A stretch of DNA of 64,000 bases from Callorhinchus milii (taxonomy: Eukaryota), in NCBI RefSeq assembly GCF_018977255.1, contig NW_024704742.1, positions 48,424,001-48,488,000 of the forward strand. The letters are read 5' to 3'. Of this stretch, positions 1 through 64,000 are shown piece after piece. Both the position numbers and the translations under genes were made by a program. Within the stretch, counting starts at the first letter, position 1, and each line of letters opens with the position of its first letter. Below the pieces are notes generated by a model that was not told where the DNA came from, made no database searches, and saw only the letters and a list, made by a program, of their open reading frames with translations.

Positions 1-384
1 GAGTAATATTATTCGTGATTAACGTTGATCTCCTGACATTCACAGTAAAAGGATTTTCTCTTGATGTCCTGGCCAACAATTCCCCAAACAGAAAATTGAT
101 CATTCACTTCATAGTTGATTGTGGACATTGCTGTGTACCAATTGGCTGCTGTGCTTACCTACAAAAAAGTACACTGAATCCTGTGAATCACAGAGTAATA
201 AAGCTCTGTTGAATATGCCCTAGGATGCAAGAATTATTATTAATCACTCAGAATATTGTTCAGGCATTTAAAAGTTTTGATAGCATTTTATGAACTTGTA
301 CACTGAGGAGTATAAAGCCTGCTTACATTAATAATCCTAGGAAAAGATGAATTTTGCAGAAACTCCTGGATTTCGACGTTTATA

Positions 385-662
385 ATAATATAATAATAAT
401 CCTTGCATTTGATATAGTGCTTTTCGCATCTTCTAGATGTCACAGTACTGCAAAGTGAATTGACTGTATATTTGTGGGCGAAACACAGCAGCTAATTGTC
501 TATAGCAGTGTCCCCGTGGATTGAAGCGACCAATTTTATTATTGGCTTTTTTTTGAGGGATTATTATCAGGCATGTGGAGTAAGGAAATTTGCCTAAGGT
601 TTCACCCTGCCTGGGAACGAACCCAGGTCTCTCGCTTGCGTGGCGAGTGGTCTAACCACTGA
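385..662 (-). mobile_element. tRNA-headed SINE with L2-type tail, lacking about 11 nt of its 5' end
   Basis: (TAA)n-tccttgcatttgatatag tail and ...tctaaccactga head; same family as 2393-2709. Confidence 0.9.
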
Positions 663-1138
663 ATTTAAGATCCTCATCCTCACCTACAAGGCTATTCACA
701 GCCTTGCTCCCTCCTACCTCTCCGACCTACTATCCCCCTACCTACCTGCCCGTACCCTCCGTTCCTCTGGCTCCGGTCTGCTCCACATCCCCCGCCCCAA
801 CTGCCCTATCATCGGTGGCCGGGCCTTCAGCCTCTCAGCCCCGAGGCTCTGGAACTCCATCCCCCAGTGCCTTCGCCGCCTCCTCCCTTTCCTCCTTCAA
901 GGCCGGTCTCAAGACCTTTCTCTTTGACCGTGCCTTCAGCTCCCCTCTCAACTCTCTACCCCCTCCTCGCTCCCTCCCTTCCCTCCCCTCACTCTGACCA
1001 TTTCCCCCCTCCTCGCTCCCTCCCTTCCCTCCCCTCACTCTGACCATTTCCCCCCTGCTCGGGTCCTGAACTGTCCAGCGCCTTGGGACGTCCTCCCAAC
1101 GTGAAAGGCGCTCTATAAATGAAATGTTGTTGTTGTTG
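661..1138 (+). mobile_element. Young L2 3' fragment
   Basis: Encodes [19 protein letters not shown]...[12 protein letters not shown]; same duplicated UTR unit and (TTG)n tail as the 45-kb copy. Confidence 0.93.
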
Positions 1139-1632
1139 AGCAAAAGGACTTCTGCAGGACCAGCAGCATGCAAGCTATATCTATTTTTTAACAGTTCATA
1201 ATTTCTTTCCTGCTTGAGTATTCCTCTTCCCATCATCCAGCACCACAACAAGAGCAAGAAACAATACTTCAGTTACAGATTTAATCTCGCAAGAGGTCAA
1301 CTAATCAAATGGCTTGCTAGCTCAGCTCCCCTTCTCCAATATTGAAATATTAGAATAAAAGGAAGGAGCACTGTATTCCCTCCACGACCTGCTGCTTTTA
1401 TCTGAATGTTCTGATGCTGTTAAATTTCAGTGAGCACTGCCCTTTTGACTCCCTGCTATTATTAAACCAGGAGGGAAGCATTTTCCTCCATCCTAAAGCA
1501 CAAAACAATGCCCAATGTGGAGGAGATCTTCACACCATTGGGAGGTATGCTACAAGAGCACAGTCTGGTTTACCATGATTGTTGCACATTGTTTGCAGGT
1601 AAGGGAATATTCCTCTAAATAATGAATAATAC

Positions 1633-3080
1633 TCAACAACAAAATTACATTTGTAAAGCACTTTCACGTCAGGAGGACGTCCCGAGGCACTGACAGACAG
1701 AGTTACGGACCCGAGCTGAAGGTCGGGGTGAGAGAGAGGGGAGGGCGGGGGGGAAAGCAGGGAGATCGAAAGCACGGTCGAAGAGGAGGGTCTTGAAGAG
1801 GGCGAGAGAGGGGGTGAGACGAAGGGACTGCGGAATGAAGTTCCAGAGGGTGGGTGCAGAGTGGCAGAAAGCCCGCCCTCCGATAGTGGGGGTGAGCAAG
1901 ATGGGGGACGTGAAGTAGACCGGAGCCCACTGAGCAGAGGGAGCGAACAAGGTGGTAGGGGGTTAGGAGGTCGCAGAGGTAGGGGGGAGCAAGACTGGAG
2001 GGCTTTGAAGGTGAGGACCAGGATCTTGAACTATATCCTTTGTGTGATGGGAAGCCAGTGGAGTTGGGCAAGGATGGGAGTGATAGGGTTGCAGAGCATA
2101 GTGCAGGAGAGGATATGGGCTGCAGAGTTCTGGATGCTCTGCAGCCTATGGAGGGAAGAGTTGGGGAGGCCGACAAGCAATGAGTGCATAGTCGAGCCTC
2201 GATGTAATGAATTCGTATATGAGGGTTTCAGTGCCCTGCCGTGTGAGACAGTGTCGGAGCCGGGTGACGTTGCGGAGGTGGGGGAATACAGAGCGGGTCA
2301 TGCCGCAGATGTGGTATAGAAAGGATAGTTGAGGGTCAAACAAGACCCCAAGGTTCCGGACTGGCTTAGTGAGTTGGAGTGTACAACCATGGAGTCCTGT
2401 AGCTCAGTGGTTAGAGCACTCGCTTTGCAAGTGAGAGACCTGAGTTCAATTCCAGGCAGAGCGAAACCTTGGGCAAGTTTCCTTACTCCACACAGAGCCT
2501 AATAATAATCCCTCCAAAAAAAATACAATAATAAATTGGTCATTTTCAATCCATGACTGTTTGTGGGACATTGCTGTGCGCAATTGGCTGCCACGTTCGC
2601 CCACAAATATACAGTCAATTCACTTTACAGTATATTCTGTGAAGCGCTTCGGGACATCTAGAAGACGTGAAAAGTACTATATCAAATGCAAGGATTATTA
2701 TTATTATTATGGATGGTGATGCTGTCAGCGCCTGGGGTGAGGAGGCGCTGACCGGAGCCAATCAGGAGAACCTCGGTCTTGTCGACGTTCAACTGAAGAA
2801 AGATAATTCTCATCCAGGACTTGATGTCTGAGAGACATTCTGTCAGCACAGCAGTGGTCCTGGAGTCAATGGTGGAGGCAGAGAGGTAGAGTTGGGTGTC
2901 ATCCGCCTACATGTGGAAGTTGACCCCATGTCTGCGGATGATGTCACCAAGAGGGAGCATATAAATGTTGAAGAGAAGGGGACCAAGGACAGAGCCCTGA
3001 GGAACGCCGCACGAGATGGTCCGGGGCTTAGAGGAGAAACCGTTTGAGGAGATGAAGTGCAGGTGGAGTGAGACCCTATT
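1633..3080 (-). mobile_element. Older, frameshifted L2 fragment interrupted by a SINE
   Basis: RT and C-terminal L2 similarity spread over several frames (TSRLDYA, IGGRAFCHSAPTLWN); L2 tail at about 1633-1690. Confidence 0.88.
2393..2709 (+). mobile_element. Full-length tRNA-headed SINE inserted in an L2 relic
   Basis: GAGTCCTGTAGCTCAGTGGTTAGAGC (A box), GAGTTCAATTCC (B box), tail ATCAAATGCAAGGA(TTA)n. Confidence 0.93.
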
Positions 3081-3911
3081 GTCTGTAGGGTCTGGGGGAG
3101 AATCATGTTTTTCTTGTTGGTTATTGGCTCACACTGCTTGGCAATATTGAGGAACAAGTAGATTAACATCCCTAGATCTGTTCCAGCTTCTTCCTTGTTG
3201 AGTTCTATTCCTTCCAAGGAGTGATTACTATATGTTTTCCTACATAACTTGCAGTTACCATTGTTGAATTTAATTTACCAGTGATCTTCCCAGGTGCATA
3301 CCGCCATTAGCTTTCTGTAAGGTTTCACTGTCTCCTTAAACTGCACATACCCATTCCCCAGATTGGTATTACTAAATTTAAATGTTCTCATTGTCAGTGA
3401 CAGTAAGACTTTATAATGGTTTATTTTTACTTGGTTATCATCTCTTCAGCATGCTTGGAATTTTATCCTTGCTACACTGTCTTAATTATTAGAATGGGGA
3501 GGGAATTTCCAAAAGAAGTTTCCCTTCTCCCATATACAGCGGTTCAATTTGCTAAACTGGCAGTTGCCACTGGTAGAAAAACAATTCAACAAATAGGTTT
3601 AAAAAAAACTTAGGCTGCGGAAAATGTTTTGGCTATTGGTTTAAAATATTCTTCTCCCATCAATGCTTTTCTCTCTTGAAAGCATTTGACTCCCTTTGGT
3701 ACCTCACTTAAGTGGCATTATTGACTCTGTGAACCTTGACTTTAGTGCGTTTGTTAAAGCCACCCAACCCTGTTATCACCTGATAGTCACACAATCACAG
3801 AGTCAAGCAGGAATTTCCAGATAACAGGAACCCAGACTTTTTTCCCCTCTCTCCGCTCCAGATATCAGCCTGGCTCCATTGGTGGCAGTTGCTCCTCTTA
3901 AGTCCTCTAAA

Positions 3912-4220
3912 GAGTCCTGTAGCTCAGTGGTTAGAGCACTCGCCTCACGAGCGAGACACCTGGGTTCAATTCCAGGCAGGGTGAAACCTTGAGCAAGTTT
4001 CCTTACTCCACACGCCTAATAATAATCCCTCCAAAACAAAACAATAATAAATTGGTCACTTCAGTCCATGACTGTTTGTGGGACACTGCTGTGCGCAATT
4101 GGCTGCTGCGTTTCGCCCACAAATATACAGTCAATTCACTTGCCAGTCTATTCTGTGAAGCGCTTTGAGACGTCTCAAAGACGTGAAAAGCGCTATATCA
4201 AATGCATGGATTATTATTAT
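3912..4220 (+). mobile_element. Full-length tRNA-headed SINE nested in an older SINE
   Basis: Same head, body and tail; splits the head of an older Deu-type SINE (about 3865-4597). Confidence 0.92.
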
Positions 4221-4804
4221 AAATCAGAATGTTGTGGATTCAAGCCCCTGTTGGGACTTTGAACTCACAAGGTCTTGGTTACAGTGCTATGTTGTATTGC
4301 TGGAATAAAAGCATAAAAGTTCTTCAGAAGAGATATTGTGCTGAGGTCCTGTCTGCCTGTTCAGGTAGACATTAAAAATCCTGTACTAAAAAAGAAAAGA
4401 AAGTTTCTCCTGTGTCCTGGTCAACAGTCCCACGGATAAAATTAGTCATTCACTTAATGGCTATTTGTGGGACATTGCTATGCGCAAATGGGCTGCCCTG
4501 TTTGACAAAACACAGTAACTTTATAGTAAAACCTGTGAAGCGCTTTGAAGCGTTTACCTTGCGTGAAAGGCACCAAATCAACTGCAAGGATTATTTAACC
4601 CAAGAGCACTGAAACCAATTTTTGCCCCAGTTGTGATCATCTGACTTAATAGAGATTGGAATTTTAACTTATGATTTAGTGTGTATGATCCTCTTGCTGC
4701 TTTCATCTGTTTGGTCATTGAAGAGCTTATCATTTGTTTTCATATGAAAATAATGAATTTGATTGAACTAGTTCTGACCTGTAAAATTTTTATTGAATTT
4801 AAAG

Positions 4805-5422
4805 CGAGATTCCTCAGCAGTTGTGTCTGTAAAGGATGTTTTGGCTCGAGCTGCAGCTAAGGGTTTGCTGGATGGACCTGAACCAAACAAACCAAGGAAG
4901 AGAGAAGACAAGCGAAAAAAACCAAAAAGTCTCAACCAGAAGAAAGGATCTTTCAGTGGAACTCAGTCAAGGATTACAGATTTCATAAATGAACAAAAAA
5001 CAGTTGTTGCAAATGAAAACACTGCCATGGTCAAATCATACTCTGGTGAACAAACCACTGAGTTAAATTTGGACGCACAATCAGCCCAGCGAATATCTGT
5101 TCCTGCCTTACCCAGTCGCCCAAAGAAAAGTATTACAAGCATGACTTCAGTGAACAGATTGTCTGAGAGGAAGGCAAAAAGAGAGAACAAATTAGTGTTA
5201 AAGCCAGTTGAGATGTTGCTTCCTCCAGTTACAATACGCTACCTTGGTCCAACAGGAAGTCATACACGTAGTTTTGGTCAAACTTTTTTTTACCAGTACA
5301 ACGGACTAATTAGTCAACCACCGTTCCCATATTCACGTAATTCATTTATAACTTCCCTTGGTGTGAAAAGACAAAGAGATGTAGGTTCAGCGTCAAGGAG
5401 GCAGCCCCGCCCCTGGCTATAA
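4805..5422 (+). CDS. NSUN7: NSUN7 (NOP2/Sun RNA methyltransferase family member 7), last coding exon
   Basis: Acceptor tttaaag|CGAGAT at 4804/4805 (phase 0); open to TAA at 5420-5422. Translation RDSSAVVSVKDVLARAAAKGLLDG...LKPVEMLLPPV...RRQPRPWL matches the recalled vertebrate NSUN7 C-terminus (RDPSETVSVNDVLARAAAKGLLDG...LKPIKIVLPPV...RPPRRWL). Tail-to-tail position next to APBB2 fits human synteny. Confidence 0.93.
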   Translation, partial: RDSSAVVSVKDVLARAAAKGLLDGPEPNKPRKREDKRKKPKSLNQKKGSFSGTQSRITDFINEQKTVVANENTAMVKSYSGEQTTELNLDAQSAQRISVPALPSRPKKSITSMTSVNRLSERKAKRENKLVLKPVEMLLPPVTIRYLGPTGSHTRSFGQTFFYQYNGLISQPPFPYSRNSFITSLGVKRQRDVGSASRRQPRPWL

Positions 5423-5543
5423 ATGAAACAACATACTGAGCCAGAATATTTCATTTCAGATTTTCTGGGTTGTTTATATAAAATATTCAATATATGTTGC
5501 AGTACCTGTGGTTAGTAATGACATCCACAGATTTGCTGATAGC

Positions 5544-5549
5544 AATAAA
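5544..5549 (+). promoter_or_regulatory. Candidate polyadenylation signal for NSUN7
   Basis: AATAAA about 120 nt after the NSUN7 stop; use not demonstrated. Confidence 0.45.
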
Positions 5550-7009
5550 ACTATTTCAGAAATGTATGTGCGCAATTTTATCGATTGAAAACAGGTATCG
5601 TTAACCAAATGCCCACCATATGTTGGCAGCACAAATATATATAGATATTAATATATATAGTGTAGATACAAATATATATAAAAGACATCCTATAATAATT
5701 ACATTAGCAGCTGAAATGCAGTTAAATCGTAACCCAGAATGAACTGTATTTAAATTAGCATTTGTTTTAGCTGCTGATATTTGAATTAAGGTATACTGCA
5801 TATACTGTGGGAAAATGAGCCAGAAAAGAAAACAGTAATTATTTTCCATTAAATGAATTCAGGTCCAAACCATGTATAATTTCTGTCCTTTCTACATGAA
5901 ATGTGGGATTCATTATGCATTCCATGAGACTCTCGGACCTGAAAATGAAGGAGGAAAGGAGTTGTGTATAAAATAAGTGATTTATAACAGAAATGTTATA
6001 TTTACAGGCAAGTGTATATGTGCAGGAATTCCCCAACCCAAAAAAAAGAGATGGGACTAGGGAGAAATTCATCCCAACTGATTGAGAGGAGAATGTTAAG
6101 TGTGGAATGTACCCATATTCAGAATATAACTGCAACACCTAAAGTGAACTGATTTAACATCTTAACCTGTTTTACTCTACGTACTTTTAATTAACCAATA
6201 CAGTAACATTTCTCAGAATGCAGTTTTCACACATCCTCTGGAAGTGAACAGGGCCCTCTCAAGTGAATAAGTTGGTCATTAAAATCTGGCACACTAAACA
6301 AAATGGATCTCTGTCATTCAGTATTTAAAGAGAGAGTGGCATAATATACTCCAGATAATTTTTTCCCCTGTAATCAGTGATTCCAATAGTTGGATCAACT
6401 CCAGTGCAGTACGTGTTAACACCAGAAAAAACTATATGTTGTCTGCATATAAGATTATTTCTGTACCTGTCTTAACTCTTAACCACCTAAAAGATTGGAC
6501 AAAGAGACTAGTTCAAAAAAAGTAAGAGTGGCACTTTTTTACCCTGACATGACTTCACCAGTGGGTTCCTGAAACTCCATATGGGTGGATAATTTGTGTA
6601 AAGGGTGATCATAGCAAAAACTATCCACTTTGCAACTAATGCAACCATTAGTGTCTCATCCTAGAAATAGTTTCCTGTTTCACTTCCATCTGGAGTTGAC
6701 AGACCAGTTTTTTCCCTCCCTTCTCTACCTCCAAATGATTGTTTCAAGTAGCTTTTGAAGGTTTGCCTTTTGTGCACATAACTCAATATTTTAGATTTCA
6801 TTATAATAACACTGTGACCCATTTTCAGATAAACACAGGACGAAACATTCAACCTCCATATGCATGTCCATGTGAAGGCGAGGAGGTTGAGGGAAGGAGG
6901 TTTAAGGATGCAACCTCTATCTAAATAAGAACTTGTTTGAGACCAGAATGCAGCCAAATTGGGATTTAATAATTTCTGGAACATAACGTGTCCCTCATTC
7001 TTTCATCCT

Positions 7010-7650
7010 TTCCAGAACTAAACACTATAAAAGTCCAGGTATGCTTTAGTTGCCCTTTTTGCTATGTATCCTGTAATATCCTTGAATGTCTTGATCAACT
7101 CCATCAATGGGCTTCTGAGGCAGTCTGTTCCATATTTTCACAACTATGTAAATATTTTCTTTCAAAACTGCTATTATCAACTTAATTCTGATTTTAAGGT
7201 TATGTCTTTCTGAATATTTTAACTACAATGGAGTCATTCTCTATTTATTGTAAATTGCTAGTACCTGTAGTACCTTGCTAATTATTTTGAACATGTCAAT
7301 CAGATTACACCCTACCTCCTGATCTCCAATAAATATAACTCCAGTTTACTCGGTCTCAAATCATAGTATGTTCTTTCGTCCCAGATATCATCTTGTCAAA
7401 TCATTGCTGGACTTGCTCAAAGACTTGTATCTCCTTCCCCAGGTAGGTGTCTAAAAATGAAGACAATATTCCAAATAAAGTTCAGACTAATACAAATCCG
7501 CAGCAAAATTTCTTTGCTGTTATTTAACATTTGCCATAAAGTTTAACAGTCCATTTATTCTTTTTGATTGCTTTCTGCATGAGTGAACCTGGCTTTGAAA
7601 AACCTGTATACCTGGACCTCTACATCCCTTTGTTCATTCTATATCCATTT
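7010..7650 (-). mobile_element. Degraded CR1-like RT fragment
   Basis: Reverse-strand similarity to CR1 ORF2 3' half by eye; heavily diverged. Confidence 0.5.
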
Positions 7651-10600
7651 GGGTGGTTGGACACCTTTTTTGCATATGAATATGTTTTTACACTGAAGAT
7701 TTCTGTACTTTTCATTAGCACAAACCATGACTGAGGTATTTATTTACCACAAGTGACAAGCAGAATTCTATTTTGTTTTCTTTAGAAAAATGCTAGTGCT
7801 TAAGTCAGCTTTGCTTTAGTGAGTTGCACTGCAAAAAATAAATGTATGTACAATTTGAAAGCGACAATATAAGGTGTAGATTTTTACATGTGCCTCATCA
7901 CCAAACCACAACTACTTAATTTTGTTCTGAAGAATTCCTTTGAAGGTGGACAAATATAGATCCCGGGCAATATCACATTTAAATTCCCAGTCTGTTGCTA
8001 ATGATGTGGGGAATATTTTTTCAGTGCAGCGTTTGAATTTAGTGCCACTAAATGTGCATGTTACATAGCAAATTTAACAGGTTTCTGTTTATAAAAGTCT
8101 TTAGTAGTTTGGTGTTCTTACCTGATTTGTTGGAAAGTCTGAGCTTGAATAAGTCTGTTTATTTTATATATCTATGTTATTTGTGCACAGCATTTAATTT
8201 GCAATAAAACTATTAAATGTGCATGTTTCCCTTTGCAGTGTGTAGTCTGATTTAAAAAGAAAGCCATTTCTTTGTTTAAAGAGGCTAGACTACAAAAAGA
8301 TGAAATGTTGCAAGTGGATTTCTTCCCCACATTACTGTGCATTATGCAGAACATTTGACACAGAATTTCACTTGGAGAAAATTTAGTTTTATGGGTTTTA
8401 AGTTCCCAAGCTGTTTCAGCAGGTTTGAAGTCTACAAAGTATGATTTGAAACTATGGTGTTTTGCCTGCTCATCAAAACTTTATAACTACTGAAGTTCAA
8501 ATATAGATGGGTTTAAGTAACAGGTCAATAGAGAATGAAGATGTATTTACAAATAGCTTTTCACAAATGCTTCCAAAGTGAAATTAATAGACATTTGGGA
8601 AATGTACTTTTAAAATTTACTTTCAAATGGATGCATTGGGAGTTGTAAAAAGCTCAAACCTTTTCAGACATGAATATCTACACTAGTTTTTGATGCTATT
8701 TGGATGACAAATGCAGGGCAGTTACATGTATTTATTACCGAAGTAGTAATACATGCTTTCCATATGTAAATTGATGGAGTTGATGTGAGCCAGAGAAGCA
8801 ATGAAGAAGGGGATCAGAGTTCAGATTTCATTGGAGCAGGTGGTAACAGTGGCTTCCCTTTCATTGAATCCAGGACTTCAAAATCATTGTGGTATCATGT
8901 AAAAGGCATTAAATCCTTACGGTTCAGAAACTTGGGGGAGGGGGAAAGATGGAGAGAAGACGTCACTGCAGTGGCATTTTAGAACTGCCTTTTTACAATA
9001 CAGTAAGCACTCACTATTGCAATAGACTTGCATATTTTGCCGTTATCTTTATTAGAGGCATCCTGATTTCAAATCAGAAAATGGAACACTGGAAAAAATG
9101 GGCTGAATAGTGAATTGTCCTGATTTCCTGATGCGATCCCAAGGTGACGTTTAATATGTTTTGGAAACTTGGAAATGTTTTTAAGAATCCTTATTGCAAT
9201 GCACAATTATAGTAACACCATCACTCAGTCAGCAGCAGACCATTGGTCCATGTAGCCTACAATCCAATTTCCCAAATAATTTTGACACATCCATTTAATC
9301 CTTGAAATAACCTGAAGCTTCCATTTTTAAGATTTTGTCAAACTCCTTTATAGTAATATAATACAATATAAATTTATATAGCACCTTTCATGTTGAGAGG
9401 ATATCCAAGGTGCTAGTAACAGTTTTTACAGATAACTAAAAATATTTTTTATTTATTTGAATAGTGATGCCTTTAAAATTTGATAGGGAGGATGGAGTTA
9501 GAACAAAAGGCACATGTCGAATTTTGAAAACAAATCTTAATTCAGTGTAATTTGGGCCTTCACTAACAACTTTTAAGGAATGAGAAAATCAGCAACCCTA
9601 CTCCTCACAACTCTCCACTATCACGGTCTTCATTCACCCACTCTTTATCTCCCAGGGAAAAGCTCTGCTTAGTGTGTTCCTGAAACCCAAAGAGAATTGA
9701 GCAACAATTCCAGTGTATTCATTCACATTTACTCATTATTCATCTGGATTATTAATTGTTGGCACTTTTCATCAGACAGCATTCTCTCTCACTCTACCTT
9801 TTGGTTTAGAACATGTATTTTGCATTTAGAACATTCTTTCATCAAGATGGTTAACTGAGGTTTTTCTGGAGTAAATTCAACCCTACAAAAAAATGCCCAT
9901 GATTAAGTACATCGTTCATATAATTTAGTGAAATAATTGATGGGATTGAAAGATGTCGCCTAGTAAATAAAACATTTCGAAGTAACCACGAATGGAAAAT
10001 ATTGGTGGGGGAAAAGAGTGGATACCAACTTTTACTGTTCCTTCTGCAAATGTGCAGAAATCCAATCTGTTATGAGCCACATGGCTGATTTTGGAGGAAA
10101 GTGCTCCTGAGGTGAAATGAGGGAAGAGGAGCTTTGGTCTGTGTGAAATGCCATGTAAACACCAGCCAACAAAATGGAAATTGTTGGGGTTGACTGTCTG
10201 TACAATCCTCCCAGAGCCACAGCTCACATTATATACAATAATCAGCCATTGTGGTTGAGTTGCTCCTCCAACTCTTCCACATTTGCGCTGGCATAGGAAA
10301 TATTACAAAATATCTGCATTTTCCCATGTTAATTGTATCCTCATTCTTAAGTGAAATTTAATGTTTTACTAAATATAGACAGCTAGCCCAATTAGCACCC
10401 TGCTTACTTCCCGATTAGCTACATCGGAAGATTGGAGTGATAGATGCAGAAAGTCTGATCCCATCCATCACTAACTGTATCACATCTATTGAAGTGCAAC
10501 AGATGGCAGATATTCAGCATAGGAACATTAAGCAGGCGTGCTGCTCTACTTCAAACTTTAAAAAAAAGGAATACAAGCGTAATTTTAATTTTGTATAGGT

Positions 10601-12230
10601 CAGATTGCAAGCAGGATAACAGGAATAGACAAGGTACTCAGCAAAGTGCCAGGCCCTTTCCCACTGTTTATGTGACTCCTAACAACTAGTTACAGTGCTG
10701 AGAGACCCAGATAGAGAAGTCACAATGTTCTGGTGATGATAGTCAACCGAGACCAACAGAAATCCAATTGTATGTAATATAATCAAATTTCAACACACAA
10801 AGCAAAATGACAATCTTGCAGCTCTTTAAAACAACAGGGCAAATAAAATAATGGGCAACTTCTATTTTCCATCATAAAGTGTACGGCGTAGTTTGAAGTC
10901 AATTAATTTATTTAGCTAAAATGGAGTCAAAGGTGTGTTGCCCCATAACTATAAGGAGACTCTTGTGTGTTCAATTGTAAAATCAGAGGCAGAGTTAAAA
11001 ATACCATCCGTATATGTAGTTTATTCTCACAACAGATTACATTTACACGTGTAAAATAAGTGGGAAGCAGAAGAGAACAGCTATTGTCCTGTAAATCAGC
11101 TGCTGAATGTCCTTGTGTACAACTCTAACATAGATCATATTCTATAACAATAAGTGTACATAGTTCTCAGAGGATAGCAGAGAATCAAAAAAAAAATATA
11201 CTGTATATAAGCCGTCAAAGGCTTGCACAGCTCAGGCTTTTAGCAACATAGTCAATTTTAGACTATCAAACTGGATACAGGGCTATTGATATCAAGCTAC
11301 ATCTGAAATTTCAATTAATGTCTTGTCAACCAAATAACAGCTATTGGAATGCTGGACACAATTAGTTTACTAGAGTCCCAACCTGGATGCCGGGAAGGGG
11401 GGAAGGAGGAAAGAGGGAGCTTCTATATCTTGCTCTGTCTGTCCGGTGTGATATATTCGTGCTTATATTACCAGTGTTGCGCAAACATGACCTGGGACCA
11501 AATCAAGGACAAAGACTCAAGCTCAGAAGAGGAAAGGTGAACAGACCATTCAGATTTAATTTACACATGAGGATGGTGAATATGTGCAATAGGTTATGTC
11601 CTCTCATGATCTATTCACTGAAACAGGACTGGAGTTTAGAAGTCCGAGTACTATTGCTCACTCTTCTCTCTTTCAGCTCTCAAGAATATGTCTGGGGTAC
11701 AGCAGTCATATTATAATCGTTACTATGTCTATCATCGGAAGAAAGGAATGGTAAATATTTAAAATTTAGCCTTTGAAGCATTTACAATATTGGGGCCCAA
11801 TTCATGATATTCAAGAAAGGAATGGGGAAGCAATAATTGCCATTTTTGAAAGCTGCCTAAGTCTAGCAAGTGAAACGCCATCTACCAATAGGCTTCTGTT
11901 TGATTCACTGGCCTTTTTTTTCCCTTGCCCTTTGGCGCCTTTCAGAAATTGGTGATCCCTTTACCTCGCCTCCCATTTGACCTCTCAGGCTGACAGAGGA
12001 GGATCAGAATAACACATCCCATGCCTTTGGTGCAAATATTCTGAAATTAGATGCTGTTCCACTTATATTACCTTGTTTCAATGAGAAGGTTATGTGTTGT
12101 GCAAAACAGCGACAATACAAGATTAGTGAACACCAACTACTGTACATACTGTGTACACTGAAAATATTTTTGAAACCTTTTGAGTCCAAGGTAAACATTC
12201 CCGTTCGTCTTAATGTCCCCCTTACTTAAT

Positions 12231-12665
12231 AATATAATAATCCTTGAAATTAATATAATGCCTTATTACATCAAAACATCTCAAAGAGGGAAGGTAAACA
12301 GACAGTAATTACTGTTAAGGGTAGTGACTGTAATTGTAACAAACACAGCAGCCAATTTGCACACAGCAATGTCCCAGAAATAGCCAGGAGATGAATGACC
12401 AACTTAGCTGAATGAATGTTGGCCAGGATACCAGGAGAAACTCCCTTCTCTTTTTGAATAGAATAGGATCTATAACGTTCACATAAACAGGCAGATGGCA
12501 CCTCAATTTAATGTCTCATCCAAAGAACGGTACCTCTGACAATACAGCGCTCCCCAACACTGCAGTGGAGTGTCAACTACAACCTTAAAGTACCTCACAT
12601 GGGACTTGAACCCACAACCTTCTGACGCAGAAGAGTGCTACCAGCTGAGCCAGACTGACACCAGT
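12231..12665 (-). mobile_element. Older tRNA-headed SINE with Deu-domain-like core and L2-type tail
   Basis: Minus strand: tggctcagctggtagcactc...gggttcaagtccc head, then gaggtaccgttctttggatgagacattaaa..gaggt, resembling the recalled Deu domain of AmnSINE1/SacSINE1. Confidence 0.75.
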
Positions 12666-12989
12666 CGAACATTTTTACAGACAATTATTCCAATAGGTCA
12701 AAGGGGGAATTGTTCAGGAGCAAATTGATAACGCACAGTACATATCTGAAACATAACAAATCCTATTTAAACTGGCTGTAACACAACAGTACTTTGGCTC
12801 ATTGATATTATAGTATGAATTTTCCCCCTCACACAATATTGTTTGAATAGCCTTCAAATCAGACTACAGCGATTTAGACATTAATTAACACTAGCTACAC
12901 TGTGAGAATCTACAGTAAAACATAATGGAACATAATTACCAGGGATATTTCAATATAAAATACAATAAATAAAATAAAAATATTAATAT

Positions 12990-15806
12990 GCATTTATTTT
13001 TAAAGTTCACTTGCTGTGCTGCTTAAAATAGCTATATGGCATGCAAAGCAGTAGTGACCGCAATTTGTCTGGAGAGCCACTGCTTGTAATGGATGCATAG
13101 ATAACAATTTGTAATCTAGTTACAACCAGCTTGTCTATTCATTAAAAAAATAAAAAAAAGGACCGATATTCTTCTACAAGTCTTGCATTTTACAGTAACA
13201 AATAAAAGAGAAAAGATATAAAATTCAGGCTTAGATTCCATGTATTTTAACCAAATTGACAAAAATATAAATCAAAAGACAGAACATTTGGTTAAACCCG
13301 ATCCAAGTATTTTTACACAGTTTTGGCTTTGCTGCGCATCTAACATTTTGAAATGAAATGTCTTGTAAATGCATGACATCCGTTCTTTGCGATCGCCCTT
13401 GGTTGTTCACAGCTTTCCTCTGTGCTTGTGGTGTTTTCTGTAGGTGCATAAATCTTCACTGTGCACTTAAATGTTCAGCAGCTGGTAAAACTCAAGAAAC
13501 CACAGCTACACCTTTACTTGCACCACCCTTCTTCTCCCTTCCTGTCTCCTCCAACCAGAATGCAGAGCAGTATTTTTAATGGGATGTTATGATTTCATTA
13601 CGCTGTAGAATTACAAAGATGTACATTCCACCCAAATGTACCATAAAATTAAAGAAAGCAAACTAAACAGGTGAACTGCCCTTGAAGCTGAGCAACACCT
13701 TTTGAAGTGCTCAAAACAGAAAGAGCGAGACTTGAGAGTTCTTGAGAAACATTAGTAAATATAGTGCACTCAAACATCACAAGCACTAACAATGCTGATC
13801 TGTTGCCGGATCATAAAGTAAGTGTACATTAATTCTTTGGGTTCATTCCCACTTGTCACGAGTCAACTGGGTATGTGCTCACAGTCCCACTTATAAGACC
13901 CTCTTTTGACTCCATTGCCCCATTTCCACACTAATGTATTATGGCTCTCAATGCACCAATAACAGTGGTTTTAACATTTTCACAACATTCAATGAGATCC
14001 CGCTTGTCCCTTTTGCTAGTCTAGATGCAGTCTCCCAGTGCATTAAATGGGTACCATACTAAATGAGTTTACCATTTTTCTCTTCCTTAGCTTTTTTTAG
14101 TTATTTTTACTTCAACTCAAATCTTAACCCTTATTTGAAATTAAAAATGTACAGGGAGATTTGAACTGCTAGTTTAGTGACAGCATTTGCATTATTGCTC
14201 AATCTAAGCAAAGAATTTAGATCACTAGTTCTATTAACATAGCAAAATATCCGCTTGTTTTTAAGGTCAGGTTGCATCCTTGAGATAACTGACATGTAGA
14301 ATTCAACTTGGTCCATTTTTTTTAACCCGAGTACTTTAGTAAGACAAGCGCCGAATGTAACTTTGATTAAAGTCTCCGGTTTGCAGATTTTCAACCCTCG
14401 CTTTTTCCACTCCGCAACCCTTACCCAACAACACATCCCAAAGCCGAAGCTGACCGCTGGCATTCTGATCATAAAATAAAGCTAACACCAAGTGTGGGGA
14501 GAGACTCCGCCTTGGGTCTAGATTTACTGCCTTTACCATTTACACTATTTAGAGAGCATTTTAGAATGTCCAGAGTTCGGCAAATTGTTGGATTCAGTCT
14601 CAAATTTACAATAGTCTTTCTCTAGTTCTTCCAAAAAAACTGGCTTCAAATTGAAGTCAGTAGAGATATTTGCTAAATTCTAGATGCTCTAAAATGCTTC
14701 AGTAAACTGCTGATAACCTGATCCCAGCTTAAGTTGTCACTACCACTTAAGTCATCGTGCTGTCAATATCCCGGACAGATTTATTTACATACAGTATTTA
14801 TATACGCCTAACTCCCCACTTTGAATAACTCATGACCTTTGGAGTGCCGAGTTATCAGGAGTTTATTATACTTAAATAGAGTCGATCTAGACCGAGGTGA
14901 AATTTATTTCGAAAGGAGTATGTTTTAAATAGAAGTAGACCAAAAAAATCATTCCCCAAAGCAATGGAATAGACACAAGTATCTGGGCACTTTCTCAAAA
15001 GGTAAGAACGTGGATTTCATCAAAGAATGGTTGAACCGATGAATAAAGAGATCCAAGTGAAGCCAACAATTAAAGAGCAAACATTTCAAGCAGCTTCTAA
15101 AAAACAGTCACAAGTCGTAACTCCAACAGTATGGGCTTATCATGAGCGAGTGTATTATATTAGAGGGAATATGTATGTCTTATGCTAGAGGGCAATGATA
15201 ATGTTTATAAAGCTTGTCATAACCAGTTAGAGACATGCATCCACCTTTCAATATTAATCTGAATTGTTTTAGTCAGTAAGTGCTCCGCAAGCAGGAAGCA
15301 GAGTAACAGAAGGGTCTTATAAGTCAGATACACATAATCACATTGACTGCAACGACCAAAAGGATAACAATGACAAAAAATAAGCAGCCCTATTACAGTC
15401 TAAGCACCACTCACTACATTGCACCAGTGTTAGTGACAGAAAAAGTGCACTAGTAAATACTTCCGATTTGAGCTTGGTTGTGAGATGTCCAGCTTTTAGT
15501 AGACAGCAAGATGAATTGCTTGGGCACCATTTAGTCCAGGGCTTATAGAAATTCCAGACACCTTCCATCAGTTAGTGAACTGAAACGATGATAGCAGAAA
15601 GTTATTCATGCGCCTCCCGATACCACGTCATGATGAAGAATGAGATAACATGCTCGTCTTACATTTATTCTGACAATAAACAATATATGTTGAAGACAAG
15701 AGGTTCAGCATATATAACTGGAAGGCTCAACATCCGCATGGATCATGAAGTGTTATCTCAGTTATTACTAGACTCTAGTGTTTAAAGAGATCTTTCCAGA
15801 TCCTCT
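12990..15806 (-). other. APBB2: APBB2 3' UTR (distal end uncertain; may be longer)
   Basis: AT-rich, repeat-poor sequence after the stop; minus-strand AATAAA near 12993-12998; further candidate signals exist more distally. Confidence 0.5.
14496..14706. mobile_element. MITE-like palindromic element within the APBB2 3' UTR
   Basis: Similar to the 60481 copy (agcattttaga...ggcaa...attcagtctcaa...aaactggc); internal inverted arms. Confidence 0.65.
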
Positions 15807-15974
15807 TCAAGGCGATTCAGATACTGGTTGCTTTTGTTTCAAAGTGTCAATGAGAGACAAAACACCACGTTTTACACTGGTCGTGACCCGTCTTGTCACA
15901 GAGTCTGTTGGAGGACCAGAAGAACACATCCTTGGCGGGGGAGGTCTGGCCACTAAACACTTCTGGTACCGAAG
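15807..15974 (-). CDS. APBB2: APBB2 last coding exon
   Basis: ttacag|CTTCGG acceptor; LRYQKCLVARPPPPRMCSSGPPTDSVTRRVTTSVKRGVLSLIDTLKQKQPVSESP*; 168 nt; matches APBB2 C-terminus. Confidence 0.96.
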   Translation of the reverse strand, partial: LRYQKCLVARPPPPRMCSSGPPTDSVTRRVTTSVKRGVLSLIDTLKQKQPVSESP

Positions 15975-16479
15975 CTGTAATAAAATGAGATTAAATACTG
16001 TTATGTTTTCTAGATATCGTTCCCACCAATAAATCATGCACTTCTCAGCTTTCAAAAAATTCCAAAAATAAAATCCTTACAAATGTTCACATTTTAAGAA
16101 TAAGAAATTAAACCCACAAAATAATTAACATGCAATAGTTCCTCGGTTTGATAGCTGTAGCTGCAGGGTATAAAGATAGTCCAGTTTGCAGCAGGCTGAA
16201 TGGTCAAATACAAACAGACCGAAAAGTAACCGACAGCAAAATTCCTATTTAATTACAAAATTGCTATAAATTTTTCAATGAAAGTCAGCATTATGCTGGT
16301 GTCTATCCTAGACAAGACAAGTTTTGTGACAATCAGCAGTCAGTCTTGCAGTATCTAGGTCAGCAGTCTAAAAGCGGCACATTAAGAATTCTCTGTCTAA
16401 CGTGGGAACATTTCAATATGTCGAACAGATCCCATTACCATCAGAAGCTTTGGTGAATCTTAAATAGTGATGTTCATGT

Positions 16480-16830
16480 CGGAAAACGTCTCAAGTGCTT
16501 TATAACAACTGGCACTTATATAGAGATGGGAGTGGGAGACTGAGCAAAGTAGGAGATTGGGGGAGGGAGGGGGTAAGTGGGAGATGACCAAAGGCACAAA
16601 GAGGCTTTTCATTGGGTTTTGAAAGCAATGAGGGAGAGTTTGAGGCGGAGGGATTTAGGAAGAATTCTAAAGAGTAGGGGCAACAGGTCTGAAGGCTCAT
16701 CTGATGATGATGAGGCAGAGGGGGTGGAGCACATGGATGGGTCCTGAGTTGGCAGAGTGGAGGAAGTAGATAGGAGAGTAGGACTGGTGAAGATCACAGT
16801 AAGGGCATGGGGGCATTTTAAAGTTAAAAC
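16480..16830 (-). mobile_element. Old L2 3' relic in the last APBB2 intron
   Basis: Purine-rich + strand; ILPKSLRL...FKT similarity to the L2 C-terminus. Confidence 0.6.
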
Positions 16831-16862
16831 AAGAAGTAAAGCTTTGTTCAGAGGGTACACAC

Positions 16863-17042
16863 CATACATGCTGCCTGAACAGCCTCAGATACGTTTCCTG
16901 CATTTGGCTCACACCAGAACACGTGACTCTCATAGCGCTGGTTCCCTGTGTCCATAATGAAGGCGAACGAGTGGATATCCTTCCCCACTCCGATGAAAGA
17001 CAGAAAACGGACTCGGCACTCCAACAAAACCTCATCTTCATT
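16863..17042 (-). CDS. APBB2: APBB2 exon, PTB2 domain
   Basis: gagcag|AAT...ATG|gtgtgt; 180 nt; NEDEVLLECRVRFLSFIGVGKDIHSFAFIMDTGNQRYESHVFWCEPNAGNVSEAVQAACM. Confidence 0.96.
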
Positions 17043-18755
17043 CTGCTCAAAGTTTAATAAAGCGAAAGGAATTAGTTATAATGTGAGCAATATAACATAT
17101 AGGAGATCAAATTAATTTTGTGAAGGTGTTCAGACATTGCACCAACTCAACATTTGAAGAATTGGAAGAGAATGGACTTCTTTACCTTCCAATAGCAGAG
17201 AATCATAGAAAATGTACAGCACTAAAGGAAGACATTAACTCCAGCATGTCTGTACTGGCGCAAGCTCCACACTGATTCTAATCCCATTCCCTTTCAATAG
17301 TATTTGGCAATTTTCCCTTGAAGTGTGGTTGAGAATTGCCATTGAACAGCCAATACAGCACATTTCACATTCCAACAACTCTGCAAACAATATTCCAACC
17401 TGTCCCTTTCTCCTTCATAGAGACTTAAATCACCAAAATAGCAAATTGGAGTCAATGACACAGAAAGAGTTAAGCCAGTCACCAGTGAGCCCCTCATTAC
17501 ATTATTGCCTCAGACAGTCCTATCTGAAAACCTGATCAAATGGTAATCTGCCGATAATGTTCTCTGGGATGAAAAATGTTCATATGAAAAGAAAAGTACA
17601 GAATAATGAGGGCACTGGGTGTCTGACACTTGAGAAAACTCATTGCCATACTAAAGTGTATCTAGAGCAGATCAGACTGAGAGTTCCACACGTGTATGCC
17701 ATCTATATATGGAAATGTCCCTGTATCTGGATGGAATGAACACTCTCTCCGTGGAGGGACATACCCTGCTTATCTAGTTCTGGAGACCTAGGCTTGGGGA
17801 CCTTTGGAATACTGCTGTAGTTCAACCAGCCCAAACCACAAAGCTGCACTATTGAAAGTACAAACAATGCTCTACAATACAACTTACTATAAAGGGAAAC
17901 AAACAAGCATTCAAAAAAAGTGGTCTGTAAAATAGCACTTTCATTTCATTTACTGTATCAAGGTGTCACTTCCTAAAGCAGTTCACACAATGAGGTAATT
18001 TGAAGTGTAGTGACTGCTGCAGCACCAGGATTGACATCACCTGTTAGGTGGTGAGGGGTAGCTCAGTTTCTAATTCAGTGTTGTCAACGTCTCATGGCTT
18101 TAGGTTGCATTAACATCATCTCAGTGGTAATGTCTGGACACTGTCCTGAGGCCACTACAGTCAAATTTGACAAACAAATACATTTGATCAAGTTTGATTT
18201 CAGAAACCACAACAAACTAAAAGGCCCTCTTGCACAGCCTATAGCAACGTGAGGGTACAGGCTCAATCTCACACCCTAAAGTCTGATACATGGAGAGTGT
18301 CAGGCTGAATATATATTGTTTGCTGATATCCAAATGTGAGTCACACTGACCGATGGGAACTATGCACTGACTCACCAGTTGTCTGGTTCTGTCGGAGTTC
18401 TTATAATCCAACGAAAGGTACAAATCCTGAGTGAATCCTGAGCCAATGCAGGTTGCAATTCACACACTTCAGAGCCAACACAGCACAGCTGTCAAGACCA
18501 CTGTCAGGAGCAGTGATCTCAGGAGGTGGTGGGTGGAGGGAAGTAAGGCATCCTTTTCCTTCTCCACCAGGGGGAGCCCTCCCTGGTCCTTCCTCACGTG
18601 CTCTGCTCTGGCAATCAGCTTGAAGCGGAGGTGATGGAGACTTCAGCCTCCTTCCTTCCTTCCTCTCAGCTGCTGACAGAACAAGACCCCAGGAGACGAA
18701 GGGAACCCAGTGAAAAAGAGGACATACAAACACAGACAAAAATGTTACCACTTAC

Positions 18756-18871
18756 CTTCTGTCTTATCACTGTAACAGTGGCATCAGCAACGTTCATGAT
18801 GACGGTTAGCCAGTCTGCTTTGTTAGTTGTGGCCAGTAAACTGTCTATTGCCCCGTTCAGTATTTCTATAC
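18756..18871 (-). CDS. APBB2: APBB2 exon, PTB2 domain
   Basis: ctgtag|GT...AAG|gtaagt; 116 nt, phase 1 to 0; (G)IEILNGAIDSLLATTNKADWLTVIMNVADATVTVIRQK. Confidence 0.96.
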
Positions 18872-19080
18872 CTACAGATCAAGTAAAATGGAAGAATTAG
18901 CGGGCAACATTCTCTTACTTTTATCTCATTTGGTTTTCTTTCCCTTTATGGCACATTATTATACCAAATTATTATTGCATTAACTTGTTCTTATTCTGAG
19001 TAATGGCAACAGCAATATGAAGTCAAATAGGCAATGTAACTAGTACTCTGTCCACCCAAGGCATCAAGGAGACAACTTAC

Positions 19081-19164
19081 CTAGTGGCTTGGCCACAGGT
19101 AACATGCCCAGGTACTGAACATGAAACTTTTGTACCAGTTCCGTCTTTGGTGTTGGGAAATCTA
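19081..19164 (-). CDS. APBB2: APBB2 exon, start of PTB2
   Basis: atgcag|TAG...CTAG|gtaagt; 84 nt, phase 1 to 1; (V)DFPTPKTELVQKFHVQYLGMLPVAKPL. Confidence 0.96.
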
Positions 19165-19729
19165 CTGCATAGCATGAAAGAAAAATTAAGACACGTCAAA
19201 ATTAACTTTACTGCGCTGCAAACTTTGAACAATATGTTAACAATAACCATCATATTACAATTAGGGATATCAACTCAACAGAATCATAGAAATGAATAAT
19301 ATAGTAGGAGGCCATTTGACTCATTATTTTGTGTCAGTGTTTGCACTTCCAAAAAGCCACCCACCCTAATCCCAATTCTCTGCTCTTTCCCTATACCCTC
19401 CAATATTCCTCCTCTGCATGTTCTTGTCCAAGTCTGCTCTAAAACCACTTCTGAACCTCTCTAACTCCCCAAATCACAATGTTGATTTGCGCTGTCTTGT
19501 CCTTGAGTTCCCTCCCAGCAGAAAGTTTGTCGTGATTAATTCCCTCAAACCCTTTTATTAGCTTAAACACCTTGGATCATATAACTAAATTGAAGACACC
19601 CGTAGAGCTGGAACTACATTTCTGGATGTCGTTTGATGATAAAATTCAGATGTCACCCTGCCTCAGTTGGTTGCATTCAGCTGATTGTTTATTCCTGCCC
19701 ACATTGGAAATTTGAACTCATATAGTCAA

Positions 19730-20100
19730 GGCTGACACATTGGTGTCAAAGAAGTTGACTCCTGACAGTGCTAGGGGTGTGCTGAATTTTTGGAGGTGTG
19801 TCCTTCAGATGAGATGTTAAACCAAGGTCCCACTGCCTGTTCAGATGGACATTAAAGATCCCATAGCACTATTTGAAAAGAAATGAGAGGCCTGGTCAAC
19901 TGGATAAAATTAGTGATTCACTTCATGTAAGGACACTTCATTGTGGGAGATGCTGTCTGCAAACTGGCTTGTCTATAAAATGTGTTTGTCTATAAAATAC
20001 ACAGTTACTACACTTTGCAGTATACCCTGTGAGGTGATTTGATATGTCCTCTCAACCCGAAAAGGTGCTAAATCAAATGTAAGTTTTTTTAAATTATTAT
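19730..20100 (+). mobile_element. Deu-domain-like SINE relic
   Basis: ggaggtg..ccttcagatgagatgttaaaccaaggtcc...cattaaagatcccatagcactatttgaa. Confidence 0.75.
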
Positions 20101-22216
20101 AATACATTGGACATCAGCTTTTATATCATGTAGGCCATGACATAACAGTCAATAGATTTTGTGTTTTTCAATCAATATTTTTCGAACCATTGATCATCCA
20201 TTATTATTATTATTAATGATAATTAATATCATCATTAACTAAGAATGCACCAGGAATATTGAAACTATCGAGTACTCACTAAGGGTCTGTGGAATAATTT
20301 GTGTCAATTACGTGGACTCCCGACATGTTTCTCAAAAGCCACACCAGTGCTTTTGTTTTTAAAAAATCCTTTTAATTCTACTTCTGGCCACATCTGAATG
20401 AACTGGAAGCCACATCGAGCCGTGAAGCTGTATTTTATTATTGCAACCATCACTCTGTGAAAGGCAGTCGATGCAGTTGATGAAAATACGCACTTAAATA
20501 TTTGACTGTACAACTTCACTTTGACATCCTGCAATATTTAAGTGCAGTGACAACTTTAGAAATTCATTCTTAATTTTAAGATGTAAACCTGATTTGACTT
20601 TCATATCCTGTCATCAGTCAATCTAGTTCACCCCACATAAAAAAGAGATCTGAGACTATAGTTAACTATGGTTAACACCACAGGTAAATGAGGACCGAGA
20701 TAAGAGTGTGGCCTTACTTCTATCAAGCAAGATGCATCTCAACAACAACTTGCATTTATATAGCGCCCTTCATGCCGCACGGCATCTCGGAGTGCTTCCG
20801 AGACGTGAGCCAACTGAGTGGCCACCATTCTGAAACGTGCCACACCAAGGACAATGAACAGCCCTGAGTAGAAGATATAGCAACATTTGGAGCCAGGGAG
20901 AACTTCCAAGCCCGTGACAAGCCCGTGACAAGCCCAACTAAAGTTGGAAAACAAGTCAATTTCTAAACTGGAAAATGTCCACTGTGATACAGTGTCAATG
21001 ATAGCTAAAGAAGGCAGTGCTGCTGTTTCTGGAGGTGAGTATAAGAAACTGAAGCCCATTGCAGGTGTGGGCTGAAGTCAAACATTCATTAACTCAACAA
21101 AAGACACAAGGTGACAATTGGAAACTGGGTCATAGTGGTTTGAAACACACTCGAGACTGGGGAATCTGTGCTAAAATAATCAATTTGAGAACTTTTCTGA
21201 CTGTGAAAGAAACACTGTGACAGCCAGCAAATGGAGGAGGAAGAACAAAATGTGGTGTTGAGTGGTGGTTCATACACAGTATAGGCTTGGAAATGGAGCC
21301 GGGTGGAGGGAAAGAATCATGTGGCTGTTGTGATTGAAGCTTGTAAAGGAGATGTTCCTGTGGGCCTTTCTGTGAGGAGGTGACAGTAACCTGCTGTCTG
21401 TGCAGGACAAATTAATAAAGAAGAACATGCAGTTGTGGCGAGCCACACAACTGAAGCACTAACTAATGCTACACTGACCTCACATGTTAAAGCTACTCTT
21501 CTGTATTTATAAATCAGGTATGGAGCTACAATCTCATCCTAGCTTCTTAACCATTACTCTCATATCCAATTTAGGGTTGATGGACCTGTGAAGTCCATCT
21601 TTCTCAGGAGGATTTTCAAAGTGGTGGCTGAACATGGAAACAACACTCACTTATCCTGAAAGTAGATGGTGTCAGACTGAGATTCTAACACTACTGATAC
21701 GATGCATTGTTATGCAATACTTGATATTAAAGCTTTGAGGGACAACATTTCATCTAAATTTAGGCTACAAGACTGTTTTGTCTTAAAAACTAAGAGCATG
21801 CAGAATTGTGGAAAATTCTTAAATCTTATATATTGATAATCCTTTAATTTGATATATTGCCTTATCAGGTTGTTGAGACGTCTCAAAATGCTTCACAGGA
21901 TATCCTGTAAAGTGGATTGGCTGTATATTTAGCTTGAAAGCAGGTTTTCTGAAGTTCTTAAAAATACCAGATTGTAAATTAAGATTGAATTTTAGAACTT
22001 TACACAATTTGGGGCCTCAATTGTATAAAATATGATCACAGCAATTGAAAACTATAGACAAACTGAAGGTGTCTCACTTATGTCTCATTTTCATTTGCTT
22101 TACTTTCGTCATGGGATATATAAATTTAAGACATGTCAAAATGAGCGGCCTCAAAGAGGTTTATTTTTAAAATTCTCAACACATTGTGCATCCAGCTGAT
22201 GTTATCGAAGCATTAC

Positions 22217-22304
22217 CTTGCAGAGGAACCTCAAGGTTTACACTGACTCGCTCCTGGGAGACGCTGCAAGCCACAGCTTTGGCAGTCCTCCGTTCCGCCA
22301 TAAT
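22217..22304 (-). CDS. APBB2: APBB2 exon, PTB1-PTB2 linker
   Basis: ctgcag|ATTATG...CAAG|gtaatg; 88 nt; IMAERRTAKAVACSVSQERVSVNLEVPLQ. Confidence 0.95.
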
Positions 22305-23625
22305 CTGCAGAAATTGAATAATAATGTGATTATTATTCAAATGTTGAAACACAATAAAGATATTGCTTTATATTTATGGGTCCTGATACCCAAGCTGAAT
22401 GGGGCTTGTTGTGAGACAGATCAAGATCAGACAACCTGTCCAATGCAGTATGAACAATAAATCTTTGAATACTTACAGTACACCAATATCAAATAGTATT
22501 CTGTCTGTTAGGTAGCTCAATGCCTCTTGCTCTTTGCTTCAAAGCAAAAGTGTTTTGTTGGCAGTGCTCAACCTTTATGTACTGACATTGCTCTTAATAC
22601 CCAAGTGAGATGCCCAAAGATGGAAAAAGAGCAACACCAAAAGTGTAAGCAAGATAATTAACACAAGATGAAAAATGTCCTTCACATAATACTATTTCTT
22701 CCCTTTTCAGTAATCTTGTAGAGGAACATATGGGTCAGAAATTTCACCAGCCGCTTTTGTTAATTGAGCAGAATTCAAAATGTTTTATTCCTATTTTACA
22801 TGTAAACATTACTGAGGCTCTTTTTAAACCAGTGATTTATCATTCCAGAACTTGGCAACATGATGGAGAAAATTCAAATGTTTCTTCCTGTTAGACAGAT
22901 GAAACTCTTAAATTGACTATTATGCTGATGTACTGCTGTGCATGTTGTCTATAATGGAAAATTACTGAACACTTGTACTGATGTACCTTTAAGTGAAATT
23001 TTGCTAATAACTTTTGTAAATTGCTAGGCAATGTTAATGAGGAAGGTCTTTTCCTTATCCAATGTCCTTGGTGTGTCTAGCATGGTTATGAAGAAAAACG
23101 GATGCGCTAACAGACGACCTTTGTTATGTGAGATGTAAGACAAAGAACAGGTATCTGTGATAACTAGGTCACCCAGCAGCTATAGTATAATAGCTAACAT
23201 TGAAGAAAGGCTAATTTACAAATGTAGTAAACAAGTTGGGTCTAAATGTAGCTGAAAGTAACTGTTGTATTTAGAACAGACCTGGGAAGAAAGCACAGAA
23301 CCCACTATGCATCTGTTCTCCAGATTAGGTAACTTTGTCTTTTCTGTAGCTTTGCACTGTCCATAGTAAAGAATAATTGAATTAAACTGTTGTTGTGAGC
23401 TTGATTATCTGGTGTCCAAAACCAACATTCCTGAAAAGATTTTTTTTTATTGCAATACTCTCCACCCCCAAACTTTAAGAACTACAAAAGAGGAAGTTCA
23501 CCAGCACTTGGCACAAAGGACAGCTTCTAGGACATCACAGTAACTGCTTTCTTTGTGAGTCTTAGAATCTGTAAATGGCCGCTCAGAGAAAATGTCAACA
23601 AACTCACTTTGACTTCCAGTAAGTA

Positions 23626-23920
23626 CCAACAACAAATTACATTTGTATAACTCCTTTCAGGTCAGGACGATGTCCCGAGGCGCTGGACAGTCAAGGAGTT
23701 GCACCCGTATTTGGGGTTTGGGATCAGGAGAGGTGGAGGGCAGGGAGGGAAGGGGTAGGAGTGTGTCCAAAGGTGCAGTCGAAGAGGAGGGTCTTCAAAC
23801 GGGCCTTGAAGGAAGCAAGGGAGGAGGCGAGGCGAAGGGACGATGGGATGGAGTTCCAAAGGGGGAGGGCAGGCCAGAGTCCACTGAGCAGAGGGAGCGG
23901 ACAGGTTGGTGTGGGAACCC
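23626..23920 (-). mobile_element. L2 3' relic
   Basis: LWNSIPSSLRLASSLASFKARLKTLLFD plus L2 tail. Confidence 0.8.
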
Positions 23921-24157
23921 AGATGTAACATCTCATAGTTACAACAATAAGTTAATGTGTATTGTAATGGAACTTTGCACTGACCGAAGCCTCTCTGGAA
24001 AATATCCTAAAATTTCAGTGAAAGCGATGTAAAATTGTATGAAAGAAGGTTGATAAATTCCACTTTGCCACAAAATTATTTTTGCTGCAAAATACTAAGC
24101 AGTAGTCATAGACCCAAGAATGATGAAATAAAAAGCTGTAAACACTGAAAAAATTAA

Positions 24158-24530
24158 TTAAAACAGGAAATGCTGGGATGACTAGCATCTGAAAGAAAAA
24201 GGTAGATTAACCTCTTGAGTTTTAGCTTCAGACAGGGAGCCCTGCCTGTCAGCTGACTTGAAACCAACACGTTTTGAGTTTGATTCAACCTTCGATCTTT
24301 CAAGGTTGGAGTAAATGGTAACTCTTTGGGAGAGACATCAGGAAACCCAAGTCAGGTCAACATCGATGCAAGGCTGAGCATTTAAGACTTGAAAGTGCAG
24401 GCATTTCCTCAGTACGTAAGTGCTTTGAATTTGACAGGGCCAGTACAGATAAGCTGTGCGGAGCCAAGTCAGAAGAGTTCAGCCTCTGAAACGTTAACTA
24501 TCCTTCCCTTTCAGGCACTGTCTTGTTTCT
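24158..24530. mobile_element. Degraded inverted-end element, Penelope-terminus-like
   Basis: aaaacaggaaatgctgg...gcatctgaaag...gattaac on the left and ctgaaacgttaacta...ctttcag on the right resemble recalled inverted-end repeats common in cartilaginous fish. Confidence 0.45.
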
Positions 24531-26249
24531 AATTTTTGATCACGATAGCAACGCAAAAAAAAAGCATATTCCCATACAGACCAGAAACAGTATTTATAAT
24601 TTGTTCAGCTTCCTTGCAGACACAGCACAGACGAGAAGGAAGGTATTGCAAGGACTATATTACTTAATACTGCAAAAATAAGCAAAAATATTGACCTGAA
24701 GTGTGGGGCTAATTTCTCATTCAAACAGATCTTTAAGGCAATATTTGCGCATTGGGTTTTACATTGAATGCATCTGAGAACAATTCCACTTGCAAATAAT
24801 AAGGACGAACACTCACAGAGCAGGGAAATGAATTATTTTTACTGTCAATCATATTAGCACTGTTTGGTCTACAAATTTACATGTTGCCATCATTTACTTT
24901 AGAATCAAACTATTCTTTCATAACTCTCTCTCCAAAGCCTCCTACCCATCCTTTCCCTCTATGTTCTCAAATAGCTGCTGAAGACCTACATAATTGATAC
25001 ATAGACATGGATAAAACTCTCCTTGCTAATGAAGACAGTTTTATACCATTCAGCCAATGGGGAGAGTGTAATGTTTCAGATGGCACTGTTTGCCTTCTTT
25101 TCTTCCTCCTTCAGATACAACTTTTTCTCTTAAACATTCATAACTGTTAAGAATACCCACCCCCCCCCACCCCCGTTCCCGCTCAGCCTATGTAAGGTGC
25201 TTTGAGACCTTCTCCTAATGTGACAGGCACTAAATAAGCAAATTGTTCTTATATAATTGTTCCTGGCATATTCAAAATTGTTTTCTCTTTCTTCAATTTT
25301 AATACTTTGTGAGACATTGCTGCTGCTGTGTTTCACTACATTCTGCACCATTTTATTATTTATTTTCAGATCATCATCCCACTCTTTCATATGGCATGAT
25401 AAGCCAATAATCAAATACAAGTGTTATTATATAACAAGCAGTTATTATTATTACTATCATAATAGTGTCGGAAGCCCACATTTTTCCTAATGCGAGTTGA
25501 CAGATATAGGAGACCTAATTACAGCATTCATTTTTGAAGCCCATTTCTAGAGCCGTAAACCAACACAAATAACATTCTTCAACCCTGACAAGAGGCATTG
25601 ACTCAATTGTAACCAAGGCTGTGTGCAACAGAATTGTTCAAATAGCACTGGTCAGGTAATTAAACTGAAGAAGTGCATAAGATTTAAAGACATGGTCAAG
25701 TCATGAAGCATATCAGTGTTGAGCATTGTGTGCATGCTGAGTACTGAGGTTGTCATGAATGATCATTTCAGCAGAAGAGACGTTAAGAGCTGATTGATGT
25801 GATTGTGTTGAACAAGTTAATATAAAATTATAGAAACACTGACATGAATGAAATCATTTTCTAATGTCAAGTGTTATGAGATATTCTTGAATTACGAGAG
25901 TTTGTCTGAAATACTTGAGCCCTAGACCATTCATGTTATTGAATTATTGCCCCACACCTAATGACATGAATCTATTGATCTCTAAAACATCCATCTCCTT
26001 TTTAATGAAGACAGATGAAACCATTCAGCCAATGTGGAAAGTGCGATGTTTCAGATGGCATTGCTTACCTCCTTTGTTCCTCCTTTGGATACAACTTTTT
26101 CCCTGAAACATTCATAAAGTTAAGAGTGTACTTTGGGTGCCACACACCTAGCCTTCCCAGGAGGGTTCTTTTCAGAGCTCAATGCCTCAACCCAGCAAAA
26201 GATCAGTCTGTGACAGTTACAGTGCAGATAAAAGCAGCAGACACACATA

Positions 26250-26744
26250 GGGGTAGGAATTCTACCTGGATCTAGACTCAATCTATTTTCTTAGCATTGT
26301 AGAGCACATAGAAATCGGCAAATTCTTAATGTACAGTCTTAATTTTGAACCCAGAAATGATGAGCAATACATTAACATACAGAATTGCAGCAAACATTAA
26401 GATTTCAGGTACTTGAATGACAGTTTACACAGGCAGCAACAGTGAAAATATCAAGTCTAATACAATAAAGATCCCCCAGAAGTTGGTCACTTTAACACAT
26501 AAACTGGCTGGTGTACAAGGAACAAATGGGCTGGCTGAGTGCATGTCCAGTAATGGGATCGACACTGCCACTGTGTTACATCCAAATTTGCACTATAACG
26601 ACATACGTTACAACGGAGCTGCACTGTACAATTATTTAAATTTTAGATTCAGGGAGTTTAAAGCTAAGACCAAATTCAGCAATTTGCTAAATTCTTCATG
26701 CTAAGAAAATAAGAATAAATCTAGACCAGTGGGGATTTCTCCCC
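26250..26744. mobile_element. MITE-like element with long imperfect terminal inverted repeats
   Basis: Left gggtaggaattctacctggatctaga...tattttcttagcat pairs with right atgctaagaaaata...tctagaccagtggggatttctcccc. Confidence 0.7.
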
Positions 26745-26883
26745 AAAGGTTGTGATGAAAAATAGGTAGAATCCTTGTACTGAAAAAGGCTGAGAATATT
26801 TTACGAGCTCAGTTATGCTCGAAGCATCAGGCTATTATTCATCAGTAGCTAGCAACTAAAGTACATTGTACCCTTCCTCTCAC

Positions 26884-26998
26884 CTTGGAACAGATTTCGT
26901 GAAGACTGGTTGCGATGGCTTTCGCTGGTGTATCACACCGGAACACATGACATTTTAGGATTCGTGTATCTTTATCTCTTGCAACATAGGCAAAATCC
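26884..26998 (-). CDS. APBB2: APBB2 exon, C-terminal half of PTB1
   Basis: atgcag|GGAT...AAG|gtgaga; 115 nt, phase 2 to 0; [38 protein letters not shown], identical to the recalled human APBB2 sequence. Confidence 0.97.
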
Positions 26999-27171
26999 CT
27001 GCATAAACAAGAACACAAGCCATTAGTTAGTCCACGTCCCTGCAATTATTTTCCAATCCATCTTTGGTGCCATTTTCACTAGAAGATCAGGATTGATCTT
27101 AAACGAGTGCCATGCATTGATGCATTAATGAGTAAAGTATCATTTAACAGATGATTTGTGCATTGGAATCA

Positions 27172-27487
27172 AATAATAATAATCCTTGCATTTGATATAG
27201 CGCTTTTCACGTCGGGAGGACGTCCCAAAGCGCTTCACAGAACACACTGTAAAGTGAATTGACTGTATATTTGTGGGCGAACGCGGCAGCCAATTGCGCA
27301 CAGCAATGTCCCACAAACAGTCGTGGATTGAAAATGACCAATTTATTATTGTTTTTGGTTTTGGAGGATTATTATTAGGCTCTGTGTGGAGTAAGGAATC
27401 TTGCCCAAGGTTTCGCCCTCTGCCTGGAATTGAACTCAGGTCTCTCACTTGCAAAGCGAGTGCTCTAACCACTGAGCTACAGGACTC
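27172..27487 (-). mobile_element. Full-length young tRNA-headed SINE
   Basis: Near-identical reverse complement of 40298-40620. Confidence 0.93.
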
Positions 27488-28855
27488 CACAAAGGGTAGA
27501 GGGAGGATTTATTGATTTATTTTGGGGGGAAAAAATTAACAGATTAAACCAGCAACTAAAGGTAACCAAATTAGAAATCAGTAATTCAATTTCAGGAAGC
27601 AGGTTCCCAACAAACTCAAGATGGGCTCTTGCATTCAGAGAGCCGTTGAATATCTTAATTGGATTACCATGTTCTAAAGCTCACAGATATGTTGGTTGAA
27701 AGGCAATTGATGGCTTAAAGTATTCCTTGAACCATTTTTCAGTTTCGGGAGGCAGAAAAGGGAGGCAGGCACAACATCGGCCAGTATCATATACACAAGT
27801 GACACACAATGCATTTTTATGCAATTCGCAGGATGGCGTTGTGCATTTTTAAACAAGAAGACCGGTCACAGGCTTTTGCATCAAATCAATTCACTTTACA
27901 GTATATTCTGTGAAGATCTTTGAGACATCTAGAAGACATGATAAGGCGCTATATCAAATGCAAGGATTATTATTTATTATTAAGGTGCAACCTCTCTCAT
28001 TGCCGGATGATAAATTAATATTTGTTTTTATTCATCTCGGGATATTGAGGTGGGGCGTGAGGGAGAGGAAAGAGTGAAGCTGTCTGGGCTAACATTTATT
28101 GACTATCCCTAGTTATCCTGGTGGTGGTGATGGGTTTTCCCTTTAAATACTGCAGTGCTGGGATGATGGTGATCCCACATGGTGTTGAGGAGGAGTTCTG
28201 AGATTGTAGATGAAGGGCTGGAGATATATATCGAAGTCAGGATGACAAGTGACTTGGAAGCACAATATAAATTGATTCAATTCCACACACTACACATAAA
28301 ATAAAGATTGAAGCACCTTCACACACTACACAGCAAAATACACTCAAAACACGCTCCATTGTCGTTATTGCAATAGTTAATTTTTCGGGTCGCTCACTTT
28401 TTTTGCCTCCTGTAATAATTCACGTCACAGGTTACAGGTCTAATATTCCTTCAGATTCCACCTCGTGTGACAACTTGAAAAGGGATTTGTAACATGGCAT
28501 TCTGATGCTAATAATATGACTGTGTAGAAGATTATGAATTTTCTTTATGGCTTTAATGCAAGGATTCAGGAGCAGATGTACAAGATAAACTACTTTTTTT
28601 ATTCTTGCAGAACATGTCCTATGAACCCTTCTGCTGTTACACCACAGGTTGATTGTTAGAAAGCTCTTGTGATGAGATTTTCCTCAATCAGTTTGCCCCT
28701 TCTCAAGAAAATTGGAGATCACTGCAAACGTCAGCAAGATACCATCTATCAAACTTCCAGCTGAACATCATTTTTATGTAAAGTTAATAACAAAAACTGG
28801 TTAACCAAATGTAGCTGAATTGGCAAAAGAACTCTGAACAGCACCACAATCTTGT

Positions 28856-29075
28856 GGAGTCGATTGGCGGATCGCTTTTCCGGGAATAATAATCCCTCAA
28901 AAAAAATGTGGTCACTTAATCCATGACTGTTGTGGGACACTGCTGTGCACAATTGGCTGCCACGTTTCGCCCACAAATATACAGTCACTTCACTTTACAG
29001 TATATTCTGTGAAGCGCTTTGAGACGCCTAGAAGACGTGAAAAGCGCTATTTCAATTGCAAGGATTATTTATTAT
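28856..29075 (+). mobile_element. 5'-truncated long-variant SINE
   Basis: gtcgattggcggat...ataataatccctc...caaggatt. Confidence 0.85.
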
Positions 29076-29429
29076 ATGGAAGCTGGCAAACATCGGTTTC
29101 ATAACTACAGAGGCATAAAACTGGAGGCTTTGTGGTGAGTGTGACATTCACAGGAATTCCAGCCGTTCTACCACCTATGTGAAATTGGAACATGTAGTAG
29201 ACTTCTCTGCTGTGGTTTGGAGCAGTACAGAAAGCAAGCAGGAGTGTGTATGTGTGATCAGAAACAAGAGGATGTGGAGGGGATATTCTCATTGGCAAGT
29301 AAATATACAGGTCGCAGCTGCTGTGCGAGTCTGTTGGTCAATAATAATGACTTTCACACTGCCCAGATCATTGATAACAACTCACATTTATACAGTGATT
29401 CACATACAGGAACAGCTCAAATCACACGA

Positions 29430-29725
29430 GCAGCAGGCCATCCAGGAATCTACAGCCTGTCTCCTGTCCTCCATCAGGCTCAATGAACCCATCACCACAA
29501 TCCTCACTCCTCTCCACAGGCTCCCCATCCCCCACCGGATTCATTTGAGATCCTCAACCTCATGTTCAAATCCCTCCATGTCCTCGCCCCATCCTACCTC
29601 TGAAACTTCCTACAATCATAACAACATGGACACTCCTTGGCCAGCTACCAGTGGCTTACTTGTGTGAATCATTTGAGACATCTTCCTGAAATTAAAAGCA
29701 CTGTATAAAAACAAACTGCTGTTGG
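29430..29725 (+). mobile_element. Old L2 3' relic
   Basis: EPITTILTPLHRLPIPHRI resembles [18 protein letters not shown]. Confidence 0.65.
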
Positions 29726-30711
29726 TGCACACCATGCAGCGCATTGACAGGTTTAAAGATATTGATCCAAGGCATGGTTGTAGAGACCCATTATTTATAG
29801 ATTTTGAAGGCAGGGAGATGTAAGGTGAATAGTAAATTTACTGCCCAGCTATGCACTCTTCATATCAAAGTTGAAGCAGTGCGATATGTTAAATTTAGTA
29901 ACAGTCGTTAGCCATTGTCACCTGGGTACTAGGTTTCTAGAGCATAACCGACAACCTTTTTCATTCTGTGGCATTTTTATAGTGGGAACAGGACATATGA
30001 ATTCCCGATGTGTGAGCTGTCTGCTCTGAAAACACAGAGGTGGAGGTTTCCCATGGTTTAGAATTCACCTCTCTAACCTGCTTTCAAAACTCTTCTAAAA
30101 ACCTACCTCTTAACCCTTGCGTTCAATCACTTTCTCCTTACCCTCCTTTTCGTTCCAACTTGCTGAGTGTCTGAAACTGTTCATGTAATTCACTTTGAGA
30201 TGTTACTCTATGTGGAAGACTATATAAGTGCAAGTTGCTGTTGGTTGAAACTGCAGGCCTGTCGTTGCTGCTAATGTCACCAAAGGAGCCTCTGGTAAAG
30301 TCATATGATGCTTTCAAAGGTATGCTTATTGTGTGCCAATTAAAGGGACCCTACAGACTGGGGAGCATGCACATTTAAGTGAAAATCATTAAGTCATTAA
30401 TTTTTATACAGTATATAAAAAAATGAAATGCAAGTTCTATGAATCATGTTTGCACCTTTCCTTCAGATTTCTAAACACCAAAAACTCTGACTGGTTTAAC
30501 TTTAAGGCAACAATTGGGAAGAGTTACTTATCAATTGTTACTGTCCAGTGATATAAATTGTAGGCTAGATACCAGATCCACACCATCAATACACCACAAC
30601 AGGCATTCTTGGCTATGATCATTGTTTGGCAAAGTATTTTTATTTTCAGTGAATGCTGTGCCTACAAACCACACTTGGTACCAAGCAAAGTCCTGAGACT
30701 ATTTAACAATT

Positions 30712-30997
30712 AATTCAAATGCAAATTAGATAGATTTCTTTTAGAAAATAATATTTGGGGATACAGTATATGAGTAATTTGAGACATGAAATATAGTAAG
30801 TGAGGTATGTTTGAAAGAACTAAGGTCTAAGGTTCCCAAAGCATTCCACTGTGTTGGTAGTCTGATCCATAAGGGATTAATTGTTATCAACATCTCCATT
30901 TTTGTAGCAAGCGACTACCAGGATGGTAGAATGCAGACTTGATGGACCTTGGTCTTTTTTCGTCTAACAATTCCTATGTTCCTAATATTCCTATGTT
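30712..30997 (+). mobile_element. CR1-like LINE 3' end
   Basis: ttcaaatgcaaattagatagatt...gatggaccttggtc...(ttcctatg)n tail. Confidence 0.65.
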
Positions 30998-31854
30998 CAA
31001 TAAGTTACAGAACTGGTTCAATAATAATGTATTAGTTCAGAGTTTCTGTAAGCCTTTTTTGATCACATACCAACATGGGAGTGTACAGGTTTACCCACTA
31101 ATGAATGCCCATTATTGTATGTTCAGTATCGAGTTTGCATTGAACTGAAAGCACCAGAGATTCAGTCTATTAACTAATTATTTGGGAACTACTCTTCCAT
31201 TCTACACAAATAAATGACTTCTGGCTCCTGCAATGATCAACTGATTTATGCTGGATCATACGCTGTTTTAACAGCAGCTAAAAGCTATCAGGTTTACTGT
31301 TCTAAGCTATTACTGTTAATTGAATATTTTTCCTGACCCATTCTATACACAAGGGATATGTAGCACACAATGATTGCATGCATTCTGCTACTCAGTGCAA
31401 TTTATGTGATGTTTCTGTATTTATACCATCAAGCCTCAGTTACAGATATTCAATACCACATCTAACTGAGAGAAAGTCCTTTCACTGTTTCCTTCACATT
31501 AATCCCGTCAGTATCCTGGTAATTATTTTTACCCACAAACTTCATTCCTTGTCAAAGATGTGGCTAAGAGGACAGAACAGCTTAAGTTAAACACAGTGGA
31601 TTTTTAAAAATACATATAATTATTTTTTGAAAAAGATTAGTTAATGCCTATTGTTTCTCCTCCGCTACTGCAAACAAGGATTGTTTGCTGGGGTTGGGTT
31701 CTATAAGTGGAAAAGTTTTCAGGTAATGCATTTTAAAAAAGCATTTATATATTTTTGAAAATCCACTGTTTCAATAAAACTGAACATAATGTAAATGTTT
31801 AAATGATAACTTATAGACTTAAGATGTTCTGATAATTGATTCACACTCTAGGTT

Positions 31855-32125
31855 GATACTCTGATGCACTGATGGCAGAGGGAGGGTGCTCTTCAGTTAT
31901 TGGAGACGCCGCCCTTTGAATAAGACATTAAACCAAGGTCCTGTCTGCTTGTTCAGCTGGACCTTAAACATCCCATGATCTATTCGAAAAGAGAAGGCCA
32001 TTTCTCCTAGAGTTCTAGCTGACAATCCCACAAATAAAATTGGTCTCTCACTTTATGGCTGTTTTAGACATTGATGTGTGCAAATTGAGTGTTGTGTTTG
32101 CCTATAAATACACAGTCACTTCACA
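31855..32125 (+). mobile_element. Deu-domain-like SINE relic
   Basis: ggagacgccgccctttgaataagacattaaaccaaggtcctgtctgc...catcccatg. Confidence 0.7.
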
Positions 32126-33249
32126 TAAATGTTCAGTGCACCTCCCAATACACGCTTATCTCAGTTATTAATCTGTGGTTGAGCTTTTCCCTAAGTTTAC
32201 AAAGATGATTGAGTTTCTGGGATCAACTGTTCCCACCGTGTTGAGTAAGCAGCTCCTCCATGATGATGTACTTATTGGGTCCGTGAAAGTTCTTCTCATC
32301 CTGGAGATGGTAAAATGTATCTTTGAGCCCCACTCTCAGAGAGTATGTGTGTGTTGGGGGGTGGGGGAGACCATTATTTGGTTCCCATGAAGCCCTATTT
32401 AAATTTAGGAATATACTACATGTTTATCATTTTAAACACAGTCCTGATCTGGGCATTGTCGTGTTGTTCTTTGAATATATAGGTTTAGAAAACAAGGTGT
32501 TCTGTGTCAGCTCATTAGAACGGAAGACATTAGTGACAACAACATAATTATGTTCATATAGGCCCTTTCACGTCGGAAGGTCTTCCCAACGAAGAAACGA
32601 ATGAAGAAACTGATGCTGTCTGGAAAACATAACTTAACAAAACCCAGTTCCAAACATTGTCCACCAGATTCTGAATCATAATATTATATTACAATATCCA
32701 CGAAGAGATTTGATGGGAAAGGGGTCAAAGGTTGTAGAAAAGTGTAAGAGGATACCAGGGAACTAACAGGGAACAGATCAAGAGGACAATGGATTGAGTA
32801 AAGAAACCTACAAGGTCAGAGACATATTTGAGGTTTATGTTCTTCTGTGCTGTAAATTTCTATAAATCTATAATTTATTTTTTTGGCGGTAAAAATAGCT
32901 TCCCTTTGCTTAACGTAGCAGTGAATAGCAGTTTGCATCATTGGGATAGAGGTGTGGAGCTGTATGTGAATACAACCATATACACCTCAACGTTAGGTTA
33001 CATTTATTCTGACAAGATTTACTTGGCATGAAGAAGAATTCCCAAGGGTGTCTTGTACTGATACATTAGAGGTTTACTTATCCTAAGGGAATGCATTTAT
33101 TCCATAAAATAAAATCCCAAACTACAATTTTAAAACTCTTATGGTTACAGCACTCCTAGTAATGTACTGCCAGTTCATATTTAGATCTTATGTCTGATCT
33201 TACAAAACCTATACCTGGTAATGAACATACGTGACTTAAACATAAGTTT

Positions 33250-33745
33250 GTTGGCTCAGTTGGTAGCACTCATTGTTGAGTGAGAAGAATTACATAGCAC
33301 AGAAACAGGCCATTTGGCCCAACTGGTCTATGCTGCCGTTATGCTCCACATGAGCCTCCTCCTGCCCTTCCTCAACTAAGCCTATCAGCATAACCTTCTA
33401 AGATCCGGGGTTCAAAACCCAGTGTAAGGGCTCTGAACGTATCTAGTTCAGGCTGACACTCCAATGCAACATTGAGGGTTTGTTGCATTGTTGGATGCGT
33501 CACATCTTCCGATGAGATAAACCAAGGTTCTGTCTGCCTATTCAGGTGGTCATTAAACATCCCATGACACTTAAACTTCCTGGCCAACACTCGCCCTAAA
33601 TAAAATTGGTCATTCACTTAATGGCTGCTGAGCACAAACTGGCTCTACAAAATGCACAGACAATACACTATAACAATATAACCTGTGAAGTGCTTTGAGA
33701 CGTTCTCTTGACAAAGATGCTATGCCAATGCAAGGATTATTGTTG
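33250..33745 (+). mobile_element. Deu-domain-like SINE with an antisense CR1-type tail (about 33288-33400) inserted in its head
   Basis: tggctcagttggtagcactc head is split from gggttcaaaaccc by acatagcacagaaacaggccatttggccc... Confidence 0.7.
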
Positions 33746-34529
33746 AAAAGGAATTATTTCAAATGGGAAGCTACTTCTTATAGCTTCACATTTGAAATAA
33801 TAATTATTATATTATTATACACTATAGCATCTAAAATAACATTATTTTCTATATCAGCAATGATTACAATCAGATCTTCACTGCAATACACATAAACCAT
33901 TAAAAAATTCCATTGGATTTGAAAACTAATTTAAATAAAATAATAATCTTTACATGTGATATAATAATAAGTCTATAGAGCCTTGCATATCTGAAGGATG
34001 TCTCAAAGCGCTTCAGAGGATTTACTATAAAGTGTAGTGAGTGTGTAATTGTAGGCGTACACAAACATAAAGTGGTAATATTCCACTTAATGTTTACCTT
34101 TTTAATATTTATGATTTTTTTTCAGGAGTGAATCTTAGCTGCGATACTGGACATAAAATAATTAGTTAAGTTATGCAACTTTGAAACTATCAACGCAAAA
34201 CAATGTGTAGTACATCGGGAGATAAACAGGATTTCCGGCTACAGCATGAGCCGGTGGATCACCTGTACTAACTGTGCAGTTTGCTTCAAGGCAGATTGGG
34301 TAGGGAGCTGTACACCACACATCATCTTTAACAAGGGACCTAAATAATGAGCTGTCCTGAAGGCAGATCCAGCTGCTAAATATAGCTAGCAAATGCGAAA
34401 AGCAGTCTGGGAAAAGACGGTTCTTAAAAGAAATCAATTTCTTAACCACAAGTAAATGCTCAGCTATTTACACTTTGGGCAGCAACTGCAACAAAACACA
34501 AGCTACAATAAGAAAGAAAGATGTATTAC

Positions 34530-34535
34530 CTCTCT
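34530..34535 (-). CDS. APBB2: APBB2 6-nt microexon (AGAGAG) in PTB1, Fe65 'RE/ER' mini-exon equivalent
   Basis: Minus strand reads long polypyrimidine tract...ctctgctttcctggactcag|AGAGAG|gtaatac. Frame-preserving and phase-2 compatible with the downstream exon. Confidence 0.85.
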
Positions 34536-36725
34536 CTGAGTCCAGGAAAGCAGAGGGAATAAAGCAGAAAGAATGCAATCAACAAGAGGAGAATTTTTAA
34601 ACCCAGAGAAAAAAAGGGCAACACAGTGAAATACAATTATCACAATCCCAGATTTACCCAAACACTCATAAATTTGTCACACTTTGCAGTGGAAATTAGG
34701 CGAGAAAACAGACATGTCCCCCACAGTTAAGCAGCAAATTGCCTCAATACTTCTATCTACATCAGTGCTAGGGGCAAATGCAAATCAAAGAAAGGTTTCC
34801 TTTTCCAGAGCTGAAGAACTTGTTTCATTACCCAAAGTTTCAGACAAGGTGTATTTTGTGCTGTAATACTTATGCGATTTTAACACCACCAATCTCGACT
34901 CTGCTAAAAACCCAGAATGTAAACCCACCAAATTTAATGATGATGAATGACCTGAGACCCTTCTCAGAGTTGGATGGGCTGCTGTTTCTGCAGAGAGTTG
35001 CTTTAATCTCCAAAATGAAAAGCCAGAATGGCATCAGAACAATGGGAAATAGCGACTTTCCAAACATTTCGCCCACAAATATACAGTCAATTCACTTTGC
35101 AATATAATATGTGAAGCCCTTTGAGACGTCTAGAAGATGTGAAAAACGTTATATCAAATGCAAGGATTATTATTTTATTATTATTACATACTCTCCACAT
35201 TGTGTGTGTGGTGAGATGATGACAAGATGCATCACACATGTGCAAGCTTTTTGAAGTTTATTTTCCTTGTCAAACGGAACCTGGAAAAAGACTGGGATTA
35301 AAATGAAAACATTCAACCCATTGCCTGATCTCTGCTATTATTTTGCCAGCGATGATTGCACAAAATGCGTTTTTAAAGCTTTTGTGTGTGTGCAATGTGT
35401 CTGTTGTCACTCTATTTGCACAATAATGTCACATGTTACATGTCACATGTTCCCTCTCCTCCTTTGGACATGAGGAGGGAATGAATGAAAAGGTGGTGTG
35501 TACTCACAATAAACTGTTGAACTGTCAGTGCATCCACTTTGGCACTAGCGTCTGTGCCACAGAATCAACAATATAAAAGCAGCATAAAGGTCATTTTTCA
35601 TCAATTCTATACCTACCTGAGGTGTCAAGTTGCTTGTGCTTGTGGTACAAAATCAGCAAACGTAAGGAAATGGACCTGTACTGAGCAATTCTTATTTGCA
35701 CAAATTGCACAACCTGGTTACTTGTTGATCCTTGGATTATGAAATTATATTTACTTATGGAACAAATAATTCGGCACACCGCTCTTTTCACTGTGTGCCC
35801 ATGGCTTCAGTTAGCTGCACAAACTATTTCATCATTTGTTTGTCCTCCATCCAGGGGTCAGCCCCTGGACCCAATACACACACAATGTGTACTATAGTAG
35901 GCTCTGTAACCATACAGTCTAACAGCTAGAACTTGGTAAAGAGGAAAGTAGACAATATCAGCCACTTGCTGTTTGATCCATTCAGGCAGCTTCTATTCAG
36001 TGTCATTAAAGATTCTTTCATGTAGCAACACTACTACAATCAACCATACATTACGGTCCTGGAGAATGCTCAGCAATACATGACTGGCTTTCGTTAAAGA
36101 TCTATTCTTATAGAAAGAACCAGGGTTCCTTCTTTTTCAAATATATTTTTTGTGGATATAAACTAATCTGCTTGGAATTAATAACCAGCAATGAAAGAAA
36201 ATGAACATTATGTACTGCATGTTATGTTACAGCTATGAACAGTTGGCAAATTTATCTTTGAATTTTTCACTCCACAGATGCCATTATGGATGAAGAGAGA
36301 AAGAGGATGGGTGGCGGGGGGGAAGCAGGAGAGAAAATGCAGATCAATTGCATGGGAATTACTTACCATGCAGAACTGCAGTTTTTCTTCCATCTGATGT
36401 TGCTTATCTCCAATAAGCAGTTGTTAAAACACATACCATTCAAAACGTATCCAGCAATCACAAGCACGTTAATACTGTATGCAGCTAAAGGGCAGTAAGG
36501 AAGTAGCAGCCTAGTCATATCTGGTTTCTGAAGCACTGCCTTAGCATGTCATTCATTTAGTGCTGAAAGACTCACCTTCAACCCCAGAATTTAAACTAAG
36601 ACTGGAGAGGTATCATAATCTATGCCTCAGGCAGGCAGGAAGATTATTCTTCACTACAACAACTTGCATTTATATGGTGCCCTTCACCTAAGGTAATGGA
36701 TTGAACAGCGAGTTATGGGGGTTGT

Positions 36726-36744
36726 GGGGGGGGGGGGGGGGGGG
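36726..36744. repeat. Poly-G tract
   Basis: Run of about 19 G. Confidence 0.9.
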
Positions 36745-36865
36745 CAAGGAGGAGCTAGCCATACACACATTCAAGAGGTATGACTTAAAGACAGAGAGAA
36801 AGGAGGTGAGACGGAGCAGTGGATTAAGGGAGTTCCAGAGGTTAGAGGTGTAGGAACTGAAGGCT

Positions 36866-37463
36866 CAACAACAACAACAACAACAACAAGATTCCATTTA
36901 TAGAGCGCCTTTCACGTCAGGAGGACGTCCCAAGGCGCTGCACAGTTGGGTCATGACCCGAGCAGGGGGGAAATGGTCAGGGTGAGGGGAGGGAAGGGAG
37001 GGAGAGAGGAGGGGGGAAATGGTCAGGGTGAGGGGAGGGAAGGGAGGGAGCGAGGAGGGGGTAGAGAGGCGAGAGGGGAGCTGAAGGCACGGTCAAAGAG
37101 AAAGGTTTTGAGACCGGCCTTGAAGGAGGAAAGGGAGGAAGCGGCGAAGGCACTGGGGGATGGAGTTCCAGAGCCTCGGGGCTGAGAGGCTGAAGGCCCG
37201 ACCACCGATAGTAGGGCGGTTGGGGCGGGGGACGTGGAGCAGACCGGAGCCAGAGGAACGGAGGGTACGGGCAGGTAGGTAGGGGGATAGTAGGTTGGAG
37301 AGGTAGGAGGGAGCGAGGCCGTGAATGGCCTTGTAGGTGAGGATGAGGATCTTGAAATCAATCCTCTGGGGGATGGGGAGCCAGTGGAGGCGAGCGAGGG
37401 TGGGAGTGATGTGGTCCCGAAGCCTGGTGCGGGACAGTACACGAGCTGCAGAGTTCTGAATGA
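36866..37463 (-). mobile_element. Young L2 3' fragment, nested in an older L2 relic
   Basis: Near-identical to 45236-45830 including the (TTG)n tail; flanks (about 36655-36865 and 37464-37500) are a diverged L2 3' end. Confidence 0.93.
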
Positions 37464-39716
37464 TGGTGGCACGGCGAGGGTGGGGTATGAACAGCAAGCT
37501 TGGATTAGTTGATTGGAGGGGCAGGCAAAATTACTGACTATCAACTTAAAATGATTTTACACCCAGTGGGTTTACGACACAACCTTCCTGGCTATTTACT
37601 GTCTCGTCCACTTTTCTGAGATTAGAACATCTCATTGTTTCTCTACCACAAAGGAACATAAGCGTATGGGAAGCGAGCAGTAAAGGGGAAACAGATTAGG
37701 TGGTTTATGTGGAAAAAACATCAGGATAAGCTTGATCGGCCAGATGGTCTACTTCTATATTCAATTAGTATATTTAACTTTCATGCAGTATAATAGTGTG
37801 TAATTGTGTGCAATCCAGTTGTGATTGAGCTCTAGTTTCCCATCAAGACACAGGTACACTGTACGGTGAACAGTGGTAAAGAGAACACTCACACATGGTA
37901 CCAAATAATTCCTAGATCTTCAGTGATATAAAATTTTAGCTAAGGTTCAAAGCCGTTAAACAGTAGTTTAATCCCCTTTGTACCAAATGAAATCCTTTGT
38001 GTGATTTAAATAGACATTTGGTTTCAGACACTGATTACCATAATTCTATAGCTTAAATGAGTCATAGTAATATGTGGACTAAGCTGTTTTGTGTTTCTGA
38101 CAAAGAACCACTGCATTTTTTTATTCTAATACAGAAACAAAATACAGATAAGTGTCACATCTCTGCACACTGAAAAACCACATGCCCACTTAACTGCACT
38201 AGGATAGAGGTAAAGTCACACTGAAATTTAGGCATAAAATATTTAATGGTGCTCGCACTTACACCAGGAACTGTCAAGAGAATGCCCTTAGCTTGTTTAT
38301 TCAGATAGAGGTATAGTACAGAATTAGAAAGAGAGAAACAAAAACTGAGACACAGATAGTGAAAGAGAGATTCAAAGAGAGAGACTAATAAGGATAGTGA
38401 GACCGGTAGACAAACAACAGATGTGTGTATGTGCGCGTGAGAGATAGAGAGAGAGAATTTTCATTCATTGAAGCCTATATTTCAGTGGAACCGTTCCTGA
38501 GTTGATGAAGCAAGCTATTCATTTTAGTAACCAACATTTCTGCTTCAAACCTAAATGTCTCAGTGGTTTCTAAATCAGTCTTATACATTGTTATTTCCAA
38601 CATAATTAAAAGGAGATGAAGCTGTTTACCCATTCAGCTACCAATTGCAGCAGTTATGGTTCAAATAAAGTACTGGAGGAAAGCTAAGGTCTCACAAATT
38701 AGTGGCTAGCACACAAAATAATACATGACAATATGAAACTGCGTGATTTCTGTTTCTAAATTGAATGCATTCAGGCTAGACAGCTTTATGCAAGGAACCA
38801 TCAGGGTCACTGACTGGAATTATGGCAGAGCACATTCAAGCAAAACCAAAAAGGGGAAGGAAAGGCAGACTCCTTTTAAAAGGATTTAAAATCTGGGAGT
38901 TGGAACCTGGGTTTGCAAAGGATTCATAAATATCCAATCTTGCCAGCAACTGATGTGTGTCATGTTGATCTTGTTGGCCTTCCTCTCTGACGTGCTCGGA
39001 AGATCGTGTTGGAGCAAAGACCACACTTCTTGGATTGACGATCAAATATTTACAAATCCAGATCTCAATTCCTCCATTTTAGATTCCAAAGTCACTTCTG
39101 TATTCACAATTGATTGAGTAGTGCAAATGCAAGAATTATTATTATTATTATTATTAGTAATAGTAAAGATAGGTGAGATTGTGCTCAGAACATCGCCAGG
39201 CCATGTCGCTTCAACAAGTCTGACCCTTATGATTCTCAAACCACCTCCCTGTTTTCTCACCCCATCTCTCACTTCCTTCCCTCTCTGGAAACACACCTAG
39301 TTCCCTCTTGAACCCGCTTACACCATTCACTTTACAGCCCACACCAGTAACATTCCACAAGCTTTCCACTCTTTAAGACTTCTGACTGTTTTCCACATCA
39401 ACATGTAATGATCAAATTAAGGAGTGACAAAATTAATTGTAAAGTTCAATGCTGATAGATAATTAAGAAAGTACAGCCATCAATAGGAACGTTTCAGGCT
39501 GTGATGAGATTTTAGGCAGGACACCCAAGGGATTAGCTTTCTCAATACCCTTCAAAACCTTAAAAGGCACAATCAGGCCACCTTGAAATCTTACCGTACT
39601 AAGAGGAAGGAGCCTAATTTCATCAATGCTTCCTTTTAATTTCAAATCCAAATTAAATCCCTACTTTCTCCTAAACCAAGGAGACCAGCCCATACTGGGA
39701 CCGAGAATTAGAGGAC

Positions 39717-40024
39717 ATAATAATGCTTGCATTTGATATAGCTCCTTTTCACACCTTCGAGACGTCTCAAAGCTCTTCACAGAATATACTGTAAAGTAAA
39801 TTAGTTGTATGTTATGTCGACAAAATGCGGCAGCCAATTGTGCACAGCAGTGTCTCACAAACAATCATGAATTGAACTGACCAATTTATTATTGTTTTTT
39901 TTCTTGAGGGATTATTATCAGGCGTGTGGAGTAAAGAAACCTACCCAAGGTTTCGCTCTGCCGGGAATCAAACCCAGGTCTCTTGCTTGCGAGGTGAGTG
40001 CTCTAACCACTGAGCTATAGGACT
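39717..40024 (-). mobile_element. tRNA-headed SINE, more diverged copy
   Basis: Head, body and tail all recognisable. Confidence 0.9.
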
Positions 40025-40034
40025 TTATTGATGT

Positions 40035-40755
40035 GATTCCTCTGATAGCTTAATGGTTAGAGCAGTTGCCTCGCAAAGCGAGAGGACCTGCGTTCAATTC
40101 TCGGGCAGGGCAAAACGGTGGGCAAGATTCCTTACTTCACACGCCTCTGTCTACCAGGCAGTAAGTAGGAACCCGGTTGTTAGTCGATTGGCGGATTGCT
40201 TTTTCGGGGATAATAATCTTTCCAAAAAAAACCAATAATAATAATTCAGTCACTCAATCCACGACTATTTATCGGACACTACTATGCGAGACACTACGAG
40301 TCCTGTAGCTCAGTGGTTAGAGCACTCGCTTTGCAAGTGAGAGACCTGAGTTCAATTCCAGGCAGAGCGAAACCTTGGGCAAGTTTCCTTACTCCACACA
40401 GAGCCTAATAATAATCCCTCCAAAACCAAAAACAATAATAAATTGGTCATTTTCGATCTACAACTGTTTGTGGGACATTGCTGTGCGCAATTGGCTGCCG
40501 CGTTCGCCCACAAATATACAGTCAATTCACTTTACAGTGTGTTCTGTGAAGCGCTTTGGGACGTCCTCCCGACGTGAAAAGCGCTATATCAAATGCAAGG
40601 ATTATTATTATTATTATTATGCGCAATTGTCTGCCAGGTTTTGCCTACAAAAGACAGTCAAGTCACTTTGCATTCTGTAAATTCTGCGAACCGCTTTGAG
40701 ACGTCTTGAAGATGTGATGAGACCCTATATCGAATGCAAGGAGTATTATTATTAT
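40035..40755 (+). mobile_element. Long-variant SINE interrupted by a young short-variant SINE
   Basis: Body breaks at ...ggacactactatgcg and resumes gcgcaattgtctgcc after 40620. Confidence 0.88.
40298..40620 (+). mobile_element. Full-length young tRNA-headed SINE (nested)
   Basis: Intact A/B boxes and (TTA)n tail; TATGCG duplicated on both sides. Confidence 0.93.
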
Positions 40756-43234
40756 AGCTTGATGGCACCTACTGCAATAGCACTGACAGACCAGAAGGTT
40801 TGAGGATTGAATTGTATTCAGTGCTGAGTTCGTCAACCGTACAGTACATCACTGTACAGTGACCCTGTGAAAAAGTACACATGTGGTAACGCAAGTTCAG
40901 AGAATGATCAGGCTCAGCTATAATCTTCGCAATAGCTGGCAACACCTGATAGTATCTATGCTCATACATGAAGTATGACCACTTGGGCAAAGCAGCCCTA
41001 CCAGGGTCAGAACTCCAACAAGAGTCCTCTTTGTGGAGAAGAGAATGCATTGGCACGGCTGGGACCATAGTTCGTCTGGCTAAGGAGAGTGCTTCTTTGC
41101 CAGACACTGGCCTTATATAATTTTAATGGTGAAAATATAAAGATAAAAAGTCAAGGAAGTGGCTGTGACTCCAAACTCAGCTCATACTAAACTGAAACAA
41201 AACATAGCAGTCAAATTAACTGTAAGACACCCGAGGGAGAAACCATTCTCCCAGAGGCGGGGTGTGTGGGAGAAGGCATGTTCAGGTCCTTTATCAGACA
41301 TTAAAATCTTAAAAGTTTTCATGCAGTTTCGTAACTGCAAATGTCTGTGGAGTCTGGGTCACTGTCTGCAAAGGATTTCTAAATATCCAATCCGGCTAGT
41401 AACAGATGTGTGTCACGTCAATCCCCCAGGAACTCCACTGCGATTTCCCCGGAAGGGGAGATCACATCACTTGGGAGTGGGGATGAAACGTGAAGCTCCA
41501 GGTTATTGGCAATCATGAATCCAGGTCCCGACTCTCTCATTTTAGACCCAGTCACTTCTGCATACAGACAATCAATTGTACAAACATATTGGTTGGATTG
41601 TGTACTAGTCTCGAAATGACACCAATGAAAATTAAGGAACGGAATTTCGTTTAGGAATACTGTGTAATTTGGAGACTACTATTCTATCGGCTGTAGTACA
41701 GTAGAGAGGAGAGGTGGAGGAGATTGAGGGGGGAGGAGAATACGACTGAAGCGGGAGAGGGGGAGGAGACTGAGGGAGAAAACCAAGGAAAATTGAGTGA
41801 GAGAACGGAGACAGGGTGTTTGACTGTATAATATAATTTAACTTCAATCTTACAAGAACTTGCATTTATATAGTGTCTTTCATGCATGGTAGCATCTCAG
41901 AGCAGTGTATGTTGGTGGCATTGAATAGCGAGCAAAGGAGAAGCTGAAGGTGATCAAAGGAGCAGTCAAAGAGGTAAGTCTTAAACTAGGATTTAAAGAT
42001 AAATAAAGGTTAGTGGCTGACCACAGCCACTGATGTTCCAATACAAGCGAATTGGCAGCACTGGTGGGAAGACTGCTGGGAATCATTTATGAGGATTACA
42101 GCAGAAGAGTCCATATCTCGATCAGCACGAGCATTTATTTTATTGATTATTTGCTTTCTGACAAGTTCTTCCATTAAAATTATTTTTTGGTTCACAATCT
42201 ACATCTGCAGAATATTGATTTCCAATGATTGTTTACAGTTGGATTACAGACAATCATTTCATGAAATGGGATTTAATCGTTATTTGGATAATTGAAAGAT
42301 GACCATCTGGTTCCCCACAGATTTATTTGGTGAAAGTGTAAAGGGCATAAGAATAAGAATTGTCCAAACAATCAATAATGGTCTCCCTTGAAGTAAAAAT
42401 ATTTAACCCAAAAACAATTCAGAAAGCCTTTCCTTAAAGCACTAAGTACTACTAGTTGAATGCTTTTACATCCAACAACCATTTATCATGTCAAAGTGGT
42501 TTTCATTTAATAATAATCTTATTTTTCATGCAGCCAGAGAGTGGCATTTGATTTTGGGGGGGATGTTTTGCAACCAATCCTCACTCGTGTTTAAAAACTA
42601 CTGTGCTCAAATTTCTTTTTAAAAAAAATCAAATCTACTTATCAACCCAAATGTTAATTCTACACAAAAAAATCAATTTGCTGCTTTAATACTCCGAGGA
42701 CAAATTAGCATTTTTATTTCTGTCAAAAACGTGGTGAGAATACCATAAACTGATGCCTTTTATAGGAATCTGTGGATTCAAAGTTTTTGCAAATTAATAC
42801 AAGGATTTAATTATCCTGTGCGACGCATAATTCGATTGCGAAAATCCAGCTTCTTATTAAACAAGGAAATGTGCTGCCTAATTAAAATAAAAAGCCCAAT
42901 GTGTATTTGTTCACTATTCAGCTCCTTCCAAAAGGCTGCAAGGAAATATGTGGAGCAAAGTTATAACATAGTAGTTGGGGAGAGGGGTCCATAAAATCAC
43001 ATCAAACACTATAGTAGGTCACTATAGCCAGTCAGCACGCCTGCATGTATATAGAAAGATGGCTCATCAGCGCTCCAAAACCCTGGCCATCATATGGGAA
43101 ACCAAAATGCCAACTTACAGGTCATCAGATCAATAATGTTACTTTCATGCGCACAGGAAGTGATGTCGGCAGCGACATGATAATCCTAGCTATTTTGACT
43201 TGTTGTTATTTAGAAATGCCAATAGAGCTAGCAA

Positions 43235-44282
43235 ATGGTTTTTCCTCCCGCCCTCGCCTGGTCACCTGTGGGGTACCCCAAGGCTCTATCATTGGCTCCC
43301 TTCTTTTCTTCATCTACATGCTCCCTCTCAGCGATGTCATCCGCAGACATGGGGTCAACTTCCACATGTATGCGGATGACACCCAAATCTGCTTCTCCTC
43401 CTCCAGCTGCTGATGTCCTGTCAACTTGTTTGACGGACATTAAGGTCTGGATGAGCACAAATTTCCTGCAGTTAAATATCATCAAGACAGAAGCCATACT
43501 CTTTGGATCCCATCAACATCTTCTCTCCTGCGGGTCTGAATTCCTCAACCTCCCCGGGTTCTCCCTCAGACTCTCCGAACCCATGCACAACTTAGGGGTC
43601 AGGTTCAATCCCCAGCTTTCCTTTCTACCACAAATCCATTCTCTTTCTAGCACCGCTTTTTTTCCACCTATGTCACATTGCCCACCTCCGTCCGTATCTC
43701 ACAACCGACACAGCTGAAATCCTCGTCCATGTCTTTGTCACGCCCATCTGAACTATTCAAATGCCCTCCATACTGGTCTCCCCAGTTCCACACAAAATCC
43801 AATTAATTCAAAGCTCCGCCGCCTGGACACTCACCCGCACAAAATTCTGTACCCCCATCACACCAGTCCTTGCCAGGCTCCACTGGCTTCCAATCACCAA
43901 ATCTTGATTTCAAGATCCTCTCAATCGTTTCCAAATCCCTTCATGCCCTCACACCTCCTTATCTGACCTGCTCACCCCTACTCCACCACGGGCTGCCTCC
44001 GCTCGGCTCGCTCTGGCCTCCTATTTGTCCCTCGTCCCCTCTGTTCCACCATCGGTGGCTGTGCATTCGGTCACTATGCCCGAAACTTTGGAACTCTCTT
44101 CCTCAATCCCTCCATCTTGCCGCCTTCCTTCCCACCTTCAAATCCCGCCTAAAGACCTTGCTTTTTGATCATGCTTATGATCACCTCCCCTCTCCCCCTG
44201 GCTCTTTGTCAGACTCCGCCACTGTAAAGCCCTCGGGTTTTGCTCCCCCGCATTAAGGGCACGGTATCAATGCTAATTGTTA
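43235..44282 (+). mobile_element. Degraded L2 RT-to-3' fragment
   Basis: [41 protein letters not shown] in shifting frames. Confidence 0.9.
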
Positions 44283-44607
44283 TATTTCAGGATTTTGGGG
44301 TAAGTCAATTTTAGGGGTTCATAAAGTGATACAACAAAGCGAGTTATAATAAGGATTCTACTGTGCTACAGCAAAGTGCTACAGAAAGAACATAAAACAA
44401 AAAAATGGCAAATTTATTTCCGAGCAGAACAATCGCGTAATTCAGTTCTATTAATATTATCCAAAACATGATTTTGAGCGGGTAGAGAAGGAGATAAATG
44501 GACTCACGTGGGATGAACTAAAAGATATTTTCACCACAATTGCACGCCTCAGGATACATCTATATACATCCTCTCATAAACTGAATGCAGTACCAGAAGT
44601 AAAATAA

Positions 44608-44832
44608 AATAATAATCCTTGCATTTGATATAGCACCTTATCACATCGTCAAGACGTTTCAAAGCTCTTCACAGAATATACTGTAAAGTGAATTGACTAT
44701 ATAGTGTGTGGGCAAAACGCGGCTACCAATTGCTCACAGCAGTGGCCCACAACTACTGTGGATTAGGTGACCAAATTATTTATTTATTTTGAAGGGATTA
44801 TTACCTCCAAAAAGCAATCCGCCAATTGACTA
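44608..44832 (-). mobile_element. 5'-truncated long-variant SINE
   Basis: Tail and body to aagcaatccgccaattgacta. Confidence 0.85.
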
Positions 44833-45235
44833 TTTACTGCTATTCTTAAGGAAGAAGCAGGGAAACTGGCTTAGAATAGTTGGCTCCAGTGGGAAGGCAG
44901 TACCAGCAGAGACATGATGTGCTTCCTTCTGTGCTGTAAACTCTCTATGATTTTGCCACCAAAAATCTCATAAGACAGTTTTACTTCAGCATCCTCTCTC
45001 CGTCTGCTCCTTTCTCATAATAATAATAATCCTCACGTTTGATACAGCCCTTTATCACATCATCCAGACGGCTCAAAGTGCTTCACAGGACATATTGTAA
45101 CTGACTGCATATTTTGTGGGCAAATGTTAGATTACATACTAGAGGTACAATCCACATGATCTTTTCAATTTCAGCCTCCATCTTTGGAACAGAATTACTG
45201 TCATCTACTGGAAGGGAGAATCACCTGGAGACATA

Positions 45236-47854
45236 CAACAACAACAACAACAAGATTCCATTTATAGAGCGCCTTTCACGTCAGGAGGACGTCCCAAGGC
45301 GCTGCACAGTTGGGTCATGACCCGAGCAGGGGGGAAATGGTCAGGGTGAGGGGAGGGAAGGGAGGGAGCGAGGAGGGGGGAAATGGTCAGGGTGAGGGGA
45401 GGGAAGGGAGGGAGCGAGGAGGAGGAAGAGAGTCGAGAGGGGAGCTGAAGGCACGGTCAAAGAGAAAGGTTTTGAGACCGGCCTTGAAGGAGGAAAGGGA
45501 GGAAGCAAGGCGAAGGCACTGGGGGATGGAGTTCCAGAGCCTCGGGGCTGAGAGGCTGAAGGCCCGACCACCGATAGTAGGGCGGTTGGGGCGGGGGACG
45601 TGGAGCAGACCGGAGCCAGAGGAACGGAGGGTACGGGCAGGTAGGTAGGGGGATAGTAGGTTGGAGAGGTAGGAGGGAGCAAGGCCGTGAATGGCCTTGT
45701 AGGTGAGGATGAGGATCTTGAAATCAATCCTCTGGGGGATGGGGAGCCAGTGGAGGCGAGCGAGGGTGGGAGTGATGTGGTCCCGAAGCCTGGTGCGGGA
45801 CAGTACACGAGCTGCAGAGTTCTGAATGACCTGCAGCTTGTGGAGGGAGGTGGCGGGAAGGCCGGCGAGGAGAGAGTTCCCATAGTCCAGCCTTGAGGTG
45901 ACAAAGGCGTGAACCAGGGTTTCAGCAGCGTGAGGGGTGAGGTAGTGCCGTAGTCTGGCGATGTTCCGGAGGTGATGGAAGGCGGTGCCAGTTGTGGTGC
46001 GGATGTGAGGGAGAAAGGACAGCTCAGGGTCGAACAAAACGCCGAGGTTCCTGACTGGCTTTGAGAGGTGGAGAGTGCAGCCTTGGATGCTGATGGTGTC
46101 AGCGCCTGAGGTGCGGAGGCGCTGACGTGAGCCAATCAGGAGGGCCTCGGTTTTTTGCACGTTGAGCTGAAGAAAGTTGTCTCTCGTCCAGGACTCGATG
46201 TCGGACAGGCAGGCTGTCAGGACATCGGTGGTCGTGGAGTTGAGAGTAGAGGAGGAAAGGTAGAGTTGGGTGTCATCCGCATACATGTGGAAGTTAACCC
46301 CATGTTTGCGGATGATGTCACCAAGGGGGAGCATATAGAGGGTGAAGAGGAGGGGACCGAGGACAGAGCCCTGAGGGACACCACATGAGACAGTACGGGG
46401 GGTGGAGGAGAAGCCATTCGTTGAGACGAAGTGAAGACGGTGAGAAAGGTACGACCTAAACCATTCAAGGACAGTGCCTTGAAAGTTGAGGTGGGAGGAC
46501 AAGCGGTGGAGTAGGATAGTGTGGTCGACCGTATCGAATGCTGCCGATAGGTCGAGGAGGACGAGGAGACAGAGGGAGCCCTGGTCACAGATGGTCAGGA
46601 TATCATTGGTGACCTTGACCAGGGCAGTTTCTGTGCTATGAGCAGCACGGAAACCTGACTGAAGGGGTTCAAAAAGAGAATGGGTGGAGAGGAAAGAGCG
46701 CAGTTGGGAGGCGACAACTCTTTCCAAGACCTTGGAGAGAAAGGGGAGGTTGGAGATGGGCCGGTAGCTTGATAGCTGCGACGCATCAAGGGAGGGTTTT
46801 TTCAGGGTGGGCGTGATGATGGCAGTTTTTAATGGAATGGGGACAGAGCCAGAGGAGAGGGACAGGTTTATGATGTCAGTGATGTGTGGGACAAGAAAAT
46901 GGAGCTGGGAGATAAGGAGTGGAGTGGGGATGGGGTCAAGGGAGCAGGTGGTTGGTTTTAGGGATAGGATGAGTTCAGTGACAGAGGGTGGGGAAACGGG
47001 TACGAAGGTGTGTAGGGGAGGATGGGTAGGAGTCGGAGTGTGGGAGGGAAGGGGTGGGTGGTGGGTGGAAGTTGGAGGGGAAGTGACCGCGGAGCGGATT
47101 CCCTTGATCTTGGATTCAAGGAAATCCAGCATCTCCTCGCAGTGAAGGTTGGAGGAGATGACCTGCGCGGGGTGGCGGGGGGGACGGAGGAGTCGGGATG
47201 TGGTGGAAAACAGTAGCCTGGGGTTGTTCTTCGCCTCCAGGATTATCCTGGAGTAGAAGGACGACTTGGCCGAGGCTAGAGTGGAGCGGTAAATTTTGAG
47301 GAGGTCCAGCCAGATTTGTCGGTGGACCGTTAAGCCGGATTTGACAAAGGTGCGCTCAGCAGCCCGCACCTGGCATTTCAGTGAGCGGAGGTGGGTGGTG
47401 TACCAGGGGGAGGAGCGGGAGTAGGAGACAGTGCGGGAAGTGATGGGGGCAAGAGTATTGAGTGTGGAGGAGAGGATATTGTGGAGGAGGGAGAGAGGAG
47501 AAGAGGGGTCGGTGAGGGTTGAAGGCCAGAGGGAGAGGAGTTCAGAGGACTCCAAGGCATCGGTTAGGGATTGTGGGGGTAACTTCTTCCAAGGGCGGTA
47601 GAAGATGGTGGTGGGTCTGGTGGAGGTGGGGAGGGGGGTGGAGGTGGTGAAGGAGATGAAGTAGTGGTCGGAGATGGCCTTGTCGGTAATAGTGACATCC
47701 GAGACACTGAGGCCCCGGGTGATCACCAAATCGAGTGGGTGGCCGTGACTGTGAGTGGGGGAGTTTATGTGTAGGGAAAGGTTGAGTGAGGAGAGCAGGG
47801 AAGAGAAGTCTGTGGAGATGGAGCAGGAGGGGGTGAAGTGTAGGTTAAAGTCGC
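45236..47854 (-). mobile_element. Young L2-clade LINE, 5'-truncated within the endonuclease domain
   Basis: Continuous ORF2 homology, 3' UTR with 46-nt tandem duplication, terminal hairpin and (TTG)n tail; flanked by ACATA at 45231-45235 and 47855-47859 (candidate TSD). Confidence 0.95.
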
Positions 47855-47858
47855 ACAT
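45387..47858 (-). CDS. L2 LINE ORF2 fragment: C-terminal APE endonuclease part plus complete reverse transcriptase (823 aa)
   Basis: APE motifs [23 protein letters not shown] motifs [52 protein letters not shown]2-type C-terminus [13 protein letters not shown]. No stops or frameshifts. Confidence 0.92.
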
Positions 47859-48321
47859 ATTCCTTTAAGAAATGTTTGCAGTGGCCCTTGGTTTAGAGAG
47901 TGCTCTGCACTTCCATACACTGAAGTACATATGACCTTGTTGTGAGCCACAGGCTTAGTTTGCTCTTTGACTACAAGCAACCTAGAGAGCAACAACATCA
48001 TCCCAAATTATCAAACCCCAACAGAGCTGTGCAGCATGAGGCCAGGAAGGGGAGATGGCTGAGTGGCTAAGTGTGAAGGTTGCATTCCTTTCAAAGAAAA
48101 AACAGATCTGCAGGAGGTATTCAACATTCTTCCTCAGTTATTCAAACTCCACATGCGAATATGAAGAATAACCAAGTTGCATAGATATAGTTGGTGGTCG
48201 AGGCCTAATTGCGCAGTCCAGCTCAGAGCAGCGTATATGCCTTTAGATCAAGGCAAGAGCAAGATTTGGGAAGTTGTGTGGATGGATTGGATGGATTAAT
48301 TGCTGTTAGAAACTCTATTTA

Positions 48322-48345
48322 AATATATATATATATATATATATA
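48322..48345. repeat. (AT)n microsatellite
   Basis: Direct reading. Confidence 0.9.
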
Positions 48346-51300
48346 ACGTGTTACTCTAAACCTTAAATGAGTTAGGCGACAAGTTTAGAAAGAACAGATG
48401 GAAAGAATTGCCTGGCCAAAATCAATCTTTGCAGTTGATTCAGCATCTCATTGAAAGTGTCAAACCTTTACAGATAATAACCATAAAAAGTTGTAAGAAA
48501 ATGCAGCGAGTTTGTACGCAAGTTCCCAGAACAAGCCATTCATCTGAACAAATGTTGGCCAGGACACAGAGAGAAACTTACTTCTATTTTCAAACATATA
48601 TGTGGGGAGCTAGTCTCCTGATCACTTTACTAAGACTGACTGCTTCGAATTTTAAACATTTGGGATTTTATCAGACTCAGGTTATAACGTGGATTCAGGC
48701 AAACGATTTTTTGTACTATGTCCACCACCTGTGAAATGCACTAGATTGTGTTTTCAAATTAGGGTTTTGTCTGGAACAAGTTTGTTTTAAGACATCAAAG
48801 CAAATACTGGTGGTTACACATATGTCATTGGTGGTGGGAGCAATGTAAGAGCACCACACAAGTGGCACATTATACAACATTACAGTCCAGTGACCCGCAC
48901 TGTGAAGCCCATTCACACCTTTGGTGTAGCATATTGGAGATTAATACACAAAATATGCCCAACACTGAAAGCGACAGGAGAAAGGTCAAATAGTGGATAA
49001 ATATTTAGTACTATTTTCAGAGATCAGCCAAACTGCAGACGCTTTTGAATAAAATAAATGTGCTTTAAGAACTTCCCTCTTTACTTGTCAAACAAGATAT
49101 CAGATGGACGTTGTTTATTGGATTGGCCAATAAACGTGTAGCTTATTAACCCTTAATTAGAACTCAAATAAAGGTTTGCAAAACACTGTTAAACTGGCAT
49201 ACAGGAGAGAGACAGTAAACTCAGAGCAACGCCTTTGGATTGGCCGAGGCAGAAGGAGATGAAGACTCTGGTCCAGGATTGTAAAATGCTATGGAGCATA
49301 TACTTATTTGTCTGTTTACACAGAGAATAATCAAAAGCTGAAATAGGTCACCAAGAAAAGCAGTAGAGGCCAGGACTTGGACTCTTTTAAAAAACAGCTT
49401 CACCCCATCTTGGGAATACGGTGATCTTGGCATTTCGGAAGGACAAAATTAAATGGTTCCAAAAAGCCTTCTTCATTCAAGCCTACCTTATGAATCCTAG
49501 TGACAGTGCTGATCTGTGTTATAGGAAATTCCATTAACTCTAAAGTAATCTCTGATTTTTCAGAACTACCCTTTAAAGTATAGACATTAAAAATTAAAAC
49601 CAGATGCTTTGGCTGATGGCCTCCCTCACTGCTGAGTTGGTCAATCATAAGATCAGTTAGTATGGGTGTCAATGGATATCATTAGATGGTTTTCAAAGGG
49701 ATAACATGACACCAGTTTTAGTGGCTCAGCAAACAACAATTAACAACTCTGATCAAGTTTCCTCACAGACAAGCCATCTATCTGTCTCATTAAAGGGAAA
49801 CAGAAGAAGCAATTATTGTCTTCTCCAACTGAAACTCCAGTGCCTGGCTAATTTTTTTGTTGTAGTCGTGTAAATCTACCATCTCTGTGAATATCTATGG
49901 ACCCTGCAATTTGAAATTCAATGGAAAATTGCTGACCAATTCAGCCTTCATAATTACAGTAGCTTCTGAATCAGACTGGAACTGTGACTTCTGTTTGAGA
50001 AGGTACTCAATCCTGTAGCGTTAATTTCGTCCGCGCAGGTGCCCCATCTGAGTAAGTCAGTCGGGTAGAACTTGACCACACCCAGTGGATTGAGCTTGTG
50101 ACATATCTCAAATGTAGTTTCTCAGATGGAAGAAGGCTGTAGATTATAGTTATTAGATGTGGATCAAAATCCTAGAATGAAAGGATCGGTGACCTCTTGT
50201 TTCTTTCTTCCACTAAAAAAAGTTTTTAATTATACAATTCTGTGCAAAAGCTTCAAGCAAGTTAGCCAGCAGCCAGACATTAACAACAACAACAAAATTA
50301 CATTTGTAAAGCACCTTTCACGTTGGGAGCTGAACAGTTGGTGATCAGGAACTGAGCGTGGAGGACAAGGTTGGGATGAGGGAGGGCAGAGAGGTAGGAG
50401 AGCGGCTCATAGTGCTGAAGTAAAGCTCGGCACTGCCAATATCAAGAGAAGTCAAAGGACTCAAAGAAAGTGCTGTTGTGGTCATCCACACAAAGATTGC
50501 AAAAGGCTTGCTACTGCAAAGAACAGTATTTATTGTCACCAACTGCTAAATCTAGAGACTTTCCATCACAAGTCACGGGGTAGGAGGGGAAGAGGGAATA
50601 AACATACACACAGTAGATACAAATACACACATTACAGGAATGTGTAACGTGCATGGATAAGGGTTTCGCTTGCGTTGGGTGTGAAGGAGGGCTGGAGGCT
50701 CGCGATGTGGTAGAGGTGGAGGAAAGTATTCCTGATTAGGGTCCGGATGTGGTGTAGGGGATCAAACTCGACTCCCAGGTTATGCACTGCTTCAGTAAGT
50801 TTAAGACATAGGTCAGGAGGTTAAGGAGGTCGGAGCTGCAGGTCAGAAAACATTGATGGGAAGATGACTAACACACACATTTCAGATTGCTACTGTATGA
50901 ATACAATATGTGCTGCATCCAATGTACTTAAATTTTATGGCTCAAAAATTGTGATAGGGAAATGTAGAGCTTTCAAATGAAACCTTTCAAGGAAAAATTA
51001 CAACTTAAATAAAGCCCCTAAATTTCAACCCTCAACCCAATCACAGATCTAAAGCAAAAATACATTTAAACACAGAAACCATATTACATGTCTCGCACCT
51101 GCAAATTTGACACTTTTCTGCATAATCTAACCCCTGAAGCACTAGGGCTGTAATAAAACGGAATACTAATACAAGAAAATTCGCTGGGAAAGTTATTACA
51201 TACAGAAAAAACATGACAGATCACACTGTAAGGGAATGCTGCCATTAGCTTCAAAATCGATCATCTTAAACAGAGTTCACAGATTGCCTGACTATGACCA

Positions 51301-53283
51301 GAGGAAACAGTGAAACACTTTGAAGAGAAGAGTAAGGGAGAGTAGAACGATTGAGAGAAATTGAACAAGTAAACTAAAATCCAGCCAAAAGATAGCAAGG
51401 CTATTCCACATGCAGGCATTTATAAATCATTAAAAACTACAGCACATGCATGCATTTTTTTCTTTTTAAAAAAAGATGTTATTCCACCAATGCCTTCCGC
51501 TAGTAAACCATCTCTACTTACAGTTCCAGTCAATAAATGTTCTTTAGTGAAAAGCTTCAGGCCATCCTATCCAATGCCATTCCACCTCATTTAAAATTCA
51601 CCTCAGCTGCATCAATGTTAATAGGCAGACACTAGGCAGAAAAAGAAATTCCACTCTCGGTGTAAAACATGACAATCATGCACACCTAAGAGAATAATTG
51701 TCTCTAATTATGAACTGGCGCTCCCATATTTTCTACCAGGCAGACACATTTGCAGCTTTTACGGATCACTTAAAGAACAGATACAATGGCAGGAATTACT
51801 ATCATATGTTGGTTGAATCAACATGCAGCCAGTAACAGTGCAGATTTATCAGACCAGAAACATGTCACAGCTGCTTCCATTCCACTGGCCTACTTAGCAG
51901 ACATGCCTTCAAGTGATACTGATAACCAACATAATATAAAAAATACATGTTTATATTATTTTCCCCAAATCTGCTGCTTTAAAACTATTTTTAACAAATT
52001 GTGCCACTTTGTGGAGGAATGGTGCCTGCCTTTTCTTATTCTCATGTAGAAATGACCTTTGTCTCTCAGACTTGTAAACTATACCCTGCACCACATGGAT
52101 TCATGCATAGCATCCTCCCTCACAGACCCATCCCGGCTCTAGCTCATCCCATACACCAGTGTTGGCACCATTCAGCCCAGCCATCACAGAGCAATTACAC
52201 AGGATTGCCCTCCACTCTCATTGAGATCTGGGTGATTGAATGCTATTGCACAAGGTAACCTTTGCCACAAAAATGCTTGTATTTACTGAGGCATTTGCCT
52301 CCAAAACAGCGCTTGACAAACAAAAAGCTTATCCTGAACACTCACCGCTTGCTGCAACTGCAAATCCATACCCTGAAAGTTGCTCCTCTTTCAGCTGCTG
52401 TATGTTAAGCACATCTCACATCATATTCATTACCAGCATCGATTTGGATTAAAAAGAAGAGAAGCACTGAGTACTTACAGTGCTGCAGACACACATTTCT
52501 ACACTGGGAACCTGCTGTCCTATGGAACAGTGAATGACAGCACACAAGCCAAACACCTGGATTTCTTTCTCATGCCAGAAAAATTGTAGCTTCATTTCAC
52601 GCTCCACTAGCTCAGAGATCTTTGCAGAAAAGAATGTGAACTGGAGCCCAGTCCTCTAGGAAGTGTGCCGCCCGGATTGCAAATACATTTCTCTTCCTTA
52701 CCCCCTTCATGTGCTGCAGCGGAGAGGAATTAAAGTGCTGAGCACGTCAGATTGCCTTCACACTACAGACAGCACGCTGCCCGGATTCATTCCCACAGGC
52801 TTTAGCATGAATCAGGTGATGCTGAGTGCTCGTGATACAGCCATGTACTTTAATGACCTGTGGAAACCTCTCCAGAGTGACAGCTCACTCATTTATTAAT
52901 ACAGTAATCCAGGTTCTCTCAGCCCCTACATTCCTCCCCCTCAGACAATACCCTAACTATATCTCCCCATGTCTCGCTTAACATGAACAGATGCCATGGG
53001 TGTAGCCCCGGTCCTTTCCCAATGCTGCACACCCTCGGTAGCCTTCTTTCTCTACATATCCATCACCGTAGCAAAGCAATCTACCAGAGTGATAGCGATG
53101 GGAATAATCTAAATGAGAGAATATATATACACACACACTCTGCTGCATCTCTGAAATATTTTGTATATTTCAATTTTCTTTTTATTTGTTCCAAACCACA
53201 AGCCTGAAACAAATAGTCCTTACATTTCTCTAACATTCAAATTCTGTGATTTTCCGTTCTGGTACATTAGTCAATGTAAGAAT

Positions 53284-53306
53284 AGAGAGAGAGAGAGAGA
53301 GAGAGA
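53284..53306. repeat. (AG)n microsatellite
   Basis: Direct reading. Confidence 0.9.
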
Positions 53307-56247
53307 AAAATAGCACAGAGAAAAATACGCTGAGAAGAGAAAAATGACTAAAGTAATTACAAGTGTAATATTTCTAAACTTAGCTGAAACACACATGCGT
53401 ATTAACCCTTGGTGTGCCATGGGTGAAATCTGTGCCTGTTTCTCTGTAATGGTGCTTCCTGCTGCTGCTGTGTGTGAAAATGTATAGGCTATTGACCTGG
53501 CCAAATCAATGCTGCAACCATGTCAACTGTTCCTTTTCGGTCTGTGCACAAAAAAGGGGTGTGTTAAAAGCTCTGGCTTTTGCAACTTGCGCCCTCCTCC
53601 AATATGTACAGTGGGAGCAGAAGGAGGAATACAGGCAAGAAACATCTTTCCAATTAGAGTTTCAGCAAGGCATAGAAACACTGAATTAATATTCTTAATT
53701 CATATCCTGTAATACAGTAGTCTGGAATTAACATTCAGTTATTTGAGATTTTGAAACAAATGCCTTTCCAATGTATACTCTGTGGGCGACAAGTACAGCT
53801 CCAAGTGACCAATATTCATGTGAGAGCCTTGATGACAGCAAGTATTGACAGGCCATTTGACTGTGTGGACGATCTGATCAGAGCCCCATCTTGTCCTAAC
53901 CCGATGACCACACACCTCCAGCAAGGTTTACTCGACAATAAACAACAACTTGTGTCCTCCACATAGGATATTTCAGAACAACCAATAGCAATCAGTAGCT
54001 GAGAGTCCAAACAACAACTACAACAATAACTTACATTTATATAGCGCCCTTTTGCAGGGTAGTGTCCAAGAGAGCTTTGAATCAAACCTGGAGGATTCAT
54101 GCCGATTGTAATACCCTGCTTGCTGGCCTGTCTGAAAGAAGCTAAATCAGCACCAACAGGTCAAACTCAATGCCTTCCCAAGTTTACATGCCCAGATACT
54201 CACTGGCTAGTCCTGGTGACCAGTGGTGAACTTATTTCAGTACTTTTAGTTTTGAAAATAAAAACACATTTTGATGATTTAAAAAATTCCCTTGGGAAAC
54301 AGACATCCAGATCATCACTACCACCACCAACAACAAACTTACATTCATATAGCGCCTTTTATGTCGGGAGGATGCCATAAGGCGTTGGACAGTGAAGGGT
54401 TTGCCCCTGAGCTGGGGGTTGGAGTCAAGAGGGGTCACTCCAGCCTGTGCTGAGTTAATTGACACTAGTCAGTGCAGCAGTAGGGAGAGCTAAGGCTAGT
54501 CTGAGTGCATGTGGCTAGCAATATGAGAAATCAGCCTGGTTCCTGCTCCAAATGACCAGCCAGGGACCTGTGCTGTGCATAGACAAAACCTGACCTGCCT
54601 GTGATGACCCCTCACACACAGGGGTTTCCGGTGGAAATTTGTTCTACTCTGTTGGTAAATAAGTGCCTGCTCTTATCCTAACTGATGCTTTCATTTCAAA
54701 CACACGCTCCAGTTCTGCCCTCGCAGTCTAGGACAAACATCTACATCATCTATAGTGCTCTTCATTTTAAATCCTGGATCACATCACCTTTAAATTTTTG
54801 TTTCTCCAGGAACAATTTCTGCTCTGCGATCATTCCTCACAACTGCACCTTTCTGTCCTGGAGACACCACTTTTTTGGTCTTCTCTGTATCCCCCTCAGC
54901 ACTTCAATTTGTTCTCTTTAGGAGTCAAAGCAATCTTTAATGATAAAACGTTAATAAAGTTCAGGATTCTTCCCTCTGGGTACAAGGTTATAGTTCATCC
55001 TCTGAGACCACAGATCTCATCCACTCTCTGTAAAACAAATTTCAATTTCTCAGCTCAGTCATACAACATGGACCAGCCTTCGTGGAACTTATTCAGCCTC
55101 ACACCATAGTCTGTAGCCTTACTTGAGGGAAACGGCTCCAGATAGCAGAGGATGCTTTCACCGAGATTCCACTCTTCAATTTGCTCCCAAAAATTCAGCC
55201 CCTCGGATATATTTCGCCTCCTTCGATATGCAATGGTATCTTTGTTCATGTCTGAGCACCATGCAGTTAGAGCAACAACAACGGCAAACCCACTACTTCA
55301 ATCACGTCTGCAGCAGTCCTTCACCCAAGCAGCAGTGGAGCTTTCAGACAAACGCTACACAATTCTTTTTCCGCTTGTGTGCTTCAAGAAGAATTTTTCA
55401 GTGCAGTCCGTCACTGTAATTTCAGCGAGGGACTGCAAGAGTCTTTTTATTTTTATAAGCGAAGGACCCACAGAGAGCGTTACAAGAATTACGGCTAAAG
55501 ACATTAGTGCCAGAGGGAACTAGCATTCTCAAGGATTAAACTTTTATCAGCAGTTACCTATAATTCATCAATCTTTCATTGTGGTCGCTCTTTGGGGGGA
55601 AAAATTATTGGGTCAGAAATCATTAGTGATACTTTCATTATCTGCGATTCTGTGTTTCAAAAATAAAATCACTGAGAACATTAGAAATGTAAAAAAAATG
55701 ACAGTCGAGGTACTATCTGTCATCTTTAAGTGGAAACCTGAGATAATAAAATGTTTTACTGGAATTCTTGATTTACAACTGCTCCATAGGAGAGGTCTGG
55801 CCAAAATCCTCCAAATAAAAATTGGTCACTCACTTCATGGCTGTTTGTGGAACATTGCTATACACAGATTGGCTGGCATGGTCACCCACAAAATATATAA
55901 TCTCACTATTTTATATAGTTTATATAGTGTTTTCGGGGTGTCTTCCCTATGTGAAAGGCGCTGTACCAAACGCAAGGATTATTATTATAATTTTTATTAT
56001 GATTATATCCCTCTGTGTGTCTAGTGCTTGCTCCCTCAGGGAACAGTTACATTGCGGTATTGGCCAATCACTAGTCCACTGAATCCAGAGTTTGGTCTAA
56101 AAGGGTCACTGTCAACATGAATGAAAAGTGTTCAATAGACATTTTTTCTCGGGGGCCAGGGCAGGAAGAAAAGGAGGGGTAGGGAGAACCACATGGAAGA
56201 AACCTAGTGAAGAACCGGTAGGAACATCTCTGTATTGTTAGCTTTTA

Positions 56248-56564
56248 AATAATAATAACAATAATTCTTGCATTTAATACAGCGCTTTTCACGTCTTCTC
56301 GACGTCTCAAAGTGCTTCACAGAATATGCTGTAAAGTGAATTGACTGTATATTTGTGGGCGAAACGCGGCAGCCAATTGCGCACAGCAGTGTCCCACAAA
56401 CAGTCGTGGATTGAAAATGTCCAATTTATTATTTTTTTGTTTTGGAGGGATTATTATTAGGCGTGTGGAGTAAGGGAACTTGCCCAAGGTTTCACCCTGC
56501 CTGGAATTGAACCCAGGTGTCTCGCTTACAAGGCGAGTGCTCTCACCACTGAGCTACAGGACTC
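56248..56564 (-). mobile_element. Full-length tRNA-headed SINE
   Basis: Same family, reverse orientation. Confidence 0.92.
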
Positions 56565-58379
56565 CGACAAACCAAAGAAAAAATTACCTTCAGATAAAAA
56601 TATTATCTAATGAGGATAACATGCTTATGCTTTAACATCGATATCGGGTTAAATAAAACCAGTTGAGCCCGACTGATTTGATGTCTGATGATAGCTAATT
56701 ATAATAATAATCCTTGAATTTAGCTTATTATTTGTGTTTCTTTTTCATATCTTTTCTTACCGAATCTGACCTTTAACACTGGCAGGACAAGTAATCATTC
56801 TGAGCAGCTTTAGGCTATCATGCATTTGCAACGTCTGGGCAGGAACAATAGTATTTTTTTTAAAATGGTGAAGCTCTTGAAAAACACAGGCCCTGCTGCT
56901 GAAATAGCCATGTGGGGATTGTGCTCGCTAGAGTTACAAACATCGGCTACAGTTTGCGCATTTGCCTTACAATTTCTGGCAAAGCACAGAGGAGCCATTC
57001 ACAACATTAATAGGCTACTTCTTCAGTGATATGCAGCCGTTTGTGTCATGAGACAATAGAAATGGTGTGGAATACATCATTACTAACTATCCAATGAATA
57101 AACAGCCCATCAGCTTCAATAACATATGTTTATATAGTGCAGTATTTTTCACATAAAAATATCTCAAAACGCTGAAACGACAATAATAATAATCATTGCA
57201 TTTGATGTAGTCCCTTTCACATCATGAGGATGTCTCAAAGGGCTTCATAGGATTTACTGTAAAGTGTAGTGACTGTGTATTTTGTTGGTGAATGCAGTGG
57301 CAAGTTGCACACAGAAATTGTCCAACAAACAGCCAAGAAGTGAGGCCTGACTTGACAAGTGTGGTGATGTACACCAAGCAGGGATGTGGGAACTTCAAAG
57401 ATATGGCCAAAAGCATGGTTGCTGCCATATGTCTTTACCAGGTTTTTGAAGGTAGGGAGAGAGGCAGCAAATGGCTTTTTGAAGAGATTTCCAGAGGATG
57501 GATGCTTGTTTGCTGATGACTCGGCTACCAAAGCTTCTGAAGAATGGACGTTGGGAGCCCAGCGAGGAAAGCTTTGGAAAACCCAACCCTGGAGGTGACA
57601 TCAGTGCAAATAATATTTTGGCTGCAGTGAGGATAGATCAAACCCATTTCCAATTCAGTTTACATAAGACCAATGAGCTGCTATCACTTCCCTCTCTCAT
57701 CCTATTCATCCTGTACTCTGTTCCTAATCTTATGATAATTTAGCTGAGGTGTGAATGACCCATAAGCATCAATCAACAGATACTGACCTCCTTTGAAAAA
57801 GAAACGTTAAACTATGCAGCAAGGTACTCGAGGAGCTGGGATCACTCTACCGGTTAAAAATGTGTCTTGTCCCCCACCTTTAAGTCTTCCTTGGATAATA
57901 GCAGACTTACAAGGCAAGAGCTACTTCATCTCCAAGGAGATCCCTCTTACATCCTCTCAATAAGATTTAATTTAAAGACACAGTGCTCATTTTATTGAGC
58001 TTGAGAAGTTGAAGGGTTATGTGGACCCAGAGTTTGATTTGAATCCAGAGCCTGACAGTGGTCTTAACTTAACCAACATAGCTGCCCAGGATGCAAATTA
58101 AGTCCCTTTTAAAAGTATAAACTGACCCAGAATTAACAGGGAGTCTCTTCCATTCAAGTACCAGCATGTGTCGAAAGATCCAGCCTAACTCCAGGGCAAT
58201 GTTACTGAAAAAAGGAAAATGAATCACTGAAAGCTGTTCAAATTAAGGCTTCCAATACCTTGTTTAGATGTATCTACAACTCTCAGATTGAAGGAGCTGC
58301 TGGAAAGAGCAGTTGCCCGCAGGAATTCAGAATTTGCTTTCAATCTATTCAGCAGAGTTTGTGAACAAGCTGTTTTGTG

Positions 58380-58553
58380 GAGTCCCATAGCGCAGTGGTT
58401 AGTGCGCTTGCCTGGCAACTGAGAGGCTCTGGGCAGCATGAAACCTTATAGGCAAGATTCCTTGCTCCACACACTTCTGTTTAACTAGCACTAAGTAGAA
58501 AGGAACCCAGTTGTTAGTCGATTAGCAGATTGTTTTCCAGGGGTAATAATCCC
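58380..58553 (+). mobile_element. 5' half of a long-variant SINE
   Basis: gagtcccatagcgcagtggttagtgc...ggaacccagttgttagtcgatt. Confidence 0.8.
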
Positions 58554-60480
58554 CACGACTCTCAAAAGCATTATTTGTTACTAGTAGCATGAACATTTGG
58601 GGTATGAAACACCATATATAAAGTGCCAGCTGGCCTGGAATGCACAGCTGCAGTACAATGTCCAAATATATATATATATAAAATATATATATGATCACTT
58701 TACCAGAGACTCTAATTTGATATCAGTCATCTCATTGATTCATTCGTGCATTTTTGATAAACAATTTAAAATAATAAAATATCATTCACTACTCTACACA
58801 GTCTGAAAAAAATAACATTCACTGATCTAGATCAGTACTGAAAAGGGTGTGTGGTTAGCTTCATAGCTTGCTCTGGCTACAGACCCTCAAACAGCTAGGT
58901 GAACAATAGAAGTGCATTATTTCAATGTACTTCATGGGTCCATTGCTCTTTTACATTCATTTTGAACCAAGTTCTGATCTCTGTCCTTTGCAAATTCATC
59001 CTTATCCAATTGTCAGTTGGGGAGATTTGAAGATTACCCTACATCCTGTGCCAGCTCATTCCTCCACAATATTTTGAGAACTCAAGTGAAAAGCTCAGAA
59101 TGGAGGACACCAACAACAACTTGCATTTATATAGAGCTCCTCAGGAAGGATAGCGTCCCTGAGCGCTTCACAGTGGCAGAGCATGCCATGAAGATGCCAT
59201 GAATAGGGAGACGGGAGGAGCAAGGCAGAGGGATAGAGGGAAAGTGGTCCAGAGTTCCATCACCAGGGATAAAAACAGCACCAGAGAAACAAGATACATC
59301 AACAATGGTTAGGTAACACCAATAGTGGACACAAAAGACTGACAATTTTATGAGGAATGTAATAATAATAATCCTTGCACTTGATATAGCGCTTTTCACG
59401 TCTTCTAGACATCTCAAAGCGCTTCACAGAATAGACTGTAAAGTGAATTGACTGTATATTTATGAGTGAAATGTAAAGGAATGTAAAGGAAGAAAGGAGG
59501 TTTCACACTTGAATTCCTTAGAAGACTATCTTAATAGAGTTGAATTGGCTATCATAATCTCTCCCAGAATAACCATATGCTGCTACAGCCTACTGAGAAG
59601 ACATTGCCCAATAGCGTTAACCTATTTCAACGATTTGGCATCCTATCAATGAGCAGTCACCTTTGTAGTGCTCACTGGACATCTTTAAGTAAAAAAGTTG
59701 CCTACGTAACAGTTGCTGTAAAATCAGATTTTTATTTGAAACATACATCAATTAGTCTGAATCCACTTCCTGGAGGTGTTTTCGGGGCAGGTCTCAAAGC
59801 AAATCAATAGCAATTTATACTACAGTCACGCAACACTTTTAGTGCCATTTTGAGGCAAAACCTAGTGGAGCAGAACTTGGACATGTTATTCCCTTCATTG
59901 TACAAAGCTCACAAATCAAAAATAACATGAATGTTCGGAGTATGTTGCAGCGTTGTTCACAGAACTGACCCACATTAGGTCATGTGCCACTGGATCCTAG
60001 TACTACAGCCTACTTTAAAAGCACTTGTTATGTAACCAGTCTATTTTACTTCAAGTCCGTTTGGCAATACAATTTAGATTTGCTCCAACAACAATTAGGA
60101 ATTACTATGAAGACCTACTCTGGACATAAATGCCTCCAGAGACAGGATTTTAGCCAGGAGGAATTCTGCAATCTAAACCTGGTGTTAATTATTAGCATTG
60201 CATAATTGAGATTGAGAGTGAATACATTTTGAAATAAGAGAAAGGAAAAAAATAACATATCTTGTTGAAACCCAATCAGTAGATAGAGAGGTCTACTAAC
60301 TTTTTTTAATCTTTCTAAACCAAAATCTATTCCCCTCCTAAACCTACTCAGTGATTCAGGGACATTTCTCTGTCTGCTAACAATGGCAGAAAAACCATCT
60401 GAGAGCCTTCATTACCAGCACAATGCTACTAAGCATTACACACCAGACTCACTCCTTCTCAAATAGGAGATAAAACACTT

Positions 60481-60714
60481 GGGGGCAGAAATTCCATCTG
60501 GTTTACTCTATTTAGGTAGCATTTTAGAGCATCCCAAATTTGGCAACTTCTTGAATTCAGTCTCAACCCTGAAGTCAGTCTTATGTACTTCTTAAAAGTA
60601 AACTACAGAAACTGGCGTCAGAACTACAACAGAATTTAAGAAACTGCAAAATTCTGGATTCTCAGAAATGCTAAGAAACTAGATTAAATCTAGATTTAGG
60701 TGGAATCTCTTCCC
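60481..60714. mobile_element. MITE-like palindromic element, same family as 26250 and 14496 copies
   Basis: ggggcagaaattcca...agcattttagagcatcc versus ggattctcagaaatgct...tggaatctcttccc. Confidence 0.65.
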
Positions 60715-61032
60715 TTTGGTTCCCAGATAAGCTGATCTCCTGGAAGTTGACTTTACCAGGCAATGGAGGCTGATGTTTTCTTTCAACAGGTGATGTCTAG
60801 ACGGACAAGCAATAGGGCAATGCCACACGTATAGCCTCAGCTCCTACTTCAGAGGAGAAAATGCTACTGGAGTGACTGCAAATTTGCAGCAGAGTGACAA
60901 TGTAGGGAGGGAGAGAGCGAGAGGAAAGAGACAGAGAGAGAGAACAAATTAAATGGGAGCCTTGTCCTAGCATATTTTTCAGTGATGCATTTGTCTATTT
61001 TTTGGCTAAATTTACAGATGCCAAATTCTCTG

Positions 61033-61787
61033 TAGTAATAGTAATAAATCTTGCATTTGATATAGCGCCTTATCATGTCTTCGAGACGTCTCAAAGCACT
61101 TCACAGAATATACCTATAAGATTCTTAAGGGTTTTGACAGGGTAGATAGTGTGAGACTGTTTCCCCTGGTTGGAGAATCTAAAACTAGGGGTCATAGTCC
61201 CAGGATTAAAGGTCAGCCCTTTAGAACAGAGTTGAGAAAACATTTCTTCACTCAGAGAGCAGTGAATTTATGTAATTCTCTACGCCAGAAGGCTGTGGAT
61301 GCTCAGTCATTGAACATATTTATGACTGAGATCGATAGATTTTTAAAAACGAAAGGGATTAAGGAATATGGGGATAGGGAGGGTAAATGGAATTAGGTTA
61401 GAAGATCAACCATGATCTTATTAAATGGAAGGGCAGGCTCGAGGGGCCGAATGGCCTACTCCTGCTCCTATTTCTTATGTTCTTATACTGTAAAGTGAAT
61501 TGACTGTATATTTTGTGGGCCAAAAATGGCAGCCAATTGTGCACAGCAGTGTCCCACAAATAGTGGAGGATTAAAGTGCCCAATTTATTATTTATATTTT
61601 TTTGCAGGAATTATTAGTCCCGGAAAAGCAATCCACCAAACGAATAACAACCAGGTTCTTACTTACTGCTCGGTAAACAGAGTGTGTGGAATAAGGAAAC
61701 TTGCCCAAGATTTCGTACCACTCGGGAATTGAACCCAGGTCATCTTACTTGCAAGGCGATTTCTCTAACCAATATGTTATAGGACTC
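61033..61787 (-). mobile_element. Long-variant SINE interrupted by a CR1 fragment
   Basis: Tail 61033-61113; body and head 61484-61787. Confidence 0.88.
61114..61483 (+). mobile_element. CR1-clade LINE 3' fragment
   Basis: LFPLVGESKTRGH...FRTELRKHFFTQRAVNL.NSL (CR1 ORF2 C-terminus); tail gggccgaatggcctactcctgctcctatttcttatgttct; TATAC duplicated at 61109-61113 and 61484-61488. Confidence 0.92.
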
Positions 61788-63495
61788 CACGAATAATAAA
61801 TAAAATCAAAACCATCAGCACAGAGGAAATTCAGTAATCAAACTCACCCCCTGTAGGGTGCGGAGTCCAGAAATGTGCAAATTCAGTGAAGACAGCAGCA
61901 AGGAAAACAAAACAAAGCAAGCCTTGGGCCAAGAGAGGATGTCGAAAAACATCTATGTCCTTTATATCTTTTTAAAAAATCTAGGAATCAAAAGCTTTAT
62001 TGTATCCTCGCTGTGGATCCCCAAGGGCAAATAGCACAGCTTTGCTGCAGGCAACGTTCCTGTCACACAAATACAATTATCTATACGTTTGTAATCCTGG
62101 AAAACAATATAAAAATAATCTCCTACTGAAGTGTTCAAAACCACAATGCCAAGGATTTTCACAGCCGAAACCAATGTTATTTGAGGTTGAATCCTCAGAC
62201 AGGGAATTGAAAATGCACACACTATGCTGTAGAAGCTCTTTTTCTTGCGTGAAAGAAGACAGTAGAGTTGGGCTACAGGAGAGCAGGCTGCTGCTGTGTC
62301 TGCACAGTGAATCGCTGGTTTAGTGAATGCCTCTCTAAACAGCTGATAACCTCAGGCAAAACTCCTCTGTTTTACACATTTTTAAAATTTTATTAAAAAA
62401 TATTATTCAAAGCTTGTTGCACAGTTGCATGGTACCAGTATACCCAGGCTGACAAGAACCTGGATAATTGGGCTTCTGAGAGGCCTTTAACAAGGCATCT
62501 TTGTTGTTCTCATAATGAATCCTTCCAGAGCAATGATTACAATGCTTACATTGAAAGGGGAATCCAAAGCAACAAGGACACAACTGGGCAAGTGAGGACA
62601 CAGGCATGTAGTCAATGCACTGTCGCGAGCTGTGACATTTATTTCTACTCATATATCTTCCTTGATCCCTAGCCGTTGGTGTAAACTTTCAGGGCTAGCC
62701 TACAGAGGTGGGCTGATACCTCAGGGCCCCCTGGCCAGAAAAACACAAAAGCCAACGTTCCATTTCTCTTACTGTCCTGGGTGCTGTTGCCTAGGGAAGT
62801 GGAATGAAGACCCACTCTGGGACTTGGAGATAAATGCCTCCAGAGACCAGATTTCAGCCAGCAGCAACGCTGCAATATAAACTTGGTGTTAACTATCAGC
62901 ACTGCATAATGGGAGTTCCTATAGGAGACGTTAATGTTGTGTCCCAAAGGTGGGTCTTCTGTTCACTTTCTTAGGCATCACTGTATAGTGGGAATTCCTG
63001 TATCAATATATACAGAAATTATTCTTATCCATTAAATGCATAATATTAATGTCAATAGTTCATCATAAAAACATTCACTGGCTAGGTAAACATAACGAAC
63101 ACTGATGCAGAGCTTGCTGAAACGTCCTGAGACGTGGAAGAGATAAAGTGGTTGTCAAATTTGTCCCATTTGCTCTGCAGATGTTCCTGAAGGCTTTCGT
63201 TTTTGTGTGTGGAGGAGAACAGCAGGCACATTCTTAACTCTGTGAATACCACGTTTAAATTAATATTTATTTGTCAGTGCAACAGTTGAAGCACCCAATG
63301 TTCCTCCAAACCGCATGATTGTACCTAGAAAAATGTCAGATATTTGCACAAACAGCAGTCAGATCCACTGCATTTGCATCAGGTATTCCTTTCACTGCCT
63401 TTCACATCGGGCGAACAAGCTGCCCTGGTAAAAGAGTCAAGCAGCTACCCTTCCTACTCTGACAAAAAGGCTCCATAACATGCCCCCTCAGCATG

Positions 63496-63519
63496 CACAC
63501 GCACACACACACACACACA
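63496..63519. repeat. (CA)n microsatellite
   Basis: Direct reading. Confidence 0.9.
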
Positions 63520-64000
63520 GACCCAGTGTAATGGTTGTGTCTAGAGATTCTTGTGTTGCCATTGCTGTTTTAGATCTTTGATCACATAACTGAATGTGAG
63601 AAATGAGTCAACCCTTTTGTCTGGGCCTTGAGCCAGGCAGGTCCTCCAAATCACTGCTGATGACAGACAATTCAGTATGGCTTGTCAGTAGGATTTGGAA
63701 AGGGCAAACTAGTCAATGGAGCAAGGATTCTTCCCATCCAGTTCCTGTTAACCCTGCAAGCCAAAGCCCTAACAGCTAGAATGGTCCAAACTGGACAAGC
63801 AACAGGATGCTTGCCAGTCAAAGCTTTCACTGGCAAGTTGTGTGTTTTTAGCTGGCTAAACAACACATATTTGGGGTCCATAAGCCTTGGTTCTTGCAAT
63901 CTGCATCTAATACTTTCGAGGGCAAGCAGGGTACATCCTCTCCAGAGAGACTGCTCATTTAATTTCCAGCCACAGGGACATTTCCACGTATAGGTGGCAT

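Follow-up and report, generated by a model that had tools for sequence, protein, structure and literature searches.

The six bases AGAGAG at positions 34535–34530 of the minus strand are a genuine microexon of APBB2 in Callorhinchus milii. The window, i.e., the whole 64,000 nt stretch of DNA that was analysed, contains this cassette exon (phase 2 to phase 2) together with the six coding exons that follow it. The microexon is already known, and is already present in RefSeq for C. milii. The explanation we prefer, with a probability of about 0.86, is that it represents the C. milii copy of a conserved APBB2 microexon that would be skipped by default and included in neural cells under the control of SRRM3/4, so tuning the binding of the PTB1 domain. 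Neural, SRRM3/4-dependent inclusion is likely in C. milii by orthology; the tissue pattern, the regulator and the effect on binding are inferred for this species from orthologs and from a paralog.

Microexon, host gene and reading frame

The microexon (34530–34535, minus strand) is bounded by a CAG 3′ splice site at 34536–34538 and a GTAATA 5′ splice site at 34524–34529, exactly as the first-pass annotation had quoted it, between an acceptor and a gtaatac donor. Its 6 nt preserve the reading frame, introduce no stop codon and fall within the 3–27 nt range of microexons. The two residues added to PTB1 are Glu512 and Arg513 (numbering of the C. milii protein P0240). Intron phase 2 was taken from the downstream exon and the annotated proteins, because the upstream PTB1 exon is outside the window. 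Contigs from two of four sequencing runs cross the site without any difference (X2, 34252–34595; X4, 34009–34889), showing that the microexon letters are not an assembly error. The site lies in a repeat-free island, which had been put forward as part of the case for the exon. The island is real (34058–35062, about 1 kb) but unremarkable in the window, and was discarded as evidence; self-BLAST repeats account for 16% of the window, in which no fewer than 12 repeat-free gaps exceed this one in length.

Downstream of the microexon are six exons whose translation runs from the second half of PTB1 through PTB2 to the C-terminus of an APBB protein. The first (26884–26998, minus strand, as are the others) begins with Asp-Phe-Ala-Tyr, provides the second half of PTB1, and is covered by a spliced contig from run X1. 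It is followed by exons at 22217–22304, 19081–19164 (with tandem acceptors at 19164 and 19161), 18756–18871 and 16863–17042 (the last two encoding PTB2), all four placed by matches to C. milii proteins, and by the last coding exon with its stop codon at 15807–15974 (coding part 15974–15810). The PTB labels derive from protein matches and structure comparison (3D8D, 2ROZ). One PTB2 exon shows 100% identity to C. milii APBB2 and 92–95% to shark and ray APBB2, and the best hits that carry a gene name are APBB2. The exon flanking the microexon is 97% identical to APBB2 proteins and carries several residues unlike Fe65, which identifies the gene as APBB2 rather than its Fe65 paralog. The protein matches thus bear out the earlier assignment of the host gene to APBB2, of the Glu-Arg insert to PTB1, and of the DNA to a cartilaginous fish.

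The coding sequence agrees with the annotated C. milii APBB2 isoforms without any difference. Microexon and six exons together account for 251 of 251 residues of X1, X2 and XP_007887352 (P0240, P0243 and P0246), and for 250 of 250 residues of RefSeq X4 when the alternative acceptor is used; the exons without the microexon account for all 249 residues of the skipped forms. The tandem (NAGNAG) acceptor at 19164/19161 of the minus strand adds or removes one Val, and both forms occur in RefSeq for C. milii, other sharks and human.

Among the 11 C. milii APBB2 proteins, four read GRDNGRERDFAY (RefSeq X1, X2, X4 and XP_007887352), five read GRDNGRDFAY, i.e., the skipped form, and two have an aberrant or missing junction. 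The insert-bearing RefSeq proteins include XP_042197467.1 and XP_042197471.1; RefSeq XP models are predictions. As four of the 11 proteins carry the insert, annotation did not overlook the microexon in C. milii, and the expectation that it would be easily missed is untrue for this species. Of the 280 proteins fetched in total, 25 carry the insert, 229 are skipped forms and 26 are other. The Glu-Arg insert was also seen in catshark, bamboo shark, gar, eel, birds and mammals; it is absent from the models listed for most other sharks and rays, and from the seven human proteins inspected. Either annotation often leaves the microexon out in other species, or those listings are partial.

Some models differ around the junction. 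Three teleost models (P0059, P0120 and P0104) show Asn-Arg or Ser-Val inserts, or an altered upstream motif, and may represent diverged microexons or model errors. In short amniote APBB2 models (P0008, P0010 and P0016), a different first exon leads to Glu-Arg before Asp-Phe-Ala-Tyr, an arrangement suggesting that an internal first exon lies 5′ of the microexon. The shark models P0124, P0125 and P0129 have another short N-terminus.

The intron search covered the 37,002 nt that lie inside the window; the upstream PTB1 exon and the intron past 64000 are outside it. Within the 37,002 nt, only the site at 34535–34530 has the form AG-6 nt-GT/GC and is able to code Glu-Arg. It is also the one site with the full pattern (YAG, 6 nt coding R|E|R, GTR, a pyrimidine tract and TGC), which arose in one of 300 third-order Markov simulations. 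The bare insert-coding motif is much commoner, appearing by chance in 10–56% of simulated introns according to strictness (10% for the 37-kb bare motif), and the microexon 13-mer was present in 25 of 100 shuffles when one mismatch was allowed. The frequency of the bare motif, and the position of the upstream intron part outside the window, speak for a chance pseudo-exon, the annotated Glu-Arg then being supplied by a splice-site shift or by intron sequence beyond the window. We consider this highly improbable, because the site is the single significant match to a fish intron (see below), where the only change in the exon is synonymous. Moreover, extending the downstream exon by the six bases ahead of its acceptor would not yield Glu-Arg, and with a shifted donor the insert would begin with GT or GC, which appears incompatible with Arg-Glu. 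The same intron has 13 further short AG..GT candidates with strong tracts, all rejected because they do not encode Glu-Arg.

Conservation of the exon and its flanks

A scan of metagenome contigs gave two loci (L001 and L002) from 160 candidate stretches, both resembling bony-fish apbb2 by protein similarity. These vertebrate apbb2-like loci within a metagenome collection are presumably host-derived DNA, and the sequence divergence between them appears enough for them to be the two teleost duplicates. L002 holds 2.9 kb of the upstream intron and carries the orthologous 6-nt exon at its positions 512–517, with one synonymous change, an identical CAG acceptor and the first five bases of the donor in common.

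The conserved block extends over 48 nt (34517–34564, minus strand) at 81% identity (E 1.2e-6), and is the sole match below E 0.09 between the C. milii and L002 introns. Its alignment score of 54 compares with a maximum of 40 in 500 shuffles, and the 40 upstream bases by themselves recover the same place in L002. The prediction that the flanks would be conserved in another vertebrate APBB2 intron was therefore upheld, in one comparison. The L001 locus showed no microexon in about 415 nt upstream, which is all that it holds there, and scans of prokaryote and viral contigs with the conserved-flank pattern gave 0 matches each.

The exon corresponds to the vertebrate APBB2 microexon (HsaEX0005072 in human, DreEX0013859 in zebrafish) in gene, intron position, phase, length of 6 nt, and the Glu-Arg placed before Asp-Phe-Ala-Tyr. 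The distance from the microexon to the next exon is 7.5 kb in C. milii, 2.4 kb in L002 and about 1 kb in zebrafish. The first-pass annotation had inferred a conserved switch in a cartilaginous fish. Conservation of the exon and flanks stands, but the switch is not new: the APBB microexon is a textbook example, published as conserved in vertebrates and inferred to be ancestral to bilaterians. Li et al. 2015 (PMC4317164) describe a 6-nt exon at the paralogous position of APBB1, 2 and 3, with both splice forms in fish, chicken and mammals. The APBB1/2/3 exon is inferred to be bilaterian-ancestral in a study whose species set includes C. milii, and is one of just two neural exons to which such an origin is assigned there among 20 species (10.64898/2026.09.05.749416). 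The C. milii microexon is useful as a positive control, in that a 6-nt exon can be spotted in raw DNA, and, for minigene work, as an allele from an early-branching vertebrate.

Regulatory sequence and the predicted hairpin

A UGC at −17 from the acceptor (34550–34552, minus strand) is a candidate SRRM3/4 enhancer, its function being assigned from published work, and L002 also has TGC at −17. Further UGCs lie at −31 and −42 (34564–34577), positions at which L002 has none, and another TGC is found at −85. A 14-nt tandem duplication in the pyrimidine tract (34547–34574) doubles the UGC into the −31 and −17 copies, where the fish locus has a single one. The pyrimidine-rich zone upstream of the acceptor is free of AG (34538–34664, minus strand), with the nearest upstream AG at −131, and L002 is likewise without another AG in 200 nt upstream. 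This zone of 131 nt compares with 5–63 nt at the seven other acceptors of the gene, and the pyrimidine share from −50 to −4 is 77%, against 47–64% at those seven. All three elements reported in the first-pass annotation (a TGC just before the exon, more TGCs upstream, and a long pyrimidine tract) are thus present. A motif scan gives a branch-point-like TTGAT at 34578–34582 (minus strand) with a candidate A at −44; the median branch-point distance of neural microexons is given as about 45 nt (PMC12871342). The RBFOX motif TGCATG is absent from the 200 nt upstream and 300 nt downstream of the microexon.

A UGC between the candidate branch point and the AG, together with a long pyrimidine tract, is the sequence arrangement of the SRRM3/4 programme. 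UGC is a common triplet, and the TGC motif alone is weak evidence, because another acceptor pair of the gene also has TGC within 30 nt. Likeness to the programme extends to exon length (3–27 nt), a preserved frame, a distant branch point and location in an interaction domain; the assignment in C. milii comes from sequence and orthologs, the tissue pattern having been measured in human and zebrafish.

The ortholog data are as follows. The PSI of human HsaEX0005072 rises from 0 with GFP to 91.7 with SRRM4, according to the supplement of PMC7935315, which also reports APBB1 HsaEX0005055 as SRRM4-responsive. For zebrafish apbb2b (DreEX0013859), the supplement of PMC12626424 gives a PSI of 94.7 in neural tissue and 96.9 in endocrine pancreas, 0–14 in eight other tissues with data, and, in the eMIC column, a fall of 34. 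The chicken APBB2 microexon rises in brain development, and its function is listed as unknown in PMC12871342. Minigenes from shark to mammals show a like SRRM4 response in human cells (Bonnal et al., 10.1101/2024.09.17.613571), APBB2 being unnamed in the text consulted; the same study finds UGC important yet not strictly needed for the response. A literature search found no paper on the apbb2 exon and srrm3, and HsaEX0005072 was not found in main texts.

On the preferred explanation, the exon would by default be too short to be defined, and so would be skipped. In cells expressing SRRM3 or SRRM4 (neurons and probably endocrine cells), the UGC at −17 and the long tract would allow the acceptor to be recognised and the exon to be included. 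Inclusion would keep the frame and add Glu-Arg to a loop of PTB1, where it may tune the binding of partners in the way described for APBB1 and Kat5/Tip60. The microexon may instead be spliced without a sharp SRRM3/4-driven neural switch in C. milii, its inclusion being broad, low or under other regulation such as PTBP1 release or RBFOX. TTCT/TCTT motifs abound in the tract on both sides of the microexon, as is typical of PTBP1 sites. The human neural-versus-other difference is also lower for APBB2 (65) than for APBB1 (81), as tabulated in PMC12626424. Since the exon responds to SRRM3/4 in both human and zebrafish, two species that bracket the bony vertebrates, the position of the UGC is conserved in L002, and no TGCATG lies nearby, such weaker or different regulation is unlikely.

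The closest functional data are those for the APBB1/Fe65 6-bp mini-exon (HsaEX0005055), which occupies the paralogous position, adds the same residues to PTB1 and is SRRM4-responsive. It is a paralog and not an ortholog, and the Kat5/Tip60 effect has been reported for APBB1 alone. A review (PMC3296194) describes the Arg-Glu form of Fe65 as neuron-specific, and the APBB1 microexon is reported to strengthen binding to Kat5/Tip60, and to APP less so (PMC4387716, PMC8911335). The insert of C. milii APBB2 is also present, in the same place, in the crystal construct of Fe65 PTB1 (3D8D). PDB entry 2ROZ matches only residues 583–706 of P0240 (PTB2), while the insert (512–513) sits in PTB1. The direct contact with the APP tail proposed by Li et al. 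2015 was mapped on 2ROZ and so rests on the other domain.

The microexon is also covered by a predicted hairpin, the 5′ arm of which (34598–34625, minus strand) pairs with 34522–34544, a segment that includes the acceptor, exon and donor. The duplex has 23 pairs, six of them G-U, with one 5-nt bulge, and a predicted energy of −25.8 kcal/mol that two of 2000 shuffles equalled. Its pairing probability is 0.94 in contexts up to 500 nt on each side. None of six other APBB2 acceptors beat their own shuffles in the same duplex test, and the same strength was reached at nine of 5798 sampled positions of the window and at none of 289 composition-matched positions. The folding z-score of the region is only −1.2. 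At L002 the equivalent duplex has −11.8 kcal/mol and was matched by 505 of 1000 shuffles, so a conserved hairpin was rejected for that locus as no better than chance; of the two loci compared, C. milii alone has the strong prediction.

The hairpin could hide the acceptor, exon and donor, making skipping partly structural, with assembly of SRRM3/4 opening the fold; this would add to the preferred explanation rather than replace it. In the form proposed for the chimaera lineage, the hairpin would keep the microexon off while the branch point, tract and UGCs are held in a loop of about 50 nt, and SRRM3/4 would act as a structure-opening switch. Both the general and the lineage-specific forms of this idea are doubtful. 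The energy of the duplex, rare in shuffles and in window positions, speaks for it, as does the listing of APBB2 with predicted covariation in a 2026 preprint (PMC12871342). The same preprint found no general support for covariation-maintained structures around microexons. The target was picked after the fold had been seen, making the test post hoc, and a purine-rich exon pairs readily with a U/C tract, in this case with six of 23 pairs G-U. The regional z-score and the chance-level duplex of L002 also count against it. A weaker version of the arm, as an aligned block at a similar distance, may still exist in bony fish. A limited literature search found no paper linking the Apbb microexon with a sequestering stem-loop. 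If functional, the hairpin would be the only new element of the locus, a clear example of an SRRM3/4 target controlled by RNA structure.

Transcript contigs and neighbouring features

Ten of 13 rows listed for sequencing runs contain the exon; none of the listed runs that contain it is on record as RNA, and tissues are not given. The spliced X1 contig covers the downstream exon (26998–26884) from edge to edge, with unlisted letters beyond, and does not discriminate between the isoforms because both can end in AG there. Four runs mapped on 22100–35050 were swamped by repeats, and the absence of a microexon joint among the joints listed speaks neither for nor against splicing. Contigs of X1 and X5 give no cover near the microexon.

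An extra exon follows the microexon, ahead of the next coding exon, at 30107 to about 30359 on the minus strand. A contig from X5 joins it (donor GAG|GTAGGT) to the exon at 26998, and a contig from X2 ends at the same edge. It carries an in-frame stop codon and thereafter no in-frame ATG, which makes it a probable 5′ UTR exon belonging to an internal start. Transcripts starting there bypass the microexon, and the next in-frame Met leads to a PTB2-only form of 210 aa, like annotated forms of catshark and ray.

Copies of a short interspersed repeat are abundant in the window (27165–27493, 27886–27982, 28858–29080, 35063–35184, 39717–40755 and others), with up to 20 self-matches, and the repeat is very deep in the sequencing runs. 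Fragments near 36868–37463, 43000–44250 and 45231–46433 are presumably LINE-like, the repeat classes being our own assignment.
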